Shown: positions 1-64,000 of the stretch, piece after piece
How the letters are laid out: the number at the start of each line of letters is the position of its first letter
Position numbering within the stretch: the first letter of the stretch is position 1
Source: Giardia intestinalis
Lineage: Eukaryota
Assembly (NCBI GenBank): GCA_000002435.2
Contig: CM018790.1
Reading direction: 5' to 3' (one strand)
DNA: 64,000 nucleotides
Translations under genes and position numbers: made by a program
The notes under the pieces: model-generated
Database searches by the model: none
Seen by the model: only the letters and a program-made list of their open reading frames with translations
Told to the model about the DNA's origin: nothing

Positions 1-2565
1 AACCTCCTTGAGTTGAAGGCTGCAGTGGACACAGAGCTGATAAATATTACTGCAGAAAGGGATTTATTGGTCGCATACACTACTCCATACGTGCTCGTTC
101 AAATATCGTCACGGCTTGAGTTTACAATCGACGTTCTTAACAAGCTGCTAGCTTTACAAGAGAAACGTGAACGTGTTATGGCTCACAGGCGGCGTGACGA
201 GTGCACTGCGGCCATTGAGTTATCAAATATTTATGCAGAGGATCTGGTATCATTTTCTTTATTGATTAAGATTCCTCTTGACGAACTACATAGACATGTA
301 CCTCCGCTAGATCAAATGTCACACAATCAGATCCAGAGTAGCTACTTTGCAGAGCTAATCGGGGCTTCAGACAAAGGTATCGATGTGCTAATTAATATCC
401 TCTCTCGGGGGATCGCCTTCATAGAAGTATCTTCTGTGACATCTACCTTTCATAGTTACATCATGACAAAGCTCCAGAATTCGTCTTCATTTGAAGATAT
501 CCTCTGGGTATATACCTTTGTGCATCGAGCTGTGCACGAGAAAGCTCTTGAAGTTATCCGTGTTTCCTTTTTTACTGCTGGTAGCAAAGTATTTGAAGAA
601 GTATCCAAGGCAATGGTCAGAGTTAGAGATAAGCAGACTTATGCCACTCTTAGTTGTGCAGACATTTTCAAAGAGCACATAAACAATGCGATTCTTCTTT
701 TTCTGATCCAGCACTATACTAACTTTCTTTTGACACATTGTTTCTCCCTCTCTGAAGATGAAGTAGGTGCCTCTACAACAAGACTATCAATGGCCATCAG
801 TACCTGCATTGATAATCTGACTCTTAGTGCATATATGAAGATGCGCAGCCTTTTTCTGGCTGATCTCTTCGTCAATGCATTTGACACTTATTACGAGCTT
901 CTCGAGAGTATGGAGATGCCATGGATTGTACTGTCCACTTTGAGAGGTAATGGCTTTGATAGCACTAACATCCTTTTGGAGCTATCTCAACAGAGTGGCG
1001 GCCCCAATGATATTAGGACACTTGTTGTGCCTATTCTCCTCAAGCATATCAAGAATGACAGTTGCTACGACCAAAAGGTGCTTGCGTTTCGTTCTATCTT
1101 TGACCCACAGTGGCACTCCTCCTTTCACAAACGAGGGGAGTACTATATTCATAGATCTAGCGCGACCAGGTCTCTGGTGGATTGCGTAGTTGTACTTGAG
1201 TGTGCAGTAGATATTCTTACACATGATAAACTGCAGAAGGCAGCCATGCTTGTAGATGCAGTTCAACAGCTTGCATTTCGAATTCTTCTCTTCCATATCT
1301 TCAGAGAGTCTAAGATTCCTTACACAGCAATGCAATGCAGTATCAGGACAAAGTTTCAAACCTATGCCACCAGCATCCACCAGCGCTTGACAGATAGCCT
1401 CTTTGTTGACAGTTCTCGGCTAGGGCCTGGCTCAGAGCACATATTGTTAGGCTTGCTACGTGAATACTCATTAACAATCTCTAACATTTTCCAGCACTCC
1501 AAGAAGTATACATTATTGACAGATGCAACGGGCATAACGCTTCGAGAAAGCTTGGCAGAAACAGTTGAGGAGCTAAACGCGTACTATCTTCTTCAGAATA
1601 TAATTCATAGTATATCCGAAAAATTATATCTTGAGACCCAAATGCCTGCAGCTTATGACCGTGACAAGCAACAGCATTCTGAGGACCCCAAGGACTTGTC
1701 TGCTACAGAGGAATTACCACCACCCCAGCCAGTGGAAGATGGGCAGATTGCTTGTGATGAGAGTGATATATTTGCATCAGAGTCATGTAACCCCTCTATG
1801 CTTACATCAACAAGCCAGCCGCTCGCTGACTCCGCCATGTTATCCATAAGGTCTTTGCAATCTGTTTATGCTGCTATTGAGTCGGTGATACAGAGTATTA
1901 TAGCAAGCGAATTGAATAGAAACTTCAATCTTGTTGAGATAATGTACACAACTATTAAGAATGCAGCTGGGGAATATCGAAAAGAGGCAAAGGTAGACCG
2001 AGCAAGTAAAACAGTATATTCCAGCAAGCTTATTTCAACTCTGAAAAATAATTTCTATAACTTACGATTTGGCGTTTTAGCAACCCAAAGCAGCATCAGT
2101 GTCTCTAGTACTGATTCTGTTCTCAGCATAGTTACTCCTCCAACTGGCTCTGTGGGGCGCCCAACTTGTTCCCTTTTTAACTATCAGTTTTATAATGCGT
2201 TTGTAATACATGCATGTCAATGCTTCATAGCATCTGCTAGCAGCATTCCAGTGTACACTGCATACGGCAGAACGTGTCTAATGTATGACTATTGCAGCCT
2301 TCACAGCTTCCTTAACAGCGTCCTTCCAGATTTTTGCTTACAGAGAGTTGAGATACAGCAACACTTTGAACTCGTGCGCTCTTACATAGATCTCTATTTT
2401 GGAAGTACGGATGACATACGCGTCGCTATCTCCACTAATAAGTTTGGAGTTGGTCCATTGTTAGCACTGATCAGAACGGGGCTGGCTTGTCGCCTGACTT
2501 CGGCACAGATCGACTCTCTAGTTCTTGAGCTACCTAGCTCATTGCAAGAAAGACAATCTACTTAA
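1..2565 (+). CDS. Hypothetical protein, probably 5'-partial (reading frame open to window start; first in-window start is TTG at 13). Predicted helical, no recognisable catalytic motifs.
   Basis: Uninterrupted 850-codon ORF 13..2565 with upstream codons 1-12 also open; sits in the denser, moderately AT-rich coding context typical of the rest of the window. Confidence 0.5.
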   Translation, partial: NLLELKAAVDTELINITAERDLLVAYTTPYVLVQISSRLEFTIDVLNKLLALQEKRERVMAHRRRDECTAAIELSNIYAEDLVSFSLLIKIPLDELHRHVPPLDQMSHNQIQSSYFAELIGASDKGIDVLINILSRGIAFIEVSSVTSTFHSYIMTKLQNSSSFEDILWVYTFVHRAVHEKALEVIRVSFFTAGSKVFEEVSKAMVRVRDKQTYATLSCADIFKEHINNAILLFLIQHYTNFLLTHCFSLSEDEVGASTTRLSMAISTCIDNLTLSAYMKMRSLFLADLFVNAFDTYYELLESMEMPWIVLSTLRGNGFDSTNILLELSQQSGGPNDIRTLVVPILLKHIKNDSCYDQKVLAFRSIFDPQWHSSFHKRGEYYIHRSSATRSLVDCVVVLECAVDILTHDKLQKAAMLVDAVQQLAFRILLFHIFRESKIPYTAMQCSIRTKFQTYATSIHQRLTDSLFVDSSRLGPGSEHILLGLLREYSLTISNIFQHSKKYTLLTDATGITLRESLAETVEELNAYYLLQNIIHSISEKLYLETQMPAAYDRDKQQHSEDPKDLSATEELPPPQPVEDGQIACDESDIFASESCNPSMLTSTSQPLADSAMLSIRSLQSVYAAIESVIQSIIASELNRNFNLVEIMYTTIKNAAGEYRKEAKVDRASKTVYSSKLISTLKNNFYNLRFGVLATQSSISVSSTDSVLSIVTPPTGSVGRPTCSLFNYQFYNAFVIHACQCFIASASSIPVYTAYGRTCLMYDYCSLHSFLNSVLPDFCLQRVEIQQHFELVRSYIDLYFGSTDDIRVAISTNKFGVGPLLALIRTGLACRLTSAQIDSLVLELPSSLQERQST

Positions 2566-4102
2566 TTGCCTTTCAAACTTTTAAACTACGTATATCCTAT
2601 ACGTATTTTTCAGATAGCATGACTGATAAGGCTTCTCTTTGTCCCATCTGAGATCGGAGAACCCGACCGTACCACACTTCGCGAAGATGTGTTTGTCTCA
2701 AACAGCATCAGGGTCACATATTCACCAGAAGAGGACGGGGGTTTGCCTGATGAAGAAGGCGACGTGTCCTCTGAGGCTCGATACAGACCCCGCTTGCTAG
2801 CTGCTACTGTGACAGGCCTATGTGTGCTTGCTGCCGCATTTCTTGGGGGAGCATTCAAGGAGTAGAGAAACCCATATCTTATACTGAGAAAGGCCGAAGA
2901 GAGGGTCTCAGATACAGGTGAAAGGATCCTTCCTTCAAAGATACTTTAGTAACACTGGTGTAGACAGAAGCCAAGAAGGCTGAATCTAATTTGGATAGTT
3001 ATGTCATTGTAACACCACCCAATAGCTTGCTGAGAATTAGGACTTTGCCAGTGGGGTGTGTGGTTGTGCTTGAAGTTGAGCCACACGGAGTTGATGGTTA
3101 GACTACAAAGTAGTCGAGTTGAAGCTGTTACAACTCCAGCGTATGGGAAGAATGCAAGTGGGCGAGTTGATCACTCGTTAGCTGTTCTATCCTTGGCCAA
3201 ACCACTTGGCCGTTCGCGTTCATCCTGTATATAAGATAGTGAATGCGCATGTAACCCTCAAGAAATGCTTTATGGGAGAAGCAGTGTAAGCGTATCGAGG
3301 AACAGAAGCACGGAGACTTCTCTTAGCTACATCAAGCAAATGCTAAAGAGGGCTGCTAGTCGGAGAGTGCTTTTGGATCTGCAGTAGGATGGCGAGCAGG
3401 CATCTCTCTTGTGGAGCCGTGTGATGCCCGTTATTTGGCATGCAAAGAAGATACCATCAGGCTTAGCCAGAAACAGCCGAACAGCCTTTCATATGGTCTA
3501 CCGGAGTCATTCAATACACAAAGACGAGGCACTGTCTCATTACCACAGCGGTCTTGACAAACCCAGGCGTGCAAATGCCAACAATGCAAGCGGGACAAGT
3601 ACCATATCGATAGAGACTTGGATCTCAAAAGCAAACAGAGAGCACCGACCGCTACAGCGTGTGCTTATGCTGTCATGTATCTAACACCAGCAAGTATAAT
3701 TAGTAACAGGTCACTTGTAGGGAGTCATTGACTGCAGTGTAGCAGTGAGCAAAAGATCTAGCGTCCATTATTTGTGATTCTTAAATGCGCGAACGTTGTT
3801 CACAGTTAATAGACTACTCCGAAGGTGCCAGGCACCGAAGAATGTACGGCTAGACGTGGCGGCCACAAATCATGTACAGAAACATCAAACTAAAAAGTAG
3901 GCGGTTACGGGCGACTTTCATGGATGCATTCAAGGAATGACTGAGGCATTGTTAGGCCTGCATAATGTATCTATCGCAGGAGAGATACAGGAGCTGATAG
4001 ACACGTAGCTTACTACAATAAGTCGACAAGCAAAGCGTGGTTCAGGAGGATGCGAACCACTGTTGCATATATTAGGTTGTTGGGTTATGCCCATAAGCAT
4101 CC

Positions 4103-7100
4103 TGTGGACCGAGGCCTGCGCTCCTACACTACAGTGCAGCGGGCGGACGAGGCAGAGCCTGAATGGTATCGGAATTCCGGGGCAAGGGCTGAGCCGCGAC
4201 TGAGAGAGCAGCCTGCAGAGGGTGGAGCATAGCTCTCTGCTAACTCGAGGCGGCACAACCTGGCAATAGGACGGCTAATCCAGCCGTATTGACGTCTGAT
4301 AGACGCACCGAATACGCACTTCATGACCTCCGAATATCGTATGATGTGTGCTGGACAAGGGCCTCCCGGTGCACTTCGAGGACAGGACTGTTTAGCTAAA
4401 GCTAGAAGAGCGGTTGAGTCGTTCCCATCGGCGGCGGATGCTGCCCTGTGGACGCATATTTAAGGCTGCATCCCTTCGACTGAGCAGACAGCCGCTGGGT
4501 TACGTGCGAGCGGCCCAGGGTCTCGCCTGCCGCCTGTCCGGGCCAGTCAGCAGCTAGACTCGACATGCAGATGGAAGCCATGATAACGGACGCCGTCACG
4601 GAGGTCCGCCGTTTACTACTAGAACGGACGTGTCCGTGGCGGCCACCGTCTCCTAGAACAGCGCCCCCCCGCACAGGGCCGGCTATGTCGCGCCAGCTTG
4701 CTCGATAAGGGGCATGGGGGTCCCTTACGACGCCCTTCGGCATCTGCCGTGTCATAGGTACCCATGGCCACGAGCAGCTCAAGGGACGCAGCTATGTGGG
4801 CAGGGTAGCGTATTCATGGAGGGGCAGCTGCTTCACCTGTGCATGGCGGCGCCGGCCAGCACGTCTAGCTGCCCCACTGGCGACCACTCCTTCCCTGTGC
4901 TTGCCACAATGGGAGAGCACGTGCGCCCGTAGACCGGCAGATGCCGTGCTGGTCCTCTCGAGCAGTAGGCGCATCCTTGCGTGACATTCAGCGTGGACCA
5001 GATACCATGACCTGGGCCATCGCTACTGGCAAAGCAAGTGCTGATTGCAGCAGGGACGCCCGCCGCCCTCCAAGATAGACCAGCAACTTGCGTGTGAGGC
5101 TAGCGATGGGGCCTGCGCACCAGCTGCTATGAGCCCAGCCTTCCGGGCATCTAGATCACAGCACACTCGTCAAAGATGCACACTCATTTGCATACTCGCT
5201 GCTAGCGTTGGACAACTGCGAGGTGTCTGTCTCCGGCCGCGCTTGCCTTAGTGCTGGTCCCTGGTGATACGCCTCAGCCGAGGAGGCTATCCGTACGCGG
5301 CAGTTCCCGGAGAGAAGGCAGGGGTGACCGGCGGGCCAGGGAGATAGGACTAGCACTAGCGAGTCCAGCCATCGGCCCGGGTTGCACAAAGGACGCCTGT
5401 AGTGCCTCCCCGGCTTCTGAGCATGGAAGGGCTGTGGGGTCTGCAGATGAGACGGACGCTGTCTTTTGATTTTATGTGTTTGTAGCAGCATAGTATTTAT
5501 CGGGGTCTGCTCTGTCTGAAACCGAGAACATTCGCTTTCTTTCCTTATACAGGCTGGGATCGATTGTAGAGGTGTGCTGTGCAAACCGGTGGCAGTCAGC
5601 GTATCTACTATCCAAACGGATACTGCCTGCGTCCTCTTGTGGCAGACCACCACCAGGGCTCCAATCTGCACATCTGTTCTGGCATCTGTCGGCCAATCAT
5701 CACCTCCTGTCGAAGGATTGCTATACGTCACATATCTTGAGTCGTTCATCGACCAGGTGGTGCCATAAGCTCTTGTCTCCTACTTGTCCACCCGATGCTT
5801 ACTCTGAGCGCCGTCAATTCACTCACGTCTGCACTACTCATCTGGGTGCCCCCTACTCTTCAAGAGCACATGCCCGCAACCGATGCTCCGTATTACGAGA
5901 GGAGCCAGCCGGGCCACTGCGCTGTGCATAGCTCTCATGGGCGTATTGTTATGCGCGCCCAGCCTTTCCACCTGTAAGCTGTCACGCGGTCACATGTGCG
6001 CCAGCGCCGCCGAGCTTTCGTGGTCTCGAGGGGCCCCTGATGCATGGAGCGCTTGCGCAAAGTCCTTCCACCACTGACCCAAGCCGACCCCTCGCAAGAT
6101 CCTCAGCGGAGTTGCATCCGAGATGTGTGCTTGCATTGCTGTCCAGGTGCATGTGCCGGCCCTGGTGCTTCTCACAAGCTTGCGAGCATCAATCTGGCCT
6201 CTACCGAACCGTATCAGAAATCAACGTCAAGACGTGATCCCCTCAGTCAGGCTCTGCAGGCTCCCAGAGCTACGCACCAAAGGGCCGTTCTTCTTTGGTT
6301 GTGCAGTGTGGGGAGATCCATCGAGCTACCACACCCTTTCTGTGTGGCGTGGTTTACGACGGGGGACGGGATCCCTGTGCTCATTGTCTATCTGCCCAGG
6401 GCCAGCCACAGCCCGGGTTGACAATGACAAGCGAACATCGCCCGGCTCCTTGTCAGCAGGTGGGAACTTCCGCCACCCCAGTACCCACAGCAACGGGTGC
6501 CGATCACTGGCAGAAGGACAAGACACCCAGGCTCCCGTTCCTTCCACTGATGGTAGCCCACTATGAAGAGCCCTTTGCCGCCTGCACCAACAACCTCAGG
6601 CACTGTGGGTCCAAGTACTTCCATAGTGGACAGCGGTAGCACTATGATGATCTGGGGTGACAGGAGTCCTAGTTCACTGGCTCAGGAGACAGCACGCTTT
6701 GGGTAGTGCTTCCATCTTGTCCAGATCTGGGAGGGCTGGCTGCCTTCTGAGCCCACCTGGCACCTTGTCAGGTGATGGAGTGTCTTAAAGTATTCATTAC
6801 AAAAGATCAGAAATAGCGCCATGCATTCCCAATAGATCAGAGCGTCTCACGAGCTACTCTATGCTGATTCACACCTTTCATGGACCCTAGCGACCACTGT
6901 AACCTTCTTTCGGGATCTCGCAAGGGACTGTCCTTGAGTGCGATTCCCCCACGACAGCCGGAAGTCGCAGACATAATCCAAAGGGATGAGAGTACTACAG
7001 AGGCTGAGAGGAGAGTGCCGATGCACAGGGGTCCGCAGAGACCCGACTCGTACAGGGAAGGCGTGGATGCTGGCTCTCCAGGGATGTAGAGACACCAGGA

Positions 7101-8170
7101 AAGGAGCCGGCAGTGGGGCTTAGGCGCAGCAAAGGCACCCGATTCGTTCTCTGATTGGCCGCGAGGCAGCAGGCACATGGGGCGGCATCACCGCTTGTTT
7201 TTGGATTTTCTGTTTCCCTGCGCGTTGTGCAGGGGTCCGTAGTGGTTTGAGTATCACAGGCTACACATAGTAGATGCGTTTACTACCTAAGTCATATCTA
7301 AATCTATGCCTTTCCGCGGCAGAGGAACCACCAGCAGAGGAAGCCGACGAGGCCCCCGACGATGATGACAGCGGCCACGGCGATGCCTGCAATGGCGCCG
7401 GTAGAAAGGCCACTCTTGTTCGTGCTTCCGCCGGCACTGTCACCGTTCATGAGGTAGCAGAGGACGGAGCCTTGATTATTAGATGGAGGAGCGCAGCTCA
7501 TGCAGCCAGTAACTCCCTTGACACTTCCACTGTTGCTGTCACACGAAGTGCATGGTCCAGCTGCTGATCCGACCATATAGTACCCAGCTGCGCATGACGT
7601 ACACTTATCAGAGCTATCTGCAGTCGAGCATGTCTTGCAGGTCGAATGACACGAGGGGCATGCTCCATTATTGGGCTGAAGACCATTGGCACATGTTTCG
7701 CACTCACCCTTGCTATCAGCTAATGTGCATATCTGTTTGCCTGGCTGCTTGGTAGTTTCATAGCAGCCGCCTTCCTTGAGGAAGTAGTTAGCGGCGCATT
7801 TGGTACATGCTCCATTATTCATTTCAGTACAGAAAGCTACTCGTGCGTTACTTGTTGTACAGACCCCGTTCAGAGGAGCCTGATTATCCACTGAGCACTG
7901 GGAGCAGTAGTCTGTCCCGCCGATCCTTGCCCCACAGACCTTACATCCGTTCTTGTCCGCCGTACACGCATCCCCGCAGGTGCCCCCTTGCATAGGATCA
8001 CTACTTTTGTATATTAATGCCTTGCCAGCAGGACAAGCACTACACTGATTGTTGGCTGGCCCAACGCACTCAGCGCACTCAGGGCTGCATGCCTTACACT
8101 TCCTGTCAGTATCTCCATAGTATCCGCTGATGGCCGTGCAGTCGGATACGCACTGATTTGTTGGAGTGAG
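4103..8170. repeat. Left arm of a ~4,068-bp near-perfect inverted repeat. Contains the last ~880 bp of VSP coding sequence on the minus strand, its AGTAAAC poly(A) signal and ~3.2 kb of GC-rich ORF-poor sequence.
   Basis: Every ORF in 3930-8188 has an identical mirror ORF in 11626-15711 on the opposite strand with coordinates summing to 19814 (e.g. 4402..4782(-) <-> 15032..15412(+); 7304..8188(-) <-> end of 9211..12510(+)). Outer boundary checked by reverse-complement comparison at 4103/15711, inner boundary at 8170/11644. Confidence 0.92.
7278..7284 (-). terminator. Giardia-type polyadenylation signal AGTAAAC (AGTPuAAPy) downstream of the left VSP C-terminal segment (mirror of 12530-12536).
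   Basis: Reverse complement of gtttact at 7278-7284. Lies 20 nt past the stop of the 7304..8188 ORF. Confidence 0.5.
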
Positions 8171-8892
8171 GTAGTTCCACCATTGCACTCAGTATAGGCT
8201 TCGTTCTCTTTGCCTTCGTTATTGCACGTCTTACAGCCCGGTGTTATGCAGTTGCTAGTCGATTGGCATTCAGTTGAATCAGCGCTAGGCTGGAAGCCTT
8301 CACTGTATGTGCAAGCACCACCCTGATTGGACGAGTTGGCAGGGCAACTAGCAACGCACGACTTTTTGTTGAGGCCAAAGATGGTCTTATCAGAATCGGG
8401 GCACTCTTTGCATACTGCTCCGTCGCCGTTCTTTTCACAAGTCTTACAATCTTTTGCCCCGCCCGATGTGCAGGTAGTGCAGGTTTTCGCTGCTTCATCT
8501 ATGTAGTGTGTTGCTGGGCAATCGCCCTGATTAACGCACGTGCCTGTCTCACTGCCATCCTCCTTCTTCAGGTAGAGCGTGGCTCCAGTACACGAGGTGC
8601 ACTGCGTCTCTGTATTCTCGCATGTCTTACAGCTGGAAGCACATTTGCTGCATTTCTTTCCATTACGTGAGTCCACAAAATACCCATTATTGTAATCGGC
8701 CTCCTCGACACACGACGTTACGCCGTCGACTGTCTTGACAATCTTGCCGCCTCCACATGCATTGCACATCGCTGCCTTAGTGTTACTAGGATTAGCTGGC
8801 GTATTTGCTATCTGAATGAGTATTGTGTCGTGGTTTCCCGCAGCGGAGAAACCGCCACAGAAGAAGCCGGTGGGATCACCGGTGATAAACAT
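7304..8892 (-). pseudogene. Variant-specific surface protein (VSP) pseudogene or chimera. The N-terminal Cys-rich segment (8014..8892) is joined out of frame (-1 nt) to the duplicated VSP C-terminal region (7304..8188). No signal peptide after its first ATG.
   Basis: Two overlapping minus-strand ORFs in different frames. The upstream one is CXXC-rich (CKTC, CTSC, CKEC...). The downstream one is identical to the C-terminus of the intact VSP, including the TM segment and CRGKA tail. Comparison with the right copy shows a 1-nt length difference at the junction (left aatggtggaactacc vs right aatgataaaagttatc), which is exactly the repeat boundary. In-frame upstream sequence hits TGA with no hydrophobic leader. 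Confidence 0.6.
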
Positions 8893-9210
8893 AGCAAAGG
8901 TAAGGTTGTACGAGGGTCAGTCCTCTGAATACATTTGTGCAGAGAACCACCGAGGGAATCAGAACAGATACAAGTGGGCTAGAGGCTTTGTTATTGAAAC
9001 AGGAACCTGCTACGTCAACGATGAAAGCCCGTTCTTGGCTTCAGAGGCAGAGTCATGACAGTAGCTAGCCACTGAATGATGACGCATCCATTAGAGCTTA
9101 TTGTTCTCAACGTCTGGATCTACAATCAGATTAGTGGCAGTCCATAGTTTTACTATTGCAATTCTTCGAAGAGCAGACGCGAGTCGATAACCGAGTGTAG
9201 GTTTCGGCTA

Positions 9211-12200
9211 ATGTTGCTAGGGCTTCTCCTATTTTGTGCAGTAGCACGGGCAAACTGCAAGGCCGGGAACACGCCCTCACAAGACGGGACGACGTGCGAG
9301 CCGAATGCAAACGGATGTGCCAAAGCCTTGACCGACGCCGGCTGTGCGACCTGCACCCCGGCGGGTGACGACCAGACGTGCCTCACCTGCAACCCCGGTT
9401 CAAACAAGGTCAGGCCGGACAGGAAGGGCTGCATCGCTTCGTGTCCCGCCAACTCGAACGAGGCAGGAGGAATCTGCACGTGCACGGCCGGGAACACGCC
9501 CTCACAAGACGGGACGACGTGCGAGCCGAATGCAAACGGATGTGCCAAAGCCTTGACCGACGCCGGCTGTGCGACCTGCACCCCGGCGGGTGACGACCAG
9601 ACGTGCCTCACCTGCAACCCCGGTTCAAACAAGGTCAGGCCGGACAGGAAGGGCTGCATCGCTTCGTGTCCCGCCAACTCGAACGAGGCAGGAGGAATCT
9701 GCACGTGCACGGCCGGGAACACGCCCTCACAAGACGGGACGACGTGCGAGCCGAATGCAAACGGATGTGCCAAAGCCTTGACCGACGCCGGCTGTGCGAC
9801 CTGCACCCCGGCGGGTGACGACCAGACGTGCCTCACCTGCAACCCCGGTTCAAACAAGGTCAGGCCGGACAGGAAGGGCTGCATCGCTTCGTGTCCCGCC
9901 AACTCGAACGAGGCAGGAGGAATCTGCACGTGCACGGCCGGGAACACGCCCTCACAAGACGGGACGACGTGCGAGCCGAATGCAAACGGATGTGCCAAAG
10001 CCTTGACCGACGCCGGCTGTGCGACCTGCACCCCGGCGGGTGACGACCAGACGTGCCTCACCTGCAACCCCGGTTCAAACAAGGTCAGGCCGGACAGGAA
10101 GGGCTGCATCGCTTCGTGTCCCGCCAACTCGAACGAGGCAGGAGGAATCTGCACGTGCACGGCCGGGAACACGCCCTCACAAGACGGGACGACGTGCGAG
10201 CCGAATGCAAACGGATGTGCCAAAGCCTTGACCGACGCCGGCTGTGCGACCTGCACCCCGGCGGGTGACGACCAGACGTGCCTCACCTGCAACCCCGGTT
10301 CAAACAAGGTCAGGCCGGACAGGAAGGGCTGCATCGCTTCGTGTCCCGCCAACTCGAACGAGGCAGGAGGAATCTGCACGTGCACGGCCGGGAACACGCC
10401 CTCACAAGACGGGACGACGTGCGAGCCGAATGCAAACGGATGTGCCAAAGCCTTGACCGACGCCGGCTGTGCGACCTGCACCCCGGCGGGTGACGACCAG
10501 ACGTGCCTCACCTGCAACCCCGGTTCAAACAAGGTCAGGCCGGACAGGAAGGGCTGCATCGCTTCGTGTCCCGCCAACTCGAACGAGGCAGGAGGAATCT
10601 GCACGTGCACGGCCGGGAACACGCCCTCACAAGACGGGACGACGTGCGAGCCGAATGCAAACGGATGTGCCAAAGCCTTGACCGACGCCGGCTGTGCGAC
10701 CTGCACCCCGGCGGGTGACGACCAGACGTGCCTCACCTGCAACCCCGGTTCAAACAAGGTCAGGCCGGACAGGAAGGGCTGCATCGCTTCGTGTCCCGCC
10801 AACTCGAACGAGGCAGGAGGAATCTGCACGTGCACGGCCGGGAACACGCCCTCACAAGACGGGACGACGTGCGAGCCGAATGCAAACGGATGTGCCAAAG
10901 CCTTGACCGACGCCGGCTGTGCGACCTGCACCCCGGCGGGTGACGACCAGACGTGCCTCACCTGCAACCCCGGTTCAAACAAGGTCAGGCCGGACAGGAA
11001 GGGCTGCATCGCTTCGTGTCCCGCCAACTCGAACGAGGCAGGAGGAATCTGCACGTGCACGGCCGGGAACACGCCCTCACAAGACGGGACGACGTGCGAG
11101 CCGAATGCAAACGGATGTGCCAAAGCCTTGACCGACGCCGGCTGTGCGACCTGCACCCCGGCGGGTGACGACCAGACGTGCCTCACCTGCAACCCCGGTT
11201 CAAACAAGGTCAGGCCGGACAGGAAGGGCTGCATCGCTTCGTGTCCCGCCAACTCGAACGAGGCAGGAGGAATCTGCACGTGCACGGCCGGGAACACGCC
11301 CTCACAAGACGGGACGACGTGCGAGCCGAATGCAAACGGATGTGCCAAAGCCTTGACCGACGCCGGCTGTGCGACCTGCACCCCGGCGGGTGACGACCAG
11401 ACGTGCCTCACCTGCAACCCCGGTTCAAACAAGGTCAGGCCGGACAGGAAGGGCTGCATCGCTTCGTGTCCCGCCAACTCGAACGAGGCAGGAGGAATCT
11501 GCACGTGCACGGCCGGGAACACGCCCTCACAAGACGGGACGACGTGCGTATCAGAGACGGCCTGCAATACTCCCAACTGCAAGGCATGTGATAACCCGAA
11601 GACTGACAGAGAGGTCTGTACTGAATGTAATGATAAAAGTTATCTCACTCCAACAAATCAGTGCGTATCCGACTGCACGGCCATCAGCGGATACTATGGA
11701 GATACTGACAGGAAGTGTAAGGCATGCAGCCCTGAGTGCGCTGAGTGCGTTGGGCCAGCCAACAATCAGTGTAGTGCTTGTCCTGCTGGCAAGGCATTAA
11801 TATACAAAAGTAGTGATCCTATGCAAGGGGGCACCTGCGGGGATGCGTGTACGGCGGACAAGAACGGATGTAAGGTCTGTGGGGCAAGGATCGGCGGGAC
11901 AGACTACTGCTCCCAGTGCTCAGTGGATAATCAGGCTCCTCTGAACGGGGTCTGTACAACAAGTAACGCACGAGTAGCTTTCTGTACTGAAATGAATAAT
12001 GGAGCATGTACCAAATGCGCCGCTAACTACTTCCTCAAGGAAGGCGGCTGCTATGAAACTACCAAGCAGCCAGGCAAACAGATATGCACATTAGCTGATA
12101 GCAAGGGTGAGTGCGAAACATGTGCCAATGGTCTTCAGCCCAATAATGGAGCATGCCCCTCGTGTCATTCGACCTGCAAGACATGCTCGACTGCAGATAG

Positions 12201-12510
12201 CTCTGATAAGTGTACGTCATGCGCAGCTGGGTACTATATGGTCGGATCAGCAGCTGGACCATGCACTTCGTGTGACAGCAACAGTGGAAGTGTCAAGGGA
12301 GTTGCTGGCTGCATGAGCTGCGCTCCTCCATCTAATAATCAAGGCTCCGTCCTCTGCTACCTCATGAACGGTGACAGTGCCGGCGGAAGCACGAACAAGA
12401 GTGGCCTTTCTACCGGCGCCATTGCAGGCATCGCCGTGGCCGCTGTCATCATCGTCGGGGGCCTCGTCGGCTTCCTCTGCTGGTGGTTCCTCTGCCGCGG
12501 AAAGGCATAG
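9211..12510 (+). CDS. vsp: Variant-specific surface protein (VSP), intact, 1099 aa. Has signal peptide MLLGLLLFCAVARA, ~10 identical 75-aa Cys-rich tandem repeats, conserved C-terminal Cys-rich region, a TM segment (GAIAGIAVAAVIIVGGLVGFLCWWFL) and the CRGKA cytoplasmic tail.
   Basis: ATG at 9211; many CXXC motifs; GGCY-like motif; C-terminal ...CWWFLCRGKA* is the invariant Giardia VSP tail; AGTAAAC poly(A) signal 20 nt after the TAG stop. Confidence 0.92.
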   Translation: MLLGLLLFCAVARANCKAGNTPSQDGTTCEPNANGCAKALTDAGCATCTPAGDDQTCLTCNPGSNKVRPDRKGCIASCPANSNEAGGICTCTAGNTPSQDGTTCEPNANGCAKALTDAGCATCTPAGDDQTCLTCNPGSNKVRPDRKGCIASCPANSNEAGGICTCTAGNTPSQDGTTCEPNANGCAKALTDAGCATCTPAGDDQTCLTCNPGSNKVRPDRKGCIASCPANSNEAGGICTCTAGNTPSQDGTTCEPNANGCAKALTDAGCATCTPAGDDQTCLTCNPGSNKVRPDRKGCIASCPANSNEAGGICTCTAGNTPSQDGTTCEPNANGCAKALTDAGCATCTPAGDDQTCLTCNPGSNKVRPDRKGCIASCPANSNEAGGICTCTAGNTPSQDGTTCEPNANGCAKALTDAGCATCTPAGDDQTCLTCNPGSNKVRPDRKGCIASCPANSNEAGGICTCTAGNTPSQDGTTCEPNANGCAKALTDAGCATCTPAGDDQTCLTCNPGSNKVRPDRKGCIASCPANSNEAGGICTCTAGNTPSQDGTTCEPNANGCAKALTDAGCATCTPAGDDQTCLTCNPGSNKVRPDRKGCIASCPANSNEAGGICTCTAGNTPSQDGTTCEPNANGCAKALTDAGCATCTPAGDDQTCLTCNPGSNKVRPDRKGCIASCPANSNEAGGICTCTAGNTPSQDGTTCEPNANGCAKALTDAGCATCTPAGDDQTCLTCNPGSNKVRPDRKGCIASCPANSNEAGGICTCTAGNTPSQDGTTCVSETACNTPNCKACDNPKTDREVCTECNDKSYLTPTNQCVSDCTAISGYYGDTDRKCKACSPECAECVGPANNQCSACPAGKALIYKSSDPMQGGTCGDACTADKNGCKVCGARIGGTDYCSQCSVDNQAPLNGVCTTSNARVAFCTEMNNGACTKCAANYFLKEGGCYETTKQPGKQICTLADSKGECETCANGLQPNNGACPSCHSTCKTCSTADSSDKCTSCAAGYYMVGSAAGPCTSCDSNSGSVKGVAGCMSCAPPSNNQGSVLCYLMNGDSAGGSTNKSGLSTGAIAGIAVAAVIIVGGLVGFLCWWFLCRGKA
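9262..11547 (+). repeat. In-frame tandem array of ~10.2 identical 225-bp units inside the VSP gene. Each unit encodes 75 aa (...AGNTPSQDGTTCEPNANGCAKALTDAGCATCTPAGDDQTCLTCNPGSNKVRPDRKGCIASCPANSNEAGGICTCT).
   Basis: Identical shadow ORFs recur every 225 nt (9344, 9569, 9794 ... 11369) on the plus strand, and the minus-strand ORF 9153..11582 shows a matching 75-aa periodicity. No unit-to-unit differences visible in the translations. Confidence 0.93.
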
Positions 12511-15500
12511 ATTTAGATATGACTTAGGTAGTAAACGCATCTACTATGTGTAGCCTGTGATACTCAAACCACTACGGACCCCTGCACAACGCGCAGGGAA
12601 ACAGAAAATCCAAAAACAAGCGGTGATGCCGCCCCATGTGCCTGCTGCCTCGCGGCCAATCAGAGAACGAATCGGGTGCCTTTGCTGCGCCTAAGCCCCA
12701 CTGCCGGCTCCTTTCCTGGTGTCTCTACATCCCTGGAGAGCCAGCATCCACGCCTTCCCTGTACGAGTCGGGTCTCTGCGGACCCCTGTGCATCGGCACT
12801 CTCCTCTCAGCCTCTGTAGTACTCTCATCCCTTTGGATTATGTCTGCGACTTCCGGCTGTCGTGGGGGAATCGCACTCAAGGACAGTCCCTTGCGAGATC
12901 CCGAAAGAAGGTTACAGTGGTCGCTAGGGTCCATGAAAGGTGTGAATCAGCATAGAGTAGCTCGTGAGACGCTCTGATCTATTGGGAATGCATGGCGCTA
13001 TTTCTGATCTTTTGTAATGAATACTTTAAGACACTCCATCACCTGACAAGGTGCCAGGTGGGCTCAGAAGGCAGCCAGCCCTCCCAGATCTGGACAAGAT
13101 GGAAGCACTACCCAAAGCGTGCTGTCTCCTGAGCCAGTGAACTAGGACTCCTGTCACCCCAGATCATCATAGTGCTACCGCTGTCCACTATGGAAGTACT
13201 TGGACCCACAGTGCCTGAGGTTGTTGGTGCAGGCGGCAAAGGGCTCTTCATAGTGGGCTACCATCAGTGGAAGGAACGGGAGCCTGGGTGTCTTGTCCTT
13301 CTGCCAGTGATCGGCACCCGTTGCTGTGGGTACTGGGGTGGCGGAAGTTCCCACCTGCTGACAAGGAGCCGGGCGATGTTCGCTTGTCATTGTCAACCCG
13401 GGCTGTGGCTGGCCCTGGGCAGATAGACAATGAGCACAGGGATCCCGTCCCCCGTCGTAAACCACGCCACACAGAAAGGGTGTGGTAGCTCGATGGATCT
13501 CCCCACACTGCACAACCAAAGAAGAACGGCCCTTTGGTGCGTAGCTCTGGGAGCCTGCAGAGCCTGACTGAGGGGATCACGTCTTGACGTTGATTTCTGA
13601 TACGGTTCGGTAGAGGCCAGATTGATGCTCGCAAGCTTGTGAGAAGCACCAGGGCCGGCACATGCACCTGGACAGCAATGCAAGCACACATCTCGGATGC
13701 AACTCCGCTGAGGATCTTGCGAGGGGTCGGCTTGGGTCAGTGGTGGAAGGACTTTGCGCAAGCGCTCCATGCATCAGGGGCCCCTCGAGACCACGAAAGC
13801 TCGGCGGCGCTGGCGCACATGTGACCGCGTGACAGCTTACAGGTGGAAAGGCTGGGCGCGCATAACAATACGCCCATGAGAGCTATGCACAGCGCAGTGG
13901 CCCGGCTGGCTCCTCTCGTAATACGGAGCATCGGTTGCGGGCATGTGCTCTTGAAGAGTAGGGGGCACCCAGATGAGTAGTGCAGACGTGAGTGAATTGA
14001 CGGCGCTCAGAGTAAGCATCGGGTGGACAAGTAGGAGACAAGAGCTTATGGCACCACCTGGTCGATGAACGACTCAAGATATGTGACGTATAGCAATCCT
14101 TCGACAGGAGGTGATGATTGGCCGACAGATGCCAGAACAGATGTGCAGATTGGAGCCCTGGTGGTGGTCTGCCACAAGAGGACGCAGGCAGTATCCGTTT
14201 GGATAGTAGATACGCTGACTGCCACCGGTTTGCACAGCACACCTCTACAATCGATCCCAGCCTGTATAAGGAAAGAAAGCGAATGTTCTCGGTTTCAGAC
14301 AGAGCAGACCCCGATAAATACTATGCTGCTACAAACACATAAAATCAAAAGACAGCGTCCGTCTCATCTGCAGACCCCACAGCCCTTCCATGCTCAGAAG
14401 CCGGGGAGGCACTACAGGCGTCCTTTGTGCAACCCGGGCCGATGGCTGGACTCGCTAGTGCTAGTCCTATCTCCCTGGCCCGCCGGTCACCCCTGCCTTC
14501 TCTCCGGGAACTGCCGCGTACGGATAGCCTCCTCGGCTGAGGCGTATCACCAGGGACCAGCACTAAGGCAAGCGCGGCCGGAGACAGACACCTCGCAGTT
14601 GTCCAACGCTAGCAGCGAGTATGCAAATGAGTGTGCATCTTTGACGAGTGTGCTGTGATCTAGATGCCCGGAAGGCTGGGCTCATAGCAGCTGGTGCGCA
14701 GGCCCCATCGCTAGCCTCACACGCAAGTTGCTGGTCTATCTTGGAGGGCGGCGGGCGTCCCTGCTGCAATCAGCACTTGCTTTGCCAGTAGCGATGGCCC
14801 AGGTCATGGTATCTGGTCCACGCTGAATGTCACGCAAGGATGCGCCTACTGCTCGAGAGGACCAGCACGGCATCTGCCGGTCTACGGGCGCACGTGCTCT
14901 CCCATTGTGGCAAGCACAGGGAAGGAGTGGTCGCCAGTGGGGCAGCTAGACGTGCTGGCCGGCGCCGCCATGCACAGGTGAAGCAGCTGCCCCTCCATGA
15001 ATACGCTACCCTGCCCACATAGCTGCGTCCCTTGAGCTGCTCGTGGCCATGGGTACCTATGACACGGCAGATGCCGAAGGGCGTCGTAAGGGACCCCCAT
15101 GCCCCTTATCGAGCAAGCTGGCGCGACATAGCCGGCCCTGTGCGGGGGGGCGCTGTTCTAGGAGACGGTGGCCGCCACGGACACGTCCGTTCTAGTAGTA
15201 AACGGCGGACCTCCGTGACGGCGTCCGTTATCATGGCTTCCATCTGCATGTCGAGTCTAGCTGCTGACTGGCCCGGACAGGCGGCAGGCGAGACCCTGGG
15301 CCGCTCGCACGTAACCCAGCGGCTGTCTGCTCAGTCGAAGGGATGCAGCCTTAAATATGCGTCCACAGGGCAGCATCCGCCGCCGATGGGAACGACTCAA
15401 CCGCTCTTCTAGCTTTAGCTAAACAGTCCTGTCCTCGAAGTGCACCGGGAGGCCCTTGTCCAGCACACATCATACGATATTCGGAGGTCATGAAGTGCGT

Positions 15501-15711
15501 ATTCGGTGCGTCTATCAGACGTCAATACGGCTGGATTAGCCGTCCTATTGCCAGGTTGTGCCGCCTCGAGTTAGCAGAGAGCTATGCTCCACCCTCTGCA
15601 GGCTGCTCTCTCAGTCGCGGCTCAGCCCTTGCCCCGGAATTCCGATACCATTCAGGCTCTGCCTCGTCCGCCCGCTGCACTGTAGTGTAGGAGCGCAGGC
15701 CTCGGTCCACA
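11644..15711. repeat. Right arm of the ~4,068-bp inverted repeat (mirror of 4103-8170).
   Basis: Same as left arm. One confirmed difference: right 12304 g vs the complement of left 7510 t, giving VSP residue A vs T (GVAGCM vs GVTGCM). Confidence 0.92.
12530..12536 (+). terminator. Polyadenylation signal AGTAAAC (AGTPuAAPy consensus) for the VSP gene.
   Basis: agtaaac located 20 nt downstream of the TAG at 12508-12510. Confidence 0.55.
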
Positions 15712-15909
15712 CTTCAGTGTTACCCATTCCCATAGTGCAATCCGTCACATTAGAAGATCAAGGATGTTTTAGCTTAGTCTTTGCAACCATCTATGAAGAG
15801 TGCTTCGCAAAGGAAAGAACATGGCAAAACTTTATTGGGACTTTGTCCAGCACTCTTCTAAGCCTAGAATCCGCATTGCCAACGACTAGGGAAGTATCGA
15901 ATGTTCTAG

Positions 15910-16862
15910 GAAACCGCTTGGAAGCACAGCCCACGATATGTTGCCCTGCAAGAGCCTTTCCCTTTAACTCGGCGCATTCAGCCATGCACTCCCACCTCTA
16001 TAGAATTCCGAGACGTCTGCTTTTCCTACAAGACGGGCTGCGATATTCTACATGGCTTGACCCTGTTTGTTCATCCCGGTCAGAAGGTTGCTATCGTGGG
16101 AGGTCGGGGATTGGCAAGTCCACGATCATCAACCTCTTGACGCGGCTATACACCACACCCCAGCATCAGGACACTTCGTCGCCCGGAATCTATCTCAATG
16201 GCAGGGCTATAGGGTCCATCCCACGCGAGGAGCTACGGAGGCTTATAACAGTCGTCCCGCAGGATAACATACTCATCAGGGGCTCTGCCACGGACAACAT
16301 CGCCTATGGACAGCCTCGCAAGCTCCCGGGCTCCCACGCAGAAGAGGAGCAGAGGCGCTACATCCGAGAAGTCATTCGGCTATGCTACGAGGCTTCCCGT
16401 GTTGTTGCGGCTGAAGAGCTCCTGGGAGACGCACCATACAGTGGAACCCTGCAGGGCCTTTCTGGGGGACAACGCCAACGGGTAGGAATTGCCAGAGCTG
16501 TCGCACGTGGAGGCAGCGTTCTTGTGCTCGACGAGGCGACGTCGGCACTCGACGAAGAGACAGAGAAGCGGGTCCTCCAACAGCTATTCCGCTCACTGGA
16601 CCCCAACCAGAGCGTCGTCATTATCAGTCACAGACTCTCCACTCTCCGGTATGTCGACCTGATTTATGTCCTAGATAATCCAGATGGCAGTGGAGCGCGC
16701 GTGGTAGAGTCAGGCTCGTACGACTGGTTCGTTGCCGAAAGCCAATATCTGAAGGATGCAGGCCAGGATATCTCTGACCTTGTGAGTAACTGTGGCTGTA
16801 GCAGCGCAGGTGTTACCCCAGGCTTCTCCCATGCAACTCTTGATGCAAAGGGGGATCCGTAG
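15910..16862 (+). pseudogene. ABC-transporter C-terminal nucleotide-binding-domain remnant (ABCB/MDR-like NBD). No start codon or transmembrane domain, and a 1-nt deletion (G-run ~16098-16104) splits the Walker A motif between two frames.
   Basis: Frame +1 (15910-16110): ...SIEFRDVCFSYKTGCDILHGLTLFVHPGQKVAIVGG. After the shift, frame 0 continues: SGIGKSTIINLL...IAYGQP...LSGGQRQRVGIARAV (ABC signature)...VLVLDEATSALD (Walker B)...ISHRLSTL (H-loop). The long 15558..16862 ORF only seems to start inside the inverted repeat because the repeat's GC-rich DNA reads open in that frame. Confidence 0.7.
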
Positions 16863-16903
16863 AAGCAAAGCACGCCTGGTGGCGAAGACGAGTAAAAATA
16901 AAA

Positions 16904-17500
16904 ATGCCAGCAAATGAACACTGCGCAGATCTGATTTCTCGCCTGTTATATTTGCGCTCCCTACAAGCCCTGTACATAAACAGACGCGTCGAAAAAACGG
17001 TCTACATGAAACAGATAAATGACCTTTTTGGTATTCCAGGATCCCAAGAGGGGCCCATTCAAATCCTACTCAAAAGCCTAAAAATTGGAACACTTAGTGA
17101 ACTTCGCAGGTTGCTGAAGAACTACGAGATAGATTGCACTGAAATATCGTCTATTGAATACATTCTGCTTGAGCGCAAAGTCGTCAGTGGGGAGTATTGC
17201 CAGAAGGTAGATAAAAATACCAGGGAGCTGCTCGAATGCTTGTATGAAACAATAAACCTCCTAACGCCCAATTCGCCCCTAAGTTATGATCAACTTCTAA
17301 CGTATGGCAATAATCTGGTGTCCAAAGCAAAAAAACTCACAGATGGCGTCAACTCAACGTGGCCAGTACTCAAGGAACTCGAAGGCTTAGTAGAACAGAT
17401 AGAGCATGAAGCTAATTTGAAAACAAACATCTGTCCAGCAGATTTAAAAAGTGCATTTGCAGAACGTTTAAAAAGCATATATGATAAAATATTCTGCTGA
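16904..17500 (+). CDS. Hypothetical protein (198 aa). Stops at a TGA that is in frame with, and 3 nt before, the next ORF.
   Basis: ATG at 16904; no recognisable motifs. Confidence 0.4.
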   Translation: MPANEHCADLISRLLYLRSLQALYINRRVEKTVYMKQINDLFGIPGSQEGPIQILLKSLKIGTLSELRRLLKNYEIDCTEISSIEYILLERKVVSGEYCQKVDKNTRELLECLYETINLLTPNSPLSYDQLLTYGNNLVSKAKKLTDGVNSTWPVLKELEGLVEQIEHEANLKTNICPADLKSAFAERLKSIYDKIFC

Positions 17501-17503
17501 CAA

Positions 17504-18274
17504 ATGATAAAGCTTAGACTAGAGGACAGTAAATCGCACATTCTGAAGGCAGGAGATGGCGAGTTAGTGGACGCTTTGGACCATACAGGGGAACAATCTG
17601 CAAGGGTGATGAGGGCATCACCTTTTGCGGTTCCATACCCTACCAAAGCAGACGCGTCTGTCTATAAGTATCTCTGCTACCTGGAGTTTCTTCTGAAGCT
17701 CCAGAGGAGGTGCCATGGCTCTCAAGAGGTGGAAACCGAAATTCATGCCGTGTTGAGCACAAAGGGCCCGATCGTTAGAGGATGTTCTCTGCTGCACATC
17801 AGGACGATGGATAGTCTAGTTCGTCGCCTCAAATCGTTCTTTATAGACTTTCAGAACTGCTACGATGCAATTACATTGGTTGGCAAAGAGCTATTTGTGG
17901 GAGACAACATTGTCTGTCCACAGGTAGATAGAGATGAACTTCTATCAAGCTTTTATGTGCTTATTGGGCTTCTCAACGAAAGATCTTCACCGGCTTATCT
18001 CGAGGAAGTCTATTACTCCATCTGGGGGCTTGTTCGACAGATAGATGGTACTCAAGCAATTCAAGATGCCTTCTTCACAGAACGGAATGCACTCGTTGGC
18101 ATCTTGCAGGAGCTTTATGGTTATGTAAAGCAAAAAGAGAAGGAAACTGCGATAGACTTACCTTCGCAGATTGGAAAGCCTACCCAGCGTCTACTTGATA
18201 TTGCTCTCCGTAAGCGTTTACTCGAGCAGCTTGTTCCCCTCTACAAAGCGATGCATGCTCAAGTCAACGTCTGA
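17504..18274 (+). CDS. Hypothetical protein (256 aa), same frame as 16904..17500.
   Basis: ATG at 17504 immediately after TGA-CAA; no recognisable motifs. Confidence 0.4.
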   Translation: MIKLRLEDSKSHILKAGDGELVDALDHTGEQSARVMRASPFAVPYPTKADASVYKYLCYLEFLLKLQRRCHGSQEVETEIHAVLSTKGPIVRGCSLLHIRTMDSLVRRLKSFFIDFQNCYDAITLVGKELFVGDNIVCPQVDRDELLSSFYVLIGLLNERSSPAYLEEVYYSIWGLVRQIDGTQAIQDAFFTERNALVGILQELYGYVKQKEKETAIDLPSQIGKPTQRLLDIALRKRLLEQLVPLYKAMHAQVNV

Positions 18275-18348
18275 CCTGCCATACTAGCGAATGGGCCCGC
18301 CGAACTTGAAAAAGGACAATCAAGCAACATGAAAATTCCAAAAAAGAG

Positions 18349-20202
18349 ATGGCGTCTGATGTGGTTATCCAGGAAAACTATGAGATTCTAGACGTAATAG
18401 GCCAGGGAGGCTTTGGCAAAGTATACAAAGTTAGGTATATTCCCACGGAGGCGTTGTACGCCTACAAGCTGATAAGCTATGCCAATGAGACCAGTGAGGT
18501 CCAGGGTCTTATAGAGTCGGAAATCAAGCTTACAAGGCACCTTTCTCATCCTAATATCATCAAGTTCCACCATGTTTACCACTCTGAAGAGCGTAAAGAA
18601 TACCATATTATTATGGATCTTTGCGAAGGCGGGGACCTTCGCCAGTTCATTGACAAGCGGCAGAGGATGCAGACTTCCCTAGAGGAGGAGCTTATATGGC
18701 TGTATATGGGACAGATCCTGCTGGCTCTAGCTTACTTACACTGCCCATTCAAGAGCGGAATCCAGCAGCACGGGCGCATAATTCACCGGGACATCAAGCC
18801 TGCTAATATTTTCATTAAAGGAAGCAATACACTAATAGTTGGAGACCTGGGGATTTGTAAGGACATTGGTCGCCACTCCTCTACTGACGCAAAGATTGGT
18901 ACTCCCGCTTACATGGCCCCCGAAGTCCTCATGAACGTTAAGCAGGGCTATAACGAGAAATCGGATATCTGGTCTCTGGGCCTGATTGTGTACGAGTTGT
19001 GCACTTTTGAAAGATTAGTAAGCGGTGCGACGGTAGCTGATGCAATCGAGTCCATAGAGTACATAAACTTCCCTATCATCGTTGAGGGCTATAGTCTGGA
19101 GCTCGTGGAAGTGATTAATGGAATGATCGATCCAAATATTATGACTAGATTTTCAGCTCATGACTTGCTAGCTCATCCGCGGTTGTGTCCGTACATCAAG
19201 CGGCTCTTAGGACCTAGCGTCACTATCGCTACCTTTACTTATGGAGGAGATCCGTTGCTTGACAAGCATAGCTATAGTTACGGCCTCCAAACTGAAGATC
19301 ACCGGGTCAATGCCACGACACCTTGCTCTGCTAAGAATGATCCTAGCTATAGCACGTCACTAGCAAACATTGCTCTTATGGCCCCAGGTAGCATTGCAGC
19401 AAAGATCTTCAATCATACTCCTCTTATGATTGCTGCCGAAGCAGGAGACCTCTGCGGTGTAGAGGCACACAAGGCGGTGTACTCAAGGAATACAAATACA
19501 CGTGGGTATACTGCGCTGATGCTGGCTGTGGAACAAGGACATATGAAATGCGTCAAATCTCTTTTGGGCGTTGAGGCAGGCCACCAGGCAAACGATGGAA
19601 CAACTGCATTAATCATTGCGCTGACTCGAGGATATACCGACATCGCTAAGCTTCTTTTCCCCCTGGAAGCAGCCATAAAAGCCTACGATGGACGCACGCC
19701 TTTGATGATAGCTGTGGAAAGGCATCACTCGGTACTGATTAAGCCCCTCGCAAAATACTCTGCCGGTGAACAACTTGCTGACGGAACGACGGCTCTCATG
19801 ATCGCAGTCCAACTATTGGATGCCGTGTCCGTAAAGGCGCTTGCCAAGGCAGAATCCGGCATAGCTACTGACAAGGGCAAAACGGCCTTAATGTTAGCTT
19901 CTGAGCAAGGAAGCCTTGCACTGTGCAAGCTTCTAGCTAAAAACGAAGCCGGGCTACAGATGCATGATGGAACAACTGCACTAATGATTGCTCTCGAGCG
20001 GGGGTATGAAGAAGTAGTTGCCCTATTATACAGACGTGAGAAGGACATCTGCAAGGACGATGGCACGACGCCCCATCAACTGGCTGCAAAGACAAATAGA
20101 CAGGACATAATGCAGATATTTACCTCTAAAAAGGACAATACTTTAATAATATCTAAAAGGGTGAAGGAGAGTGTGACGGAACTTAAAGAGCACAGATCTT
20201 AG
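18349..20202 (+). CDS. NEK-family Ser/Thr protein kinase with C-terminal Giardia-type ankyrin repeats; predicted catalytically active.
   Basis: G-loop GQGGFGKV, catalytic Lys (YAYKLI), HRDIKPAN catalytic loop, DLG, GTPAYMAPE activation segment. C-terminal ankyrin units (GYTALMLAVEQGHMKCVKSLL, DGTTALIIALTRGYTDIAKLL ...). Confidence 0.85.
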   Translation: MASDVVIQENYEILDVIGQGGFGKVYKVRYIPTEALYAYKLISYANETSEVQGLIESEIKLTRHLSHPNIIKFHHVYHSEERKEYHIIMDLCEGGDLRQFIDKRQRMQTSLEEELIWLYMGQILLALAYLHCPFKSGIQQHGRIIHRDIKPANIFIKGSNTLIVGDLGICKDIGRHSSTDAKIGTPAYMAPEVLMNVKQGYNEKSDIWSLGLIVYELCTFERLVSGATVADAIESIEYINFPIIVEGYSLELVEVINGMIDPNIMTRFSAHDLLAHPRLCPYIKRLLGPSVTIATFTYGGDPLLDKHSYSYGLQTEDHRVNATTPCSAKNDPSYSTSLANIALMAPGSIAAKIFNHTPLMIAAEAGDLCGVEAHKAVYSRNTNTRGYTALMLAVEQGHMKCVKSLLGVEAGHQANDGTTALIIALTRGYTDIAKLLFPLEAAIKAYDGRTPLMIAVERHHSVLIKPLAKYSAGEQLADGTTALMIAVQLLDAVSVKALAKAESGIATDKGKTALMLASEQGSLALCKLLAKNEAGLQMHDGTTALMIALERGYEEVVALLYRREKDICKDDGTTPHQLAAKTNRQDIMQIFTSKKDNTLIISKRVKESVTELKEHRS

Positions 20203-22826
20203 TAGACAGAATAGGTTGGCTCACCGTGGCTATCGTCGATACTGCCCTCACTGGATGTGTCTATACAGCATTCAAGCATCATGATGATTATGCCTTTGTT
20301 GGTTTGCGAACGGGCCAATGAGCATGTGGTGTTTTCCCACGCTCTGTCCTCGGGTATAGGCTCATATTGCAGAAGAATCTGGACACCCTCAACAAACCCG
20401 TGCTGCACTGCATGCATAAGAGCGGTTTTTCCACTGGTAGACTTTGCACCATGCTCCTTCGGAGCCAGGATAGCTGCACATTCCGCTCTGAGGCCGAAGA
20501 TAGCAGTCATTAAGGAGGTGTAAGAGAACCCGATCAATTCCTTTTCATATGGAACCAAGTTTTTTACCAGTTGCTCCCATCCCAAGTAGGCGCTGATCAT
20601 CATTACGGTAGATTTTCCGATTACGTAGTGGCCCATTCGGAGTAGAGAGTCTATATATCTGACTGAGTATTCTCCGTCTTGTGAAGCGTGCTTTATGACA
20701 TCGACGGAGTTTGGATTTCCTTGTTCTGCCAGCCTGAAGAGAAGGGTCTGTCCGTCTGGCTGGATAGCTAGCAAAGCGTCTGCAGAGACACCATCTGGTG
20801 CGTGTCCTAGCAAGGCATTAACGTACTCCCTTGTATAACCTTTATTTAAGAGAGAGTATCCCTGTAATTGGGCAAGTAAGCGGATGAACAGAGATCTTGC
20901 GGTCGATAGAACGTACTGGTCATACCTGTTATTTCCGCTTAGAAGCAGCTCTAGCTCCGTGGGCTTACTGTCCTTCTTTGTGGACTTACAACTCTGCTTT
21001 CCTTCTTTTGTTTGCTTGCCCTGTGGTCTCTTCATGTCTTTTACAAGTAAAAAGATCTTTGTGACCATCGGATCCTCGAAAGGCTCTGGATCATTCTCGT
21101 TCTGGTAGTGACACCAGAAGTCGCGCCTGTCCACAAACTCGGATATGAGATTGCTCAGAGATTCCGTTACCTTAAGACCTTCGCTATCTTTCAGTAACTT
21201 GTCAAAGAGACTCTGAAGTTCTGGGGTTAAAGGCTCCATGCACTCTACCGGGTCACTAAGCAAGGCATCAGTCCATGTGCCGGCAGATGTAACAGTGCTA
21301 GCCACGGTGGCAGTAGTACCGATTGCAGACTCGTGTGCGTTTATGCTTACACCTGCTGGAGCAAAGCCTTTACACCGTCGATCTAGTTGCTGCGGGAGAA
21401 TCTTTATTTGTGCCAGTTCCTCCCGAATACATTCCTGCACTTGCTGTTTAAAGTCTTGGCAAGCTGCTGTCAATGTACTGAGCTCAGATGTGATGTTGAC
21501 ATTCTGTGCTAATAGTTGGGTCAAGTGCTTGATCACGGGACCATTAGCTTCGTCCCCGCTTTTTTCCTTCTGTGTGTTTGTGATAGCTACTTGAATAGCC
21601 ACTGTTTTGACGGAGGATGCCTTTCTAGGGGTCTGTGTGGCATCCACAGAAATGCTAGTCATGACACGGCTTTCAGTGTTCTTCTTTTCTTTCAGCAGCC
21701 TTGCGTTGGTCCTTTCAAGTTCTACAATCTTCTCTTCAAGCTTTTTAATATGATAATCATCTTCTTCTTTCTCTGCCGCATGAGCTTTGATGATATCGTC
21801 TAATTCTGCCACCTTCTGCTCAAGCTTAGTCTCGAGCTCAGCATGCTGCTCCTGGAGTTGGGTGCTAATCTTCTTCAGATCGGGCTCGTCAACCAGGCTC
21901 GTTTCTACTGATTTAGATGGCGGCAGCAAGTTAAGCGATTCCATATACCCACGCACTGTAGGCAACATAAGAAGATCCTCGATACACCATCTCTGCTCGG
22001 GATTGACAACCAAGAGCATGGAAAGGCAGAGCTGAACATTTCTGTCGAGGTTTGGTATGGGCTTAACAATGACACTTTCCTTAGTTGTGGAATCGTGGTG
22101 AAACCTTGGGTACTCTAATTTAACCAAGTACCACATAATTGCTCCGACAGACCAGCAATCCAGCGCCCTGAGATGTATTTTTTCTTCTAAGTTGTCTGGT
22201 GCCAGGAATGACAGATATTCCTCGTGTGCTGCTGCGTCTGCTAACCCCTTGCTTGTTTCAATGCAATTAAACAGATTCAAAATTAATAGCTTAACTTCCA
22301 GATTGCTGTTAATAAATATAACGCTTGGAGTGACAGCAATATGAGCCACCCGTTCTTCTTCTGTCATACCTTCAAATAACTTTAGCACATGTAGGAACAA
22401 GTCAGGGGTAACATTCGTGTAGTCTTTGTCCAGGCCGACTGTATTCCGCCTTCCTTCTATGGTAGAAAACAAGATAAGTATATAAATTAGCTGAACTGTG
22501 ATCTTCCAGAATTCATCTACGTCAAGTTCCCGGTTCTGGCTCTTCAACTCGTTGATAAAGTGTGACAGAGGCACGCCGTGCTTTTCCATTACGATGTATC
22601 CATCGTCGCCGTCAAATACCAATGGATAAAACTGGATGAACCTATTCTTTGGTAGAGCGCAAAGCGCAGCAAGAGACCTATCATAAGCCTTTGGAAAAGG
22701 TGGAATGAAGTCCGACCTTTTAAACCGATAGACGCACAACCCCTTATCACGTGCATGCTCGTAGAGGTCAAAGCCCATGCTTCGATAGAGGAACCTACTT
22801 GAACAGACTTGAGCGGAGTGCTCCAT
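20199..22826 (-). CDS. NEK-like pseudokinase, then a coiled-coil, then C-terminal ankyrin repeats (875 aa).
   Basis: Kinase-like N-terminus with subdomain IX remnant DCWSVGAIMWYLV but no Gly-loop and no HRD. Long heptad-like Glu/Lys-rich stretch (LQEQHAELETKLEQKVAELDD...). Ankyrin units near the C-terminus (GKTALMHAVQHGFVEGVQILL). Confidence 0.75.
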   Translation of the reverse strand: MEHSAQVCSSRFLYRSMGFDLYEHARDKGLCVYRFKRSDFIPPFPKAYDRSLAALCALPKNRFIQFYPLVFDGDDGYIVMEKHGVPLSHFINELKSQNRELDVDEFWKITVQLIYILILFSTIEGRRNTVGLDKDYTNVTPDLFLHVLKLFEGMTEEERVAHIAVTPSVIFINSNLEVKLLILNLFNCIETSKGLADAAAHEEYLSFLAPDNLEEKIHLRALDCWSVGAIMWYLVKLEYPRFHHDSTTKESVIVKPIPNLDRNVQLCLSMLLVVNPEQRWCIEDLLMLPTVRGYMESLNLLPPSKSVETSLVDEPDLKKISTQLQEQHAELETKLEQKVAELDDIIKAHAAEKEEDDYHIKKLEEKIVELERTNARLLKEKKNTESRVMTSISVDATQTPRKASSVKTVAIQVAITNTQKEKSGDEANGPVIKHLTQLLAQNVNITSELSTLTAACQDFKQQVQECIREELAQIKILPQQLDRRCKGFAPAGVSINAHESAIGTTATVASTVTSAGTWTDALLSDPVECMEPLTPELQSLFDKLLKDSEGLKVTESLSNLISEFVDRRDFWCHYQNENDPEPFEDPMVTKIFLLVKDMKRPQGKQTKEGKQSCKSTKKDSKPTELELLLSGNNRYDQYVLSTARSLFIRLLAQLQGYSLLNKGYTREYVNALLGHAPDGVSADALLAIQPDGQTLLFRLAEQGNPNSVDVIKHASQDGEYSVRYIDSLLRMGHYVIGKSTVMMISAYLGWEQLVKNLVPYEKELIGFSYTSLMTAIFGLRAECAAILAPKEHGAKSTSGKTALMHAVQHGFVEGVQILLQYEPIPEDRAWENTTCSLARSQTNKGIIIMMLECCIDTSSEGSIDDSHGEPTYSVY

Positions 22827-22950
22827 CTATGCGAAGTACAAGAATTTATTTGGAGATAAAGATAATAAGAAAACAAGACGGTAGAACACTAGAATATCTG
22901 AATAAGAATCTAGTCCTAACTCTAATGCAGAACAAAGGACAAAGATGCTG

Positions 22951-25734
22951 TCACGTGAGTATGAAAAGCACTCCGTCCTCCAGCAGAGCCGTTTGATCTT
23001 CTACTAACCTAGCTATAGCCATATCTATTTGACTGTCTGTAAGTTCCTGAACATTTGTAGAGCGGCACCGAGCCTTCAGCCACGGAATAAAGTCGCTGAG
23101 CTGCACAGCTGTGAGTCCAGTTTCCTCTGTGTACGTTGATATGGCCCTCACCACTGTTAAGTAGACGCCAGAGTCAACGGAATTATCTCCAGAAACGTCT
23201 CGTGAGCCACCAGCGGGGTCAGGATCTTGCACAATCGATGAGACACCTCCAATAAGGTGAGTTTCATCGCCAGCTATGTCGGTGTTAGATACTGTCCCGC
23301 GTACAGAGTCTTCCTTCTCACCATAAATGCAGACAACCAATAATATGTACGCCTCAATGACATCCTCTGGCTCAACCTCCCTGGGAGGAAAGCTGAGCTT
23401 CGTTAATGCCGTAGCCAGCCTAATCAAAGACTCGAGGATGCGGGCTGTAACAGGGATGTTCGGAGGATGGCGACGCGCGTTGACTGCACGCTGCCGCAAG
23501 TCTGTATAACACTTCGACACCTGTCGTACGGCCCTTTCTGACATGTAGGGGCCTGAGCGGTTCAAGGAGCGTGCGTACTTAATTATGTCTCGCAGAAATC
23601 CGTGAGAAAGAAGTGCTCGTGCTCTATTGACTGTGTACACGTCAGAATTCCAAGTCCTTTCCAATTTCTCTGTGTATATTTGATGAATTTCATCGTTAGC
23701 ACCCTGAAAATACAGCGGACTCATGAGGTCGAATGACAAGGGCATTGATGAGCCAGCAGCAGTTCCAGAATTTCCTTGCGTTGTAGCAGATCTTTGGTTT
23801 GTGTTTTTGAGGAATTCTATGAGCTCCTTGCCGTCAAATGTTAGCTCCTGGTCTTTGTACATATCATAATATCCACCCCTGCCCGGTGTGTCACCGACAG
23901 ATGATTCTTCATCATGTGCCAACTTATTTCTTATGTAGTTATCCACACAGTTATCCCCTGGAATGACATGTGTACCCTGCTTCGTGAGCTCTGCAAGGCT
24001 CTCCTCTATTCCCTGTTCTAAGGTCTTCCTTTGTTCCTGAGCAGCCTTTAAAGCGTCCAGACCCATGCTAGTCATGTGGTTTAGAAGAACATGGGAGGCT
24101 ATCTTAGCATCCATTGTATGGTCGTCCCGTACAAGGAAAACAAGATCGTATCTGCTCAACAAGGAATCTGGAAGCGCTATGTTTTCAGCAAAGGAGCGCT
24201 TTGGATCGAAGAAGCCGTAAACGGGATTGGCTGCTGCAAGTACGCTACACCGCGCATTCAGGGTACAGTGGAGGCCCGCCTTGCTGATCGAGATACTCTG
24301 CTGCTCTAAGGCCTCGTGAAGGAGAGCACGGTCATCAGCATCTACCTTATCAAATTCATCTATTAGCAGAACACCCTTATCTGCAAGAACGGCAGCGCCA
24401 GGATCCAGACGCCGCTCCCCTGTTGTCCCATCGATAACTACCGCCGCGGTTAAGCCAACTCCAGAGGATCCGCGACCTGTCGTCTGCACAGACACCGGCA
24501 TCAATTGCTTGACAACCCGCAGCATCTGGGACTTTGCGCTGCCCGGGTCTCCTATCAGGAGGATGTTAATGTCTCCGCGTATTCTACTGGAAGACGAGAA
24601 TTCGCGGGGGACCCCCTGAAGCAGTTGAAGGACTATTCCACGCTTTACAATCCAATGCCCATATATGGCTGGTGCAAACGATGCTGTTAGCACATCAAGT
24701 GCATAGCCAGAGAGGGAGACCAGCTGGGTGTTGTTCCTATGCCGCATCCAACGGGATATGTCTGTGCACCTCTTCAAGAAACGAATCACGTGTTCCTCTG
24801 CGGTCGATATGTGTCGGATCGGCGTGCGCTCCAACACATTAATGGACAGTGCAAGTAGAAAGTTTCCTATGGAGGATGACTTAGTGTTTGATGTCTCGCC
24901 AGCTCTATGGTGAACGCTGGGGTTGAATATCCCTAGTATTTCTACGAGATCACCGGATTTGCACTTGTCAATCAGATGATTGCGAAGAATGACTGGTATG
25001 GAGCGAGGCAAGCGACCAGAAGGAACATACTCCGGGTGGTCCTGGACTAGTATCTTCTGTACGCTATCAAACAGAGAGAGGCCATACTCTCGCACAGTGG
25101 CCTGTGCAGTTGACGTTCTATGCAGTCTGCTATCAGATGGAGAAGAACCGGGTGCACCAAGAGTTAGAAATGGTGCGGTTTCAGGACTGGGTTCCCCAGT
25201 GGCTGGTCCGACTTCTCCCTCGGTAAAGAGCATGGAGTGCTGCCGTAGAATGAAGCCCCGCATCGATTCAGGTGCAACGGTGGTATATGGGTCTTCATAC
25301 ATAGTTTCCAGAAAAGTCCCGGTACTAGGCTGGAACTCAATGAGTCTGGATATGGAGGGCCTGGGCGCCGTCAATTTAGTCACAATCCCCGTAATCTTGA
25401 AGAGCTGCTTCAGGCATGCAGAATTGAGATTACGAGGTAGGGTTGTATGGTCAGCAGTGACATCGCCCGTAAGAAGGACGCTGAGACGCTGAGCATGGCC
25501 ACCTGTGTAATGATTACTGTTAATATGCTCCTCGATGGCTGGGATGTATAAGTATGGCGCCTGAATGATCTCTACAAAGAGGGCGGGGCTCATCTCGCGA
25601 ATTTTCGTCATGTCCAGCTCGACTGTTGATGATGGAACAGGCCCAGAACGCGTGGCCAAAAATTGACGAGAAATATAGGAGAACTCATTCTCAAAGCGAC
25701 TGATTTCCTCCAGAGCTGCAGCATACGGTTGCAT
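22951..25734 (-). CDS. MCM-family replicative helicase subunit (possibly MCM3-like) with a long C-terminal extension (927 aa).
   Basis: MCM box: Walker A GDINILLIGDPGSAKSQML, Walker B LIDEFDKV, arginine finger SRYDLVF, sensor region AANPVYG. Walker A resembles MCM3 (GDINILLIGDPSVAKSQLL). Confidence 0.85.
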   Translation of the reverse strand: MQPYAAALEEISRFENEFSYISRQFLATRSGPVPSSTVELDMTKIREMSPALFVEIIQAPYLYIPAIEEHINSNHYTGGHAQRLSVLLTGDVTADHTTLPRNLNSACLKQLFKITGIVTKLTAPRPSISRLIEFQPSTGTFLETMYEDPYTTVAPESMRGFILRQHSMLFTEGEVGPATGEPSPETAPFLTLGAPGSSPSDSRLHRTSTAQATVREYGLSLFDSVQKILVQDHPEYVPSGRLPRSIPVILRNHLIDKCKSGDLVEILGIFNPSVHHRAGETSNTKSSSIGNFLLALSINVLERTPIRHISTAEEHVIRFLKRCTDISRWMRHRNNTQLVSLSGYALDVLTASFAPAIYGHWIVKRGIVLQLLQGVPREFSSSSRIRGDINILLIGDPGSAKSQMLRVVKQLMPVSVQTTGRGSSGVGLTAAVVIDGTTGERRLDPGAAVLADKGVLLIDEFDKVDADDRALLHEALEQQSISISKAGLHCTLNARCSVLAAANPVYGFFDPKRSFAENIALPDSLLSRYDLVFLVRDDHTMDAKIASHVLLNHMTSMGLDALKAAQEQRKTLEQGIEESLAELTKQGTHVIPGDNCVDNYIRNKLAHDEESSVGDTPGRGGYYDMYKDQELTFDGKELIEFLKNTNQRSATTQGNSGTAAGSSMPLSFDLMSPLYFQGANDEIHQIYTEKLERTWNSDVYTVNRARALLSHGFLRDIIKYARSLNRSGPYMSERAVRQVSKCYTDLRQRAVNARRHPPNIPVTARILESLIRLATALTKLSFPPREVEPEDVIEAYILLVVCIYGEKEDSVRGTVSNTDIAGDETHLIGGVSSIVQDPDPAGGSRDVSGDNSVDSGVYLTVVRAISTYTEETGLTAVQLSDFIPWLKARCRSTNVQELTDSQIDMAIARLVEDQTALLEDGVLFILT

Positions 25735-25792
25735 ACCAGCTCAATATCGGGCAAAAAAGCAGAGGCCTTGTTTTTTCAAAAGACTCTTTAAA

Positions 25793-26575
25793 ATGCTTTG
25801 TGGGACCCTGTGCCTGGCTCTGTGCCTGATCAGTGTCAGCTCTGTATTTGGGTCGAAGACAGAGGATGCTGTGAAGATGGATACCATACTAACAGAGGGT
25901 GTGCACCTCTTCATGACCCAGCTTCTTCAGAGCGTGGCAGATGACTGCAAAACGTGCGTTACTGAGTACACGGCACCAGCAATAGATCTTTTTAAGGATG
26001 TCTGTGCAATATGCATCACTGAATACCGAGAGCACGGACTTAACCTATACACGAAAGGCTGTCAAGATTGCATTGAGATATACCAATCTTATCTGATGGT
26101 TCCCTATGCCGGGACGTATTCTATTTGCAGAAAGTACTATGCCAGCTACGACCTAGAGTTATTTGGCACCGGCTGCACCAAGTACATAACTGCATATCTT
26201 GACGGGGGGCTCGTCTTACCCGGAGAAGCATGCGCTCACTGCCTGAAACTTTTCATCGCGCACTCCCTTACCGTATACAATGGTAGCTGCTATGCGTACA
26301 TCGCACAAAGTACATCAAAGCAACTGGCGCAGGCGAACATTCCTCCAACACACAACTTCAAACTCGGAGAGATAATGTACGACGGTATCTTGCCTGTACG
26401 GATCTACAAGGGATGTCTACGAAGCGTCCAGAACTACTATGCGCCCCTCTTGCTAAACTTTTATAAGGATAACAGGTATGCAATATGCTTGGGAGCTATG
26501 TACTTTATGTCACTGATGATTGGCCTCGGCTGTCTACACTGTGGTGTGTATCGCTCGAAGAGTAGCGACTTATAA
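25793..26575 (+). CDS. Small secreted or membrane Cys-rich protein (260 aa) with signal peptide, several CXXC motifs and a C-terminal hydrophobic segment; hypothetical.
   Basis: MLCGTLCLALCLISVSSVFG leader; CKTC, CAIC, CQDC, CAHC motifs; C-terminal YFMSLMIGLGCLHCGVY. Its ATG is 58 bp from the divergent MCM start. Confidence 0.5.
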   Translation: MLCGTLCLALCLISVSSVFGSKTEDAVKMDTILTEGVHLFMTQLLQSVADDCKTCVTEYTAPAIDLFKDVCAICITEYREHGLNLYTKGCQDCIEIYQSYLMVPYAGTYSICRKYYASYDLELFGTGCTKYITAYLDGGLVLPGEACAHCLKLFIAHSLTVYNGSCYAYIAQSTSKQLAQANIPPTHNFKLGEIMYDGILPVRIYKGCLRSVQNYYAPLLLNFYKDNRYAICLGAMYFMSLMIGLGCLHCGVYRSKSSDL

Positions 26576-29500
26576 GCAAGTCAAACTTGTCTCTTTTCTT
26601 AGTGCCGTATTGTATCCTCCACTACTTCTCTGGATTTCGCTAGGTCGCATGCTTGATATACTAAATGGTCCTACCCTCTTTATACTGACTCCTATTATAT
26701 CAGTGGTGTTTTTATTGAGTACAGCATCCAGCGGTACTGTCCTCCGCTTGGCTCTTGCCATCTTGGGGACACTCTGGGTCTTGTGTTCCAGGTAAACAGA
26801 AGTTGGCATTATGTCAGGGTGGTGCGCCATGTTGTGCGTTGTAGTAGTAAACGTCTTTGACACAGGTATGGAAGAGGTAATCTCATTAGTGCCTCTATCG
26901 GATTGGCCAAGGGTATCAGATATGTCTGAAAAGATGTTCGTCCGTAGACTACTTAATGGAACGCTAAACCTTTTTGTGGTTGAGCTAAGAGTGTCATATT
27001 CTGTGTTATATTCCATGTTATCTATGTTCCCTTTAGAGCAGGTAACAGTTACACCAGTCGAATTGGAAGGTAATGTTAAACCTTTAGCTGTTGCGTTATT
27101 AGCAGAAGAACTATGTGCAGATAATGGTGAGTTTGTGACATCAGAGGACTCGCCATCTAATGTCCTGGTCGTGCCCAAGTGATCTGGAGACTGGTGTTTC
27201 TCCTCTATAGTCAAACATTCATCGTCTACTAAAGCCAGATTGTAGCTGGTGGCATTCTTAGAAGTCGCCAGGATCGCTTTAGAGAGATGGCCACTCGAAG
27301 CCTTTGAGGCAGTGCCAAGACGAACTGACACATGCATTATTCCCTTGTATGTTGGAAGAGAAGCGTCATCAGAATCCTTTACAGTAGCTAGATTGAACTC
27401 TCTGGTGGATTGATCCAACTCTACCTTTAACAAAAGATTGTCAGAATATGGCAAACGAGTTGTGCTGATGAGTGTTGAAGCTCCGGTGCTTGTAGCCATG
27501 CATGGGTCTGGAACAGTAGGTTCTGAAATATCTCGAATGTGAAGCGTGTCTATAAGATAGCCGAAGCTTTCCGGCGGCTGCGGCACCGCTACTGACATAG
27601 CAGGGCGACCGACTCCAGCTCTGTGACCGCAAACATTATTGTTAGCACACCGTAAGGGTAGCTGTGTATCGATGGGAGGATGAGTCTGCTGTGGCAAGGG
27701 CAGAAGAAAATCATCTTCTGAACTAGAATAGCTCACCGGACGAAGTAAGGTGGTAATATTTCCATCGGTGCCAATAGCATCTTCGCCGCGTGGAGCCATG
27801 AGAACTTCTGGTGCGTTATCGAGTAGGTTGTTGGGTTGGAGAGACTCTATGAGCATTGCCTTCTTAGATAATATGCTTTCAGCAAGAGCTGCCGTTTCGC
27901 TGTGAACAATGGGAGTGGTTACAATTTGGAGGCAATCTCTATTACTAAGTTCATTTGCCGCTAGGATCAGTTCAGGACTGGGGCTGGTGCTGCTGCTATT
28001 GGTAAGCATATATAATTTGGATCTTTTCTTGATTAACTCTTCTGCATCGAGATCGTCCGAGCTCCTATTTTCTATATCATCTGCTACTATCCCAAGACGA
28101 TTTTCCTCCTTCAGTTGCTGATATGCCGCATTACGAGAGATACTGGCCTTCTTACTGCTCTTGGCTACAAGCTTCTTGATATGGTTCTTTGAAATGGATC
28201 GAAAAGGAACTTGTTTCCTGTCTAGAACAGATACCTGTGCCTGGGTGGCTTCTGGTGCTGTTACATAATTGGACTCGGTGACTGAACAGTTAGTTATAGA
28301 TGGGCACTGAGTAAATAGTTCTGCTGATGACGGCTCGTCAGTGTAGCTACCCGCACTCGCAAGCTCATTGTTCTGAAGAGTGGACTCGGTGACTGCCTTA
28401 GTATGCAGTCGTTCTCTCTGTGAATGAGTGGATACAGTTGAGAGGGTGGTACGATTGTGAGAGGCTTGATAGGTGTCTTTTTCCGACTGAGGCGGAGGTT
28501 CATGTGAGGAGTGAAGTAATGAAGAAGTCAGAGAGTCTTTAACGGTCGAGGCGTCCATCCTCCTTTTGGATGTTACTGGGTTGCTTGCGGCTATGCTACC
28601 GTCAAAAAGTATGGTTCTATTGATTAAGTGAAGATTCTCTGTCTTCAAGAAGGAAAAGTCTTCAAGTCCATCCTTCTCTAGCTTCTCTAGAGTCAATTCA
28701 ATAAACATGCGTTCCCTCAACGTTCCAGTCATGCTCTTCTCAAGCTGGCTCTTGTACATTCCCCCCAGGCTAATGTCTCGGAAGGCATTTGTGGCCCTAA
28801 CTTGGTTGTGCAAGTTTATGACACCCTCTCTATCCTCCTCATCTCGGAGCCTCCGAGTTGCAAAGGTTGGCGTGCTGTATGAACACTCATGGCAGGTAGA
28901 TATATTATTTGTATAAAGATTGTATACTTTTGGTGAAATCTGCATAGCTCCATCCATTGTGCTGATCTTCTCTAGTGTAACCTGTGTGGCATTGTCAATC
29001 TCCTTAATGTTGCTGGCAATCTTGGCATCAGAGTGGGGAAGGAACGATAACTCCTCTCTGTGCTCTTTGGTGCTCCTAGTAACTATGGGCAACACGGCGT
29101 GTGAGTCTAGGTCAGCGAGTCCGCCTTCAAATCTATCCATAACCTGCCTTATGCTTGTGCCTTTCCGTCCAATGGTCTGCTTGTTATGTTTAGAGCTATA
29201 GGTTGTTGATTTAGTAGATTGTAGAGGCTTGCTGCCTATGTGGTTTTCAGAGGAGATTCCCCGGTGCTTAGTGGTTGTCTTTAATGGATCTCTTGTCACT
29301 GGAACGTGTATAACTCTGCGGTACTTAGTATTTGCGGCTACTTTTGCGACTATCTTGGGAGCTGGAGCCATGGTTGGACATCGCTCAACCCCAGTGCTTA
29401 CTATTCTTCTAGAAGAAATGCTATGAGTGCTGTTCTGGATGCCCCTACTGGAAGCATGTTCTTGGCCATTAGTCACTGGTGTTACGGAAGAATGCACTAG

Positions 29501-30640
29501 TCCATAGGTCTTCTCAACATATTTTGACAGCGCTGCAGGCTGTATAATCAAGTAGCGTCTATCTAGCAATGCAACACCGTGATCAATGATCGCCTTCCTG
29601 TAAGCTTCCGAGTATGAGGCTAGCTCTGTCTGTATGGTGTCAGTGAATACATTCAAGGATAGAAACGGTGTTATCTTGAGTGGAATGGCGAGTACATCGC
29701 TTGTGCACTTAAAGCTCATTGAAAATATGGTCACCAACATTTCAGGAAGAGTGACACCGCGGCCTGGAAGCGTGGGGTCTCCATCGTTATCTAAAAGCGT
29801 CATAAAGGCAAGGTTCGACAGTAAACTAAAATCTAGTATTCTATTCCCCTCCACAACGCCATTTGGAAGGGTTGGGAAAAGGGACTCGAGGACCAGCTCT
29901 AAAGACCCACTGACTAGGTATGGAACGCCAAGACCCATTTCAGCTGCCATCCTCATCGTCTCACAGAGAGACAAGCAATGCATGCACAAACGCTTCTGGA
30001 AGGCCGTTTGCTGTGGAGAGTCGTTATTCTTTATGGTGTGTGCTCTAGGGTTTTCTGCACTGAGATTGCTGAGGGAATGATGCGCGGCACCCAAGGAGGA
30101 AGTTCTAACCTCTTCTGCCAAGATGCTCATGCCTGTCAAACAGGAGGAGATGGCTCGATCAATATCACGGAGATGCATATACAGTAGTGCTTCCAGAGAG
30201 TAGATTTCAGAAGATGGCACATGAATTTCATAGCTGAGTGAAAAGATAAGATTGTCATTGGTTATTGGTGGATGGTGCAGCATACGCAGGTACCTGTGTG
30301 CTTCAGAAATAAAGCCGAGCTGCAGATTAGCCAAAACAGCCCGCTGAAGCAGGGAATCGTGCGGACAAAGAGCTACACCCTTAGTAAACTGTTCAATTGC
30401 CTCCTGAAACGCGCCTTCTCGCAGCTTAACCAACCCCATTGCCCCATAAAGGTACGCTTTGAAGACCCGATAGCAAACGGCTGTGCCTATCTTCCTATAT
30501 AAGGGAGCCTCTCTATAGTGAGCATCTGCAAGCGTAAAGGCTTCAACAAACGCACTATAGGCGTTGCTCCACCTATCACGAAGAAGCATAGTCTGGGCCT
30601 GCGCCAGCAGATTGTTACACTGCTGCTCTAAATTGCTCAT
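26570..30640 (-). CDS. Large hypothetical protein (1356 aa): helical N-terminal ~350 aa followed by a long Ser/Thr-rich low-complexity region.
   Basis: Single long ORF with ATG at 30640. Its 3' end overlaps the convergent 25793..26575 gene by 6 bp. Confidence 0.5.
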   Translation of the reverse strand: MSNLEQQCNNLLAQAQTMLLRDRWSNAYSAFVEAFTLADAHYREAPLYRKIGTAVCYRVFKAYLYGAMGLVKLREGAFQEAIEQFTKGVALCPHDSLLQRAVLANLQLGFISEAHRYLRMLHHPPITNDNLIFSLSYEIHVPSSEIYSLEALLYMHLRDIDRAISSCLTGMSILAEEVRTSSLGAAHHSLSNLSAENPRAHTIKNNDSPQQTAFQKRLCMHCLSLCETMRMAAEMGLGVPYLVSGSLELVLESLFPTLPNGVVEGNRILDFSLLSNLAFMTLLDNDGDPTLPGRGVTLPEMLVTIFSMSFKCTSDVLAIPLKITPFLSLNVFTDTIQTELASYSEAYRKAIIDHGVALLDRRYLIIQPAALSKYVEKTYGLVHSSVTPVTNGQEHASSRGIQNSTHSISSRRIVSTGVERCPTMAPAPKIVAKVAANTKYRRVIHVPVTRDPLKTTTKHRGISSENHIGSKPLQSTKSTTYSSKHNKQTIGRKGTSIRQVMDRFEGGLADLDSHAVLPIVTRSTKEHREELSFLPHSDAKIASNIKEIDNATQVTLEKISTMDGAMQISPKVYNLYTNNISTCHECSYSTPTFATRRLRDEEDREGVINLHNQVRATNAFRDISLGGMYKSQLEKSMTGTLRERMFIELTLEKLEKDGLEDFSFLKTENLHLINRTILFDGSIAASNPVTSKRRMDASTVKDSLTSSLLHSSHEPPPQSEKDTYQASHNRTTLSTVSTHSQRERLHTKAVTESTLQNNELASAGSYTDEPSSAELFTQCPSITNCSVTESNYVTAPEATQAQVSVLDRKQVPFRSISKNHIKKLVAKSSKKASISRNAAYQQLKEENRLGIVADDIENRSSDDLDAEELIKKRSKLYMLTNSSSTSPSPELILAANELSNRDCLQIVTTPIVHSETAALAESILSKKAMLIESLQPNNLLDNAPEVLMAPRGEDAIGTDGNITTLLRPVSYSSSEDDFLLPLPQQTHPPIDTQLPLRCANNNVCGHRAGVGRPAMSVAVPQPPESFGYLIDTLHIRDISEPTVPDPCMATSTGASTLISTTRLPYSDNLLLKVELDQSTREFNLATVKDSDDASLPTYKGIMHVSVRLGTASKASSGHLSKAILATSKNATSYNLALVDDECLTIEEKHQSPDHLGTTRTLDGESSDVTNSPLSAHSSSANNATAKGLTLPSNSTGVTVTCSKGNIDNMEYNTEYDTLSSTTKRFSVPLSSLRTNIFSDISDTLGQSDRGTNEITSSIPVSKTFTTTTHNMAHHPDIMPTSVYLEHKTQSVPKMARAKRRTVPLDAVLNKNTTDIIGVSIKRVGPFSISSMRPSEIQRSSGGYNTALRKETSLTCL

Positions 30641-30721
30641 CGCAATTAAGGAGATTTCTTTGCTTACAAGAAGATATGTTCACAATGGGAAACTTTAAAT
30701 TTGAAGGCCCCTGTGTGGTGC

Positions 30722-32731
30722 ATGTCTTACTCAGAGACCCTACAGCTTTGCCAGAAAGCAAACCTCACCATCGATGAACTAACAGAACTAAAGAGCATCT
30801 TGCAACGCGACATGGAAGATCCCCCGCATGCAAGAATTACTGGTGAAAAGGTGCACCAATTAATAAATGCAACAATATCTTCGCGGAACTTACCGGCTCT
30901 TCAGTTAGTCCATGAGTTTACACGAGGTAAGTATTCTCCTACAACCGCTGGCAAAACGTCTCTTTCTTTTGCTATTCAAGAACGATGGCTAGACGCCGTA
31001 CTTGTGCTGCTGGATGACGAGAAGGATGTTATTGGGGCAAACACTCTGCATCTGGATGCGCTTGCGCATGATCCCGGACGCCATGTGATACTGGATGACC
31101 TTCTGCTCAAAGACAAGGCAGGTCATGGGGTACTGGAGTATGCTGCTTGTGCTAGGAACCTTGTGCTCATCAAGTCGATCGTTTCACTTGTTCTTGCTGC
31201 AAAGACTGTGCCAGAAGGCGTCAGAGATGCATTTATTTCTGCCTTTCCGTATCTGGCAGAAGACTCCACATATCCATGCACAGATGCCGCAATGTGTTTG
31301 ATCCTTTCTCCCCTTAGACCGAAGCTCTCCTTTCAAGTTTGTGAGAAGCATGCAGCACTAGACTCACCAGCGCCATATCAACACTCAACATGCGGCTCTA
31401 AGTTCTTCGCTGCAGGTAGCAGATCAGCGATGCAAGACAACTCCAAGCATAAGAAACCCCACATTCCTGTGGCGTCCGATAAGACCGCTTCATCTTCAAA
31501 CGGTGTGGCTCGGAGGCAACAGACTTCGACAGCCGATATCGTTGACCACTTGCTAAAGTCAAGTTGCTATGCTGATCATGTAAGTGACCTGCTCTCCGTG
31601 TTCCATCAACAGGAGCATAGTACAAGTATACAAGGAACATGCTTTTCTGGTAAAATGCTTTATAATTACTTGAAAGAGCTTCCCAGGCATCCCCCGCTTT
31701 TGAGATACTATACATCTTTGCTACGCTGCATCTATCCTAACGTTTGCCTACACTACATTGATTTTGAGCTGTATGTGTCCACAAATAAGTGTAAAATACC
31801 ATCCGAGATTGGTCTCGTAAAAACATACAAGGGGAAACCGATCTATGCCTTGCAGGGTTTGTTCTCAGCAGATGTTTCGTTTGCTTCCAGAGGGATGTTG
31901 AACGTCATTGCAGCGATAACGGGAATAGAGTACGACATCAACACAAAAAAGCGCCCATGGCTTTCTACCTTAAGCTATACTGAGTGGACCAATAACAATG
32001 TCAAGAAATGCATCAACTGGTTTCTAGGCAGCTCCCCGCAAGCTCTAGATGACGCGTGTAGCACTCAATCCCTTCTTACCCTTGTTACAGATGAGTATGT
32101 CCTTTCAAAGTTGCCCTCTCTTACTGACTCATTTAAAGACAACCAAGTGAAGTTGCAATCTCATCAAAAAGGTTTAGAAAATCAGATAGGGTGCACGTTA
32201 TATAGACACAGATCTGGATTGTATCTTTATCGGTTCCACGTTGACGTTGATTCGCCACTGCCTTGCTTCCCGCACATCCAATACGCAACTGATGCCCAGC
32301 CGAAGCCACTCGTTGACTCATCCGGGAAACTTGTTGTCTTTGGTAAGGGAATCGACACAGAGGTAAAAACCCTCAAAGCGCTTAACATTACTCACGTAGT
32401 AGTGCACGAAGTCCAGCAGTTCTTTTCTCCATTTATTCCGGTACAAAGGCTAATTACTATATCCAAAACTGCACCCTTGTCCACCGAGCCGTATTGTATT
32501 GATCATGAAATTATCAAGGATCACACAGCTCTGCATCCACGGAAAGATGGACACTTTCATTGTGCATTATATGATGCTCTGCAACTTTCGTTCTGCACTT
32601 ACAGGTGGCTACATCAAATTGTCACCCCAGACTTGATCGAACCCAAAAATATGCTTAGGTGCAAAGGTACCGATAAGGTTACGGTGCTCAGGATGCCCAG
32701 GAAGGACCCTGATGAGAACGTTGAGGACTAA
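30722..32731 (+). CDS. Hypothetical protein (~670 aa). The first ATG in frame is 30722; the track's 30701 start is TTG.
   Basis: Long ORF; C-terminal region has a weak DEDDh-exonuclease-like pattern (GIDTEV ... HCALYDALQL), not conclusive. Confidence 0.45.
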   Translation: MSYSETLQLCQKANLTIDELTELKSILQRDMEDPPHARITGEKVHQLINATISSRNLPALQLVHEFTRGKYSPTTAGKTSLSFAIQERWLDAVLVLLDDEKDVIGANTLHLDALAHDPGRHVILDDLLLKDKAGHGVLEYAACARNLVLIKSIVSLVLAAKTVPEGVRDAFISAFPYLAEDSTYPCTDAAMCLILSPLRPKLSFQVCEKHAALDSPAPYQHSTCGSKFFAAGSRSAMQDNSKHKKPHIPVASDKTASSSNGVARRQQTSTADIVDHLLKSSCYADHVSDLLSVFHQQEHSTSIQGTCFSGKMLYNYLKELPRHPPLLRYYTSLLRCIYPNVCLHYIDFELYVSTNKCKIPSEIGLVKTYKGKPIYALQGLFSADVSFASRGMLNVIAAITGIEYDINTKKRPWLSTLSYTEWTNNNVKKCINWFLGSSPQALDDACSTQSLLTLVTDEYVLSKLPSLTDSFKDNQVKLQSHQKGLENQIGCTLYRHRSGLYLYRFHVDVDSPLPCFPHIQYATDAQPKPLVDSSGKLVVFGKGIDTEVKTLKALNITHVVVHEVQQFFSPFIPVQRLITISKTAPLSTEPYCIDHEIIKDHTALHPRKDGHFHCALYDALQLSFCTYRWLHQIVTPDLIEPKNMLRCKGTDKVTVLRMPRKDPDENVED

Positions 32732-32804
32732 ACAGAAGCTAGTATTTTGTAAATTTTCAAAAAACGCTAGATTATCATTGGCTCAATAATCGCAGAATTG
32801 AACG

Positions 32805-35800
32805 ATGGCAGAGCTAGGCAGGGACTATCAGCTTGTCGAGGACTGCGGCTCCTTCTCGCGACACATAAAGGTCCAAACAGGAGAGCCTGTCATTGCAATT
32901 CACTATCTTCTACCAGATGGATCCACACAGCCCGGTGACCGGAAGGCTATGCAGGATTTTATACACTTGATTAAGGCCGTGAGCTATCTGGCGATACCTG
33001 CTCCTATTGGTACCGTTGAGACAGATGACTATTGCTATCTCATCTACATCGACCACGGATACAAAAATCTGATGGACGTTGTCTCTTCAGCTGCGAAGCA
33101 GCATACCGTCAGCGAGGATGCCTTTTGGGAGATCTGTGGAGAGCTAGTGTCAACTTTACTTCATCTGCGGACGTGCCTGGCACACTACGGCCTATCTCTT
33201 TACCTTGAAAGTCTTGCTTCGACAAATATTGTACTAGATGAAGACTACAAGCCCAGAATTCTCAGTCTTACTTGTCTCAAATGCATTTCAGACAAACCTG
33301 AGCATCTCTTCCCGCATTATAGAGAAGCATACGGTGTGCCATCTATTGACCTCCCTCACTCTGTTTTAGAATATTGTGAACATGTGTCTATCAAGGAATC
33401 AGATACCTTTCTGCGTGGTTCCGAGCTTAATGACTATATTGCGCGATCCCTTGGGTCTCTTCTATACTATTTGACAACAGGGATGGAGCTTAAGCTCCCT
33501 CTATCAAATACAGATCAACTACAGTCCGTAATTATGAATGCCAGCGGCGTATCCTCGGAAAGGAAGGCACTCTTACTGGGGTTGTTGAGCAGCAACTCTA
33601 TTGAGCAGGATCATCCGTTGGACTTATATGAGGTATATTGCATATGTTGCCAGCAGATAGATAAGCAATCAGTGAAGCAAATGGACTCGAGACCAGGGCA
33701 TGATTCTGCATCGGAACCCATATCGAAGATGCCAACGGGTACGATGGACACCGTAGAATCCTTGCAAATAAAGAACGCTCAGCTTGAAGGATATACCTCT
33801 CAGATAATGAACGAGCTAAAAAGCAAAATGCAAGAGGTGTCCGACTTACGCGCGCAACTTACAGAGGCTCTCAAGCAGGGGGAAGTGTTCGCCAAGCAGT
33901 TGCCCCTGTTTCAAAAAGAGATATCCGTGCTCAGGAAGAAACTTACAGAAAAGTCTGCTGGGCCACCATCTCCGCGAAGAGACAGCTTGGAGGAAGAAAA
34001 CGCTGCTCTAAGAGAAGAGCTCAGTAAAGCGTATACAGATCTGCAGATGGAGGTCGCGGTAAGAGAGGATCTTGAGCGGAAGCTTAAGGATGTAGCACCA
34101 TTAGCTACACATGCCGAACATAAGGACGTCGAGCTTGAGGTTCTTCGAGAAAAAATTGTTCTTCTTCAGAAGAAGATTCAAGAAAGAGACGATCTCATTA
34201 CCAGCCTCTATACAAGCTTGCACTCCCTAGAGTCTATTAAGCTACCTGTCAAAGCTCCAGATCTCGTCCGGCCAAGTGTTCGCCCGGCTCTGGTTGTCGA
34301 CACGCCTGGACCTTCGGCAACGGTTAACTCTGTAGACCATAATACGGTAGCGCAGCAAGGAGAGTCACCACATGCACGCAGCGACGGGGAAGCTAGCAGT
34401 ATCATCGGTAGTACTAGTATCAGTGATAGCCATGGAACACGCAGACAACTCACAGAGATTTCGGCAATGATGGCCACCAACCACTCACCGACGCCAGATA
34501 TGGTGTCCCCATCTATAGATGCACAGCTTTCAAGACTGATAACTAATTCCGTACAGCGCATGCCTATTTCAACCAAGAAAGAAGAGCGAGGAGATGAGCT
34601 AAATATAAAGGATCTTGAGCTGAACAAACCAGCAAGAGGGATTGTAAGTGTACCCAACAGATCCAAAAGTACAAGGAATGTTCTAGACGAGCCAGGTCAG
34701 AAGGGAGACCTCAAAAATCCCAAGCCGAGTGCCCCTGACCGAATCTACTCTAAGAGTGCGAAGCGCCCTCGTGTCAAGACACCATCGCCGAAGGTCGATA
34801 ATCATCATTTTCTGAAGGCACGATCTCCCACACGAGAGCAAGAGGTGACGGAGAAGCTTATTGAGTGCAAACTTCCCAACCAGATTATCAGGCTGAAGTC
34901 CGAGCTCACCCCTGCCGATCGCCTGATGCAGAAGTTTGACTACAATTCAGAGTACACTATTAAGAGCGGTGAGAAGAACTATACCCCACTTATGGAGATA
35001 ATATGCAACACTAGGCAGCCGCGGGCAGCAGGGAGCAAATCTGTCATCAACTTCAAGAGCTATGCTGGATATATTGGCCAACAGAATGACCAGGGCCTAA
35101 CCGCCCTTATGATAGCCAGCATGAAGAACAATGAACATGCAGTCAGGTTCCTGGTTAAGCATGAGGCGAATCTATTAACTGTGGAAGGATACAGTGCTCT
35201 CTACCTGGCCCTACTTTCCAATCACGTCGGAATTGCACGACTGCTACTGCCATATGAAGGGTTTGCATATGAGGAAGATCAGCAAGAACTCGCAAAAGAT
35301 GGCATGACACACCTCATGGCGGCTGCTTCATCGAATGATATTATAAAGACATTCATCTATCTAGATTCACAGAGAGGAAGACAAAATGCTTCTGGATACA
35401 CAGCGCTGATGCTGGCGGCAGAACGAGGAAATGCAGAGATATGTCAGCTGCTGGTGTCAGAAGAGAAGTGTCTCAAGAATAACGAAATGGAGACTGCTCT
35501 CATGCTTGCTTCCAGAAACGGACATAAGAATTGTGTGCGTATCTTGGCCACATCCGAGAAGGGTCTTCAAAATAAAAAGGGCCAAACTGCTCTGATGTTA
35601 GCAAGCATTGCTGGGTACCACGAGCTGGTCAACATCCTCATCAATTCAGAAGCAGGGAAAAATGCGTATGTCTTTGATAAGGAGACAGGATATACTGCTT
35701 TAATTTATGCGATAAAGCATAAGCACAAGGAGTGTATTGAGAAACTGGCTCAGAGAGAGGGCCGCAAGCCAGACATGCGCGGAAACCTACCTCGTATGTT

Positions 35801-35852
35801 CGCTTCCACCAATGATATTTTGAAACTCTGCCAGCTGCTTGGGATACAGTAG
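32805..35852 (+). CDS. NEK-like pseudokinase, then coiled-coil, then C-terminal ankyrin repeats (1015 aa).
   Basis: Kinase-like N-terminal fold without Gly-loop or HRD. Coiled-coil segment (NAQLEGYTSQIMNELKSKMQEVSDLRAQLTEALKQ...). At least 6 ankyrin units (GLTALMIASMKNNEHAVRFLV, GYTALMLAAERGNAEICQLLV, ETALMLASRNGHKNCVRILA, GQTALMLASIAGYHELVNILI ...). Confidence 0.75.
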   Translation: MAELGRDYQLVEDCGSFSRHIKVQTGEPVIAIHYLLPDGSTQPGDRKAMQDFIHLIKAVSYLAIPAPIGTVETDDYCYLIYIDHGYKNLMDVVSSAAKQHTVSEDAFWEICGELVSTLLHLRTCLAHYGLSLYLESLASTNIVLDEDYKPRILSLTCLKCISDKPEHLFPHYREAYGVPSIDLPHSVLEYCEHVSIKESDTFLRGSELNDYIARSLGSLLYYLTTGMELKLPLSNTDQLQSVIMNASGVSSERKALLLGLLSSNSIEQDHPLDLYEVYCICCQQIDKQSVKQMDSRPGHDSASEPISKMPTGTMDTVESLQIKNAQLEGYTSQIMNELKSKMQEVSDLRAQLTEALKQGEVFAKQLPLFQKEISVLRKKLTEKSAGPPSPRRDSLEEENAALREELSKAYTDLQMEVAVREDLERKLKDVAPLATHAEHKDVELEVLREKIVLLQKKIQERDDLITSLYTSLHSLESIKLPVKAPDLVRPSVRPALVVDTPGPSATVNSVDHNTVAQQGESPHARSDGEASSIIGSTSISDSHGTRRQLTEISAMMATNHSPTPDMVSPSIDAQLSRLITNSVQRMPISTKKEERGDELNIKDLELNKPARGIVSVPNRSKSTRNVLDEPGQKGDLKNPKPSAPDRIYSKSAKRPRVKTPSPKVDNHHFLKARSPTREQEVTEKLIECKLPNQIIRLKSELTPADRLMQKFDYNSEYTIKSGEKNYTPLMEIICNTRQPRAAGSKSVINFKSYAGYIGQQNDQGLTALMIASMKNNEHAVRFLVKHEANLLTVEGYSALYLALLSNHVGIARLLLPYEGFAYEEDQQELAKDGMTHLMAAASSNDIIKTFIYLDSQRGRQNASGYTALMLAAERGNAEICQLLVSEEKCLKNNEMETALMLASRNGHKNCVRILATSEKGLQNKKGQTALMLASIAGYHELVNILINSEAGKNAYVFDKETGYTALIYAIKHKHKECIEKLAQREGRKPDMRGNLPRMFASTNDILKLCQLLGIQ

Positions 35853-36287
35853 GTCAGGCTTAATTGAATTAAGATTGCGATCAGTGAATCTACAGTATGG
35901 ATTTGTTATGTTATGCTTACATTCCCACTTGGGAGACACCTCGTTACCAAATGTGGAGGGTTATGCCCGACTCCATCCTGGGGATTCGCGGTCGTGACGC
36001 CTGGTTGTCTGGAGCCGATGCCCCAATGATGCTCTGACTGGAAGTATGGACAGATATAGGTTGTTTTCTCTGTGTCAGCTTATCACATCAGATACGTTAC
36101 TCGGAGTAACTTATAGACTCTAGAGTCCATCTTCTTTGTATCGTCTTTACAACTCCAGTAATCTTCTGTTGCGGATATGTTGGCCTTTGATAGGTGGTTT
36201 CCATACCCTCAATTTACAATTCCGAACCCATAAATTTATACGCCACTGCATCACCAAAACCAATGCTCCGCACAGACAATAACGGTA

Positions 36288-39200
36288 TCAAAGTTGGATG
36301 CTGGAGTTGGCACCAGACAGCTGACTCAGCAGGGGCACGTCAGCGTGGAGTGATGCGTTAGAAGTTGCTTGCCGCTTGAGCTTGGACCTGGAAGACTTGG
36401 AGCCTTTCTGCGGGGCGCGCTCCCTTAGTGGGCCGCCTCTCCTGGGCCGTATCACGAACCACCAGATGAGGAAGCCGGCCACTGCAACGAGGACGAGGAG
36501 AACGACGACCACGATCGCAGCCGTCGTGCTGGCAGACGATTTGTTAGATGGAACAGGGACTCCGCAGACGAAGTCGCTTGTGAGAGAGAAGCCTTCATCG
36601 CATATGCAAGTGGGCTTTATGCCATTCTCAGACACGCACCTGCCGTTGCCCCCGCAGATCGTCACGGTGCCGTCGGTGCCGCGCTGGACGCACTGGCTGC
36701 TGATGCAGAGCTGGTCAAGAACACTTTCATACCCATACTTGCACTCGCATGTACTATCTGTGGAAAGTGGACAGTCGCCGTTCCCCCCGCAGAGTGTCCC
36801 ACCGGAAATGCAGGCCGATGGGTAGCAGAGAGTCCCGTGGAGGGTCCAGCCCTGGTTGCAGCTACAGATCGCAGAGGACCCTTCACCTGTACACTGTCCA
36901 CCGCCGTTGCAGATTTTCCCGTCCTTGAGACATCTTGTGGGGATGCAGTCTTTGTTGACTAAAGTGTAGAAATCCAGGCATACACAGCGATAGGTATCCC
37001 CCGCCTTCTCGCAGGCCCCGAAGCCACTGCAAAGCTTGTTGTCCGACGAGACACAGTTTTTGTGCACACAACTAGTTTGACCTTCGAGACTCTGAAAGCC
37101 ATCCACAGTGCAGTCACATCGCTTGTTGTCTTCATTGCACGTTCCACCACCATCGCAGACCTCGGCCAGGATGCTCTCGTGCGCCCCGAAGCACTCCTTG
37201 ACGAAGCACTGGCCGGTCTTCTTGTCTGTGCGGTATCTGCTGCTGTCGCACCTGCACAGTCCCGTGCCGGCGACAGGGCCCTCTACGCATGTTCCTCGCT
37301 TGTTGCATATCATCGCAGGGTCAGTCTTGTGATTCTCTGGCATGCATTCCGCATACACACAGACACCCGTCCCAACAAGGGTCGTGCCGGAGTAGCAGCT
37401 GCATGTCTCAGTGTCTCCGGTCTCGTCACAGTAGCCCATATTGTAGCACTTCTTCTCTATGTTTTCATACGGATCTGTGTAGTAACACTTAGATTTTCTG
37501 CACTTTTTGCTTGTCTTATCAACGATGAAGCTAGAACTAACGCATACACAAGTAAAGCGGCTGTTGACTAGCTGACAGCTTCCCGCAACAGGGCTCGACT
37601 CCTCGCTGCAGCTGTCGCCCTCTGGACAGTCTGTCGGATAGCACCTGTTGTCTGTGTATTCCTTGTAGCCGGTCGCGCAGTCCTGACATTTGTCCCCAGA
37701 GTACTCAGAACGACAGCTGCATCCCTCTGAATCCTTGGTGAGCAAGCAGCTACCTCTTCCGCTGCATATTCTCTCTAGGCCCGTTTTAGAGGTGAGGCAC
37801 TTAGATGGTATGCACAGATATCTGTAGCCACTAGCAGACAGTGTCTCATAATTGGCGTCACATGTGCATGAATATCCCGTATTCTTACTTCCCTTGCATT
37901 TTCCGTGGCCAGAGCACTCCAACTTCTGGACGGGGTTTCCGGGTAGAGTATCGCTAAGGCAGTTGCTGTTCATGCACATCCCCGTATTTATCTGGACAAT
38001 GTTATACCAGTTATCGCACTTGCAGTAAGATTTCACCTGCTCAGTGAGGTTGAGAACACACGATCCCAGGTGCGAGCCACCACACATCGTCTTCTGCTTA
38101 GTATCGTCAGATGCTGTAACTTCAAATATGCAAGCTGCTGGAAGACAGAATCCATCCACGACTTCATAGCCAGTGAGCCCTGTTTTGCAATTACAAGTAT
38201 AATCCTCGAAGGTTCCGGCTGTGCCTGTTTTTACACACTCTCCAATGGTATCTCCTCCGCATATTGATTTAGCAACCACATTGTTGGTAGTTACAGTATT
38301 AATCAGACATTTTGGGCTGACGCATGTGTTGCCAAATGGTTCATATCCAGTATCACAGACACACCCATTATACTCGCACCTGCCTAGGCCTCCGCAAATA
38401 ATCGGTGGATCTACACCTTGACCGCTAGAAATGCACTTCTCTAGAACACACGTCTTTCTCAGTTCTCCGCTTACGTCTCTAAGTGTGACTAACTTTGCGT
38501 CGCTGTTGCAGTTGCATTGCTTATCCTTCAGGAGAGGCCCACCGTTGCATGATCCTAGCCTGTTACAGGCAATAGCAGGATCGTCCAGAGATTTTCTATA
38601 GACGCACTTGCTGGGTATACATTCGTCGTAGAGCCGACCCTTCTCATATCCCTCAGAGCAGAAACAGGTATAATAATTGTCAGTCCCATGCGTGCATACA
38701 GCCAAGGCATCGCCTCCACAGTAGACGTCATTTGGCATGCAACGTAGGTGAACACAGAGACCATTTGCAGATTTGTACGGATACCTGCAGCTGCACGATG
38801 GTGTTCCAGTGGAGGGTTTTGAACACCGCATAGTAGACCCGTCGTAGACCTTGCACTCGACGTACTTGACCTCCCCATTATGAAGCACTTTGCCAGCACA
38901 CGTAGGATAGGTGCAGTAGCCCCCGAAGGCCTCCAGATCACCTTCGCACTCGCAGCCGTACCGACCAGTCAGCTGGTTGTATACGCAGACTCCCTTTCCG
39001 GAGCAGACAAGCACGTTGATATCTGGATTCCTTATGCTATCTGGTATGCCAACTGGCAGGCAGTCATAGCTGTAGCACATGTCACCGATCTTGAAGAAGC
39101 CATTGCTGCAGACGCAGGTTCCAGTACTGTCTATATATCCCGCACCAGGACCACCGCAGAGTCCCCTTGCTCGGTGGGTTGTAGAATTAGCATTCTTGCT

Positions 39201-41333
39201 CTTTGGAATGCACGTCTTGTTGTATGTAACATAGTCCCCAATGCAATTACACTGCCACGTTGCGTCCCGTCCGACAGTGCATTCGAGTGTAAAGGTAGAC
39301 GGCCCAGCGCAATACTCGGGCGCCCATGGACCAGCAAGACTCTTGTCAAGCTTGCATGCATCAGTGACACACGCCTTCAAATTTGGATCCCATTTGGCAG
39401 CAGTCCCACAATCACACTCGTATCCGCTTTTATCCTTTTTCTGAATGCAGTCTCCAACACCGCCGCAGTAATTGTACCACATATGACCGAATTGGCCATC
39501 GTGACAGTCACTATGTATGCAGGTTTTATTGTGTTTTTCAAAGTGTACAAGGTGGAACTTCTCTGGACATACAGTACACGTTTCAGGTAGATCGGGTTCG
39601 TCGGAAAGCTTAGCGCACGTAGGCAAGTTATCAACTGGCAGGTTTTCTGTTACATTCTCAAGGAACCCACAAAAGAACCTTCTTGTCTTGTCTATTTTGC
39701 TAACATGCACACACCCAGGTTTAGCGGAGAAGGTGCCGTTGTAGGCCGAAACGTTCCCATCACTGGAGTCTTTAGGAACGCATGTGATGAACGGATTGCT
39801 AGGATCGCCGAAGGTAGTGTACTGACCATCTGGTCCGCAGACGCGTGAGTCAGCAGCACGTGCGGTGGGCGGTTGCGGCGTCGATATGATGCATTTTTTG
39901 GCGGTGCATACGCCATCTATCTCCTCTGCAGTGGCTGTATCACAAGTTTCGCACTTATCGCCCGTGTAGATTGATGAGCAGTTGCACTTCATTGTAGAAG
40001 AATCTGCAGGGTCAAGTACAATATGCCCGTGGCCACTGCAAACCGTGGCAGGGCTATCCACCAGACTGCTCAAGATGCAGCGTCCTGAAGCAATGTAGGT
40101 ATAGTCCTGATCACAAGTGCATTGTATATTTTGTAGATTGTCGGTTTTGCACGTGCCGTGTCCCGAGCAGACCTTCCCCAGCTCCTCGTCCATGCACGCG
40201 GGGGACGTGCACTCTCCGCTGACGGCAATGAGCATGTCCGGACAGCGGCAGTGGTACTCGCCGTCGGACTTGACACATGTTCCTCCGTTCTTGCATGATT
40301 CCTGGTTGTTTGAGGTGAGGCATCCCAGCGGAACGCACTTGTCGCCTACCTGAGCGGATTTCCCAGAAGTGCAAGTATCGCAGAGGTCGCCCGTGGCAAG
40401 CCCTCGGCAATCGCAACTATAACCAGCCCCGTTGCGCACACACGCGCCCACTCCGCCACAGATCTTCGAGCGGGACTCGTCTGTGCACACGGAGTATGTA
40501 CAAAACTGACCGACCTGGACTGCATCCGAATCGCAAACGCACTTGAAGGTACCGGTATTGCCCTCATCTGTGCAGTTCCCGAAACCCCCGCAGACGACCG
40601 GGGACCCGTCGATCGTGACTACGCACTCTGTCCTGACACATTTGTGTCCAACGCGTGTGTAGCCATCATTGCACTTGCAGCGATAGTGATATGATTCGCG
40701 ATCGAGGCCCACGTCAAGGATGCACGTTCCCTGGCCTGAGCACACGACGCCATCCGAGTCCTGGCAGGCCCGCGCATTGCACGTAGGGAGGGAATCAGAC
40801 GAAGAGCTTTCTGTAGCGATCGCGTTGGCGTCGTCGCACGACTGGCAGAGGCCCCCGCGGTAGATCGGGTAGCAGTCGCACGCGTAGTCGTCAGCACTCA
40901 GCCCGGCCAGCCCGGGGTCCTTCAGGAGGCAGCGGCCGCGGCCGTTGCAGGGGGCCTTCGTTGCCTCCTGTCCTGAGAGGTCACCGGTGTTGAAGCAGTC
41001 CTTCGACAGGCACTCGCCCTCGTAGGACACGAAGCCATCGGGGCAGGGGTCGCACGAGTACGCCCCTGCGTAGTAGTTGCACTTGCTCGACCCTGTGCAC
41101 TCCGTCCCGTTCACGAGGCAGGCGTAGTTGACGGCCCTGTCTGCGGGTGTCTGCCCACTGGTAGTTACCTTGCGGAACCCTGCACGGGGGGCGTCGCACG
41201 CAGCTCCCGCCCAGCCCCGCCTGCACTGGCAGAAGTGTGCTCCGTCCCCGTAGGCGCAGTCTCCGTTAACACATGCAGGTCCTGTCCCGCATGGGGTCAC
41301 AGAGTACACTGTGATGAACAGAAGGCCTAACAT
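36288..41333 (-). CDS. High-cysteine membrane protein (HCMP; VSP-like/EGF-like Cys-rich ectodomain, ~1680 aa) with signal peptide, single C-terminal TM segment and a ~60-aa basic cytoplasmic tail (not CRGKA).
   Basis: ATG at 41333 gives MLGLLFITVYSV leader (the track's 41360 start is GTG). Hundreds of Cys in CXXC/CXC spacing. C-terminal TM segment AAIVVVVLLVLVAVAGFLIWWFVI followed by RPRRGGPLRERAPQKGSKSSRSKLKR... Confidence 0.85.
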   Translation of the reverse strand: MLGLLFITVYSVTPCGTGPACVNGDCAYGDGAHFCQCRRGWAGAACDAPRAGFRKVTTSGQTPADRAVNYACLVNGTECTGSSKCNYYAGAYSCDPCPDGFVSYEGECLSKDCFNTGDLSGQEATKAPCNGRGRCLLKDPGLAGLSADDYACDCYPIYRGGLCQSCDDANAIATESSSSDSLPTCNARACQDSDGVVCSGQGTCILDVGLDRESYHYRCKCNDGYTRVGHKCVRTECVVTIDGSPVVCGGFGNCTDEGNTGTFKCVCDSDAVQVGQFCTYSVCTDESRSKICGGVGACVRNGAGYSCDCRGLATGDLCDTCTSGKSAQVGDKCVPLGCLTSNNQESCKNGGTCVKSDGEYHCRCPDMLIAVSGECTSPACMDEELGKVCSGHGTCKTDNLQNIQCTCDQDYTYIASGRCILSSLVDSPATVCSGHGHIVLDPADSSTMKCNCSSIYTGDKCETCDTATAEEIDGVCTAKKCIISTPQPPTARAADSRVCGPDGQYTTFGDPSNPFITCVPKDSSDGNVSAYNGTFSAKPGCVHVSKIDKTRRFFCGFLENVTENLPVDNLPTCAKLSDEPDLPETCTVCPEKFHLVHFEKHNKTCIHSDCHDGQFGHMWYNYCGGVGDCIQKKDKSGYECDCGTAAKWDPNLKACVTDACKLDKSLAGPWAPEYCAGPSTFTLECTVGRDATWQCNCIGDYVTYNKTCIPKSKNANSTTHRARGLCGGPGAGYIDSTGTCVCSNGFFKIGDMCYSYDCLPVGIPDSIRNPDINVLVCSGKGVCVYNQLTGRYGCECEGDLEAFGGYCTYPTCAGKVLHNGEVKYVECKVYDGSTMRCSKPSTGTPSCSCRYPYKSANGLCVHLRCMPNDVYCGGDALAVCTHGTDNYYTCFCSEGYEKGRLYDECIPSKCVYRKSLDDPAIACNRLGSCNGGPLLKDKQCNCNSDAKLVTLRDVSGELRKTCVLEKCISSGQGVDPPIICGGLGRCEYNGCVCDTGYEPFGNTCVSPKCLINTVTTNNVVAKSICGGDTIGECVKTGTAGTFEDYTCNCKTGLTGYEVVDGFCLPAACIFEVTASDDTKQKTMCGGSHLGSCVLNLTEQVKSYCKCDNWYNIVQINTGMCMNSNCLSDTLPGNPVQKLECSGHGKCKGSKNTGYSCTCDANYETLSASGYRYLCIPSKCLTSKTGLERICSGRGSCLLTKDSEGCSCRSEYSGDKCQDCATGYKEYTDNRCYPTDCPEGDSCSEESSPVAGSCQLVNSRFTCVCVSSSFIVDKTSKKCRKSKCYYTDPYENIEKKCYNMGYCDETGDTETCSCYSGTTLVGTGVCVYAECMPENHKTDPAMICNKRGTCVEGPVAGTGLCRCDSSRYRTDKKTGQCFVKECFGAHESILAEVCDGGGTCNEDNKRCDCTVDGFQSLEGQTSCVHKNCVSSDNKLCSGFGACEKAGDTYRCVCLDFYTLVNKDCIPTRCLKDGKICNGGGQCTGEGSSAICSCNQGWTLHGTLCYPSACISGGTLCGGNGDCPLSTDSTCECKYGYESVLDQLCISSQCVQRGTDGTVTICGGNGRCVSENGIKPTCICDEGFSLTSDFVCGVPVPSNKSSASTTAAIVVVVLLVLVAVAGFLIWWFVIRPRRGGPLRERAPQKGSKSSRSKLKRQATSNASLHADVPLLSQLSGANSSIQL

Positions 41334-42088
41334 AAGGTCTTTTAAGAAAACCGTGCACACATTAGTGTATTACTTTTACACACGTTTCTATCGATATACT
41401 ATTTAGTTCCTTGGTCAGTTGGTTGGCTTCTTTAGTCTACGGCGCACTTTTCCTCGGATTTAAGCTACAGTATTTTCGCAGTATACTGACATAGACTGAA
41501 AAATTGATTACTTTGTTTGCTCAAGATTATTGTAATCTATCAGTAATGGGGAGGCATTGGCCTTGAACCTGAAGAGTTATTCTGTTTCTGTGATCCTGAC
41601 CTCACATATAGTAACCTAGGATTATTAACGGATTATTAACAAGACTGTATGCTTAGATTATGAATAGGGAGGATGGTTCTAATCTAACCTGTTAGAAGAA
41701 GATATTTATGTGCCAGTGGAGTTAGTGTCCATTGTGAAGTCTTGGTAAATTAGCGTTTAGTGTGTTGCGAAAAATTCAAAGTATGGATCTATTGTAGCTC
41801 CGATGCTATGCAGGGGATATGTTCGTCATCCACCCTCACAACAAGTGGACCGCAGTCGACCAGGTATCAGTGTTGTAGACCCCTGGGGTGGAGCCGGACA
41901 TATCATAGACAGCCTGGTAGTGACACGGGGAAAACCATTCAGCACAGAAGCCCACGGCCCAGATGTTCGGTATGCCGAGGAGAGCATCTCTATGGAGATT
42001 TACAAAAAAGACATTTCATTTTACCCCCAGCAACTTAAGGAGCAACTTATAGAAGACATCCTACGGTAGTTCTAGATACAGTAACGTA

Positions 42089-43708
42089 ATGACTGCTGAA
42101 CTGTTGCAGCTCAAAAACCAATTCTACGATCTTGCCAAGGAACTCCTCGGTCAACTCGATCCTTCAGAAGCTCAAGAAAAGACATCAGCGGCAAACACCT
42201 ACCATGTGGAAGGCACGTTCGCGGGGTTCTTAAGCAAAAATATCCTGGAGCAATGCGAGCGCCGCCTGCCTCACGCATCTAGACCCGTCTGTTTGGATTC
42301 TTCACAGAGTCAACGGGATCATACATTAGCAATGGCCGCACTGTTAATTCCTATCTATAATTTAATAGCTAAGTATCACTTAACGCAGGTAATGAGTTGT
42401 GCAAGCAGGCGTCTTGTCACAACCATTGACGACACAGCGTTTCCTGTAAGGACTCTCAGTGGCGCCTCTTTATCTATAGAAGACATCCTAACCGTGAAGA
42501 CCCCTAACGCGTGGCTAAATGACGAAGTAATCAATGCACAGGTGTCACTTATAAATGCTCGTTGCAAGGGGCTTTCAATTGCAAACACACACCTTTATAG
42601 CAAGGCTTTGTCCTCAGGACCATACGGGCTAGAGGCCTGGCTCCGTCCTCTTCTATCCCAGCCAATAGAAACCTTTGTTATACCAATGAATCTAAACAAC
42701 ACACACTGGACAGCATGCTCTATACATCTTCAAGGGCATTTTGTTTTCTGCTTTGATTCTATGCGTGCCATTAACACACGCACAATCAAACCAGTTCTCC
42801 TGCTTCTGTTAACTTACGCAGATATGTTTGGATTGACCAGGGATGTCATACATAGGAGCTTAGTAGTTTTGTTCCCGGGGTTCGCACGCACATTCATAGA
42901 GATAGATGAGGAGGAGCATATACTTGAAGAGCTAGCTAGTATTGAGAAACAACGTGCCAATATTGCATTACTTTCACAGAGCGTCGGAGAAAACATAGAT
43001 ACAATATCAATTTCGTCCACAGGATCAGATGCAGAGCTTAGTTCGGTGCAGGCTGTACTCACTTCATCTGCCAACACAGATACCAGGCCCAAACGAATCT
43101 TCGAGAAGCTTGCACTTCAGCGTCCACGATCGTCGTACTACTTGTTGCACAGGATGAGGCTTAGTATGTGTGGTATATCCAATTCCACGGACAGTACCGG
43201 GCTCCTCTCCAGACCAACGATTGACACTAAAGAGCAGGATGATCTAATAGCTACCAGGGGAGCCCCTACATCTCCCGCAGCTGCAAACATAGTTCTGGAG
43301 ATCTTATCTACCCTTACTGCATGCACAGCAGACATTGAAGTCGCAGGGCAAAGGCTTCACGATGAGGGGCTTGACACTCTTTTGGATTCCCCTTCAAGTG
43401 ATCTCCTGTTTGTAGATGTGAAGACAGCAGAGATAGCTTTGCACAAGCTGCGTAGAGAATACAACATTGGGAGCCTGCTTACTTCTGCTGCAGAAGCAGT
43501 AATGCTTTCACTGAATATGCCTCAGCAAGAAAATGGGTATGATTGCGGAGTCTATATGCTGTTATTTATGAAGATGATTGCACGTCAGTTTGGACCTGGC
43601 TATCCACTTGTGGCCCAGGACACCAAGAGAGTAAGGTCCCTTATAACTATGGAGGTGTGTAAGCAAAAGCTACTGATCACCCCGCAAGATCTGGACGAGC
43701 TCTGCTAG
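42089..43708 (+). CDS. Ulp1/SENP-family SUMO-specific cysteine protease (peptidase C48) with an unusually long insertion between the catalytic His and Cys.
   Basis: NAWLNDEVIN (Ulp1 N-terminal signature), catalytic His-Trp in NNTHWTACSIHL, FDSM, and catalytic Gln/Cys in QQENGYDCGVYML. About 290 aa separate His and Cys, versus ~80 typically. Confidence 0.75.
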   Translation: MTAELLQLKNQFYDLAKELLGQLDPSEAQEKTSAANTYHVEGTFAGFLSKNILEQCERRLPHASRPVCLDSSQSQRDHTLAMAALLIPIYNLIAKYHLTQVMSCASRRLVTTIDDTAFPVRTLSGASLSIEDILTVKTPNAWLNDEVINAQVSLINARCKGLSIANTHLYSKALSSGPYGLEAWLRPLLSQPIETFVIPMNLNNTHWTACSIHLQGHFVFCFDSMRAINTRTIKPVLLLLLTYADMFGLTRDVIHRSLVVLFPGFARTFIEIDEEEHILEELASIEKQRANIALLSQSVGENIDTISISSTGSDAELSSVQAVLTSSANTDTRPKRIFEKLALQRPRSSYYLLHRMRLSMCGISNSTDSTGLLSRPTIDTKEQDDLIATRGAPTSPAAANIVLEILSTLTACTADIEVAGQRLHDEGLDTLLDSPSSDLLFVDVKTAEIALHKLRREYNIGSLLTSAAEAVMLSLNMPQQENGYDCGVYMLLFMKMIARQFGPGYPLVAQDTKRVRSLITMEVCKQKLLITPQDLDELC

Positions 43709-43790
43709 GCCTATGGGTCTGGTGTCTAAGTTGTGTTTGAAAACCCTACTCTGCCCGTGTTAGGGAAAGTTTCAAATTCTAAAAAATAGT

Positions 43791-46046
43791 ATGTTTTCTA
43801 CCGCCTCCATTGCCTCAGAAAGCGACTGGTTTGAGGCCGTGAAGCAGTCCCGTCTCGGAGATATCAAAAACGCTGCTCACTCCTATGCTGGAGCCGTGGA
43901 CAACGCTGGGGAGACGGGTCTGATGCTGGCCGCGCGTCTGGGGTACGAGTCGCTGGTTAACTTTTTGCTCCCCTATGAGTCAGGACAATTTAATCTGCGT
44001 GGAGAAACGGCGCTAATTATTGCCATGCAGGCCCACAAGCTCAAGATAGTTCAGCTTTTGGCACCCCGCGAGGCTTCTGTCAAGCTAGAAAAAGGAGGGT
44101 CCGCACTCCACTATGCCGTGATTTACGAGTACCTGGACTCCATCCCTATCCTGGCTAAGTATCTCAAGGATGTCCCCGATCCAGAGGGCCTGCTCCCCTT
44201 GGAACTTGCCGTCCGGACAGAAAACTTTGAGGCCACCGTGGATCTTCTGTACTACGGTCAGCCTCACAGCCTCGCGAGTCTTACACGTGCACGGTCTCTC
44301 CTTTCAGACAAGCTTGGAGCCAATTGGACACGTGAATTTGATAAGTACATGTCTGCTGCTGAGGATCATTATTTGAACGATTCAGATAGCTGCGGTAAGG
44401 TGCCAGAGGGTGGTACATCAACTTATACCGGAACTTCACGTAACAGTTATCCACCCTTTTTTCTTGAGCGCACGGAAGAGGATGCCTTAGTAGAACAGCC
44501 ACAGCCACCCTACAGTCCAACTTCTGAGGACTACGGAGCATTGGGGGCTGCAGCTGCCGCTGCATCGCGAAACAAAAATAAGTTTGGCAATCTGAATTTA
44601 CATGGTACCAATCCAATCATACCAGAAGAGGACGATATTCCCAAGATAGAAGACGTTGTAGAGCCTGATCTAGATTTTCCTGTGCGATGTGAATACGATC
44701 CACAAGGTTATAGTCCAATCCAAGAGACTGTCAACCACACGGTTACATCCCCGTCCATCTTGACAGGGGAGCTGATGAACTATGAGAATGCGCTTTTACA
44801 GCAACCATCGTCAAGTATAGGCAGGGAGCTAGAACTGGCAATCTCTGATGCTCGTTATGAAGGGCAGCATGACTCACAAGACGCTGCTCCTCAGGCACTC
44901 ATTTATGACCCTGTGCAGCCCAAGAATATCGATGCAAAGTCACGGCAAGAAGAACTTGCACGCAAAGCGGAGATGGAAGACACCAGATACAAATATTTCG
45001 AAAAAGACATCGCCAAACTAACGGCATCTGTTTCAAGGACAAGGACAGCCAATGATGTATTGCAGCTCCTGGGAAGCTCAACAACCATAGAAGAGGATGC
45101 ACTACCAAGAAACAAGTTCGTCCCTGATATTACTGCTTCTCAGCGTGTGGTTTCACCTCGTGGAAGTATGCGGGCTAGCTCAGGGCCACGGTCCCCGAAT
45201 CGAAGAGCGATCAATTCTCAAGGATTGGACGCGTCATTCTCCAGTCGATACTCCAATGTGGAGAAGGCAGGCAGCAGGTTATCTGGGAGCCGCACCACAG
45301 AGAACCTCCTCAAAGATCTGGTGACAAGTAGGTATTTGAATGGCGATACTGAGCTCATTTATTCGGTAAAGCACAAGAATCTCCCCATGGTCGATCAGCT
45401 GGCCCCTTCGCAGCACGGTGAGCGAGACGCCGACGGGAAAACAGCCCTTCATCTAGCAGCAGAACGCAACAACAAGCCAATGATAGATATCCTAGCGCAG
45501 TACGAGGCAAGTATGTTTGATAACGACGGCTGGACCGCTCTCATGCGCCTTGCTGCACAGAATGCAGTAGACTCTGTCTGGCCTCTTCTTGACAAGGAGG
45601 CGCGACTGCAGCGAGCAGCAGATGGATGGACGGCGCTGATGATCGCTGTAATGCACGCCGACCTGGAGATGGTTAAGATATTGGAGCCGTACGAGGTGGG
45701 AATGCAGGCCCACGACGGGTCCACCGCGTTAATACTAGCGATAAAGGCTGATAGACCCAGCGTGGCGACGTTCTTGTTTCAGAAGGAGCGGCATATATGC
45801 GACAAAGACGGTATATCTGGCGAGCAGTGGGGAATCAACCTCAATCGGCCATATATCAAAGCGATACTTGTTGAGGAAGCGCGAAAACGAGAAGAGCAAA
45901 TGAGCAAGAAGCGCCAAAGTGTGGTTTTGCCTAAGTACGTCCCACGATCACGTATAACAAAGATAGAGGCCAGAAGCCCAAGACGTAGTGACGCCATGAG
46001 TGACGGTTACCGGCTTCCCTCCATATGGCTCAACGAAGTTGATTAG
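43791..46046 (+). CDS. Ankyrin-repeat protein of the Giardia 'protein 21.1' type (751 aa) with N- and C-terminal ankyrin blocks and a low-complexity middle.
   Basis: Repeated G-TALM/LH-A---G pattern at both ends (GETGLMLAARLGYESLVNFLL, GETALIIAMQAHKLKIVQLLA ... DGKTALHLAAERNNKPMIDILA, DGWTALMIAVMHADLEMVKILE, DGSTALILAIKADRPSVATFLF). Confidence 0.8.
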   Translation: MFSTASIASESDWFEAVKQSRLGDIKNAAHSYAGAVDNAGETGLMLAARLGYESLVNFLLPYESGQFNLRGETALIIAMQAHKLKIVQLLAPREASVKLEKGGSALHYAVIYEYLDSIPILAKYLKDVPDPEGLLPLELAVRTENFEATVDLLYYGQPHSLASLTRARSLLSDKLGANWTREFDKYMSAAEDHYLNDSDSCGKVPEGGTSTYTGTSRNSYPPFFLERTEEDALVEQPQPPYSPTSEDYGALGAAAAAASRNKNKFGNLNLHGTNPIIPEEDDIPKIEDVVEPDLDFPVRCEYDPQGYSPIQETVNHTVTSPSILTGELMNYENALLQQPSSSIGRELELAISDARYEGQHDSQDAAPQALIYDPVQPKNIDAKSRQEELARKAEMEDTRYKYFEKDIAKLTASVSRTRTANDVLQLLGSSTTIEEDALPRNKFVPDITASQRVVSPRGSMRASSGPRSPNRRAINSQGLDASFSSRYSNVEKAGSRLSGSRTTENLLKDLVTSRYLNGDTELIYSVKHKNLPMVDQLAPSQHGERDADGKTALHLAAERNNKPMIDILAQYEASMFDNDGWTALMRLAAQNAVDSVWPLLDKEARLQRAADGWTALMIAVMHADLEMVKILEPYEVGMQAHDGSTALILAIKADRPSVATFLFQKERHICDKDGISGEQWGINLNRPYIKAILVEEARKREEQMSKKRQSVVLPKYVPRSRITKIEARSPRRSDAMSDGYRLPSIWLNEVD

Positions 46047-46059
46047 TATGCGGGAAATG

Positions 46060-48195
46060 TCACTGAAGCAGTGATTCCAGTGCATCTGTCCATGCTAGAG
46101 TTCCCCTTTCTAAAGTAAATAGCGAGGAAAGAACCGCAGGAGCTGCTGCTCGATAGAGCTGGTCGTTTCTGTCTCTGAGGAATCGCATATAGGAGAGTGT
46201 AAAGCGAATGTTCCTATACATTATGACATCGCGCTCAGACCCCGTTTGGATTGCCTTGAGGCGCTGGGAAAGATGAGATAAAATAGAGGACTGGAGGGAG
46301 GCGGGATCTGCGTCCGGATCCTTGGAGGCCAGAAGATTGACAACTCCGTCTTTGCAATCTAATGCAAAGATACCATAGCTCAAGAAGTCCACCAACAACC
46401 TAAGATCGTTGATATCCGGATTCGTGCGACATAGCTTCACAAGAAGGGGCAAAACAGACGGGTCCTTATTTTCGACAGACTCTATGCTACTGTCTGCCAT
46501 GGTGGTGGCAGCAGAAGAAGACTCGCCCACAATCTCCAGAGTAGATGCATTGATCGACGAGAGAGAAAGATTCATGAGGCCCATGAGATCATCTCGGTAC
46601 AACCCAACGTGGTCAGCGATCTTGACAAAGAACGGGATGGTCGTGTCTTTGTAGAGACAAATGGCGTCGCTATTGGGTGTAACGGTGACCAACAATGGGA
46701 TGGACAGCTGTTTGTCGAGAAGGTCTCTGAGTCGTGGAGATGAGTATACCCGCTGTGCGTAAGGGAGGAGCGCGGGGATGTCCAGGTCTATATCGAGGGT
46801 AAGAGCGTAAGTGCTGAGAATAATTCCTGTGGGAGACCGCTTTATATCGGGCATCTGGTGGTCTGCATCCAAATAGGAGACGATCTCCGTCACAGAGGCA
46901 TGCGTCTTGGACACCACCTTATTTGTGAACAAGAAGTCATCGAGTCCGCTCACCTCAAACACAAGATGCTTAATTAAGGACTTGGAACACACCAGTTCAA
47001 AGTTCAAAGTGATGCGATTCAGCTTCGACTTGGACGGAAGAACACGGTGTACGGTCTGGGGCTGGTCCAGGTACCTCAACTGCGGGTTCATCTCGCGCGT
47101 CCTCTGGTCCCATGTGCCACAATACTGCTTTAGACAGTCTCCGATACGTTCATCGACAACGGCTCTATAGCATAGCTCGGCAACCTGGTATACAGCTTTG
47201 TGGTCAGAAAGCATCAGGTCCTGAAGAGATGAGTATTTAATATAATTGAGCTTCAGATTATCGCCTTGATTGTATTTTCTGGAGATGAGGATGCGATCTG
47301 TCCAGGAGGGCTCTCTGTCTAAAACTAGCGAGCCTCCCTTTCCATACTTGTAGGATGGCGGGAAGACAATCTTTTCTTCTTCAAACGAGTTACTGTTGAG
47401 AATGAATGCATCCGAATCCATCCTAATCTTGAGTTGGTCTTCTTTCGTAGCCTTATCTATGCGATAGTTGAGGTCACCAAGCAGAATTATATAATCGTAG
47501 CACTCGAAGATCGGTAAGTTCTCTTGGTTTCTGCGGTGAAGAGCACTCCTATCCATGGGGAGGAAGCTTGCAAAGCGGAGGTCACGTGCCTCATTGAACT
47601 GGTCTGCAGCCATGAAGTTCTGCTCATCTGTCGACCCATCCTGCTTCTTCACAGTACACAGGGTCACAGAGGAGTGGTGGAAGAGACTAATCAGCTGCTT
47701 GTCCCGCTTTTCAAGGTCCTCCTCTGTTTCACCGTGCAGAAGATGACAATTTAAGATCAAATAGGATGTGCTGTTGATGCAGAAAGAGACCGCAACACCA
47801 CCCTTGTTACCGAAGATTTTTCCCACCCCCATCGAGACCGTCGTCGCCTCGATGTCGTGCATCTGGGGCAATAACTGCACATCTATGTACATGAGTATCA
47901 CAATACCCATCATGAAGTGAGAGGCAAGCTTCATATACTTGAGAGAGTTGGAGGACTTGGTGCCTCCGCGGACAAACTCAGCGTCTAGAAGATCCTCCCA
48001 CTTCGTGATGCGCTTCGACTTCTTAATATTCGCGGAGATTGACATGTCGATCTCCTGGAAGCCCAGCACCACCACGCGGCTTCCGACCATGACCTTAGCG
48101 ATCTCCTTGGCTGCCAGCTGGTTCGGATCCTTCTCTTTAACGTTGAAGGTCATGAACGCCATCTGCACTGGATGGTACTCAAAGACCTGTTCCAT
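46060..48195 (-). CDS. Inositol polyphosphate 5-phosphatase (endonuclease/exonuclease/phosphatase fold) with a long C-terminal extension.
   Basis: 5-phosphatase motifs GNKGGVAVSF, LLGDLNYRID, FPPSYKY, PSWTDRILIS. First ATG in frame at 48195 (MEQVFEYH...); track start 48258 is TTG. Confidence 0.85.
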   Translation of the reverse strand: MEQVFEYHPVQMAFMTFNVKEKDPNQLAAKEIAKVMVGSRVVVLGFQEIDMSISANIKKSKRITKWEDLLDAEFVRGGTKSSNSLKYMKLASHFMMGIVILMYIDVQLLPQMHDIEATTVSMGVGKIFGNKGGVAVSFCINSTSYLILNCHLLHGETEEDLEKRDKQLISLFHHSSVTLCTVKKQDGSTDEQNFMAADQFNEARDLRFASFLPMDRSALHRRNQENLPIFECYDYIILLGDLNYRIDKATKEDQLKIRMDSDAFILNSNSFEEEKIVFPPSYKYGKGGSLVLDREPSWTDRILISRKYNQGDNLKLNYIKYSSLQDLMLSDHKAVYQVAELCYRAVVDERIGDCLKQYCGTWDQRTREMNPQLRYLDQPQTVHRVLPSKSKLNRITLNFELVCSKSLIKHLVFEVSGLDDFLFTNKVVSKTHASVTEIVSYLDADHQMPDIKRSPTGIILSTYALTLDIDLDIPALLPYAQRVYSSPRLRDLLDKQLSIPLLVTVTPNSDAICLYKDTTIPFFVKIADHVGLYRDDLMGLMNLSLSSINASTLEIVGESSSAATTMADSSIESVENKDPSVLPLLVKLCRTNPDINDLRLLVDFLSYGIFALDCKDGVVNLLASKDPDADPASLQSSILSHLSQRLKAIQTGSERDVIMYRNIRFTLSYMRFLRDRNDQLYRAAAPAVLSSLFTLERGTLAWTDALESLLQ

Positions 48196-48318
48196 GACCC
48201 TTTTTGTTTTTAGATCTATGTTGAGGCCTGCACTGTGCGTAAGCTCAGCTAGACTCAATCATATTGTCGCGGCACCAGACATCACAGAAGAGCATTTACA
48301 AAAGCCCATAAAGCCGAG

Positions 48319-49002
48319 CTACGGCCCTTGCATATAAAGGTGAGACGGAGGTGAACAAGAGTATCTTCGACCCAGAAAGGCAAGAAGGAGAAGCTCAGCA
48401 TGGCCAGCGCCCTCGGTAGACTGGGCACCAAACGAACAGGGCTTGCTAGAGGCAGGAGTGGATGCAGATGGGAGGCGCTTGGGAGCTGGCTCTGGCGTGC
48501 AGTGGTGACCAACAGGTGTGTCCGCAGAAATCGCTCCTGAAAGAAGCTTGTGTTGCTTGTTGCTTATAAACACCGAGAGCTTGTGCCCAGCGAAGAACGT
48601 GCAATTAAGCTTGGCCACGCACTCTTCAGCTGCAGATTGGCTAGCGAACTTAATGAAACCTTTGCCCGTAAAGGCGTTCTTGTCGTCTATGTAATACTTT
48701 ACAGAAGAAACATGACACGCATTCGCCTTCACATGCGCACGGAAATCATCTATGGAAACAGAGTACCCAATTCCATTGACAAAGAGGACTGTTTCGATTG
48801 CAGGAATGAGCGCTGCCCCAATCCTACAGTTGAAGGCTACATTGAAGCCCTCCGCGGCAAGCCGGAGGTACTCTTGTGCAGCGTCGCCTGGAGTACTGAA
48901 CGACACGTAGACGGCACTGTATATCTTATCTCCAATACGCTCTCCTGTCTTCCGCTGGCTCTTTGCTCCAGAAATCTTCAAGAGCCGCAAGAGTTCATCC
49001 AT
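48319..49002 (-). CDS. RRM (RNA-recognition motif) containing protein; exact 3' end uncertain.
   Basis: RNP2-like LFVNGI and RNP1-like KGFIKFAS separated by ~35 aa; ATG at 49002. Confidence 0.5.
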   Translation of the reverse strand: MDELLRLLKISGAKSQRKTGERIGDKIYSAVYVSFSTPGDAAQEYLRLAAEGFNVAFNCRIGAALIPAIETVLFVNGIGYSVSIDDFRAHVKANACHVSSVKYYIDDKNAFTGKGFIKFASQSAAEECVAKLNCTFFAGHKLSVFISNKQHKLLSGAISADTPVGHHCTPEPAPKRLPSASTPASSKPCSFGAQSTEGAGHAELLLLAFLGRRYSCSPPSHLYMQGP

Positions 49003-49182
49003 TTCGGCAGGATATGGGAGGAGGTCTATCTTGAGGTCACTGGATACGGTGAGTGTGGAGCCAGGCTGGTGAGTCGTTGCTGATCTATACTCGTACCCTC
49101 TTTCGTTTTAATTCTTTGCTTTTTTGCTTTTTCCGAGTACCTGGCTTCTATTAGCATTTGGCTTCAAAGCTAGGCCGTTACC

Positions 49183-50664
49183 ATGCATAATTCACATTCT
49201 ATTTCCTCAAGGGATCTAGCTAGCCTAGAATATCCGCTGGTTTGTCGAGATGAGGAGAGTCTTGAACTGAGCGAGCTATATGATACGGAGCCGTGTGTGG
49301 ACCCCTCAAACAGTTCAGACATCCTGATAGCTGGCAGGAAGCCCGATACCTCGGCTGGACTCGGTGCCACTACTCGACAATCTGCCCGCATAATCGATAT
49401 ATCTAAGCCTCGTATTGTTTCCCCCATAGCACCCAGATCTATATCAACTATAGAGGACCATGTACATTTATATCAATCTAACCTACAGAAGATCATTAGT
49501 GATCTAAAAGCCTATGTAAGCATAACAAACCATCCTAACCTCAGCGCTCAAGACATTCCTAAGATATGCGTTGAAAAGCTAGATACGGAAGAGTATCGTC
49601 GCAAGTTCACGGCCAGAACGAAGCTCTCCACAGCACTTCTTCAACAAGCTATGAACCTGCGCAAAAGAATCGAGGAAATACAGGGTCTTCTGGACAACTC
49701 GTGCACCCAGCCTCTGTCAGAAAAGCTACCCGGTAAAGAGCGGGCTCTGGAGTCCAGTGTTGAGAGTGGGCGGCCGCTCCCTATCTATGATCGTCTATTA
49801 CCCGCTACACGCTCTCCTGTATATGAGCAAAACTGCCGCGTCATTTGGGCCTCTAGTGAGTCGTTTGTTCTTCTTGCACACATAAGGCACTCCTCAGATA
49901 TGGGTACAGACCTTTTTGTCGCTCACGTTGACACTGAGTTGTCACGTTTTCAACAAGACAGTAACGCAGATCCATCCACTGACAAAGGATCCGTCATATG
50001 CACCCTTACCTTTTGGCTCAAGAAGAAAGGCAACCAGCTACTACTTCAGTTTCTTTGCAACGAGTTTCTAGAGGCCTATCGGCCAACGCTTCAGGGCAGT
50101 GATCAAGATATATCTGTGGAACCAAAACACATCAGAGAGAAGTGTTCACTGGACATGCTTGGGACTGCTCTCGGGCTTGGCATTAGACAGTCGCTCTCTT
50201 GCAATATGTTACAATTAACCTTCAGAGACATCTCTTCCCACGCTGCAAAGCACATCATTACAGTGATGTCAGATGTGTTTCAGCGCTTCTATGCACAGCT
50301 GCAGATCTGGGGAGCACTGCGGACGCCGCAGATTGTATTCTTAACATATTATCGGGCATGCCCGCACCTTTTCGCAAGCAAAAGTGATAAATTGATGAGC
50401 TTCCTGGGCTCTCAGATTGTTGGGGGTCACATGGAGCCAGAGCTCAAAATCTTATCTGCAAAGAGCACTACCCTACAAACATTCTCTGGCAATTGCCTGT
50501 ATTGCAAGCTTTACGTAGCGCAGTCCTTAGAATCGGTCATAGTACGGCTTACGTTCCAACAGAATGTAGAGAACCACATTGCGCTTACCTTCACTGCCTT
50601 TAGATTTTCGTCTGGAGAGGCTATCTCTGACGATGACGTCCGGACTATTCTTGCTGGTGGCTGA
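49183..50664 (+). CDS. Hypothetical protein (493 aa).
   Basis: Long ORF with ATG at 49183; no recognisable motifs. Confidence 0.45.
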   Translation: MHNSHSISSRDLASLEYPLVCRDEESLELSELYDTEPCVDPSNSSDILIAGRKPDTSAGLGATTRQSARIIDISKPRIVSPIAPRSISTIEDHVHLYQSNLQKIISDLKAYVSITNHPNLSAQDIPKICVEKLDTEEYRRKFTARTKLSTALLQQAMNLRKRIEEIQGLLDNSCTQPLSEKLPGKERALESSVESGRPLPIYDRLLPATRSPVYEQNCRVIWASSESFVLLAHIRHSSDMGTDLFVAHVDTELSRFQQDSNADPSTDKGSVICTLTFWLKKKGNQLLLQFLCNEFLEAYRPTLQGSDQDISVEPKHIREKCSLDMLGTALGLGIRQSLSCNMLQLTFRDISSHAAKHIITVMSDVFQRFYAQLQIWGALRTPQIVFLTYYRACPHLFASKSDKLMSFLGSQIVGGHMEPELKILSAKSTTLQTFSGNCLYCKLYVAQSLESVIVRLTFQQNVENHIALTFTAFRFSSGEAISDDDVRTILAGG

Positions 50665-50795
50665 TTGATAACTGCCACGTCGTGCCCATACGTCTGCACT
50701 GATTAGTCTTTCTGAAGCGATTTCATCTGAGGTCCTGATAAATCATCTGATAAATCACGTGTTAAGTCAAAATCTCACGATAGGACCTTACAAAA

Positions 50796-51434
50796 ATGTT
50801 CCGCCCACACGCCGCCCCCCGAGGAAGTTCCGTGAGTGCAGCGCTAGTAGAGCATGGACGGACTAGTATCACTACCTTTCATCCTTCGACCCCGGAGACA
50901 TATGTCCCTTCAGAGTGCACTCGCACCATGAAGCCGCGCACCTCACGGATTACAATGAGCACCGTCGGGGCGTCCCGCGTATCACCAAGTGTTCAACCAG
51001 GTTATGCACAACCCGAATTTAACAGCAAACTCGCTGGAGCCATACGCCACGAGCACCAGAAGAGTCTGCGGGAGCACACTTCCGCCTTTCAAGAGGTCGC
51101 CTACAGGCACGCAGATCGCCCTGCAGAGAAGCTGGTTTACGGGGACCACCATGATTTCTTCTATCCTGCACAAGAGTGTGGCTTAACGGGCCCCCTGGGG
51201 TCACGTTTTTGCCGCAATCCCGAGAACATCGGTCAAGAGGACAAGGATCGACGGGTGCAAGTGACTAACGCTAGGCAAGGCACCAGGCATGCAAATGAAG
51301 AGCGCATCCGTGCAACTTATGCAAAGGAGGAGCAGGACGCCCAACAACGCGAGGCAAAGAAAATTGCAGGGAAGCGCCGCCAACGTGAGATATACATGAC
51401 AATGCTCCAAGAAAGTCTTGAAACACAGATGTAA
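50796..51434 (+). CDS. Hypothetical protein (212 aa), basic with a charged C-terminus.
   Basis: ORF with ATG at 50796; no motifs recognised. Confidence 0.4.
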   Translation: MFRPHAAPRGSSVSAALVEHGRTSITTFHPSTPETYVPSECTRTMKPRTSRITMSTVGASRVSPSVQPGYAQPEFNSKLAGAIRHEHQKSLREHTSAFQEVAYRHADRPAEKLVYGDHHDFFYPAQECGLTGPLGSRFCRNPENIGQEDKDRRVQVTNARQGTRHANEERIRATYAKEEQDAQQREAKKIAGKRRQREIYMTMLQESLETQM

Positions 51435-51730
51435 AGGTGGTCGTCTCCAGAGTTTTTCCAGAAGTGACGTCCTCATATGATGGCATTGAGATTTAACAGT
51501 CAAGCAATCTTGCCGAGCAATCTTGTCTAGGTAACAATGAGAGAGCGGGAGACTGTCTCAAGTGCGCCCACTTTTCAAGACCATTTACAGCACTTGTGAT
51601 AATTACAGCTAAAATGGGCTGAAGCAGCGCTGTCTAATTACAGAATAAACGTCTCCGTCTTTTAATCTTGAGGTACCAGCTCGCAATTAATTTCGCAAAT
51701 CACGCGGGAATCTGTGTCAAGCCAGGATCT

Positions 51731-54700
51731 ATGGCACTGGCGCGCTTTCCACAGCACTATAGATTTATTGGACTTGCCAACATTGGCGGAGATGAGCTTA
51801 TCTATAAATTGCTTGACGAGACTACCGAGCAAGAGGTCTTCTGCACAATCTTCACTTTCGATCAGCTGCGCAAGAGGGCTTATACAGAGCTTCTTTCCTT
51901 TATACAAATATACACCGCACTGGATCACAGAGGCTTGATGCGCTATCGGGCCATTGAAACAGAGCCGGCAGATTTGAGGCTTTTCTTCATGACAAGTACA
52001 TACAATGTGAATCTTGCCAAGCTAAACTTACTAATGCGTCAGGAAGGAAAATCCTATTGCGAACTGGCACTCTGGCAAGTAGCTGCCCAATTGATTGACA
52101 CCATGACCTATTGCAATCTTCCGCGAACCCGTCAGTTTGGCCACAAAAGCACCCGCCTTGCAGCAAATTCCTTTCCTCATTGTGTCCTACGGCCATTTAT
52201 CATTGTAATAACAAATTCATTCACCCAAGAGTCAGACCTATTAAAGCTATCTACCAATTCAAAGCAGGCCGCCTTGTTTCCTCTCTCGATCAAGGTCATG
52301 CCTGGTGTCCTCACTGTGGGCCAACTGCGTCAGTTTCAAACAACTGCTGCTAGATCGCACCTTTCGCACATGGCCCCCGAGCTTCTCCTTGACTCCGAGG
52401 AGGTGAGTCCCTCTGGAGCAGTCGACATCTGGTCTGTAGGATCAGTTTTGTATGAAATGGCCACAGGGAAAACTTACGACTCTGCTATTGACCCAACGAC
52501 CAATCTTAGGACATACTCCTTTGAATTTCAAAGTATGCTCCGATCAATGCTATCCATAAAGCAATCTGACAGACCAACTTTTGAGGACCTGCTGAAAGCT
52601 GAGAGAATACGCTGCGTACTATCCGACATACAAACAGGTTCCCAGGGTCCTGCATCGAGCCAACCGGACAAACTGATTCTCCAGTCAGTTGAGCTGCAGG
52701 CACGTGAGCTTCTCGCAAAGCTTCCATATTCTACCGCTGAGCAGGCACAAATGGTAGCAAGTTGGCAACAAGAACTTCCTCATGAGCCAAATTACCTACT
52801 AGGAGTAATGAATATGATCGATGATGGGTCCTATCGCTGTCACACTCCCACTGGGAACAGGTTTGTGCACACTAGTTCCAGCGCTTCCCAGTCTCTCCGA
52901 TCAAGAGTAGCCCAGACTCCTGCATCAATTCATACGGGAAAGAATACCCGTTATGGAAGAAAGATGGCAAAAAGCCCGGCCGGGGTGCAGGACTCCTACA
53001 CGCAGCTTATGCAGCACGCTCTGAAAGATAATCTACTGAAGGCTAAAAAGGCTATGGACCAGGTGTGTATAGTTTTCACAGACGGGACGTCTGCCCTAAT
53101 GCTTGCAGCTGAAAATAATTCTCTTGAAGTTGCAAAGCTCTTGGTATCATATGAGTGCTGCCTACAGTCCAAAACCGGGCTCACTGCTCTAATGTATGCA
53201 GCAAGAAGAGGCCATGCAGATCTGGTGTCTCTCCTTCTCAACCACGAAAGCATGATGGTGGACTCTCGTGGCTACACGGCACTTATGCACGCTATAGACC
53301 AGGGTCACCTAGAGTGCATCCGAATCCTTGTAAAAGCAGAAACAAATTATAGTGCTCCGAATGGCATTACGGCGGGACTGCTTGCTACGAAGGACATAAA
53401 TGACGTCATGAAGCAGTTTAGGTGCCACTCGGCGTCCCAAATGACGTCTGCTAGCACCTATGGGACTCCTGACGGTAGGCAAACACCCAGCACAAGAAGA
53501 TCTGTGACACCCAGCAACAACTCCAGCCTTAGTATAAGCACTAGACATCAAACTGTCGCTGAGAAGCTTGCGATTGCTCAGATTGTCACTGCTCATGAGG
53601 ACACCCGTGACCCCGTAACACACGTGACATGCCTTATGCTAGCAGCCCAGCATCACTCTGTAGAATTGGTGCAAATGTTCATACACCAGGCTGGTTGCCA
53701 AACACCCAAAGGGCTTACGGCCCTCCATATTGCTGTTCAGGAACTGTTTGTTGACGGTGTTACGCTTCTAGCCCCTTGCGAGATGCGTTATACCACACAG
53801 TATGCTACCAACGGGTTTGGTTTCCATAGAGCGACGGCTCTTTGTCTCGCTGCTCTTGTAGGCGGATGCTCAGATAACAAAAATACGTCTCAGGGTCATC
53901 TCGTAAGTAGTCAGGGAGATCGGGGACCCTCTTCGTACAACTACTTTCGAAGCGTCAGCCAATACAGCTTCAATCACGCCTTGTCTGCAAGAAGCACTAC
54001 TAAGAGCAACCGAGATAACGAGCGGGCCATCCTCTCTATTCTAAATCTCCTAGTCCCACTCGAGGCCACCTATGCGGAGCCTGGCACAGGGAAAACTGCC
54101 CTTATTGCAGCAGCGACTGTCGGTAACGCACTCGCTGTCCGAGCACTGGCAAAGCACGAGGGTGGCTGCAAGATGATAAAGGGCTGGACAGCGATGATGT
54201 GTTGTGTCTGCCGGGCAAGCTCCACAACAGCGCAAAACCTGTGCACATACATCGAGTGCATAAACGCTCTAGCCCCATATGAACAAGGTATGACGTCTGA
54301 ATGTGGGTGGACGGCTCTTGTCTATGCCAGTGCCTACCTGAACCTTGCGTGTATAGAGGTGCTGGCGCCCTTAGAAGCAGCGCTGTCAGGAGAGACGGCG
54401 CTGAGCTTTATGGGTGCTCTCGTGGCTGAGGGTGAGATGACCAAAAGCGAGTGGCAGTATTCTATGTCCCAGGCAAGATCCTTGATAGTAGAGTACCTAA
54501 GATCACACTCTCTTACTGGTTTGCCGCCGCAGCAGCAACTATCCATAGGAGAGCTTCCTGACGATCGGGATATGAAGAAATACATTAACAATAAGTCCGG
54601 CCTCTTTGACGACGAGAGCGAAATCTCCATTCTTGAAGGAAAGTATTTCCGCTGGGAGGGGCCACCAGACTCTAGCATTGCCGGAGAGCCCATGCATGGG

Positions 54701-54985
54701 GGTGCACGGGCAAGCTCAGGGCTTCATCCACAGCGCCAGAGCCAGGTGAAGAAGGAGGTCTTGCCGGATGTGTCAGCTGTCGTCGACAAGAGTTTTGCAC
54801 GCGAGCAGAAAAGCTTTCAATGCCAGACCTCTGTTGCTATTCCAGAGCAAGAGAAATCATATAGGTATACATTCAATTCTAAGCCTCTTCCACCTCTTAT
54901 CACTGCCTCCCCATCCGCCGGGGATCATCTTCCAATTCTCCCGCCCCTGAATTCTCATAAAAATTCTCATAAAATCCGCAATTAA
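51731..54985 (+). CDS. NEK-like pseudokinase with ankyrin repeats (ATG at 51731; the track's 51668 start is non-ATG).
   Basis: Kinase subdomains VIII-IX retained (HMAPELLL, DIWSVGSVLYEMATG) but no Gly-loop or HRD. Ankyrin units (GTSALMLAAENNSLEVAKLLV, GLTALMYAARRGHADLVSLLL, GYTALMHAIDQGHLECIRILV, GKTALIAAATVGNALAVRALA). Confidence 0.75.
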   Translation: MALARFPQHYRFIGLANIGGDELIYKLLDETTEQEVFCTIFTFDQLRKRAYTELLSFIQIYTALDHRGLMRYRAIETEPADLRLFFMTSTYNVNLAKLNLLMRQEGKSYCELALWQVAAQLIDTMTYCNLPRTRQFGHKSTRLAANSFPHCVLRPFIIVITNSFTQESDLLKLSTNSKQAALFPLSIKVMPGVLTVGQLRQFQTTAARSHLSHMAPELLLDSEEVSPSGAVDIWSVGSVLYEMATGKTYDSAIDPTTNLRTYSFEFQSMLRSMLSIKQSDRPTFEDLLKAERIRCVLSDIQTGSQGPASSQPDKLILQSVELQARELLAKLPYSTAEQAQMVASWQQELPHEPNYLLGVMNMIDDGSYRCHTPTGNRFVHTSSSASQSLRSRVAQTPASIHTGKNTRYGRKMAKSPAGVQDSYTQLMQHALKDNLLKAKKAMDQVCIVFTDGTSALMLAAENNSLEVAKLLVSYECCLQSKTGLTALMYAARRGHADLVSLLLNHESMMVDSRGYTALMHAIDQGHLECIRILVKAETNYSAPNGITAGLLATKDINDVMKQFRCHSASQMTSASTYGTPDGRQTPSTRRSVTPSNNSSLSISTRHQTVAEKLAIAQIVTAHEDTRDPVTHVTCLMLAAQHHSVELVQMFIHQAGCQTPKGLTALHIAVQELFVDGVTLLAPCEMRYTTQYATNGFGFHRATALCLAALVGGCSDNKNTSQGHLVSSQGDRGPSSYNYFRSVSQYSFNHALSARSTTKSNRDNERAILSILNLLVPLEATYAEPGTGKTALIAAATVGNALAVRALAKHEGGCKMIKGWTAMMCCVCRASSTTAQNLCTYIECINALAPYEQGMTSECGWTALVYASAYLNLACIEVLAPLEAALSGETALSFMGALVAEGEMTKSEWQYSMSQARSLIVEYLRSHSLTGLPPQQQLSIGELPDDRDMKKYINNKSGLFDDESEISILEGKYFRWEGPPDSSIAGEPMHGGARASSGLHPQRQSQVKKEVLPDVSAVVDKSFAREQKSFQCQTSVAIPEQEKSYRYTFNSKPLPPLITASPSAGDHLPILPPLNSHKNSHKIRN

Positions 54986-55010
54986 ACATTGGCAAAGACG
55001 TTGGCCTCCA

Positions 55011-55241
55011 ATGCTCCTTAAAGTTCAGTTGACGACAGGCTACATTCTCACGCTCGATGTAGCACCGACAGAGACGATACTCGACATAAAGAATAAGGTG
55101 TATGACCAGGAGGGAATACATCCTGCCCAGCAGAAAATGTTATACTTGGCCCAGCAGCTACAGAACACTACCACCGTCGAGGAGGCCAACCTCAAGGCAG
55201 GAATCACTATCCAGTTAGTCGTTAACCTGAGGGGAGGCTAG
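55011..55241 (+). CDS. Ubiquitin-like modifier, 76 aa, ending exactly in LRGG-stop (NEDD8/Rub1-like or another ubiquitin-like modifier; too divergent to be ubiquitin itself).
   Basis: Same length as ubiquitin; MLLKV...TGYILTLDVAPTETILDIKNKVYDQEGIHPAQQKMLY...LVVNLRGG* aligns at ~33-35% identity to both ubiquitin and NEDD8; di-Gly terminus with no extension. Confidence 0.75.
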   Translation: MLLKVQLTTGYILTLDVAPTETILDIKNKVYDQEGIHPAQQKMLYLAQQLQNTTTVEEANLKAGITIQLVVNLRGG

Positions 55242-55314
55242 TGGTAGAGACAATGAAGGGGTCGTGAATCTACGTTTACTACTGATCTTGCTCGCCACTT
55301 TGCCCTACACCACT

Positions 55315-56745
55315 TCACTTCTCGAACCTCTCCGTGTCCATTCCTGTTAGCCCATATTCATCATCTTGCTCTGCGGTTCTTTGGTAGTGTTCAACCTTAA
55401 GGGCAGGGTCATCATCAGGCGCGTAGACGTTCTTGATGAAAGAGGCGTCAAGGGGATCGTCTATGATGATAGTGAACCCTCGCTTGCCATCCGCCATTTC
55501 TTGCAGCCCCACAAGCAGCGAGCTCCACCGCTCCCGTTGTTCTGCGGACGAGCTGCCATCACCCAGCCAGAAGACACTATGCCTTTTCAGCTCGTCGTAC
55601 ATTATGCGGAGCAGACCCTCCAACGTCGTATACACGCCGCCTAGCGTTCCTGGCTCCAATCTGAGGCCGAGCTCTGGAATCTCGAGGGAGCAGCTATCTG
55701 ACTTCAGGACGTCTCTACTCAAGTCTCCGCTGTCTCCGTCCTCAATGGCCGTGCATGTAAATGTTGTACGAGCGCCATGTGGCGGGATTGCGCCCGCAGA
55801 CTTCACTTCTATGGATTTGAACCCACAATTGTCGCAGGCGCTGCACATTAAGAGGCACTCCTTGAAATAGGGTATGCTGATGAGGAGCGATTTGTTCAGT
55901 ATCTCCTCGCTACAGGCAGGGCACTTTGTCGGTAACGCCATCACTGGCATGTCCTCCGGAGCTGTGTCCAAAAGTAGCGTAACATCCTCGAGCTTACGCT
56001 CATCAACTCGTGAGACCCCAGAGCCCGCAGCTTGCCGCTGAATCACCTGCTCCTGTTCCGGACTTATTCCCAGTAGCTGTGCCTCTTCCTTGGTGCGCTG
56101 GAAGCGCCGGACGGTTAGGTTTCTGTCCAGATCACCTGTCTGGCGACCAACGAGCGGCTCAATGTAGGAATTACCAGAGGGATCTCGAAGAACCAGAGTG
56201 CATTGAGTCTTCAGCTGAAGCACGTTATTGATCTTCAAGATCACATCGTCTATCTTATCCGCGGCCTCAGGGGCCTTAAGACGACGCTCCGGCTGCAGAG
56301 CAAGCAAGTTTGTCGCTATTTGCTGGAGAGCGCCCTCTACTGTCGTGTAGAGACCCGACATGGGCCGCGGCTCCTGCTCTATCCCCAGCTCCCGAAGGGC
56401 TAGAGATGCCGTGGAAGACTTGATTACTCCTCGGCTAAGATCCTCCTCGGCTTGGATCACTAAGGTAACCTCGACGCCCCTATCTTGGATGTCTGCTGCT
56501 TGTTGGACGTCACGGCCTTTAAAACCGCAGTGCCTACATCTGAAACTCGAGACTATGCATTGCTGAAACTTGGGTATGTCGACAAAGAGAAGCTTGGTCT
56601 TTCCCATCCTATTACAGTGCATGCAAAGACTAGCCGTTACGTGCTGCTCTCCGATGTCCACCTGCACACGGGATCCGAATTCTGTCTCCGCATCGGACGA
56701 GGACGAGGATGAAGCGCTCGAGGATTGAGAGGCCGACCTAGACAT
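55315..56745 (-). CDS. zpr1: ZPR1-type zinc-finger protein (two tandem ZPR1 zinc-finger/A-domain modules).
   Basis: Two copies of the C-x2-C...C-x2-C module each followed by IPYF/IPKF ... G..TTLEG / GLYTTVEG segments (CMHCNRMGKTKLLFVDIPKFQQCIVSSFRCRHCGFK; CPACSEEILNKSLLISIPYFKECLLMCSACDNCGFK). Confidence 0.85.
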   Translation of the reverse strand: MSRSASQSSSASSSSSSDAETEFGSRVQVDIGEQHVTASLCMHCNRMGKTKLLFVDIPKFQQCIVSSFRCRHCGFKGRDVQQAADIQDRGVEVTLVIQAEEDLSRGVIKSSTASLALRELGIEQEPRPMSGLYTTVEGALQQIATNLLALQPERRLKAPEAADKIDDVILKINNVLQLKTQCTLVLRDPSGNSYIEPLVGRQTGDLDRNLTVRRFQRTKEEAQLLGISPEQEQVIQRQAAGSGVSRVDERKLEDVTLLLDTAPEDMPVMALPTKCPACSEEILNKSLLISIPYFKECLLMCSACDNCGFKSIEVKSAGAIPPHGARTTFTCTAIEDGDSGDLSRDVLKSDSCSLEIPELGLRLEPGTLGGVYTTLEGLLRIMYDELKRHSVFWLGDGSSSAEQRERWSSLLVGLQEMADGKRGFTIIIDDPLDASFIKNVYAPDDDPALKVEHYQRTAEQDDEYGLTGMDTERFEK

Positions 56746-56767
56746 TTCAATTATTTTTTAAATCCAC

Positions 56768-58249
56768 CTAGGCACCTATTTTAGCGAAGAGGCGAGCGTT
56801 TGGTGTGCATCCTGCACTCTCGAGTGTAGCAGATACGTCTTGCATAATGTCATCTCCAAAAGGTCTGTGTAAACGAATTCTTCCACAATCGATATTCAAA
56901 GCGTCTCCAATCCGTTCAATCATGGACTCGATTGTGTACGAAAACGGGAGCTTTAGTAGCAGGTGGTGATCATTGAGCGCCGAATCGGGGCTTGACACCC
57001 GTATCCTCAGCGTCGCGACTCTGCCATCATCTGCTGTTTCTGTAACGATTGTGGTCGACGACAGATTGTCCTTGCCGGCTTCCTTCGCCTGCTCAGCGGG
57101 GGTCTTCCCGTGCACAAGAAGCCCCAGTGCCTCCTTCATAGGGACGATTTGGCCGTTGCTTACACAAGTTCCTTTCACTCGCGACAGGAATTGCTGTAGA
57201 GACATCGGCTTCTCCAGATTGGCCCGTTGATCAAGTAATTGGTCGTACGAGTAATTATGCCTGTTGCCGTATTCTGATACCGTCAAGTAGCTACGTTTGA
57301 CGCTCCCGTGCTCTGCCGCCGCCTCAATAGTGCTCTTGGCCGGCTTTGGAGGAGGGGGCGGCTGCGCAGACTCATCAATCATGAGCTTCGCCTGTCCCTC
57401 AAATAATTCCACACCACAGGACTTGAAGGGCTCTGCCTCAAATGAGGCGTCAATTGAAATGCCGTCGGGATGCGAGGCCCGAAACTCGGAGGGGAGAAAC
57501 CCAGCTGCGATATCCTCTACGAACTCCTTCGCAGTCTTGTCGTGCTCATAAGCTCTGAATGGCCCCCTCTTGATGAAGATGCCATTGGGGTAGAAGCGCA
57601 CAGGAATTGAAGGCTTGTCACCATACCGGCCCTGATTGCCTCCGTCTGCCACCAGAACTCGATCCTTCGAAACAAGCTGATTAAGCTTTCTGATGTTGTC
57701 CTCGAGGATGTGTCTTTCCGGGGGCTCCCAGGTCTCTGTAGAATCCCCTATGTGATCGAGCTGTAGCGTATGCTGCACAGCACGGGGTGCAGGCTCTTTT
57801 GATGAGTCAGTATCCTCCACATAAATGAGGCCGTGCGAATCCAGGAACAACTCCATGTCATAAATTTGCTGCCTGAGAACCTCAATGTAATCCTTCAGAG
57901 CCATGATCTCGTCTACGTTGGCCTGCTCCCCCGCTGCCGCAAGTCTGCAAAGGTCTACCTTTTGCCGCAGAGAAGTGTTTTCATCGTTGGCCCGTCTGAG
58001 CATCAACTTCAATTGCTGGTTTTCAGCCTCCACTTTTGTAAGGCGGTTAGCGAGACTAGAAACCAGATCCTGCGCACCATTCTTGGGCATCAAAGGCTTG
58101 GCAGCAGCGCTCTTCACCACCTGTCCAGAAGGCCTATCCCCACGAAGGGCCTGTCGCAGTTGCTTTAGGTCATACTGATCCTGCTTGTCCAGCTGTGCGC
58201 GCACCGGCTTGGGGAGCTCCGTACGATACTTCTGGTGACCCTCCTCCAT
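56768..58249 (-). CDS. SEP-domain / UBX-domain protein (p47/Shp1-like p97 cofactor) with N-terminal coiled-coil. First ATG at 58249; track start 58300 is GTG.
   Basis: SEP-like segment IPVRFYPNGIFIKRGPFRAYEHD; C-terminal UBX-like segment ATLRIRVSSPD...LKLPFSYTIESMIERIGDAL...RLHRPF. Confidence 0.6.
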   Translation of the reverse strand: MEEGHQKYRTELPKPVRAQLDKQDQYDLKQLRQALRGDRPSGQVVKSAAAKPLMPKNGAQDLVSSLANRLTKVEAENQQLKLMLRRANDENTSLRQKVDLCRLAAAGEQANVDEIMALKDYIEVLRQQIYDMELFLDSHGLIYVEDTDSSKEPAPRAVQHTLQLDHIGDSTETWEPPERHILEDNIRKLNQLVSKDRVLVADGGNQGRYGDKPSIPVRFYPNGIFIKRGPFRAYEHDKTAKEFVEDIAAGFLPSEFRASHPDGISIDASFEAEPFKSCGVELFEGQAKLMIDESAQPPPPPKPAKSTIEAAAEHGSVKRSYLTVSEYGNRHNYSYDQLLDQRANLEKPMSLQQFLSRVKGTCVSNGQIVPMKEALGLLVHGKTPAEQAKEAGKDNLSSTTIVTETADDGRVATLRIRVSSPDSALNDHHLLLKLPFSYTIESMIERIGDALNIDCGRIRLHRPFGDDIMQDVSATLESAGCTPNARLFAKIGA

Positions 58250-58809
58250 GAAACCCTTTTTTGAAGCCGCTGGATCAGAGAAGAGATGAACATGTAGCAC
58301 GGTCAGGAATCAGAGCAACGCCTGCAGATGCATAAACTGGACGTCATAGTGTGGGTACCAATAGGTCGCCAAAAGATTCAAAAGGCGCCAGGCGACAGAA
58401 CCTTTGACTTGTTCAAAGGGATCAAGAACTGGCAACGCAGATCTGGCACACATATGTGACGTATAATGGTACATTGTTTGCAAAACAGTTAAAACTTTTT
58501 TCATGGTGATTGGTTCTTTAGCTTGTGGATTAATCAAGGAAAAGCAGAAACACATCAGTCATCAGCCAAGCACCTGAGCAAATTAGATAGATATGCTTCT
58601 AGATCCCAGAGATTATGTGTGCGATAAATCCATCAGCTCGGATCTTCACCGAACAGCGCCCTTTCTCCGTCACGCTAGAGTCTTAACCTAAAACGTGCCA
58701 AAATCGCGTTGGATTTTGAGGACCTGTTTCTTGAAGTCATGTAATTTTTGATGGTTCCGCTTATTTTCTTGGCTGAAGGAAAAACAAAATAAAAGTGTGT
58801 TAAGGCATT

Positions 58810-60273
58810 ATGGACATTAAACAGGATATGAAGGACTCGGCGATCCCGCAGGGAGGCGAGTCCAAGGGGGAACCCAAGACAGAGCCCAAAAAGGGGTGCA
58901 ACTGTACTCTTCTCTACGTGATGTTTCTGATGTTTGGCGTTGGATCGTTGTTGCCATTCAACTGTTACATCACACCTTATGAGTACATGATACGATTCTA
59001 CCCTAAACCCGTTCTCTCGTTCTTCTCTCTGGCCTATAACGTCGGCAATTGGGGCATGATGTTCATCTATCTCAAGATTGGAAAGAAGATACCGGCCCGC
59101 ATGAGCAATATCATAGTGTTCATCATTTGGATAGTCTGCCTTACCGTTGTCCCCTGCCTTGCGTTTCTTGACATAGCCACTATTGCTCGATTCGTTATTG
59201 CTATTATTTTAGTCTTCATCTCAGGTGTTTTGAACGGTATCTGTTTTCCGAAAATCGTCTCTGTCGGTTCACGAATAAGCTTTGATCTAGTCCAGGCCAT
59301 GATGTCTGGGAATGGAGTGGCAGGGATTATTACGGCAGCTCTATATGCTATTACCAAGGGGATTGCTATCGCGAGCAACAATGGTAAGTTTACGGACAAC
59401 CAGCTTAAGTTCGGAACGCTATCGTACTTTATCTTGTCCGATGTGATCCTCCTGATATGCATTTTTTGCTGGATCAAAGTCATGAAGGACTACCCTCACC
59501 TCAACTACGACGAGACCCCTGCAGAGCAGGTGGAGATGGAACCCTCGATCATTAACGGCAGCTCTGCGCAACCCGACAGTGCCCCCAGTAATGCCATGCC
59601 GCAGGGGTCCGCCTCCCTCGGGAACGAGACCATTGATCAGTCTGTCCTGCCAGTAGGCAACTTGCTTAACCCCAAGACGGGGCAGAAGTATACCTTCATG
59701 CAGCTGGTGCGCGTCCTCCTGGTTCCAGGCCTCGGTGTTTTCTTTGTATTCTTCATTACTCTAGCTTTCTTCCCCTCCATCACAGGAAAGATACCATATG
59801 TTACTGGAGTTAATAATAACCTTGACGACAAAGGCTGGTGGTCTGTCGGTATGACGAGTCTCTTCATGATCTTCGACTACGTGGGCCGATCGCTTCCTCA
59901 AATCGAAGTTCTGACACGGATTCGTACGACCCCTCTTCTCATTTTCTCTTTGCTGCGGATCGTCTTTGGAGTTCTTTTTCTTCTAATGGGCATTCCTGTC
60001 CCTACTCTGAGTAACAATAGCATCTCTAGGATCAATGCACCCATTCAAAATGATTACGTCTCAACCATCACTATGATACTCTTTGCTCTCACGAATGGAT
60101 ACGTTAGCACTGTGATCATGATCCGCTATGGCGACCACGTGCCTCACCCGTCCTACATGGCTGCCTCTGGTGACATAATGTCCTTCTGGCTCAACACGGG
60201 TCTTATTGCTGGAGGCTTGGTATCGCTCTTTATTGATCTAGGGATGGATCCCACGGCTTTGAATGTGAGTTAA
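58810..60273 (+). CDS. Equilibrative nucleoside transporter (ENT/SLC29 family), ~11 TM segments.
   Basis: ENT N-terminal signature LMFGVGSLLPFNCYITPYEY (compare LLG.G.LLPWN.FIT), large cytoplasmic loop between TM6 and TM7, hydrophobicity pattern consistent with 11 TM segments. Confidence 0.7.
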   Translation: MDIKQDMKDSAIPQGGESKGEPKTEPKKGCNCTLLYVMFLMFGVGSLLPFNCYITPYEYMIRFYPKPVLSFFSLAYNVGNWGMMFIYLKIGKKIPARMSNIIVFIIWIVCLTVVPCLAFLDIATIARFVIAIILVFISGVLNGICFPKIVSVGSRISFDLVQAMMSGNGVAGIITAALYAITKGIAIASNNGKFTDNQLKFGTLSYFILSDVILLICIFCWIKVMKDYPHLNYDETPAEQVEMEPSIINGSSAQPDSAPSNAMPQGSASLGNETIDQSVLPVGNLLNPKTGQKYTFMQLVRVLLVPGLGVFFVFFITLAFFPSITGKIPYVTGVNNNLDDKGWWSVGMTSLFMIFDYVGRSLPQIEVLTRIRTTPLLIFSLLRIVFGVLFLLMGIPVPTLSNNSISRINAPIQNDYVSTITMILFALTNGYVSTVIMIRYGDHVPHPSYMAASGDIMSFWLNTGLIAGGLVSLFIDLGMDPTALNVS

Positions 60274-60405
60274 TTGAATTGAGTGAACATCTTGTTGTTT
60301 GGTCGAGCCTGCTCGGCTTATATTTTATTATTCTGTGGCATTCCCTGTTAACTTCCCTGCGGATTTCCCTGTTAGTTGGAGATCCAAATTTCAATCTAAA
60401 AATCC

Positions 60406-61056
60406 ATGAGGATCTTGGTTGACATGGATGACACTCTTTGCGACTGGATGGGCGCCTCTACAGCTCGCATAACAGAACTGGGGTATCCCGTTAGTAGGGA
60501 CCCGCATGCATACCCCGTTTCAATAGTCTTGTCGGAGGATTATGGGCTTCGCGCCACAACTCTTTTATACCGCGCAATGCGAGAACCAGGATTCTTCATA
60601 AATCTGCAGCCACATAAAGAGGCTGTGGAAATGGTACGTTGTTTGGATTCGCTTGGCTTTGACGTGTGCATTTGCACGATGCCCCTCCCCTATGACAAGG
60701 AGGACTGGTGCAAGGAGGAAAAGCGGGCATGGGTGGCTAACCACCTGGGCTATAAGTTTGTCGATAAGATGATCTTTTCGTCGCGGAAGTACGAGGTTGC
60801 GGGGCTCTATTTGATTGATGACTCGCCTGTGACAGTGCATTATGCTGAAACGCACAATCCTCAATGGAAGCCTGTCCTTGTCAACCACTTCTATAACAAG
60901 GATCTCTTTTGCGAGCGGCGCGTTTCTCTAGAGACCATGCAGAGGGATGTGCTTGAAATACTGAATAGAGACGGTATTCTGCCGTCAGATTCCGCTACTC
61001 TTACCCCATCAATCAGCGAATTGCAGTTCACTCTTGCGCAAGAGACAATTGCTTAA
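60406..61056 (+). CDS. 5'(3')-deoxyribonucleotidase (HAD-superfamily, NT5C-like).
   Basis: N-terminal HAD motif I ILVDMDDTLCDW (compare VLVDMDGVLADF of NT5C), conserved mid-region LPY..., C-terminal Asp motif YLIDDSP. Confidence 0.7.
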   Translation: MRILVDMDDTLCDWMGASTARITELGYPVSRDPHAYPVSIVLSEDYGLRATTLLYRAMREPGFFINLQPHKEAVEMVRCLDSLGFDVCICTMPLPYDKEDWCKEEKRAWVANHLGYKFVDKMIFSSRKYEVAGLYLIDDSPVTVHYAETHNPQWKPVLVNHFYNKDLFCERRVSLETMQRDVLEILNRDGILPSDSATLTPSISELQFTLAQETIA

Positions 61057-61090
61057 AACTGTCTATTAAAAAGATTGATAATCTAAACTT

Positions 61091-62668
61091 ATGGACATTG
61101 AAGATCAGGTTGCACCTGCGCTTGCACACGCTCAATCCACTTCCCCTCTGCTCACGAATGTGCGGGTTATGATGGTAACCATGGGATGCGGCCACAACGC
61201 TGCTGAAAGTGATATAATTGCAAGTGCTTTGCAGACAGCGGGGGCCGTCATCACCCACAGCAACGGGAAGTACATAACACCAGAGAGCGCCAGAGATGTG
61301 GACGTCCTGTACATCAACTCGTGCACCGTGAAGAATCCGTCCGAGGACAAAGCCTTTGTCCATGTTCAGAAGGGATTGGAGGTTGGTACGGTCGTCGTGC
61401 TTGGCGGCTGTGTTCCCCAGTCTTACGGAACCGTGAATGATGAGCTCCGAAAAGCGTCTGCCGCGAAGCAGCTCATCATTTCAGGGGTGCTTACTCAGCA
61501 ATGGCTAGCAGCGCTTCCAAGGCTTCTTCGCGAGGCCATCGATCTTCATATTCTAAACAATTCTCACTTACTGCAACCTGCTTTACGAATGACGCAGCCA
61601 TCGGACAAGGCAGGAGTTCCTGCTGCTATCTCATACGTCACCAAGGAAGCTACAAAAGACGTCGAAGTAGAGTATCTGAAGTGCACTCCAGTCCACCGTG
61701 CTAATCCTATCATTGACATTATTTCGACTGGCAGTGGATGCATGGGATCTTGCACATACTGCAAAACGTGCCACAGCCGTGGAAGACTGCGCTCAGTACC
61801 TCTAGATACCTTACTGGCGCGTATACGTAGTAGCCTGGCTGACCCTATTATCCGTGAGCTTTGGCTGACGGGAGAGGACACGCTTGCATGGGGCCGTGAA
61901 AGTGACGCAACTTTCGCTGTACTCTTGCAGGAAGTCCAGAAACTTTTCGAAACAGAGAACCCGACACATAAGATGCTGAAGATAGGGATGACAGATCCTG
62001 ACTCTGTTATCAACCAGGAGGACTCTCTGATATCCTTTATGCGCTGTAAGTATGTGTACAAGTTTCTCCACTTACCTGTGCAGTCAGGGTCAGATCGGAT
62101 TCTAACCCTGATGCGACGCCATTACGACATAGAAACCTTCTTGAGGTCTTGCTCTAAGCTGCAGTCTGCCGTTCCAGATCTTTGCCTAGATACAGATATA
62201 ATATGTGGCTTTCCTGGCGAAACCGATGAAGACCATGCACAATCTCTCAACCTTTTCCGTAACCTCAAAGAGGACGCACCACGTTTTCAGGTCGTCAATA
62301 TTACACAGTACTATGCTCGGAAAAACACGCCTGCCGCATCCATGGAGCAGGTTCCTGCCAGTAAAAAGCGGGAGCGTACCAGAGAGATGTCTGAGGTCGT
62401 TAAAAATTCATTTCGGAGGGATCAATATCACGGTCAAGTTCATGATATCATGGTGCTAGAAAGGCTGCAGACGGAGAACCATGGGCGACAATATGGAGGC
62501 AAAACGTATAATAACCTCACAGTGGCCATAGAGGCGGTCGATCAGGAGGTGCCTATTAAGTTGGGCTCGTACGTACGCGTTCGCATAACAGGCTCTACGA
62601 GAGTGGCCCTGATAGGATCGGTAATGACTTACCATAGCTCGCCCGTAATAGTGCGGCGAGTGGAGTGA
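61091..62668 (+). CDS. Radical-SAM methylthiotransferase (MiaB/CDKAL1-like tRNA methylthiotransferase) with N-terminal MTTase domain and C-terminal TRAM-like domain.
   Basis: MTTase N-domain Cys pattern (VMMVTMGCGHNAAESD ... DVLYINSCTV ... VLGGCVPQ), radical-SAM CxxxCxxC (GCMGSCTYC), C-terminal barrel GSYVRVRITGSTRVALIG. Confidence 0.8.
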   Translation: MDIEDQVAPALAHAQSTSPLLTNVRVMMVTMGCGHNAAESDIIASALQTAGAVITHSNGKYITPESARDVDVLYINSCTVKNPSEDKAFVHVQKGLEVGTVVVLGGCVPQSYGTVNDELRKASAAKQLIISGVLTQQWLAALPRLLREAIDLHILNNSHLLQPALRMTQPSDKAGVPAAISYVTKEATKDVEVEYLKCTPVHRANPIIDIISTGSGCMGSCTYCKTCHSRGRLRSVPLDTLLARIRSSLADPIIRELWLTGEDTLAWGRESDATFAVLLQEVQKLFETENPTHKMLKIGMTDPDSVINQEDSLISFMRCKYVYKFLHLPVQSGSDRILTLMRRHYDIETFLRSCSKLQSAVPDLCLDTDIICGFPGETDEDHAQSLNLFRNLKEDAPRFQVVNITQYYARKNTPAASMEQVPASKKRERTREMSEVVKNSFRRDQYHGQVHDIMVLERLQTENHGRQYGGKTYNNLTVAIEAVDQEVPIKLGSYVRVRITGSTRVALIGSVMTYHSSPVIVRRVE

Positions 62669-62718
62669 ATGTATACAAGCGCTGTAGTGCAACCTGTTTT
62701 AAGATTGAAAAAGCCTTT

Positions 62719-64000
62719 ATGCATGACGCCTGGGCCCGCCTCTACAGCGATATACACGAGGTCTCTCAGAAGAGGTGGTGGACCAGCTACTATGCATACC
62801 GAGCAGATTCTACCAGAAAAGTAGTCTTGAAGAGGATCGACCTCTCGAATCTCAAGACCAGAGAGTCAAATACTCTGGTCTGGGCATACTCACAATTGAG
62901 GGATCTCTCTAATATCTATGTAGTCAGATGTTCTGTGGTGCACTATGCGCCAGGGGACAGTCTTCTTCTCGAGTCTCCTTTTGAAGAGGGATGCAATCTC
63001 ATAGATTACGTTAAGCGCAGTTGTGCGTCCTGTGAACCAGTCTCTGAGGAGGCCCTTTGGCCTATACTTTCTCAAATATCCATGGGACTCGCATACTTGC
63101 ATACTCCTGCAGGCAAAGGGGTCATTCTACACCGGAATCTAACGCCGGCGAACGTCCTCGTGGTAGCAAACGGTGCTATAAAGCTTTCGGACATCCGGCT
63201 TGGCCCGCTATTTGACGATGATGAGCCCACGGCATTTCGAGCGCCAGAGCTGCGATCGTCCGGTAGCTTTAGTGCAAAGACCGATATCTACTCTATGGGT
63301 CGTATTATAGCTGAGCTTTGCATAGCGGGTCCCTTATCTGCCGAGACAATAACACGTTCTGCACTGGAATCACACGGCTACACCAGTGTATTTGCAACCT
63401 TACTCCATGCATGCCTAGACCCAGACCCAAGCAAACGGCCTACGGCGTGGGACATAGCGGAGCAAAGCACTCTTATTAGAGAGTTGCGAGCCAGAATGAT
63501 CTACGCTCACATGACAGCCAGTAACTCAGAGGAAAAGCAGATAGCGCCGCCTTCCACCTTTGTTGATAGTAAAACATCACTCATGTTAGCAGCAGAACGC
63601 GGGTCATTGGTTGGCGTACAGACTCTCTTGTATGAAGCTGGAGCGGTTTGGTCAGGTCCTCGAGAACTGCCCGGAACAGAAATAATCACTGCTACAGCGG
63701 CAACTCTAAGCCTCGTAAACGGCCACAAGGAGTGCTTTAAGGTACTGGCCAAGCTAGAGGTTGGCCTTGCTGGTGTCACGCCCCTAATGCTCTATGCAAC
63801 TGGGACAGTTAATTTGCCGTCTGATCCCACCACTTTAGAAACTACCGTCACTGCCCACTGCAGTGCTGCATGCATGGGGATCACTGCTCTGATGGTTGCT
63901 TCCATGTGCAATACTCCTGTCCTGTTTCCGTTGCTCCGTGAGGAGCTTCTGTTACTTGATAGCCACGGGCGATCTGCGTTAGTATACTTGCGTGACGTTG
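62719..64000 (+). CDS. NEK-like pseudokinase with ankyrin repeats, 3'-partial (runs off window end). Absent from the supplied ORF track because it has no in-window stop.
   Basis: ATG at 62719 followed by 427 open codons. HRNLTPANVLV (HRD to HRN), RAPEL, DIYSMGRIIAEL; no Gly-loop. Ankyrin-type units near the end (KTSLMLAAERGSLVGVQTLL, GITALMVASMCNTPVLFPLL). Confidence 0.6.
   Translation, partial: MHDAWARLYSDIHEVSQKRWWTSYYAYRADSTRKVVLKRIDLSNLKTRESNTLVWAYSQLRDLSNIYVVRCSVVHYAPGDSLLLESPFEEGCNLIDYVKRSCASCEPVSEEALWPILSQISMGLAYLHTPAGKGVILHRNLTPANVLVVANGAIKLSDIRLGPLFDDDEPTAFRAPELRSSGSFSAKTDIYSMGRIIAELCIAGPLSAETITRSALESHGYTSVFATLLHACLDPDPSKRPTAWDIAEQSTLIRELRARMIYAHMTASNSEEKQIAPPSTFVDSKTSLMLAAERGSLVGVQTLLYEAGAVWSGPRELPGTEIITATAATLSLVNGHKECFKVLAKLEVGLAGVTPLMLYATGTVNLPSDPTTLETTVTAHCSAACMGITALMVASMCNTPVLFPLLREELLLLDSHGRSALVYLRDV

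What the first reader, a model, noticed from the sequence alone, without database searches (positions are those of the whole stretch)
4103..15711. Near-perfect 4.07-kb inverted repeat flanking a head-to-head VSP gene pair
The arms 4103-8170 and 11644-15711 are reverse complements of each other over ~4,068 bp. Every ORF in one arm has an identical mirror ORF in the other, with coordinates summing to 19814. The 3.47-kb spacer holds the divergent, non-identical 5' parts of two VSP genes and their shared 318-bp upstream region. Each arm holds the last ~880 bp of VSP coding sequence, the AGTAAAC poly(A) signal and ~3.2 kb of downstream DNA. Identity extends far beyond the family-level conservation of the VSP C-terminus. 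Only one difference between arms was found, so the duplication is either very recent or kept uniform by gene conversion. A palindrome this large makes the locus prone to hairpin or cruciform formation, fold-back rearrangement and assembly error, and could drive VSP repertoire diversification.
Basis: seen in the sequence. Interest (0 to 1): 0.85.

Follow-up and report, generated by a model that had tools for sequence, protein, structure and literature searches.

The report
Old VSP palindrome kept identical
The 4-kb inverted repeat is real and flanks one intact Giardia surface-antigen (VSP) gene and one broken one; it is an old inverted duplication whose arms were recently made identical by gene conversion, so it is one more example of a known kind of Giardia VSP locus.

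Summary
Arms 4103-8170 and 11644-15711 are reverse complements with one mismatch (7510/12304). The window is Giardia intestinalis WB C6, and the locus is vsp165/vsp166 of the 2010 VSP catalogue.

- The right gene (9211-12510, 1099 aa, intact) carries a near-perfect 225-bp x 10.2 tandem array.
- The left "gene" is a pseudogene. It is 5'-truncated, has no signal peptide or Inr, and is frameshifted just inside the spacer. The 2020 annotation lists no protein for it.

The arms' 3.2 kb of downstream DNA holds no recognisable gene or RNA and is GC-rich (58% against 48.6%).

Contigs from isolate DH (AII) show an inverted repeat at the same locus with the same outer junction. There the outer 0.8 kb of the arms is only about 61% identical, next to a 99%-identical tract. 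WB's arms match DH's right arm. The P15 (assemblage E) right arm matches DH's left-arm type.

So the duplication is old, and WB's near-identity comes from recent arm-to-arm gene conversion. It is neither a new duplication nor an assembly artefact. Inverted VSP pairs are already well described in WB. Cruciform or diversification roles remain untested. Interest is modest.

The parts
4103..8170 (.). Left arm of the inverted repeat. It holds 3201 nt of GC-rich non-coding DNA (4103-7303) plus the last 867 nt of VSP coding sequence (7304-8170, minus strand).
   Evidence: one mismatch against the right arm; no Pfam domain, Rfam family, tRNA or clear VSP relic in the non-coding part; GC 0.58
11644..15711 (.). 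Right arm. It holds the last 867 nt of the intact VSP gene, the poly(A) signal at 12530-12536, and 3201 nt of downstream DNA. Its sequence type is shared with DH's right arm.
8171..11643 (.). The 3473-nt spacer that is not repeated in inverted orientation. It holds the unique part of the pseudo-VSP, the 318-bp intergenic stretch, and the leader, tandem array and 95 unique nt of the right VSP.
9211..12510 (+). Intact VSP gene of 1099 aa (KAE8302486.1 / XP_001703907.2; vsp165 of Adam et al. 2010). It has the signal peptide MLLGLLLFCAVARA, the Inr TAATGTT, a TM segment and a CRGKA tail.
   Evidence: PF03302, 296 bits
9256..11548 (+). Tandem array of 225 bp (75 aa) x 10.2 inside the right VSP. Units 2-10 are identical and unit 1 differs by 1 nt. 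The 2010 catalogue protein was 75 aa, one unit, shorter (1024 aa).
   Evidence: a WB paralogue carries a single related unit
8014..8892 (-). Pseudo-VSP, upstream reading frame (292 aa, XP_001704632.1 of the 2007 annotation; vsp166 / GL50803_112048 by position and features). It is 5'-truncated and has no signal peptide or Inr. It runs out of frame into the arm and stops at 8014.
7304..8188 (-). Arm-encoded VSP C-terminal frame of the pseudo-VSP (294 codons, ending CRGKA). It is offset by one base from the upstream frame. One base is missing at GGAAC (about 8174-8178) compared with the in-frame DH relative.
8893..9210 (.). The 318-bp stretch between the two start codons. Only the right-hand end carries a VSP-type initiator (CTAATGTTG).
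7510..7510 (.). The only arm-to-arm difference (partner 12304). It changes VAGC (right gene, the family-typical form) to VTGC (left copy).
15944..16862 (+). Context only, outside the arm. A frameshifted ABC-transporter nucleotide-binding-domain pseudogene, copied from the 3' end of an intact ABC gene on another WB chromosome. It lies 232 nt beyond the right arm.

Best explanation
This is a genuine, long-lived inverted duplication at the vsp165/vsp166 locus of Giardia intestinalis WB (a 1.54-Mb chromosome; chromosome 2 in Adam et al. 2010). The duplicated unit is the 3' 0.87 kb of a VSP gene plus 3.2 kb of non-coding, GC-rich downstream DNA. It lies in mirror orientation on both sides of a 3.47-kb spacer.

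In the WB lineage the two copies were recently made identical over the whole length of the old duplicated segment by non-reciprocal gene conversion between the arms. The right-arm sequence type was written over the left arm. The conversion stopped where homology stops. On the outside that is the original duplication junction. On the inside it is the conserved YLTPTNQC motif, where the two genes' 5' parts become unrelated.

The result is one functional tandem-repeat VSP facing a 5'-truncated, frameshifted pseudo-VSP that carries a pristine copy of the functional gene's 3' half.

Shown: the geometry; the pseudogene status; the shared outer junction in WB and DH; the diverged and mosaic arms in DH; and the arm DNA at the same flank in P15.

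Inferred: the mechanism (gene conversion), its direction and its recency.
For: - Arms are 4068 nt with one mismatch.
- The DH left-flank contig L020 is collinear with the WB left flank up to 4102. It then continues into a diverged copy of the arm that starts at the same junction (TGTGGACCGAGG). It is about 61% identical to the DH right arm and to both WB arms, whereas WB arms versus the DH right arm are 88-90% identical.
- Further in, L020 15326-15749 is the reverse complement of DH right contig L002 1-424 at 99.06%. DH therefore has an inverted repeat here too, homogenised only in part.
- WB arm-to-arm identity (99.98%) far exceeds WB-DH identity in the same DNA (60-95%). This is the signature of concerted evolution.
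- The P15 (assemblage E) contig L025 carries arm DNA, the ABC pseudogene and GL50803_8348 in the same order. Its arm is of the DH-left type: 74.5% against 65% over 750 shared columns, and 1043 nt collinear. So the two arm types have changed sides between lineages.
- The non-coding arm DNA is 58% GC against 48.6% for the rest of the window and 44-47% for adjacent unique DNA.
- A population study of Giardia reports gene-conversion tracts with a median of 3.3 kb that are GC-enriched and enriched in VSPs (PMC12669663).
- The frameshifted left ORF is identical in the 2007 Sanger-based annotation (XP_001704632.1). The pair was listed as head-to-head in 2010.
Against: - Only about 0.4-1.3 kb of the DH arms and about 2 kb of one P15 arm could be examined. 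The DH and P15 assemblies are fragmented and end inside the arms.
- DH contig L001 has the same head-to-head layout, but it does not join L020 cleanly (82% in the overlap). The DH inner arms are therefore unresolved.
- The direction right to left assumes that the DH right arm keeps the older state. P15's right arm is of the other type, so the WB type could have come from a third locus. DH has a further copy of the outer 291 nt plus the ABC fragment elsewhere (L016).
- No reads were available, so the exact level of arm identity in WB could be inflated by polishing with multi-mapping reads.
Confidence: 0.75

Rival explanations
1. A brand-new inverted duplication in the WB (AI) lineage. A 4.07-kb piece (VSP 3' end plus downstream DNA) was copied once, very recently, in inverted orientation onto the other side. 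The arms are identical simply because no time has passed, with no conversion involved.
For: There is one difference in 4068 nt. Adam et al. 2010 proposed recent duplication for the identical inverted VSP pairs.
Against: DH already has a left-arm copy that begins at the identical junction but is about 39% diverged from the right arm. It also has a 99%-identical inner tract. P15 has the arm DNA at the right flank. The left gene is 5'-truncated in DH as well: its ORF differs upstream but also lacks a signal peptide. A new duplication landing exactly on an older, diverged copy with the same end point would in effect be a conversion.
Confidence: 0.1
2. An assembly or polishing artefact. The palindrome, or its near-perfect identity, was created by the long-read assembler or by consensus polishing with reads that map to both arms. 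In that case the real arms differ, or come from distinct loci.
For: Repeats of this kind ended contigs in the 2007 assembly. No short-read assembly reconstructs the full right gene (cluster of one). Logan contigs near the locus take at least one questionable path.
Against: The locus is internal to a 1.54-Mb contig and has an asymmetric 3.47-kb spacer and one arm-to-arm difference. Independent DH contigs cross both outer junctions and a P15 contig crosses the right one. The DH flank contigs both stop at mirror-image positions inside the arms, as expected for a true repeat. The head-to-head pair and the frameshifted left ORF were already in the Sanger-era data.
Confidence: 0.05
3. A selected functional element. 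The inverted repeat exists because it does something. It might yield long hairpin or double-stranded RNA covering the VSP 3' region that feeds the RNAi pathway implicated in VSP silencing. Or it might act as a fragile site (hairpin, cruciform, fold-back) that generates new VSP variants.
For: There is no direct evidence here. An 867-nt VSP 3' segment is present in both orientations within 12 kb. The structure appears to have persisted across assemblages. Papers in the library cite RNAi control of VSP switching.
Against: The two genes are divergent, so normal transcription runs outward and does not read through both arms. The left copy has no initiator. The arms' non-coding 3.2 kb evolves fast between isolates (60-95% against 98.5% in flanking genes). 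This argues against sequence-level constraint. The 3.47-kb spacer disfavours cruciform extrusion (general knowledge). Persistence is explained by conversion alone.
Confidence: 0.07

Closest known systems
Inverted pairs of VSP genes in Giardia WB (vsp1267; the 14 identical pairs of Adam et al. 2010, PMC2996952; the 19 duplicated pairs of Xu et al. 2020, PMC7000408)
   Same: The organism and gene family are the same. The layout is mirror-image, with a few kb between the repeated parts. Identity ends abruptly on both sides. The surroundings are GC-rich and gene-poor. Such loci break short-read assemblies.
   Different: In the known pairs the whole ORFs are identical and identity ends 139-729 bp beyond the coding region. 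Here only the last 289 codons are shared, identity runs 3.2 kb past the stop codon, one partner is a truncated pseudogene, and the start codons are 318 bp apart. The pair is absent from Xu et al.'s Table 2. It was listed in 2010 only as a non-identical head-to-head pair.
Large palindromes kept uniform by arm-to-arm gene conversion, such as the ampliconic palindromes of primate Y chromosomes (from my own knowledge)
   Same: The arms are near-identical around a unique spacer. Arm-to-arm identity is much higher than identity to the orthologous arm in a related lineage. The arm DNA is GC-enriched. The structure is older than the lineages that carry it.
   Different: This one is 10-100 times smaller. 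It is in a tetraploid, binucleate protist in which AI is reported as asexual. The arms carry part of one gene and no other recognisable gene. Homogenisation is patchy in the sister lineage DH.
Tandem-repeat VSPs (vspA6/CRP170, vspC5; 30 such genes in Adam et al. 2010)
   Same: The right gene has the classic build: a short leader, then many identical repeat units, then a unique region and the conserved tail. A paralogue has a single unit, as with vspA6 and A6-S1. Copy number differs between assemblies.
   Different: This concerns the spacer, not the palindrome itself. The repeat period is 225 bp, shared with vsp21 and vsp95 in the 2010 table.

Membership tests
Giardia VSP (PF03302) - right gene | Pfam VSP domain with a C-terminal TM segment and CRGKA tail | tested here: met
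   PF03302 at 296 bits (cut-off 31.4); the sequence ends ...FLCWWFLCRGKA.
Giardia VSP (PF03302) - right gene | N-terminal signal peptide, VSP initiator (TAATGTT or CAATGTT) at the start codon, and AGTAAAC poly(A) signal | tested here: met
   One search shows MLLGLLLFCAVARA (judged by eye; no predictor was run). One search shows CTAATGTTG at 9211 and AGTAAAC 20 nt after the stop. One search lists vsp165 with TAATGTT.
Giardia VSP - left gene as a functional member | A continuous ORF from signal peptide to CRGKA | tested here: not met
   two frames offset by one base at about 8176; relatives have about 150 more N-terminal residues, including a leader; the upstream ORF scores 23 bits, below the cut-off; no protein accession lies between KAE8302485 and KAE8302486.
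Identical inverted VSP pairs (Adam 2010; Xu 2020) | Two VSP genes in head-to-head or tail-to-tail orientation | tested here: met
   (both flagged HH).
Identical inverted VSP pairs (Adam 2010; Xu 2020) | The two ORFs are identical over their whole length | tested here: not met
   identity covers only 867 nt of 3300. The pair is not in Xu et al.'s Table 2.
Identical inverted VSP pairs (Adam 2010; Xu 2020) | 2-4 kb of non-coding DNA between the ORFs, with flanking identity ending 139-729 bp from the coding region | tested here: not met
   There are 318 bp between the start codons. Identity extends 3201 nt beyond the stop codons.
Palindromes homogenised by arm-to-arm gene conversion | Arm-to-arm identity exceeds identity to the orthologous arm in a sister lineage | tested here: met
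   WB arm-to-arm identity is 99.98%. WB against DH in the same DNA is 60-95%.
Palindromes homogenised by arm-to-arm gene conversion | The inverted duplication is older than the split of the lineages compared | tested here: met
   WB and DH share the same outer junction, and the DH left copy is about 39% diverged. For the A/E split the evidence is indirect, because only the P15 right arm was seen.
Palindromes homogenised by arm-to-arm gene conversion | Conversion events observed directly (phased reads, pedigrees or clones) | not testable with these tools
   No read data or clonal lines were available.
Long-read assembly fold-back artefact | No support from independent assemblies, a position at a contig end, and no spacer | tested here: not met
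Transposon with long terminal inverted repeats | A transposase or reverse transcriptase between or within the repeats | tested here: not met
   A six-frame Pfam scan of the arm downstream DNA found nothing. The spacer holds only VSP sequence.

The most novel reading that the evidence does not exclude
The palindrome predates the split of assemblages A and E. It has been re-homogenised repeatedly, in either direction and over tracts of different length, in separate lineages. The pseudo-VSP arm would then act as a resident template or sink for the constant 3' half of an expressed tandem-repeat VSP. That would make this a small, tractable model of Y-palindrome-like concerted evolution by mitotic gene conversion in a tetraploid protist that may be asexual. 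It might also be a route by which pseudogene sequence enters an expressed VSP.
Probability: 0.3. Interest if true: 0.5.

Novelty: new member of a known kind. Interest (0 to 1): 0.3.

Why it matters
Inverted VSP duplications are a known hallmark of the Giardia WB genome, so the structure itself does not change the picture. The useful points are narrower.
1. This pair is a partial-gene palindrome joining an intact VSP to a pseudo-VSP. Neither published list of identical pairs covers this type.
2. The cross-isolate comparison suggests that at least this perfect VSP repeat is an old structure refreshed by gene conversion. The 2010 paper proposed recent duplication for the identical pairs. This bears on how the VSP repertoire evolves in a lineage reported to be asexual.
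3. Annotators and read-mappers should treat 4103-8170 and 11644-15711 as two-copy sequence, and should treat the left ORF as a pseudogene.

Tried and rejected
- Hidden genes or RNAs in the arms' 3.2 kb: six-frame Pfam scans, Rfam and tRNA scans and tblastn with 122 VSP proteins (best E about 1e-3, not significant after multiple testing) all gave nothing.
- The idea that the right arm's outer end lies inside an ABC-transporter gene: tblastn with the closest intact relatives shows ABC homology only from 15895 onward, outside the arm.
- DH contig L004 as the orthologue of the right gene's 3' end: rejected, because its downstream DNA does not match the arm.
- Logan contigs L005-L011, which lack any VSP upstream of GL50803_8348 and could be read as isolates without the palindrome: rejected as evidence. 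Their only differences from the window lie in 15944-16874. Their ABC protein is the WB copy from another chromosome (XP_001710177.1). The DH intact-ABC locus leaves the 8348 locus at window-equivalent 17028. So these contigs probably pass through a 1.09-kb segmental duplicate.
- Fetching the WB 2020 chromosome itself by protein look-up failed. Other WB loci, and any copies of the arm DNA elsewhere in the WB genome, could therefore not be examined.
- The reason why WB-like short-read contigs stop at 2693 was not found.
Full report

Yes. The repeat finder finds a single long inverted pair in the window, 4103-8173 against 11641-15711, with 3467 nt between the arms. A base-by-base comparison of positions summing to 19814 shows one mismatch inside 4103-8170, at 7510 (partner 12304). 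Similarity is lost abruptly outside 4103/15711 and from 8171/11643 inward. ORFs are mirrored.

Each arm holds three things:
- the last 867 nt of VSP coding sequence;
- the AGTAAAC signal 20 nt after the stop (12530-12536, mirror 7278-7284);
- 3201 nt of further DNA.

A 4-kb exact inverted match is far beyond chance in 64 kb.

**2. Where are we?**

Exact protein look-ups place the window in Giardia intestinalis WB clone C6, on a 1,539,535-bp contig of the 2020 assembly. The protein accessions run consecutively:
- KAE8302485 (GL50803_00102071, left flank);
- KAE8302486 (the 1099-aa VSP);
- KAE8302487-89 (GL50803_8348, GL50803_8349 and a NEK kinase).

In the VSP catalogue of Adam et al. 2010 the pair appears as two entries:
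- vsp165: head-to-head, 225-bp tandem repeat, chromosome 2, Inr TAATGTT, 1024 aa;
- vsp166: GL50803_112048, head-to-head, no Inr.

**3.

*The right gene.* The right gene (9211-12510) is an intact VSP. It scores 296 bits on PF03302 and has a signal peptide, the Inr CTAATGTTG and a CRGKA tail. After a 45-nt leader, its 5' part is a 225-bp x 10.2 tandem array. Units 2-10 are identical and unit 1 differs by one base. The current protein is exactly one unit longer than in the 2010 catalogue. A WB paralogue on another chromosome (P0135, 92% identical in the C-terminal 322 aa) has a single related unit.

*The left gene.* The left "gene" is a pseudogene, on four grounds:
- Its upstream ORF (8892-8014) has no signal peptide. 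Its relatives carry about 150 more N-terminal residues, including a leader.
- It has no VSP initiator.
- It is one base out of frame with the arm-encoded C-terminus. It reads GGAAC where the in-frame DH relative has AACAAC, a few bases inside the spacer.
- It has no protein entry in the 2020 annotation.

The same broken ORF is present in the 2007 annotation (XP_001704632.1), so the frameshift is not a long-read error.

*The arms' downstream DNA.* The 3.2 kb of downstream DNA in each arm has no Pfam domain in any frame, no Rfam family, no tRNA and no convincing VSP relic. It is 58% GC, against 48.6% for the rest of the window and 44-47% for the adjacent unique DNA.

*Beyond the right arm.* After 232 unique bases there is a frameshifted ABC-transporter nucleotide-binding-domain fragment (15944-16862). 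It is a copy of the 3' end of an intact ABC gene on another WB chromosome. It is not part of the arm.

**4. Evidence from other isolates**

*DH (sub-assemblage AII).* The right-flank contig L002 matches the window from 14488 to 27512. Identity is about 98.5% in the housekeeping genes, falls to 93-95% in the ABC fragment, and to 67-93% inside the arm.

The left-flank contig L020 matches 1-3600 at about 98%. It then continues across the WB arm boundary into a sequence that is a diverged copy of the arm, beginning at the same junction (...|TGTGGACCGAGG). Over the outer ~0.8 kb:
- the DH left arm is about 61% identical to the DH right arm and to both WB arms;
- the WB arms are 88-90% identical to the DH right arm.

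Further in, L020 15326-15749 is the reverse complement of L002 1-424 at 99.06%. Both contigs end at mirror-image positions, as expected when an assembler meets a true repeat.

DH therefore has an inverted repeat at this locus with the same outer end. It is homogenised only over an inner tract.

*P15 (assemblage E).* Contig L025 has arm-like DNA, the ABC fragment and GL50803_8348 in the same order. Its arm is collinear with the DH left-arm type (1043 nt at 71%). Over 750 columns shared by all four sequences:
- it is 74.5% identical to the DH left arm;
- it is about 65% identical to the WB and DH right arms.

The two old arm types thus sit on different sides in different lineages.

**5. What this means**

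The simplest reading is as follows. The inverted duplication is old. It certainly predates the AI/AII split, and probably predates the A/E split.

Its arms undergo non-reciprocal gene conversion from time to time, with different extent and direction in different lineages. In WB a recent event, or series of events, made the arms identical over the whole stretch in which they were still homologous.

This explains both abrupt boundaries:
- the outer one is the original duplication junction;
- the inner one lies in the conserved ...TECN..YLTPTNQC motif, beyond which the two genes' 5' parts are unrelated.

It also explains why a dead gene carries a pristine 3' half. The single arm difference gives the left copy VTGC where the right gene and its paralogues have VAGC.

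The size (4.07 kb) and GC-richness fit the gene-conversion tracts reported for Giardia AI/AII. Those have a median of 3.3 kb, are GC-enriched and are enriched in VSPs (PMC12669663).

The mechanism, its direction and its timing are inferences. No reads were available to observe conversion directly.

**6. Rivals**

- *A brand-new duplication in WB.* This is hard to reconcile with the diverged DH left arm that shares the junction.
- *An assembly artefact.* This is unlikely for the architecture. The locus is internal to a chromosome-sized contig. It has an asymmetric spacer and one arm difference. Independent DH contigs cross both outer junctions and a P15 contig crosses the right one. The pair was already in Sanger-era data. 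Only the exact level of identity could still be inflated by polishing.
- *A selected role (hairpin RNA for RNAi, or a fragile site).* This has no support here. The genes are divergent, the left one has no initiator, the arm DNA evolves fast between isolates, and the 3.47-kb spacer disfavours cruciform extrusion.

**7. Comparison with what is known**

Inverted VSP pairs are a described feature of WB. Adam et al. 2010 list 14 identical pairs plus 5 non-identical ones. Xu et al. 2020 list 19 duplicated pairs. A 2022 preprint notes that some VSPs are partially duplicated.

This locus fails the definition of an identical pair:
- only 289 codons are shared;
- identity extends 3.2 kb beyond the stop, not 0.1-0.7 kb;
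- one partner is a pseudogene.

It is plainly the same kind of thing. In behaviour it resembles large palindromes kept uniform by arm-to-arm conversion, at a much smaller scale.

**8. Loose ends**

- DH contig L001 has the same head-to-head layout, with the repeat-VSP start, the intergenic stretch and a truncated left VSP. It is 90-99% identical to the WB spacer. Yet it does not join L020 cleanly: they are 82% identical in the overlap. It may be a paralogous locus, an unconverted allele, or evidence that L020's tip was extended with right-arm reads.
- Logan short-read contigs from WB-like samples stop at window 2693, 1.4 kb before the arm, for no reason visible in the window.
- Other Logan contigs join the intact ABC gene to GL50803_8348. 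This probably happens through the 1.09-kb duplicated segment.

**9. Verdict**

The locus is a real partial-gene VSP palindrome: a new member of a known kind, with cross-isolate evidence that its perfection comes from gene conversion of an old duplication. Interest is modest.

Noticed in passing
window 9256-11548: A near-perfect 225-bp (75-aa) x 10.2 tandem array makes up most of the right VSP's exposed part. Units 2-10 are identical. The protein is exactly one unit longer than in the 2010 catalogue (1099 against 1024 aa), so copy number either varies or was collapsed earlier. The 809-aa antisense ORF 9153-11582 is a by-product of the repeat.
   Followed up: partly
window 15944-17028: A ~1.09-kb segmental duplicate of the 3' end of an intact ABC-transporter gene (XP_001710177 / KAE8303138, on the 1,973,847-bp WB contig). 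It carries 28 substitutions or indels, including a frameshift near 16130, so it is a pseudogene. The duplicate runs on through the first ~125 nt of GL50803_8348. The closest non-Giardia relatives of this ABC protein in the search were bacterial MsbA-type half-transporters at about 40% identity.
   Followed up: partly
L016 671-2146 (DH contig AHGT01000035.1): DH has a further copy of the module made of the outer 291 nt of the arm, the 232 unique nt and the ABC fragment (window 15421-16895, 95%). It sits at a different locus next to unrelated genes. Pieces of this region have therefore been copied around the genome.
   Followed up: no
L005-L011 (Logan contigs of several SRA runs): Short-read contigs place the intact 933-aa ABC gene directly upstream of GL50803_8348. 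All 28 differences from the window fall in 15944-16874 and identity is 100% after that. This is probably a path through the duplicated segment, but a real structural variant in some WB-like lines is not excluded.
   Followed up: partly
window 2635-2693: Contigs from many WB-like read sets end here, about 130 nt after the stop of GL50803_00102071 and 1.4 kb before the left arm. AII-like contigs end at 2741. No repeat or low-complexity sequence explains this within the window. A copy of 2693-4102 may exist elsewhere in the genome, or the site may be heterozygous.
   Followed up: partly
window 3800-4102 against L020 14148-14460: WB-DH identity already drops from about 98% to 65-75% some 300 nt outside the WB left-arm boundary. 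The fast-evolving or exchanged zone is therefore wider than the perfect arm.
   Followed up: no
L001 (DH contig AHGT01000171.1) 1541-2518: The in-frame DH relative of the left gene (ESU34723.1, 546 aa) has a C-terminal half only 63-73% identical to the WB arms. It shares a near-identical internal block with another DH VSP fragment (L004). This suggests mosaic exchange among VSP 3' halves in DH as well.
   Followed up: partly

Follow-up and report, generated by a model that had tools for sequence, protein, structure and literature searches.

Known hairpin-RNA and pseudogene-derived endo-siRNA loci include the hpRNA genes of Drosophila, the inverted pseudogene duplications of mouse oocytes and Mu killer of maize, and such loci are defined by a mapped precursor transcript together with abundant Dicer-dependent small RNAs. 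Inverted pairs of VSP genes are a published class in Giardia WB, with about 19–20 identical pairs and additional partial duplications. One study described 14 identical inverted pairs and 5 non-identical pairs, and proposed recent duplication and recombination as their source (Adam 2010); another reported 19 inverted VSP pairs, with 6.9% of the genome being duplicated (Xu 2020). A further described element, Girep-5, consists of a 225-nt unit present 10 times, and lies on a scaffold of at least 1.39 Mb (Chen 2009, Table 2). RT-PCR of Girep-5 gave products from both strands, the Solexa small-RNA read counts were 13/2, and the element was proposed to be a source of VSP-directed siRNAs. In a TSS-seq paper, scaffold CH991763 is at least 1.39 Mb.

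We analysed a 64,000-nt stretch of the Giardia intestinalis WB-C6 genome (referred to here as the window) that contains a long inverted repeat. The initial annotation had placed the repeat at 4103–15711, and a repeat search of the window returned exactly these limits, with arms of 4071 nt each (4103–8173 and 11641–15711) separated by a 3467-nt spacer. The arms had also been described as capable of forming a perfect hairpin; base-by-base comparison showed that they are near-perfect, with two mismatches (7510/12304 and 8171/11643; 99.95% identity), perfect runs of 3407 and 660 nt, and a sharp drop in similarity at either end. No other inverted repeat of at least 60 nt was found in the 64-kb window, and the uniqueness of this one rules out a chance origin. 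A palindromic long-read artefact, of the spacer-less kind that arises from missed SMRTbell adapters, is ruled out by the 3.5-kb unique spacer and the two real differences between the arms. The features of the locus are as follows, in window coordinates:

1–2565, plus strand: 3' part of GL50803_00102071, the left-flank gene (970 aa), oriented toward the repeat
4103–8173: left arm (repeat search and arm comparison)
Starts at 6672, 5817 and 4611, minus strand: mirrors, in the left arm, of three outward AGTRAAY signals
6785–6816 (mirror 12999–13030): AT-rich element; apart from this pair, no 30-nt window in 2500–16000 reaches 80% A+T
7278–7284, minus strand: mirror poly(A) signal, past the stop codon of the left pseudogene
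7304–8892, minus strand: VSP pseudogene, two overlapping ORFs in different frames (8892–8014 and 8188–7304)
8174–8178, minus strand: 1-nt deletion (frameshift) in the left pseudogene, directly inside the inner identity boundary
8174–11640: spacer, 3467 nt, holding the divergent 5' portion of each VSP gene, with 318 nt separating the two start codons
9211–12510, plus strand: intact VSP, 1099 aa, with a signal-peptide-like N-terminus, TM domain and CRGKA tail (PF03302, E = 5e-88)
9256–11548, plus strand: tandem array within the right VSP, 10.2 x 225 bp (75-aa repeats; repeat search)
11641–15711: right arm (repeat search and arm comparison), with a novel junction at 15711/15712
12511–15711: non-VSP part of the arm, 3.2 kb, 58% GC, largest ORF at most 197 aa
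12530–12536, plus strand: AGTAAAC, a canonical poly(A) signal of Giardia, 20 nt beyond the stop codon of the right VSP
13136–15203, plus strand: three more outward AGTRAAY signals in the right arm, with starts at 13136, 13991 and 15197
15712–15943: unique sequence of 232 nt between the right arm and the ABC fragment
15944–16862, plus strand: pseudo-ABC, a diverged, frameshifted 3' fragment of an ABC-transporter gene (nucleotide-binding domain only)

We compared the locus with the inverted VSP pairs, of which vsp1267 is the prototype (Adam 2010; Xu 2020). In both, the inverted blocks are nearly 100% identical and end abruptly, and they occupy a GC-rich, gene-poor region and seem to have arisen recently. 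Here 3467 nt lie between the identical blocks, within the published range of 2.2–3.8 kb, and the orientation is that of the class, with the two genes head-to-head and both transcribed outward. By contrast, identity does not cover the full-length ORF, but only its last 870 nt, upstream of which the two genes are similar at the level of the family; identity extends 3201 nt beyond the stop codon, rather than 139–729 nt as published; and the start codons are 318 nt apart, whereas the published ORFs are separated by 2.2–3.8 kb. One partner here is a pseudogene, and the intact gene contains tandem repeats, whereas a 2022 preprint states that no duplicated VSP has repeats. The locus is not among the entries of the published pair tables. 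We conclude that it is an unlisted, partial member of the inverted VSP pair class.

The right-hand gene has the features that define the VSP family: a Cys-rich ectodomain with CXXC motifs, a TM domain, a CRGKA tail and a signal peptide, the last of these assessed by eye, without a predictor. The protein starts with MLLGLLLFCAVARA, ends with ...WWFLCRGKA, and is 100% identical to a protein annotated as "VSP" in WB C6 (P0001). The initiator PyAatgTT is present at the start codon (CTAATGTT, in a TAATGTT context). Alignment shows the gene to be chimeric at 11641, with an ORF that is intact across this inner boundary. The array within the gene is probably Girep-5, a match based solely on the size and number of the repeat units and on the length of the scaffold: here 10.2 x 225 bp lie on a chromosome of 1.54 Mb, and Girep-5 has 10 units of 225 nt (Chen 2007, 2009). 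Girep RNAs have been described as non-coding, whereas the repeats in this gene are an in-frame part of an intact VSP.

The initial annotation had reported two outward VSP genes; their orientation was as described, but the left-hand gene is a frameshifted pseudogene without a signal peptide. Rather than one continuous ORF, it has two, and the alignment at the frameshift reads GGAA-CTACCTC against AAAGTTATCTC. The C-terminal ORF matches PF03302 (E = 6e-86), and the N-terminal ORF has only a weak VSP match. Its N-terminus, MFITGDPTGFF..., is non-hydrophobic, and the initiator motif is absent. The split between two frames and the absence of both signal peptide and initiator motif indicate that the left-hand gene is a pseudo-VSP.

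The assignment of the first ~0.9 kb of the arm to the C-terminal coding region of a VSP was confirmed by the PF03302 matches of both copies: this block, which encodes the final 289 codons and stop of a VSP ending in CRGKA, spans 870 nt (11641–12510; mirror 7304–8173) and is the only VSP sequence in each arm. The remaining 3.2 kb is non-coding DNA. Pfam searches with the arm ORFs and with all six stop-masked frames of 12511–15943 gave no matches, as did an Rfam search of 1–20000; these searches do not support an identity as a retrotransposon relic, which has been published for DNA near other pairs. Divergence between the arms is 0.05%, compared with ~2.3% between WB (A1) and A2 isolates (L012–L015) in the adjacent single-copy gene. 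With only 2 differences in 4071 nt, the arms were therefore duplicated, or last homogenised, long after A1 and A2 diverged.

The two outer ends of the repeat differ in their surroundings. Sequence past 15711 shows no relation to the left flank, and a rearrangement junction lies directly against the right arm. The ABC fragment beyond it differs from an intact 933-aa gene in L001/2/3/7 by ~3% and by a 1-nt indel at 16098. When the fragment was used for a homology search, generic ABC transporters dominated the matches. At the left end, a contig from DH (A2; L011) is homologous on either side of 4103, with no break at the arm boundary. Homology spans the left-flank gene through 4103 to 4452 and then 4824–5368, with diverged left-arm-like sequence up to the end of the contig at window position ~5368; no contig from any other isolate reaches the spacer or the right arm. 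This continuity across 4103 indicates that the left arm is probably the ancestral copy and the right arm the derived one. Identity between WB and DH is only 60–80% from about 3700 to 4450, such that orthology across 4103 is not clean.

Taken together, we consider it likely that the locus reflects a very recent inverted segmental duplication, or a gene-conversion tract, at a head-to-head VSP/pseudo-VSP locus, and is not a dedicated silencing element. The template would have been the minus-strand VSP and ~3.2 kb of downstream non-coding DNA, that is, the left arm in its ancestral place; an inverted copy of this block would have been added to the 3' side of the adjacent plus-strand VSP, with the copying event resolving within VSP coding sequence, where the paralogues are alike. 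The inner identity boundary lies inside homologous VSP coding sequence that is ~60–70% identical beyond it. The outcome would be a chimeric, intact 1099-aa VSP in which the last 289 codons, the 3' UTR and the poly(A) signal come from the donor, beside a left gene that is now a pseudogene. Both this direction of copying and the mechanism are inferred. The locus would then be one more outcome of ectopic recombination, by which the VSP family is constantly rearranged.

The frameshift in the left gene, the supposed donor, lies at most 5 nt from the inner identity boundary. This position counts against recent duplication from the left arm, and would suit the left copy as recipient better. The only explanation we offer is that the frameshift was a pre-existing heterology that halted the conversion tract.

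We next consider the RNA that the repeat could form. As the initial annotation correctly cautioned, a hairpin requires antisense or read-through transcription, since both genes point outward. The ~4-kb hairpin that it envisaged does not hold up: a signal scan identified four outward AGTRAAY poly(A) signals per arm, and the 4-kb structure would require an 11.6-kb RNA that ignores the four canonical signals in its outward half. With these signals in the path, the attainable stem would realistically be about 0.9 kb at most, not 4 kb. On the inward-reading strands, there is no AGTRAAY between 3238 and 12530 (plus) or in the mirror interval (minus); together with the transcripts from both strands of the probable Girep-5, this makes a hairpin RNA physically possible. 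In plus-strand RNA, a 905-nt stem is fully paired, with both mismatches becoming G.U wobbles, and has a duplex energy of about -1997 kcal/mol, compared with about -440 kcal/mol for shuffled partners. The AT-rich element and its mirror are candidates for a cryptic bidirectional initiator of an inward transcript, a suggestion that comes from base composition. The locus resembles known hairpin-RNA loci in having a long genomic inverted repeat that contains gene and pseudogene sequence and could form a perfect stem, a potential Dicer substrate that could act in trans on paralogues. It differs from them in being known from sequence alone, and the arrangement of its poly(A) signals and the youth of the repeat speak against a dedicated precursor.

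The VSP part of the arm had been described as the most conserved part of the family. Among 119 VSPs, this was true of the last ~30–50 codons, which are 76–91% identical; it was not true of the other ~240 codons, which are 39–60% identical. Hence, as judged from these identities, only ~100–150 nt of the stem is conserved enough for action on other VSPs. Published miRNA target sites concentrate in the final 100 nt of VSP ORFs, and this segment falls within the candidate stem.

A functional hairpin-RNA (endo-siRNA) locus would work by inward antisense transcription, starting for example at 12999–13030 or 6785–6816 and ending at the first poly(A) signal beyond the opposite stop codon, to give a ~905-bp stem of VSP 3' sequence; Giardia Dicer would cut this stem into 25–27-nt RNAs that would direct Argonaute to the conserved 3' ends of VSP mRNAs. 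The complete pairing and low energy of the stem, the inward paths free of canonical poly(A) signals, the location of the miRNA target sites within the stem, and the reported transcription of both strands and small-RNA reads of the probable Girep-5 array in the spacer are all consistent with this explanation. However, the Solexa counts for Girep-5 are tiny, there is no promoter evidence, the repeat is very young with one gene dead and a rearrangement junction at its right arm, and the conserved portion of the stem is short. Moreover, most VSPs, inside repeats or outside them, make antisense RNA: sense reads exceed antisense reads in only 12–20% of all VSPs, and antisense reads exceed sense reads in 80–88%. 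Conversely, VSP1267, a member of a perfect inverted pair, is the top transcript in a clone. An inverted repeat is therefore neither necessary nor sufficient for silencing. None of the papers examined proposes VSP inverted repeats as siRNA clusters or reports them as such. We regard a functional endo-siRNA locus as quite improbable, and we give very little credence to a hairpin-RNA gene whose rare transcript (~6816 to 12550, plus, or ~12999 to 7265, minus) would yield Dicer-generated 25–27-nt RNAs contributing to the silencing of non-expressed VSPs through their last ~100–150 nt, with the 20-odd WB pairs serving as a genome-encoded, RdRP-independent source of dsRNA for antigenic variation. Alternatively, the pseudogene and the duplicated arm may be maintained by selection as a reservoir from which gene conversion creates new chimeric VSPs. 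A chimeric junction is visible at 11641 in the intact VSP, recombination among VSPs has been described, with the suggestion that pairs may seed new genes (Adam 2010), and WB has ~208 VSP pseudogenes. By contrast, 3.2 kb of each arm is non-VSP sequence, irrelevant to antigen diversity, and the present evidence fits both selection for this role and a neutral by-product of recombination. We consider such a selected reservoir unlikely.

Misassembly of the inverted repeat, or of its right-hand junction, in the PacBio-based WB reference would account for a discrepancy with short-read data: all short-read contigs that include the 198-aa neighbour have an intact ABC gene, with bases that differ at 15944–16874, and the window-type sequence of 15944–16874 was not found among the short-read contigs. 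In addition, the arm and spacer ORFs are absent from the contig collection; exact-product look-ups with the VSP, the N-terminal ORF of the pseudogene, four arm ORFs and two forms of the ABC-fragment ORF gave no match there. However, repeats of this kind are expected to interrupt short-read assemblies, and inverted VSP duplications have been validated in the WB genome. The unique spacer, the differences between the arms and the VSP ORF that is intact across the inner boundary are likewise at odds with an artefact, DH independently has left-arm-like sequence beside the same flank gene, and an array of 10 x 225 nt was already present in the 2007 Sanger assembly. An assembly error is thus highly improbable as an explanation for the repeat.

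Based on the very young age of the repeat, its pseudogene partner and the rearrangement junction at its right arm, the inverted repeat seems to be a structural accident rather than a conserved regulator. The function that the initial annotation had proposed, a built-in trigger or regulator of VSP silencing, found no support; the dsRNA/silencing hypothesis is weakened but not refuted. Under a recent inverted duplication, rare inward antisense transcripts would be the source of any dsRNA from the locus. The stem, no longer than ~0.9 kb, would be incidental and would contribute little beyond the antisense RNA that most VSP genes already produce.

At the neighbouring ABC-transporter gene, the WB reference and the short-read assemblies may be inconsistent with each other. 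The locus also suggests that, in at least one case, the repeat region of a VSP gene has been published as a "non-coding Girep RNA". If inverted VSP duplications do seed dsRNA, the disputed RNAi model of antigenic variation would gain a concrete genomic trigger. The locus shows cleanly, and in a form that can be dated, how chimeric VSPs arise by ectopic recombination, with pseudogenes left behind.

The repeat search recovered the two arms of the inverted repeat at exactly the coordinates given in the initial annotation, and both VSP genes were confirmed to read outward across them:

4103–8173: left arm, 4071 nt
11641–15711: right arm, 4071 nt, separated from the left arm by 3467 nt
9211–12510, plus strand: intact VSP, a 1099-aa ORF matching, at 100% identity, a Giardia intestinalis WB clone C6 protein annotated as 'VSP'
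9256–11548, plus strand: tandem array of 10.2 copies of a 225-bp (75-aa) repeat, inside the intact VSP
7304–8892, minus strand: left gene, a pseudogene whose VSP-like frame is split in two by a 1-nt deletion

Base-by-base comparison showed that similarity drops abruptly at the outer ends of the arms. The arms had been described as perfect over ~4 kb; the length was borne out, but they are 99.95% identical, with differences at 7510/12304 and 8171/11643 and uninterrupted identity over 3407 and 660 nt. Both differences are transitions, and that at 7510/12304 alters a VSP codon (Ala in the intact gene, Thr in the pseudogene). The arms are the sole inverted repeat of at least 60 nt in the 64-kb window, ruling out chance as a concern, and the window contains no further copy of their sequence. 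As initially annotated, ~0.9 kb of each arm encodes a VSP C-terminus, namely the inner 870 nt (289 codons plus stop). The other 3201 nt are GC-rich (58%), with a longest ORF of at most 197 aa, and had no match in Rfam, or in Pfam when searched ORF by ORF and as six stop-masked frames.

The intact VSP, whose annotated protein comes from a 1,539,535-bp record and so places the window in the PacBio-based WB reference, has a hydrophobic N-terminus, the start-codon context TAATGTT, a TM domain, a CRGKA tail, a PF03302 match (E = 5e-88), and the canonical poly(A) signal AGTAAAC 20 nt 3' of its stop codon. The pseudogene lacks the initiator motif, the stretch after its first Met is not hydrophobic, and its 1-nt deletion lies at most 5 nt from the inner identity boundary. 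The genes are arranged head to head, with 318 nt between start codons. In a collection of 5.8 billion clusters that includes WB-like short-read assemblies, the closest proteins to the intact VSP, besides the WB reference's own, share at most 66% identity; either the reference alone carries this gene or this C-terminus, or other assemblies have missed it. The array repeat also holds open an 809-aa antisense ORF (9153–11582, minus strand), almost certainly a side effect of the repetition and no gene. Elsewhere in the window, a 1681-aa cysteine-rich ORF (36288–41333, minus strand) with weak EGF-like Pfam matches and no CRGKA tail overlaps a local maximum in GC content (59% at 40–41 kb); it probably encodes a high-cysteine membrane protein (CRMP/HCMP).

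Other assemblies were reached through flanking single-copy genes. A contig of the isolate DH (assemblage A2; AHGT01000074.1) is colinear with the window from the left-flank gene, GL50803_00102071, past 4103 to 4452, and again at 4824–5368, with no discontinuity where the left arm begins, indicating that the left arm is in its ancestral place; identity between WB (A1) and DH falls to 60–80% at ~3700–4450, such that orthology is not clean there. Around this stretch (window ~3700–4900, DH contig 13,900–15,270), identity is 96–100% up to ~3700, ~50–80% for ~1.2 kb, and then 85–93%; the drop far exceeds the usual A1/A2 divergence and begins ~400 nt outside the arm boundary. The WB-identical short-read contigs carrying GL50803_00102071 (L016–L018) all stop ~70–130 nt past its stop codon (window ~2635–2693), 1.4 kb short of the arm, perhaps because of a repeat or an allelic fork in the intergenic region.

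Beyond the right arm come 232 nt of unique sequence and then an ABC-transporter gene fragment (3' part), a paralogous copy with a frameshift at 16098 and ~3% divergence from the intact 933-aa version in short-read assemblies. From 16899 onward those assemblies match the window at 100% identity. The right arm is thus the derived copy, at a rearrangement-prone junction. All retrieved short-read contigs (L001–L010) have the intact 933-aa gene at the position of 15944–16898, with different upstream genes, a discrepancy suggesting a junction formed by ectopic recombination, a second copy, or a misjoin in the reference. Divergence between the arms is ~40-fold lower than that between A1 and A2 in the neighbouring gene (0.05% versus ~2.3%), indicating that the duplication or last homogenisation was very recent.

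We consider it probable that the repeat arose very recently, by inverted segmental duplication or gene conversion of a kind usual for VSP loci, with any dsRNA output incidental at most. The inner boundary falls in VSP coding sequence where paralogues are still ~60–70% similar, which fits recombination or gene conversion resolved within homologous sequence. On this reading the intact VSP is a chimera whose final 289 codons, together with the UTR and poly(A) signal, were acquired from the neighbouring gene. A frameshift at the boundary of the supposed donor is awkward, the only explanation offered being a pre-existing heterology that halted the tract, and hence the direction of copying is one that we infer only. 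A recombination reservoir maintained by selection is an unlikely account of the locus, and an assembly artefact a highly improbable one.

Published work treats inverted VSP pairs as characteristic of the WB genome; the first pair described was vsp1267. Adam et al. (2010) reported 14 identical and five non-identical pairs, which they termed 'interesting, but cryptic' and explained by duplication and recombination in the recent past; Xu et al. (2020) reported 19 pairs and 208 pseudo-VSPs, with duplications making up 6.9% of the genome. The present locus has no entry in the pair tables of either study. The identical pairs of Adam et al. (2010) are head to head or tail to tail, with ORFs 2.2–3.8 kb apart and identity that stops 139–729 nt from the ORF. 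By contrast, in the present locus the ORFs are not identical over their full length, the flanking identity is not short and the ORFs do not lie kilobases apart; it is best regarded as a partial member of this known class that the tables omit.

The literature searched contained no explicit proposal of inverted VSP pairs as sources of hairpin dsRNA. Such a hairpin is possible in principle: an RNA containing 7269–8173 and 11641–12545 is predicted to form a fully paired 905-bp stem (~−1997 kcal/mol, versus ~−440 for shuffled partners), both arm differences becoming G·U wobbles in plus-strand RNA. In minus-strand RNA they become A·C mismatches. The initial annotation rightly made antisense or read-through RNA a prerequisite. 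Each arm has four outward and no inward canonical AGTRAAY poly(A) signals, and sense mRNAs should end ~40–50 nt beyond the stop codon. The ~4-kb hairpin that it envisaged is unsupported, as it would take an 11.6-kb RNA that ignores all four signals. The arms could be joined only by antisense RNA starting inward, giving a stem of ~0.9 kb at most. No promoter for such RNA is known; candidates are suggested by base composition:

6785–6816 and its mirror, 12999–13030: the only AT-rich windows, candidate promoters

The arm-encoded VSP region was also said to be the family's most conserved part. This holds for the last ~30–50 codons (76–91% identity across 119 VSPs) but not for the remainder (39–60%), so at most ~100–150 nt could give small RNAs matching other VSPs.

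Published strand-specific RNA-seq detected more sense than antisense reads in only 12–20% of all 136 VSPs, indicating that antisense RNA is family-wide and independent of inverted repeats. In a clone expressing VSP1267, a perfect inverted pair, its transcript is the most abundant, and inverted-repeat context therefore does not silence in cis. Genomic hairpins are not required by the established models (RdRP/Dicer/Ago RNAi; miRNAs targeting vsp ORFs). Thus, a built-in regulator of VSP silencing is unsupported, and a functional hairpin-RNA locus is quite unlikely given the youth of the repeat, its poly(A) layout, the short conserved stretch and these expression data. One point favours it: in Chen et al. 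(2009), 'Girep-5' is an array of 10 225-nt units on scaffold CH991763 (at least 1.39 Mb). RT-PCR in that study showed transcripts from both strands, small-RNA reads numbered 13/2, and the authors suggested that the array gives rise to VSP-directed siRNAs. Judged by its size, its copy number and the length of its scaffold, Girep-5 is probably the spacer array. In that case, antisense RNA crossing the spacer has been observed before, and the Girep 'non-coding RNA' would be the repeat portion, in frame, of an intact VSP gene.

Follow-up and report, generated by a model that had tools for sequence, protein, structure and literature searches.

A VSP pseudogene of Giardia intestinalis WB and its live, repeat-containing head-to-head neighbour in a palindrome that is probably old

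Why one partner of a head-to-head VSP pair in Giardia intestinalis (lamblia) strain WB is read in two different frames is the question raised by a window of 64,000 nt from contig CM018790.1 (assembly GCA_000002435.2), the whole stretch analysed here. The left VSP gene consists of two minus-strand ORFs in different frames, namely 8014..8892 (292 aa) and 7304..8188 (294 aa, ending in CRGKA), with an offset of 8892-8188 = 704, i.e., 2 mod 3. A first-pass annotation of the window had described this gene as an out-of-frame chimera joined exactly at a repeat boundary and had proposed that the 3' end of the right-hand VSP had been duplicated onto a different VSP, thereby destroying it, or that a single-base error conceals an intact gene. 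Our analysis makes it quite probable that the left gene is a genuine WB VSP pseudogene, which shares an old palindrome with a live VSP that contains repeats and faces it head to head, with a history as set out below.

The arms of the inverted repeat were located at 4103-8173 and 11641-15711, separated by a spacer of 3467 nt. Base-by-base comparison revealed that the left arm (4103..8170) matches the right arm (11644..15711) with position 7510 as the sole mismatch, the next mismatches following from 8171 and 8174. One difference in 4068 positions (99.98% identity) in a 4-kb repeat is far above the chance level. The outer arm ends are abrupt on both sides, and beyond the outer end of the right arm (15711) we found an ABC-transporter fragment followed by GL50803_8348/8349. 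On the left, the arm (GC content 56-58%) comprises 3.2 kb of GC-rich non-coding 3' flank and the final 867 coding nucleotides of the VSP; a Pfam scan of the arm ORFs resulted in no matches, and likewise no retroelement remnant was detected there. Because both genes sit in the arms of this 4-kb inverted repeat, the rear half of the left gene is almost identical to its live neighbour. The coding sequence shared by the pair amounts to the last 289 codons only, while the 5' parts are unrelated in architecture: in the right gene a 225-bp unit recurs 10.2 times, and the left gene has a truncated fragment. To the left of the palindrome, positions 1-4102 of the window hold no complete small gene.

The right VSP (9211..12510, plus strand, 1099 aa) is intact and equals KAE8302486.1 / XP_001703907.2, of which KAE8302486.1 sits on a WB contig of 1,539,535 bp; in the window, this gene is present in its PacBio version of 2020. 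Its leader is MLLGLLLFCAVARA, it has TAATGTT at its start codon and a CRGKA tail, and its tandem array of 225-bp repeats extends over 9256-11548. The starts of the left and right genes lie 318 bp apart, head to head. Leaving out one 75-aa repeat, the right protein reproduces exactly the catalogue figures of VSP165 (HH_TR225; 1024 aa, 133 Cys, 32 CXXC, 101.5 kDa, TAATGTT; Adam et al. 2010, PMC2996952). The coding part of the WB arm shows 89% protein identity to the WB paralog KAE8305473.1, and KAE8305455.1 harbors nearly the same module.

The left copy of the C-terminal VSP module (7304..8170, minus strand) consists of a Cys-rich region, a transmembrane helix and CRGKA, followed by the stop codon TAG at 7304-7306, all out of frame with the upstream part. 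The VSP domain of Pfam (PF03302) was found in the 294-aa part with E = 6e-86 and, weakly, in the 292-aa part, and together with alignments to VSPs these matches show a CXXC-rich extracellular region with VSP homology. Since the transmembrane helix and CRGKA are encoded at 7304-7420, one frame off the upstream part, a continuous VSP reading frame is missing. Both arms carry, 20 nt past the stop codon, a motif AGTAAAC (7278..7284, minus strand, read from the sequence), which we take to fit the Giardia poly(A) signal consensus AGTRAAY. Within the module, an ATG-started piece of 229 aa (7304..7993), beginning with MQGGTCGDAC... and possessing neither a leader nor TAATGTT/CAATGTT, matches XP_001704633.1 exactly. 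Its product (229 aa, 27 Cys, 9 CXXC, 23.0 kDa) has the values given for VSP166 (GL50803_112048, HH, no Inr) by Adam et al. (2010, PMC2996952).

Where the two parts meet, the left gene reads ...tgcaatggtgg-aactacc and the right gene aatgataaaagttatc (in a longer version ...tgtaatgataaaagttatc), in each case followed by tcactcc, so that one nucleotide of the right copy is missing from the left, at about 8176/8177. As the last identical base is 8170, the indel is located 6-7 nt outside the arm and not on its edge. Hence, the out-of-frame entry of the unique part 8014..8892 into the C-terminal block and the missing nucleotide, both noted in the first-pass annotation, were reproduced, and identity does stop abruptly at 8170, but the frameshift lies shortly beyond the repeat boundary rather than exactly at it. 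The zone adjoining the arm (8171..8202, minus strand) revealed 10 transitions and no transversions between left and right, in addition to the 1-nt deletion that causes the frameshift. Left-right identity is 100% downstream of this zone, 69% within it and 31-60% further upstream, where transversions are about as frequent as transitions. Also located in the zone is a Cys-to-Tyr codon (8194-8196; left EAYTEC vs right EVCTEC). This pattern fits a tract that was once shared and may later have drifted, or damage where a conversion event would have ended. Hypermutation of a RIP- or deaminase-like kind was considered for the transition-only patch and dropped as special evidence, as neighbouring ordinary genes compared between WB and isolate DH are similarly transition-rich (transitions to transversions 41:6 and 114:12, i.e., 7-10 per transversion). 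The patch is still unlike the ancient-paralog pattern immediately upstream.

The boundary itself falls into a conserved module, C-x-T-x-N-C-K-x-C-...-C-T-E-C-N-x-x-x-Y-L-T-P-T-N-Q-C, which more than 40 VSPs from assemblages A, B, and E have in common. A version of its own (NCITPGCKTCNNEGKENEAYTECNGGT-) is encoded by the left gene, and likewise by its counterpart in DH; the end of identity is therefore an endpoint inside pre-existing homology and not an illegitimate fusion. Judged by these alignments, the boundary probably marks where a tract of homologous conversion stopped. A search for a third donor VSP with 'ECNGGTYL' yielded none, the nearest match being 'ECNGGNYLTPTNQC' in a P15 protein.

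The front end of the left gene is affected as well. From the ATG at 8892 the peptide reads MFITGDPTGFFCGG... and, judged from sequence and homology, carries no VSP-type leader; the frame upstream (...MYSED, stop, PSYNLTFA) contains TGA at 8917-8919, and a hydrophobic stretch, LVSVLIPSVVLC at 8939-8974, lies in a different frame without Met. All three observations had been made in the first-pass annotation and hold. In protein searches, the closest relatives of the unique part were VSPs of 390-414 aa (48-57% identity), besides the DH protein ESU34723.1. The alignment to these VSPs begins at their residue ~175 (PKAATCTACGDGKIVK...), which corresponds to residue ~39 of the left ORF. A tblastn search with their first 190 residues gave homology from 8799 and no VSP N-terminal coding sequence in 8800-9210. 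The unique Cys-rich fragment of the left gene (8203..8790, minus strand), delimited by alignments to VSPs and to the DH ortholog, thus represents residues ~175-370 of VSPs of ~400 aa, with two further Cys-to-Tyr changes at 8692-8694 and 8305-8307.

What precedes this fragment belongs to the neighbour. Positions 8791..9210 (plus strand) form a 420-bp 5'-flank unit of the right VSP, most of which matches 7581-8000 of the DH sequence L002, the 5' flank of VSP P0035 at a different DH locus, and this homology starts sharply at 8787-8791. Read in antisense, the unit is the source of the TGA at 8917-8919 and of the hydrophobic stretch, and the left ORF owes its first 34 codons (ATG 8890-8892) to it. 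As VSP homology ends at about 8790 and the flank of the right gene follows, the left gene is truncated at its 5' end; by this comparison it lacks ~170 N-terminal codons, leader included. A reading of the hydrophobic stretch as a lost leader is not supported, since it falls into the neighbour's flank unit and does not resemble the N-termini of VSPs. An initiator TAATGTT/CAATGTT is found at many VSP starts, though not at all of them; the left start context (tttgctATGTTTat, compared with ggcTAATGTTgc on the right) does not display it. P0035 was rejected as an ortholog of the right gene, as it lies at a different locus, between Ras and oxidoreductase genes; its value here was the match of its flank to the 420-bp unit.

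An ortholog of the left gene was identified in isolate DH (sub-assemblage A2). ESU34723.1 (546 aa) is in the 90% cluster of the 292-aa protein, and the DH contig AHGT01000171.1 (4685 bp) is collinear with the window from 9790 to 5114, and takes in the beginning of a VSP with repeats, the flank unit and the left gene together with 2.2 kb of its 3' flank. DH has the same 5' breakpoint as WB and a leaderless start region (MYSKDRPSYNLTFAIFITG...), while ESU34723.1 crosses the join in frame (ECNDNNYLTPTNQC; ...KICTECNDNNYLTPTNQC...; ...NKICTECNDNNYLTPTNQCIPDC...CRGKA). The -1 deletion at the join is present in WB and not in DH, and at 8917-8919 WB has TGA where DH has CGA. All three Tyr residues of WB (8692-8694, 8305-8307, and 8194-8196) are Cys in all other aligned sequences, including DH. 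As the 5' breakpoint is common to both isolates, the truncation predates the separation of A1 and A2; the remaining lesions arose on the WB side. Identity between the left gene of DH and WB amounts to 95-99% in the unique fragment, about 90% in the 3' flank and 47-69% in the coding part of the arm (7516-8000); pN/pS for the unique fragment was 0.40, a value that says little in view of the transition bias. The DH ORF is uninterrupted through all its 546 codons and its MYSKDRPSYNLTFAIFITG... start includes a short hydrophobic run, so that the ancestral gene may not have been dead. For the WB gene, the lesions support a lack of function, and the sequence gives no indication of a surface protein from this locus.

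The age of the palindrome could be addressed with a second DH contig, AHGT01000041.1 (L013), which begins at the equivalent of window position 14488 and spans the outer end of the right arm (15711) into the same ABC-transporter fragment and orthologs of GL50803_8348/8349. Its first ~200 nt and the far end of the DH left arm (L001) overlap by 183 nt at the contig ends, at corresponding positions of the arm, with an identity of only 82%, and therefore DH has two diverged arm copies. With diverged arm sequence on both sides in DH, the inverted duplication probably predates the A1/A2 split. In contrast to the 9-12% by which DH and WB arms differ, the WB arms differ within the genome by 1/4068. Taken together, the comparison suggests that the palindrome is old and that gene conversion has homogenised its arms. 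In the 183-nt overlap the WB arm is closer to L013 than to L001, whose insertions are missing from WB; with the divergent DH coding part, this suggests that conversion probably proceeded from the right (live) to the left copy, although a DH-specific change could mimic such a pattern.

While the anatomy of the locus, both breakpoints, the DH comparison and the agreement of two assemblies are observed directly, we infer that gene conversion homogenised the arms, which way it ran and in what order the events took place, and propose the following history. Before the split of A1 (WB) and A2 (DH), a VSP would have lost its first ~170 codons and its signal peptide through a junction at ~8790 with the right-hand VSP's 5'-flank unit of 420 bp, so that the present ATG at 8892 would be a chance start in antisense flank. 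A conserved C-terminal module and its 3' flank would have been common to both genes, in inverted orientation. In the WB lineage, arm-to-arm gene conversion, with the right (live) copy as the probable donor, would have homogenised the arms up to 8170, within the conserved ...CTECNxxxYLTPTNQC... module. Outside the converted tract, the pseudogene would have decayed in WB, acquiring the CGA-to-TGA change upstream, a tyrosine in place of each of three cysteines that are otherwise invariant and, 6-7 nt away from where the tract ends, the -1 deletion.

A more far-reaching idea, which we regard as tentative and rather unlikely, is that the dead left copy might act as an active partner in a conversion-maintained palindrome, where repeated conversion between the arms would preserve the live VSP's C-terminal module and 3' flank in a second, unaltered copy, with the clusters of changes at the junctions as scars of error-prone repair. 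Differences between DH and WB do cluster beside both junctions, at 8171-8203 (including the -1 deletion) and 8748-8786. If this were true, palindromes would shape VSP diversification and death.

Less probable still is a palindrome that arose de novo in WB, in which the 3' end and flank of the right VSP would have been joined illegitimately to a different, intact VSP, destroying it. Such an origin would suit the abrupt end of identity at 8170 with a change of frame within 7 nt, and also the low identity of the WB arm coding part to the left gene of DH (47-69%) as compared to 89%, at the protein level, to other WB repeat-type VSPs. However, DH holds sequence of both arms, mutually diverged, and its left gene already possesses a homologous in-frame C-terminal module and 3' flank. 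Moreover, paralogous homology runs on across the boundary, and the leaderless, truncated 5' end also occurs in DH, so that the main defect is older. Of the duplication scenario in the first-pass annotation, the common 3'-half sequence stands and a right-to-left transfer is probable, but the recipient was not an unrelated VSP: the left gene had a homologous C-terminal module of its own, DH is in frame, and the motif at the boundary is shared by more than 40 VSPs. Nor does the duplication seem to have destroyed the gene, since the 5' truncation, common to WB and DH, is older than the WB-specific frameshift.

Returning to the pseudogene reading, it could be asked whether the locus is nevertheless functional in some way, as a 229-aa mini-VSP (VSP166), through a product of ribosomal frameshifting or as a source of RNA for VSP silencing, all of which we consider very improbable. 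VSP166 was treated as a complete clade III gene by Adam et al. (2010, PMC2996952), and a 2022 preprint (10.1101/2022.03.07.483299) raised the question of a role for many partial VSPs. The 294-codon block is intact and followed by the AGTAAAC motif; this intactness, however, is explained by its identity with the live copy. The 229-aa ORF has neither leader nor TAATGTT/CAATGTT, no evidence of a frameshift signal was found at the locus, and a VSP without signal peptide is a pseudo-VSP by the 2020 criteria (Xu et al. 2020, PMC7000408).

With respect to a sequencing error, the 2007 Sanger-era protein models (XP_001704632.1, XP_001704633.1, and XP_001703907.1) were compared with the window. XP_001704632.1, annotated as 'VSP [Giardia lamblia ATCC 50803]', is 292 aa long and 100% identical to the left ORF, frameshifted tail included, while XP_001704633.1 (229 aa), the exact match to the ATG-started C-terminal piece, has the next accession number. 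XP_001704633.1 and the right-arm protein XP_001703907.1 differ in the residue encoded at 7510, so that the 2007 proteins show the arm mismatch as well. The 2020 WB assembly was built de novo from PacBio reads with indels corrected by 100x Illumina data (Xu et al. 2020, PMC7000408). As 2007 and 2020 agree on the frameshift and on 7510, two independent data sets concur, their independence being taken from the papers and from the protein identity; on this reading of the sequences, an error of sequencing does not account for the frameshift. For neither left ORF was a WB 2020 protein entry found, which fits an annotation as pseudogene. Exact-protein look-ups for the 292-aa and 229-aa products recorded no independent contig, and the 294-aa ORF, which starts with GTG, is absent from the protein collection. 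The notion that a single-base sequencing or polishing error conceals an intact VSP gene is hardly credible: PacBio homopolymer errors did give frameshifts before Illumina correction (Xu et al. 2020, PMC7000408), and one added base (act tac ctc) would yield NGGTYLTPTNQC in frame with the CRGKA tail, but the site ggtggaactacc contains no long homopolymer, the frameshifted 292-aa and separate 229-aa products already appear in the Sanger-based annotation of 2007, and a repaired gene would still be without its ~170 N-terminal codons and leader and would retain the three Cys-to-Tyr changes.

Altogether, the locus is already catalogued (VSP165/VSP166) and of a known kind, the left gene being a real pseudogene of the VSP family and an ordinary one. 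In WB, Xu et al. (2020, PMC7000408) counted 208 pseudo-VSPs, defined by the lack of a proper signal peptide, and 19 duplicated pairs, and the 2022 preprint (10.1101/2022.03.07.483299) distinguishes type I and II pVSPs, some of which are split by frame while others have an ORF without signal peptide. The left gene agrees with the 2020 definition, as it shows VSP homology and no proper signal peptide from any start codon. Like other WB pseudo-VSPs, it combines VSP homology and CXXC motifs with a split frame, an off-frame transmembrane helix plus CRGKA and a missing signal peptide. Unlike most pVSPs, which are found in arrays or at assembly ends, it lies half inside a palindrome, and its 3' 867 nt are therefore a near-perfect copy of a live gene.

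The pair also resembles the inverted VSP pairs, for which 14 identical and 5 non-identical cases with identity up to an abrupt point of divergence were described (Adam et al. 2010, PMC2996952). As in vsp1267-type pairs, the genes stand head to head, identity is near-perfect and ends abruptly, and a few kb separate the repeated parts. Identical complete ORFs in both partners, as in the identical pairs, are not found here: just the 3' third of the coding sequence is common, one partner is dead and the starts are 318 bp apart. Past the stop codon, identity extends over 3.2 kb, compared to 139-729 bp in the identical pairs.

Human Y-chromosome palindromes are large and are kept uniform by gene conversion between their arms. 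Similarly, the arms in WB are more alike within the genome than across lineages, and the contig overlap in DH suggests diverged arms in the sister lineage; unlike on the Y chromosome, the scale here is 4 kb and the process is deduced from sequence patterns only, with a DH overlap of 183 nt.

New at this locus are the recognition that two 2007 models are halves of one pseudogene, the shared 5' truncation at ~8790, the WB-specific frameshift and a palindrome that appears older than the A1/A2 split. The significance beyond annotation is small. VSP166 (GL50803_112048) and the adjacent 292-aa 'VSP' should be excluded from counts of the expressed VSP repertoire. Beyond that, the locus offers a worked example of VSP pseudogene formation, with 5' truncation followed by decay outside a putative conversion tract, and illustrates how a VSP palindrome may predate the A1/A2 split and yet appear brand new in WB. 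For the mapping of RNA-seq, small-RNA or proteomic data, 7304-8170 is inseparable from the live gene except at 7510, and only 8171-8790 is diagnostic of the pseudogene.

Comparison of the left VSP pseudogene fragment between WB (sub-assemblage A1) and DH, an isolate of sub-assemblage A2, revealed that the differences are bunched beside both junctions of the fragment, namely at window positions 8748-8786 near the 5' truncation (13 differences in 39 nt) and 8171-8203 beside the arm end (13 differences and one gap in 33 nt), while the 537 nt between these two stretches carried 12. In ordinary genes, WB and DH differ with a transition:transversion ratio of about 7-10:1, as determined for window 16863-27430 against DH contig L013 (41:6 and 114:12). 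Each arm of the inverted repeat further comprises a 3.2-kb 3' flank (4103-7303 and 12511-15711), in which no Pfam-matching ORF was found in either arm. Its GC content is 56-58% compared to 43-49% outside, and divergence between DH and WB reaches 9-12% in the flank versus 1.4-1.8% in neighbouring genes.

The two arms differ from each other in a single base (7510 in the left, 12304 in the right arm), leading to VKGVTGC in the left and VKGVAGC in the right copy. Since the same difference is present in the 2007 proteins XP_001704633.1 (left) and XP_001703907.1 (right), this base is usable as a marker separating the two copies.

In the right VSP, a 225-bp (75-aa) repeat occurs in 10.2 nearly perfect copies (9256-11548), and the antisense ORF at 9153..11582 (809 aa) is a by-product of this repeat. 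With 1099 aa, the protein exceeds the 2010 catalogue entry VSP165 (1024 aa) by exactly one repeat, which reflects either copy-number variation or a collapse in the older assembly. Upstream, a 420-bp 5'-flank unit with a TAATGTT start context (8791-9210) corresponds to positions 7581-8000 of DH contig L002, which carries a different VSP locus. Because this unit is common to two different VSP loci in WB and DH, genes of the right VSP's subfamily seem to move or duplicate along with a defined upstream block.

Adjoining the right arm lies part of a multidrug-type ABC transporter gene (15712-16862), a truncated and frameshifted fragment whose homology to an intact 933-aa ABC gene starts exactly at 15944. 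In WB, the intact gene (KAE8303138.1/XP_001710177.2) is located on a separate 1.97-Mb contig. The fragment is also present in DH, adjoining the ortholog of GL50803_8348 (ESU36688.1, 271 aa). In four Logan short-read contigs (L003, L004, L005, and L009), the intact ABC gene is joined directly to GL50803_8348 and downstream genes, with 99.6-99.8% identity to window 15944-27500. These joined contigs may come from a different haplotype or isolate, reflect a second copy, or be chimeras formed via a repeat of about 0.9 kb. Many further Logan contigs end about 99 nt past the ABC stop codon or begin 76 nt ahead of GL50803_8348.

Follow-up and report, generated by a model that had tools for sequence, protein, structure and literature searches.

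A perfectly uniform 225-bp tandem array in a Giardia VSP gene, probably shaped by concerted evolution

The window analysed here, a 64,000-nt stretch of Giardia intestinalis DNA, contains a VSP gene in which one 75-residue module with 10 Cys is repeated about ten times directly after the leader, and it is very probable that the copies have been made uniform by recombination or slippage, that is, by concerted evolution. The presence of the repeat in the gene was confirmed, and we infer a recombination mechanism behind its uniformity.

Tandem Repeats Finder reported a single array at 9256–11548 (+ strand), with a period of 225, 10.2 copies, 99% matches, 0% indels and a score of 4579. The identity at a lag of 225 nt is perfect over 9261–11548, which amounts to 2,288 nt or 10.17 copies, and drops outside the array to the random level (~0.25), so that the edges of the array are sharp and chance is excluded. 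Both the copy number and the per-unit identity describe a consensus of a tetraploid genome that had undergone Quiver polishing and Illumina correction (PMC7000408), in which allelic heterogeneity is invisible. In this consensus, units 2–10 are base-for-base identical in a unit-by-unit comparison, and unit 1 has a sole difference, an A for C at 9260 (Lys for Thr) at the signal-peptide junction. The first-pass annotation of this DNA had described ten identical 225-bp in-frame repeats, and both methods agree with it, the position at 9260 being the only mismatch; aligned in the phase starting at 9262, the ten full units are one single sequence, which bears out the zero divergence that had been supposed. 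The 225-bp period corresponds to 75 codons in frame with the ORF 9211–12510, and the unit is Cys-rich with multiple CXXC motifs, as had also been proposed: each copy contains 10 Cys, two CXXC motifs (CATC and CLTC) and a CXXXC, plus a CXC at the unit junction. The array begins 45 bp 3′ of the ATG and makes up residues 16–779, ~73% of the VSP ectodomain.

The ORF at 9211–12510 (+ strand) is a canonical Giardia VSP and a tandem-repeat member. Its 1099-aa protein has 143 Cys (13.0%, where about 11–13% is usual for VSP ectodomains), 34 CXXC motifs and a GGCY at aa 945, and the Pfam VSP family (PF03302) matches its C-terminal part (E=5.4e-88; 296 bits, cut-off 31.4). The protein opens with the hydrophobic leader MLLGLLLFCAVARA, which is nearly identical in the paralog AS7, and the N-terminal MLLGLLLFCAVARAN (9211–9255, +) is presumed from the translation to be a signal peptide. 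After the array come the ~320 residues of an ordinary VSP C-terminal part, with membrane anchor and CRGKA, comprising a non-repetitive Cys-rich portion of the ectodomain (11549–12414, +), which includes the GGCY and bears the Pfam match, a transmembrane helix (12415–12492, +) and the invariant cytoplasmic tail CRGKA (12493–12507, +). An initiator-like element, TAATGTT, was read directly at 9209–9215 (+), where it overlaps the ATG at 9211, and a pattern search located AGTAAAC, a putative poly(A) signal, at 12530–12536 (+), 20 nt past the stop codon; this heptamer fits AGTRAAY, which we take to be the Giardia polyadenylation consensus. Both the start, with its Inr (T/CAATGTT), and the sequence just past the stop, with AGTRAAY, thus show features typical of expressed vsp genes. 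The VSP had been called intact, and the PF03302 match, the CRGKA tail and the exact identity to an annotated VSP of the WB isolate uphold this.

This annotated protein belongs to G. intestinalis WB C6 (XP_001703907.2 / KAE8302486.1; 100% identity, 100% coverage), and its gene lies on the 1,539,535-bp (1.54-Mb) chromosome of the PacBio assembly; only one of the five chromosome-scale contigs among the matches is smaller, and the chromosome bears the number 2 in the WB catalogue of vsp genes. The window gene matches vsp165 of the WB catalogue, which Adam et al. 2010 (BMC Genomics 11:424, PMC2996952) entered as 'HH_TR225', chromosome 2, TAATGTT: the 225-nt unit, the head-to-head arrangement, the initiator and the chromosome are all as in the window gene. 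The values given for vsp165 are 1024 aa, 101.5 kDa, 133 Cys, 13% and 32 CXXC (Adam et al. 2010, PMC2996952), whereas the window protein of 1099 aa is one 75-aa unit longer; when a single unit is removed from it, exactly 1024 aa, 101.5 kDa, 133 Cys, 13.0% and 32 CXXC remain. Hence, the older Sanger assembly had 9.2 copies against the 10.2 found here, a difference that could be due to real variation or to assembly condensation. The table of the 2010 catalogue gives 'Rep # 6' for vsp165, which is at odds with both the 1024 aa (9.2 copies) and the 1099 aa. Tandem-repeat VSPs were already catalogued in 2010, the window gene and its 225-nt unit among them, and the finding is not new; the catalogue lists 30 vsp genes with tandem repeats, the units measuring 105–516 bp and the arrays beginning no more than ~100 bp from the start codon (PMC2996952), and a 2022 preprint reports tandem repeats in 36 of 136 VSPs.

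A repeat search placed the array between the arms of an inverted repeat of 4,071 nt, in its spacer; the arms are 99.95% identical (2 mismatches). The right arm (11641–15711) starts at VSP codon 811, takes in the rest of the gene up to the stop codon and ~3.2 kb of 3′ flank, and ends ~51 codons inside an ABC-transporter-like ORF (15558–16862; Pfam ABC_tran PF00005, E=6.5e-18), and the left arm (4103–8173) holds the mirrored 3′ part of the VSP, the flank and a truncated 5′ fragment of the ABC gene. A head-to-head pseudo-VSP (7304–8892, − strand) was recognised from translations and Pfam: its N-terminal VSP-like ORF (8014–8892) is out of frame with a C-terminal ORF (7304–8188; Pfam VSP, E=6e-86) that ends in CRGKA, and there is a 1-nt deletion at the repeat boundary. 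The pseudo-VSP has a unit-like module, which BLASTP aligned over 90 aa, at 47% identity, with the end of the unit and the post-array junction.

On the opposite strand, an 809-aa antisense ORF (9153–11582, −) covers the array. Recurring shadow ORFs had been remarked upon before, and a count of stop codons per unit frame accounts for them, since one antisense frame of the 225-bp unit has no stop and therefore stays open throughout the repeats. This ORF was rejected as a gene, as it arises from the tenfold repetition of a unit of 65% GC with a stop-free frame, and nothing pointing to coding was found for it.

Five other VSP genes of WB have homologous units of 74–76 aa with 10 Cys, in arrays of 11 to 21 copies with no amino-acid difference within a gene, a comparison made at the protein level only. 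Between the six genes, the units are 36–81% identical (38–64% for the unit of the window gene against the five paralogous arrays), whereas within each gene they are identical; all ten Cys of the unit (10/10) are invariant across the six. The closest paralog is AS7 / vsp21 (GL50803_137717; AAN52110.1; XP_001709261.2), a TR225 VSP on chromosome 5, which has in common with the window gene not only the leader but also a 75-aa, 10-Cys unit and both array junctions, the 3′ junction being found in two further paralogs as well. The two genes are 64% identical in the unit and 70% in the C-terminal part. AS7 differs from the window gene in having 21.04 copies in the long-read assembly and a 5′ edge copy unlike its own interior units: this edge copy keeps 'AGNTPS', like the unit of the window gene, whereas the interior units read 'PGNKPS'. 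In a tolerant periodicity scan of 125 retrieved VSP proteins, arrays were seen only in WB or in old G. intestinalis records; P15, assemblage B and the other short-read-derived VSPs among the matches had no array, a result in which absence and failed assembly are indistinguishable. An exact 44-nt pattern from the unit gave 0 matches in JGI metagenome contigs.

Because the homologous arrays are uniform within genes and divergent between them, and because both junctions are shared with AS7, the architecture appears to have been in place before the paralogs split. Such a pattern speaks for an old array in which unequal recombination or slippage has preserved uniformity, rather than for a single recent burst. 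The repeat architecture would predate the split of the window gene and AS7/vsp21, and each gene would since then have fixed its own variant of the unit, which is concerted evolution. Uniformity is most likely brought about by out-of-register homologous recombination between units (unequal sister-chromatid or inter-allelic exchange, gene conversion) or by replication slippage, and the same events would add or remove whole units, so that the copy number would drift. As 225 is 75 × 3, the reading frame would be kept through such gains and losses.

The first-pass annotation had read the perfect identity as the sign of a very recent expansion or contraction, and zero differences in 2,288 nt are indeed compatible with a single, very recent amplification from one or ~1.2 units, in which case uniformity would equal youth. 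Starting points of this kind exist: the head-to-head pseudo-VSP 300 bp upstream has a single unamplified unit-like module, vspA6-S1 has just over one copy beside the ~23 copies of vspA6 (PMC2996952), and the junctions shared with AS7 could result from independent amplification of a 1.2-copy ancestor. At the divergence of the neighbouring inverted duplication (2 mismatches in 4,071 nt), a Poisson estimate predicts ~0.56 substitutions for the array as a whole and a P(0) of ~0.57; zero differences thus fit an age similar to that of the duplication, and with such a P(0) they are not proof that the array is the younger of the two. However, six WB VSP genes have homologous arrays that are internally uniform and mutually only 36–81% identical, and one old array evolving in concert is a more parsimonious account than six separate bursts. 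AS7, moreover, has both junctions of the window gene despite a unit that is only 64% identical, and the contrast between its 'AGNTPS' edge and its 'PGNKPS' interior is what is expected if the interior is homogenised and the edge escapes. Hence, a very recent expansion agrees with the absence of differences between units, but the paralogous arrays and the AS7 junctions favour an old homogenised array, and we consider a single recent burst to be rather unlikely.

Considerably less probable still is an artefact of assembly or polishing, in which the true copy number would be different or the units slightly divergent. Two assemblies of WB are one unit apart, the authors of the vsp catalogue give repeat numbers as approximate and warn that assembly may condense them (PMC2996952), and the new assembly was Quiver-polished and Illumina-corrected (PMC7000408). 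Nevertheless, the array, at 2.3 kb, is well within the length of single PacBio reads and has unique flanks on both sides (9211–9255 and the upstream intergenic region; 11549–11640 before the inverted repeat), and the independent Sanger version equals the window protein minus one unit, so the units are of equal composition. All the other TR VSPs in the assembly are equally uniform, and the older cloned AS7 (AAN52110.1) and CRP (AAB06228.1) also have perfect units. Finally, purifying selection on the protein sequence of the unit, in place of recombination, deserves almost no credence, since, although the module is structurally constrained, its ten Cys and several of its Gly, Leu and Pro residues being the same in every paralog, selection cannot hold 75 third-codon positions identical in ten units while non-Cys positions diverge freely between paralogs (36–81% identity), and the identity at synonymous sites effectively refutes it.

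Returning to concerted evolution by recombination or slippage, the copy number had been expected to vary between clones and to collapse in short-read assemblies, and it does appear to be unstable or under-assembled: the 2010 version of vsp165 has one unit fewer, the older records of AS7 have 4.04 and 5.04 copies versus 21.04 in the long-read assembly, and different records of the CRP gene have 4.16 versus 21.16. VspA6 / CRP170 (vsp67) and VspC5 (vsp90) resemble the window gene in having an in-frame array of near-identical units soon after the leader, and their copy number differs between alleles (PMC2996952) and between clones (PMC2996952, PMC7332775). Their units are different, however, with 195 bp / 65 aa in VspA6 and 105 bp / 35 aa in VspC5, present in ~22–26 copies, compared to 225 bp and fewer copies in the window gene; furthermore, their expression and antigenicity have been shown experimentally.

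An AF2 model of three units (mean pLDDT 77.8) had its best matches among solved structures in the furin-like repeats of R-spondin and the Cys-rich domains of the EGFR family. This suggests that the β-hairpins of the module, short and rich in disulfides in the predicted unit, form a small stack loosely like the furin-like / EGF-receptor Cys-rich repeats (R-spondin Fu1-Fu2, PDB 4c8v; HER2/HER3); Phyre2 modelling also pointed to EGF-receptor domains for VSPs (2022 preprint). By sequence, the full 1099-aa protein gave 0 matches to PDB chains at E<=0.01, and the three units alone matched no Pfam family at E<=0.1. The array would give the coat protein a longer exposed rod and multiply one set of epitopes about tenfold, and when this VSP is expressed, antibodies would most likely focus on the repeat. 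Immunodominance of the 75-aa repeat may be extrapolated, by analogy only, from the 65-aa repeat of VspA6/CRP170, which contains the epitope of mAb 6E7 and is immunodominant (PMC2996952, PMC7332775).

A bolder proposal is that the array and the 4-kb inverted repeat together form a recombination-prone module: units would be gained or lost, the VSP and the head-to-head pseudo-VSP would undergo gene conversion with each other, and new surface antigens, chimeric or resized, would result. We hold this to be improbable; if it were true, it would constitute a DNA-level source of VSP diversity alongside epigenetic and RNAi-based expression switching, and its driver might be the machinery to whose homogenising action the four copies of the Giardia genome owe their near-identity.

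The importance of the array is practical rather than conceptual, in that it opens no long-standing question and would not surprise specialists. The length of such a gene is unreliable when taken from short-read or Sanger assemblies, by one unit here and by 17 units in AS7, which affects repertoire counts, proteomic mass assignments and primer design for VSPs. In addition, with their identity within genes and divergence between genes, the arrays of the six paralogs are an illustration of concerted evolution in a tetraploid that is putatively asexual and has hardly any allelic heterozygosity.

In the 64-kb window, Tandem Repeats Finder called one strong array, spanning 9256-11548 (period 225, 10.2 copies, score 4579, 99% matches, no indels). 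When the array was cut into 225-nt units beginning at 9256, units 2-10 were the same at every base, and unit 1 showed a single difference at position 9260, where an A for C gives Lys for Thr at the leader-peptide junction. The identity at a lag of 225 nt was unbroken from 9261 to 11548 (2,288 nt, or 10.17 copies), and with a phase starting at 9262 all ten full units are a single sequence with zero divergence, as the first-pass annotation had claimed, both the unit count and the per-unit identity being those of the polished consensus of a tetraploid genome. Outside the array, the lag-225 identity fell immediately to the random level (~0.25) on both flanks, so that the array edges are sharp, and by this measure no degenerate flanking copies were present at the DNA level at either edge. 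A chance origin of the array is not possible.

The unit comprises 75 codons, in frame with the ORF 9211-12510 (+, 1099 aa), and contains ten Cys, two CXXC motifs (CATC and CLTC), one CXXXC and a CXC spanning the unit junction; the array covers residues 16-779, about 73% of the ectodomain. Judged from its sequence, this ORF shows all the features that mark a Giardia variant-specific surface protein (VSP): a TAATGTT resembling an initiator and covering the ATG (9209-9215, +), an N-terminal hydrophobic leader in the translation (MLLGLLLFCAVARA), 143 Cys (13.0%), 34 CXXC motifs, a GGCY motif at residue 945 and a single transmembrane helix with the invariant CRGKA tail directly after it (12415-12507, +). 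The protein matches the Pfam VSP family (PF03302, E=5.4e-88). The Giardia poly(A) signal has the consensus AGTRAAY, which is fitted by an AGTAAAC on the same strand, 20 nt past the VSP stop. No PDB chain matched the VSP protein in sequence, and no Pfam family was matched by three repeat units alone. An AlphaFold2 model of three units, with a six-row paralog alignment as input (mean pLDDT 77.8, pTM 0.41), predicts a recurring pattern of short beta-hairpins, with one short helix in each unit. The shadow ORFs previously noted every 225 nt are real and correspond to one reverse frame of the unit; because this frame has no stop codon, an 809-aa antisense ORF (9153-11582, -) runs through the whole array. 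It was rejected as a gene, since it arises from the tenfold repetition of a unit with 65% GC in which this frame is open, and gene callers could mis-annotate such a repeat-generated ORF.

Over its full length, the 1099-aa protein shows 100% identity to KAE8302486.1 / XP_001703907.2, labelled 'VSP' in Giardia intestinalis ATCC 50803 / WB clone C6, and the KAE8302486.1 record lies on a 1,539,535-bp contig, one of the chromosomes in the PacBio-based reference assembly AACB03 (PMC7000408). In the WB vsp catalogue of Adam et al. (2010), the supplementary table lists vsp165 as a complete clade II gene on chromosome 2, labelled 'HH_TR225', with 225 nt per repeat, Inr TAATGTT, 1024 aa, 101.5 kDa, 133 Cys, 13% Cys and 32 CXXC (PMC2996952). 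Once one 75-aa unit is removed, the window protein has 1024 aa, 101.5 kDa, 133 Cys, 13.0% Cys and 32 CXXC; all five values agree, which indicates that the window gene is vsp165. The older Sanger-based sequence accordingly had 9.2 copies, compared to 10.2 in the long-read assembly. The vsp165 row also gives 'Rep # 6', which fits neither 1024 nor 1099 aa (PMC2996952); set against 9.2 copies, either the published table is internally inconsistent or the repeats were counted in another way. This gene with its 225-nt repeat, like the phenomenon in general, has been known since 2010, and the tandem-repeat VSP class has been in the literature since the early 1990s.

Adam et al. counted 30 complete vsp genes that contain tandem repeats; the units measure 105-516 bp and occur in two to more than 20 copies, these numbers being approximate since assembly may condense arrays (PMC2996952). 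Allelic copy-number variation of vspA6 and vspC5, as well as the immunodominance of the VspA6 repeat, are cited in the same paper, and a 2022 preprint found tandem repeats in 36 of 136 VSPs of the new assembly. Among the proteins retrieved, arrays of 74-76-aa units are also present in five other WB VSP genes, namely P0002 (16.3 copies), P0003 (11.2), P0005 (13.1), P0121 (AS7/vsp21, the closest paralog; 21.0) and P0124 (21.2), with zero amino-acid differences between the units of each array at the protein level. The copy number of AS7 (P0121/P0004/P0122) is 4.04 in the protein from the old genome, 5.04 in AAN52110.1, a cloned sequence, and 21.04 in the long-read record; that of the CRP gene (P0124/P0006) is 4.16 versus 21.16. 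This several-fold spread between records of one gene makes the older tandem-repeat VSP protein lengths unreliable and supports the suggestion that arrays collapse in assemblies that are older or based on short reads; real copy-number variation would fit it as well. An unstable or under-assembled copy number, as first proposed, was largely right, the vsp165 listing having one unit fewer. The reading of the array as a repetitive antigen was largely right too, and by analogy with VspA6, a classic tandem-repeat VSP, this repeat may be immunodominant.

The array lies within the 3,467-nt spacer of an inverted repeat found by repeat search, whose 4,071-nt arms (left, 4103-8173; right, 11641-15711) differ by two mismatches (7510/12304 and 8171/11643) and have sharp boundaries on both sides. 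Each arm comprises ~289 codons from the end of a VSP, ~3.2 kb of 3′ flank crowded with mirrored spurious ORFs, and ~51 codons from the start of an ABC-transporter-like gene. The right arm starts at VSP codon 811, covers the rest of the gene and the flank, and takes in the first ~51 codons of an intact ABC-transporter-like ORF that starts inside it (15558-16862, +; PF00005, E=6.5e-18). In the left arm, the ABC copy (3930-4256, -) is truncated, diverging after the first ~51 codons, and this points to the left arm as the derived copy. Head to head with the window VSP gene lies a VSP-like locus (7304-8892, -) of two ORFs, put out of frame with each other by a 1-nt deletion that falls exactly on the boundary of the inverted repeat: a C-terminal ORF (7304-8188, -; 294 aa, ending CRGKA) supplied by the left arm, and an N-terminal VSP-like ORF (8014-8892, -) without an obvious leader or signal peptide. 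This partner is a pseudo-VSP, in agreement with the 'HH' label of the catalogue, and is probably vsp166 (GL50803_112048), the 'HH' partner beside vsp165, whose listed 229 aa fits neither ORF. Similarity between the window VSP and the pseudo-VSP rises from ~55% to 100% at the inverted-repeat boundary. Near the window edge, an ORF at 13-2565 (+, 850 aa), which bears no relation to the array, has a weak, sub-threshold Syndetin C-terminal match (PF10474, E=1e-5, 25.7 bits against a cut-off of 38.4).

Three-unit segments from the window VSP and the five paralogs gave a clean alignment with all ten Cys invariant, together with a few Gly, Leu, Pro, Gln and Thr positions, and hence the six arrays are homologous, the units being 36-81% identical between genes. 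Compared to AS7, the unit is 64% identical and the non-repeat C-terminal part 70% identical, and both array junctions are common to the two genes: the array begins right after ...ARANCK and ends at ...DGTTC, followed by V-SETACNTPNCK.CDNPKTD. In two more paralogs, the arrays finish just ahead of the same NTPNCK.CDNPKTD segment. We conclude from these comparisons that the repeat architecture is likely to predate the divergence of these genes. Concerted evolution classically leaves edge copies that have escaped homogenisation, and the 5′ edge copy of AS7 (AGNTPSANGQ) resembles the window VSP unit, whereas its interior units read PGNKPSSDGT.

The first-pass annotation had read the array as very recently expanded or contracted. 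One form of this reading is a single burst, also recent, from an ancestor with ~1.2 copies. Such an origin is in line with the pseudo-VSP next door, which holds one unamplified module (over 90 aa it shares 47% identity with the unit end plus the post-array junction); this shows the unit to be an ordinary VSP module that was amplified in the window gene. However, a recent burst would need to have taken place independently in several genes, and it is less favoured. With the inverted repeat as calibration (2 mismatches in 4,071 nt), ~0.56 substitutions are expected in the array and P(0) is ~0.57; hence, the lack of differences is no proof that the array is younger than the neighbouring inverted duplication. 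Protein-level selection is ruled out as the cause of the uniformity, since all 75 third-codon positions are identical in the ten units. The unequal recombination or slippage first put forward stands as the putative mechanism: out-of-register events would homogenise each array continually and, by the same process, would alter its length in 225-bp steps. Rather than as a 'very recent expansion', the array is better described as an old one that appears to undergo continuing homogenisation.

Follow-up and report, generated by a model that had tools for sequence, protein, structure and literature searches.

An ABCB-type nucleotide-binding domain (NBD) without a usable start codon lies at 15944–16862 of a 64,000-nt stretch of the Giardia intestinalis WB C6 chromosome sequence (hereafter the window), just outside one arm of a palindrome that carries a VSP gene. 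Its position raises the questions of whether a complete transporter gene once stood here, what removed the rest of it, and whether anything of what is left is still in use. We conclude that the segment 15708–16862 is probably a unitary pseudogene, what assemblage A retains of a second ABCB-like half-transporter gene, and we refer to it as psi-ABC-2; a literature search for psi-ABC-2 returned no description of it.

psi-ABC-2 is situated between the VSP KAE8302486 and GL50803_008348. An exact ORF look-up identified the VSP at 9211–12510 as KAE8302486.1 and the 198-aa ORF downstream of the NBD as GL50803_008348, which is followed by GL50803_008349 and then by a NEK kinase. The accessions KAE8302486 and KAE8302487 are consecutive, so the annotation has no protein in the interval from the VSP to GL50803_008348. 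The two arms of the palindrome (4103–8173 and 11641–15711) are 4,071 nt each and 100% complementary, and position 15711, which the first-pass annotation had used as the start of the feature, is the last base of the right arm. psi-ABC-2 overlaps the arm by only 4 nt (15708–15711) and so belongs to the flank rather than to the interior of the repeat (table 1).

Table 1. Features of psi-ABC-2 and its surroundings (window coordinates)
Feature	Position	Strand	Remarks
Right arm of VSP palindrome	11641..15711	.	Left arm is 4103–8173
Mechanical 434-codon ORF, GTG start	15558..16862	+	Mixed content
Decayed remnant of ABC-2 codons ~49–120 (TM1 region)	15708..15918	+	Frame 0, no stop codon
Internal-deletion junction	15919..15943	+	~410 codons (~1.2 kb) of membrane domain gone; limits approximate
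N-terminal NBD part, native frame 1	15944..16097	+	LQEP...IEFRDVCFSYK...GQKVAIVG
Segment common with the GL50803_17315 locus	15944..17028	+	95–97% identity; NBD, spacer and first 125 nt of GL50803_8348; 3' boundary taken from DH
Longest ATG-initiated ORF, 292 aa	15984..16862	+	MHSHLYRIPRR...; first 38 codons out of frame
G-run GGG with −1 frameshift	16098..16100	+	First Gly codon of Walker A
Rest of NBD, frame 0	16098..16862	+	Walker A GRSGIGKST, Q-loop, LSGGQ, Walker B, H-loop, stop
GL50803_008348 (KAE8302487.1)	16904..17500	+	Conserved downstream neighbour; anchors synteny with A2, E and B

The palindrome has some features of its own. Its unique centre (9256–11580) holds at least ten perfect copies of a 225-nt tandem repeat within the 1,099-aa VSP KAE8302486. 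The 3' end of this VSP falls within the right arm, and on the left, mirrored side two ORFs (8014–8892 and 7304–7993), which correspond to the old entries XP_001704632 and XP_001704633, take the place of a single VSP coding sequence. The outer 3.2 kb of each arm (12511–15707 and its mirror, 4107–7303) has neither an annotated gene nor a Pfam match, a Pfam search of the outer-arm ORFs (13251–15409) having found no domain, and its part outward of 13777 shows conservation and collinearity with P15 (assemblage E) at ~68–73%. Adam et al. (2010; PMC2996952) have described identical inverted vsp pairs of WB in which divergence sets in 139–729 bp from the coding regions. The palindrome analysed here is likewise a VSP-bearing inverted repeat with an abrupt divergence point, which psi-ABC-2 marks at the outer end of the right arm. 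Unlike in those pairs, the arm extends 3.2 kb past the VSP stop (12510 to 15711), far longer than their 139–729-bp flanks, and ends at a broken non-vsp gene.

The NBD matches the Pfam model ABC_tran (PF00005) with an E value of 6.5e-18 and 66 bits against a cut-off of 25, and its best matches outside Giardia are bacterial proteins of the subfamily-B/MsbA type (36–43% identity), as expected of a subfamily-B NBD. The match to PF00005 in a single frame covers profile positions 18–137 only. Although Walker A, Q-loop, LSGGQ, Walker B and H-loop are all present in translation, they cannot be read together with the preceding strands in one frame because a −1 deletion at 16098–16100 leaves the strands before Walker A in frame 1 and the rest in frame 0. 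Frame 1 (15946–16103) reads ...LQEPFPLTRRIQPCTPTSIEFRDVCFSYKTGCDILHGLTLFVHPGQKVAIVGG, the first part of the NBD, and frame 0 continues with GRSGIGKST...LSGGQ...VLVLDEATSALD...SHRLST to a stop at 16860–16862. Upstream of the NBD, frame 1 contains a TAG at 15907–15909 that is followed by no in-frame ATG. The first-pass annotation had described a start-less NBD outside the right arm with a 1-nt deletion in the G-run of Walker A, the rest of which (GIGKST, LSGGQ, SHRLST) runs in another frame to 16862, and had read the 434-aa ORF 15558..16862 as a chimera; we arrive at the same anatomy. The 434-codon ORF starts with a GTG inside the arm and is therefore a mechanical chimera, consisting of arm sequence, the remnant of the ABC-2 TM1 region described below, 51 codons read out of frame and, from Walker A on, the NBD. 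The −1 deletion places the TM1 remnant and the segment from Walker A to the stop in one frame, so this ORF is present in WB and not in DH. The longest ATG-initiated ORF, of 292 aa, is absent from the current WB proteome annotation. The approximately six N-terminal helices that a half-transporter has in the same ORF are lacking, and only a decayed fragment of ~70 codons (15708–15918) is left of them; the Pfam model ABC_membrane does not match even the intact relatives.

One intact relative of the NBD is found in WB itself. XP_001710177.1 (current version KAE8303138.1) is encoded on another contig of 1,973,847 bp, where it adjoins GL50803_0017314, and from this neighbouring gene we infer that it is GL50803_17315, an AbcB half-transporter (Jedelsky et al. 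2011; PMC3044749). XP_001710177.1 is among the ABC transporters compared by Xiong et al. (2015; PMC4649718). The paralog has the same motifs as psi-ABC-2, and its NBD and 3' flank match window positions 15944–16862 with 97.2% nucleotide identity and, after the frameshift, 248 of 253 aa (98%), whereas immediately upstream of 15944 similarity is at chance level. Unlike psi-ABC-2, it lies on another chromosome and is full length (867–933 aa).

A second intact relative is found in assemblage B. A scaffold from an ENA metagenome (L020) contains an intact ABC ORF of 849 aa followed by the orthologs of 8348 (P0186), 8349 and the NEK kinase, and it is collinear with window positions 15949–19031 at 73.7%. 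QR46_4400 from an assemblage-B genome (cluster P0188) is the same protein with 96% identity, so an intact gene is encoded at the genomic position of psi-ABC-2, directly upstream of the 8348–8349–NEK orthologs. Its NBD is ~75% identical to that of the window. Because the membrane domains of the QR46_4400-type ABC and GL50803_17315 are only 31% identical, the assemblage-B gene is a second paralog, which we name ABC-2. Whereas QR46_4400 is an intact ORF, the WB copy is without codons 1–48 and ~121–530, has no start codon and is frameshifted. psi-ABC-2 thus shows both an intact syntenic ortholog (L020/QR46_4400 upstream of the 8348 ortholog) and the disabling lesions that characterise a unitary pseudogene (no ATG before the NBD, a ~1.2-kb deletion and the −1 frameshift), and the suggestion of the first-pass annotation that a real ABC transporter gene left a scar here is borne out.

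The same annotation had taken the NBD to be without any transmembrane domain. A tblastn search of the window with the 933-aa paralog and the 849-aa assemblage-B protein found no membrane-domain match, the best other hit having an E value of 0.77, and tblastn searches for the membrane domain in a small database using BLOSUM62 and BLOSUM45 gave only marginal matches. At the DNA level, nhmmer with the membrane-domain coding sequence of ABC-2 as a query had a single match in the 64-kb window, at 15708–15918 on the plus strand (E value 1e-4; 1.7e-5 in the small database), and the corresponding region is also matched by this query in P15 and in both the orthologous (T1) and the secondary (T2) copy of the remnant in DH (A2). 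It corresponds to codons ~49–120 of QR46_4400, which are the only membrane-domain sequence with detectable similarity to the window. In a Smith-Waterman shuffle test the remnant scored z = 5.9 in WB and z = 8.0 in P15, and two adjacent arm segments scored z < 1. The similarity is weak (13 bits; about 55–60% nucleotide identity over ~210 nt) and becomes clear only with nhmmer at the DNA level together with the shuffle test, and the four sequences that support it are orthologs and paralogs of one another and not independent.

The alignment of the remnant stops at ~15918, and homology to the NBD begins between 15928 (tblastn, ABC-2) and 15944 (blastn, paralog). No match anywhere in the window, left flank included, was obtained with the first 400 nt of L020 or with the stretch for codons ~121–530. 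Neither of the two ABC membrane domains matched the left flank at 2566–4102, in agreement with the first-pass annotation, and a membrane-domain fragment is likewise absent elsewhere in the window apart from the one on the right side at 15708–15918. The earlier picture of an NBD that simply abuts the cut has to be modified, as codons ~49–120 remain and a separate deletion of ~1.2 kb joins this fragment to the NBD.

The high identity to GL50803_17315 with sharp boundaries at 15944 and 17028, together with the further truncated copies in DH, could also be explained if a partial segmental duplication of that gene had put a copy of its 3' end upstream of 8348, where a complete gene had never existed. 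We consider this unlikely, given that assemblage B has a complete and different ABC gene at exactly the syntenic position and that 15708–15918 resembles the membrane domain of ABC-2 and not that of the paralog. Moreover, the paralog locus of DH carries a 125-nt 5' fragment of GL50803_8348 that is dead and ends in a stop, which indicates that sequence has moved at least once in the reverse direction, from the 8348 locus to the paralog locus. On the DH contig concerned (AHGT01000017, 12836–13556) this fragment spans ~37 codons before the stop and lies downstream of the intact DH paralog; the ORF after it resembles what we take to be the C-terminus of an inositol-phosphate kinase/ATP-grasp protein.

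An intact transporter across this position in other isolates would speak against the reading of the first-pass annotation, and one appears only in three Logan contigs (L005–L007), in which an intact ABC gene runs straight into GL50803_8348 and the sequence downstream shows 100% identity to the window. These contigs are best explained as chimeric joins through the common 3' flank that are favoured in transcriptome data, in which only expressed branches are covered. L005 and L007 derive from SRR2642198 and SRR2642199, two runs of RNA-seq on WB-1B (PMC5224939). Of the 19 contigs that include the paralog, 13 end at the position equivalent to 16961 of the window, and 8348-bearing contigs often start at 16098 or 16828, break points that are expected of a collapsed repeat. 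Given the RNA-seq source of two of the contigs, the end of other paralog contigs at the 16961 equivalent, and the presence of the intact gene on another contig of the long-read reference, we rejected L005–L007 as intact alleles of this locus. P0001 (465 aa), considered as a stand-alone NBD protein, was rejected as a contig-truncated piece of a full-length gene. The run SRR2642198 also yielded a 29.6-kb contig (L005/L016) that covers many genes on both strands, as pervasive transcription or carry-over of DNA into Giardia libraries would lead one to expect; at repeats, contigs of this kind can be chimeric.

The copies in other lineages allow the lesions to be placed relative to the splits between assemblages. 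DH is collinear with window positions 14500–17600, and P15 is collinear with 13777–15989, that is, both across 15711 and across the internal deletion; within the right arm, collinearity comprises the outer ~1.9 kb in P15 and the outer ~1.2 kb in DH. The junction between arm and ABC sequence and the internal deletion are thus common to DH and P15 and predate the A/E split. Further lesions differ among the lineages. The A1 copy in WB is marked by the −1 frameshift, P15 by a 181-nt deletion (window 16457–16637) that removes the signature and Walker B, and in DH the frame is open but has no ATG and is annotated from a TTG only. The two DH proteins annotated as "Transporter", ESU36688 and ESU37035 (271 aa), are T1 and T2, respectively; both have the same upstream junctions as the WB remnant and, unlike it, no frameshift in Walker A, and with their TTG annotation they are also without an ATG. 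In the P15 contig ACVC01000078 the site of the 181-nt loss is at 3268–3271, the sequence is frameshifted thereafter, and P15 has no gene call there. T2 occupies positions 671–2146 of the DH contig AHGT01000035, where it carries window positions 15421–16895 including 290 nt of the arm; its neighbours there, a 1135-aa ORF and a kinase, are unrelated genes. The frameshift is also present in the A1-type T2 (L015).

At the junction itself, homology to ABC-2 starts at 15708 (CACACTTCA, where assemblage B has CAGACTTCA) and the arm ends at 15711, so ABC-derived sequence begins at the outer end of the arm, possibly with a 4-nt microhomology. The sequence comparison suggests that juxtaposition of the arm sequence removed the 5' end of the gene. 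No ABC-like sequence was found at 4102 and leftwards, and either the palindrome may have been inserted into the gene or the region may have been translocated. The first-pass annotation had attributed the cut to the event that created the VSP palindrome; ABC sequence within 4 nt of the arm end agrees with this, but the junction also occurs in DH and P15 and has no tie to the 100%-identical palindrome that WB has today. A recent palindrome-forming event in the WB lineage that cut an intact ABC transporter and left the NBD alone would fit the distance of at most 4 nt as well as an arm identity that looks recent. It is nevertheless distinctly improbable, since the identical arm/ABC junction and internal deletion are found in A2 and E, the second copy in DH combines 290 nt of the arm with the remnant, and arm identity can be kept by arm-to-arm conversion. 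Since the cut is older than the A/E split, the WB arms must owe their perfect identity to maintenance or renewal and not to a recent origin. Nor was the gene simply destroyed: the family persists, with GL50803_17315 as an intact paralog on a different chromosome and with an intact ortholog in assemblage B.

The close similarity of the psi-ABC-2 NBD to that of GL50803_17315 calls for an explanation, because the two genes of which they are parts differ strongly in their membrane domains. Within assemblage A the NBD copies are 95–97% identical to each other and ~75% identical to those of B; paralogs are therefore more alike than orthologs, and the similarity has sharp boundaries at 15944 and at 17028, the latter taken from DH. 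In addition, DH_T1 and DH_F have in common a block of derived variants at 16078–16330 that is absent from the WB copies, and the variant table of the NBD copies is mosaic overall. On the basis of these patterns we infer that the NBD and the 3' flank have been homogenised by ectopic gene conversion between the remnant(s) and GL50803_17315. The dN/dS ratio between the NBD of the WB remnant and that of the paralog is 0.15 (17 synonymous and 8 non-synonymous changes), and it is 0.15–0.3 in pairwise NBD comparisons, not near 1 as in the neutral pattern of a unitary pseudogene. Conversion from a selected paralog would produce such low values without any function of the remnant; they would also fit selection on the remnant. 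The end of a membrane domain of the GL50803_17315 type (55% aa identity) is encoded at positions 1–528 of the assemblage-B-like Logan contig L001 (SRR28368764), which has an in-frame stop at a distance of four codons from its start. This domain end is joined to an NBD and 8348 with 97.7% identity to L020; either B also homogenises both NBDs or the contig is chimeric.

There is a slight chance that psi-ABC-2 and T2 matter as exchange partners that shape and possibly inactivate the NBD of GL50803_17315, or that the −1 deletion made an expressed 434-codon chimera. It is very unlikely that the remnant is still useful, either as an NBD-only protein starting at the ATG at 15984 or as the product of the 434-codon ORF. 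Frame 0 is open over 15558–16862, dN/dS is low and the DH copies keep open frames, all of which a useful product would explain; yet no ATG precedes the NBD, the ATG-initiated ORF is without the N-terminal β-strands and the A-loop tyrosine (its Pfam match beginning at profile position 18) and has no counterpart in the current WB annotation, P15 has lost the signature and Walker B, and the low dN/dS is explained by conversion from the selected paralog. Furthermore, the WB-type Logan contigs found via the 8348 protein all carry the variants of the paralog upstream of 8348 and not those of the window, two of their source runs being the confirmed WB-1B RNA-seq data. We therefore regard psi-ABC-2 as probably non-functional.

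The frameshift in Walker A is genuine. In an alignment of five sequences (WB, DH, a second A2-like scaffold, P15 and an assemblage-B contig) WB reads ATCGT-GGGAGG where all other copies have GTGGGG or GTAGGG. The G-run is GGGG in DH T1, T2 and F, in L003, in the assemblage-B contig L001 and in the WB paralog, and AGGG in P15. The Logan contig L014 (SRR12825854), which spans the end of the arm, the remnant and part of GL50803_8348, is 99.7% identical to window positions 15207–17266 with 0 gaps and carries the deletion, and L015 (SRR32129102) has the same −1 deletion in the second genomic copy; both also carry WB-specific substitutions clustered at 16032–16112. Because the deletion thus occurs in two independent short-read assemblies, the loss of one base from the G-run is real, and a homopolymer error of the long-read WB assembly, which a deletion in a G-run that is one base longer in all other lineages might suggest, is extremely improbable given that de novo short-read contigs from other SRA runs share it along with the adjacent substitutions and that 292-aa ORFs dependent on the deletion are found in Logan. 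The cluster at 16032–16112 comprises seven WB/A1-specific substitutions, all of them transitions, within 80 nt around the deletion, which are common to L014 and L015 and absent from every other copy; it may be the result of a single mutational or conversion event.

These observations are consistent with the following history. Once the lineage had split from B, and before A and E separated, sequence from a VSP region, now the outer end of the right arm, would have been joined to ABC-2 at codon ~48/49, possibly at a CA(C/G)A microhomology, which would have cost the gene its promoter, its start codon and codons 1–48. An internal deletion of ~1.2 kb would then have taken out codons ~121–530, and the short membrane-domain fragment left between the two junctions would have decayed. 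Recurrent ectopic conversion would have kept the NBD and ~170 nt of its 3' flank 95–97% identical to GL50803_17315, and each lineage would have acquired a separate lesion, the −1 deletion in A1, the 181-nt deletion in P15, and in DH an open frame without an ATG.

psi-ABC-2 is an ordinary kind of pseudogene with a well-resolved and unusually readable history. It calls for caution in two respects, as short-read and RNA-seq assemblies mis-join GL50803_17315 to GL50803_8348, and ESU36688 and ESU37035 of DH are annotated from TTG, not ATG, on remnants that consist of the NBD only. The locus would serve as a clear case of gene conversion in which the partners are a pseudogene and a functional paralog on different Giardia chromosomes, and it places the outer junction of one VSP palindrome earlier than the A/E split, so that the identity of its arms in WB reflects maintenance. 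Finally, assemblages A and E have probably lost a second ABCB-like transporter that assemblage B keeps, and the loss of ABC-2 would thus constitute a difference in gene content between the two human-infective assemblages.
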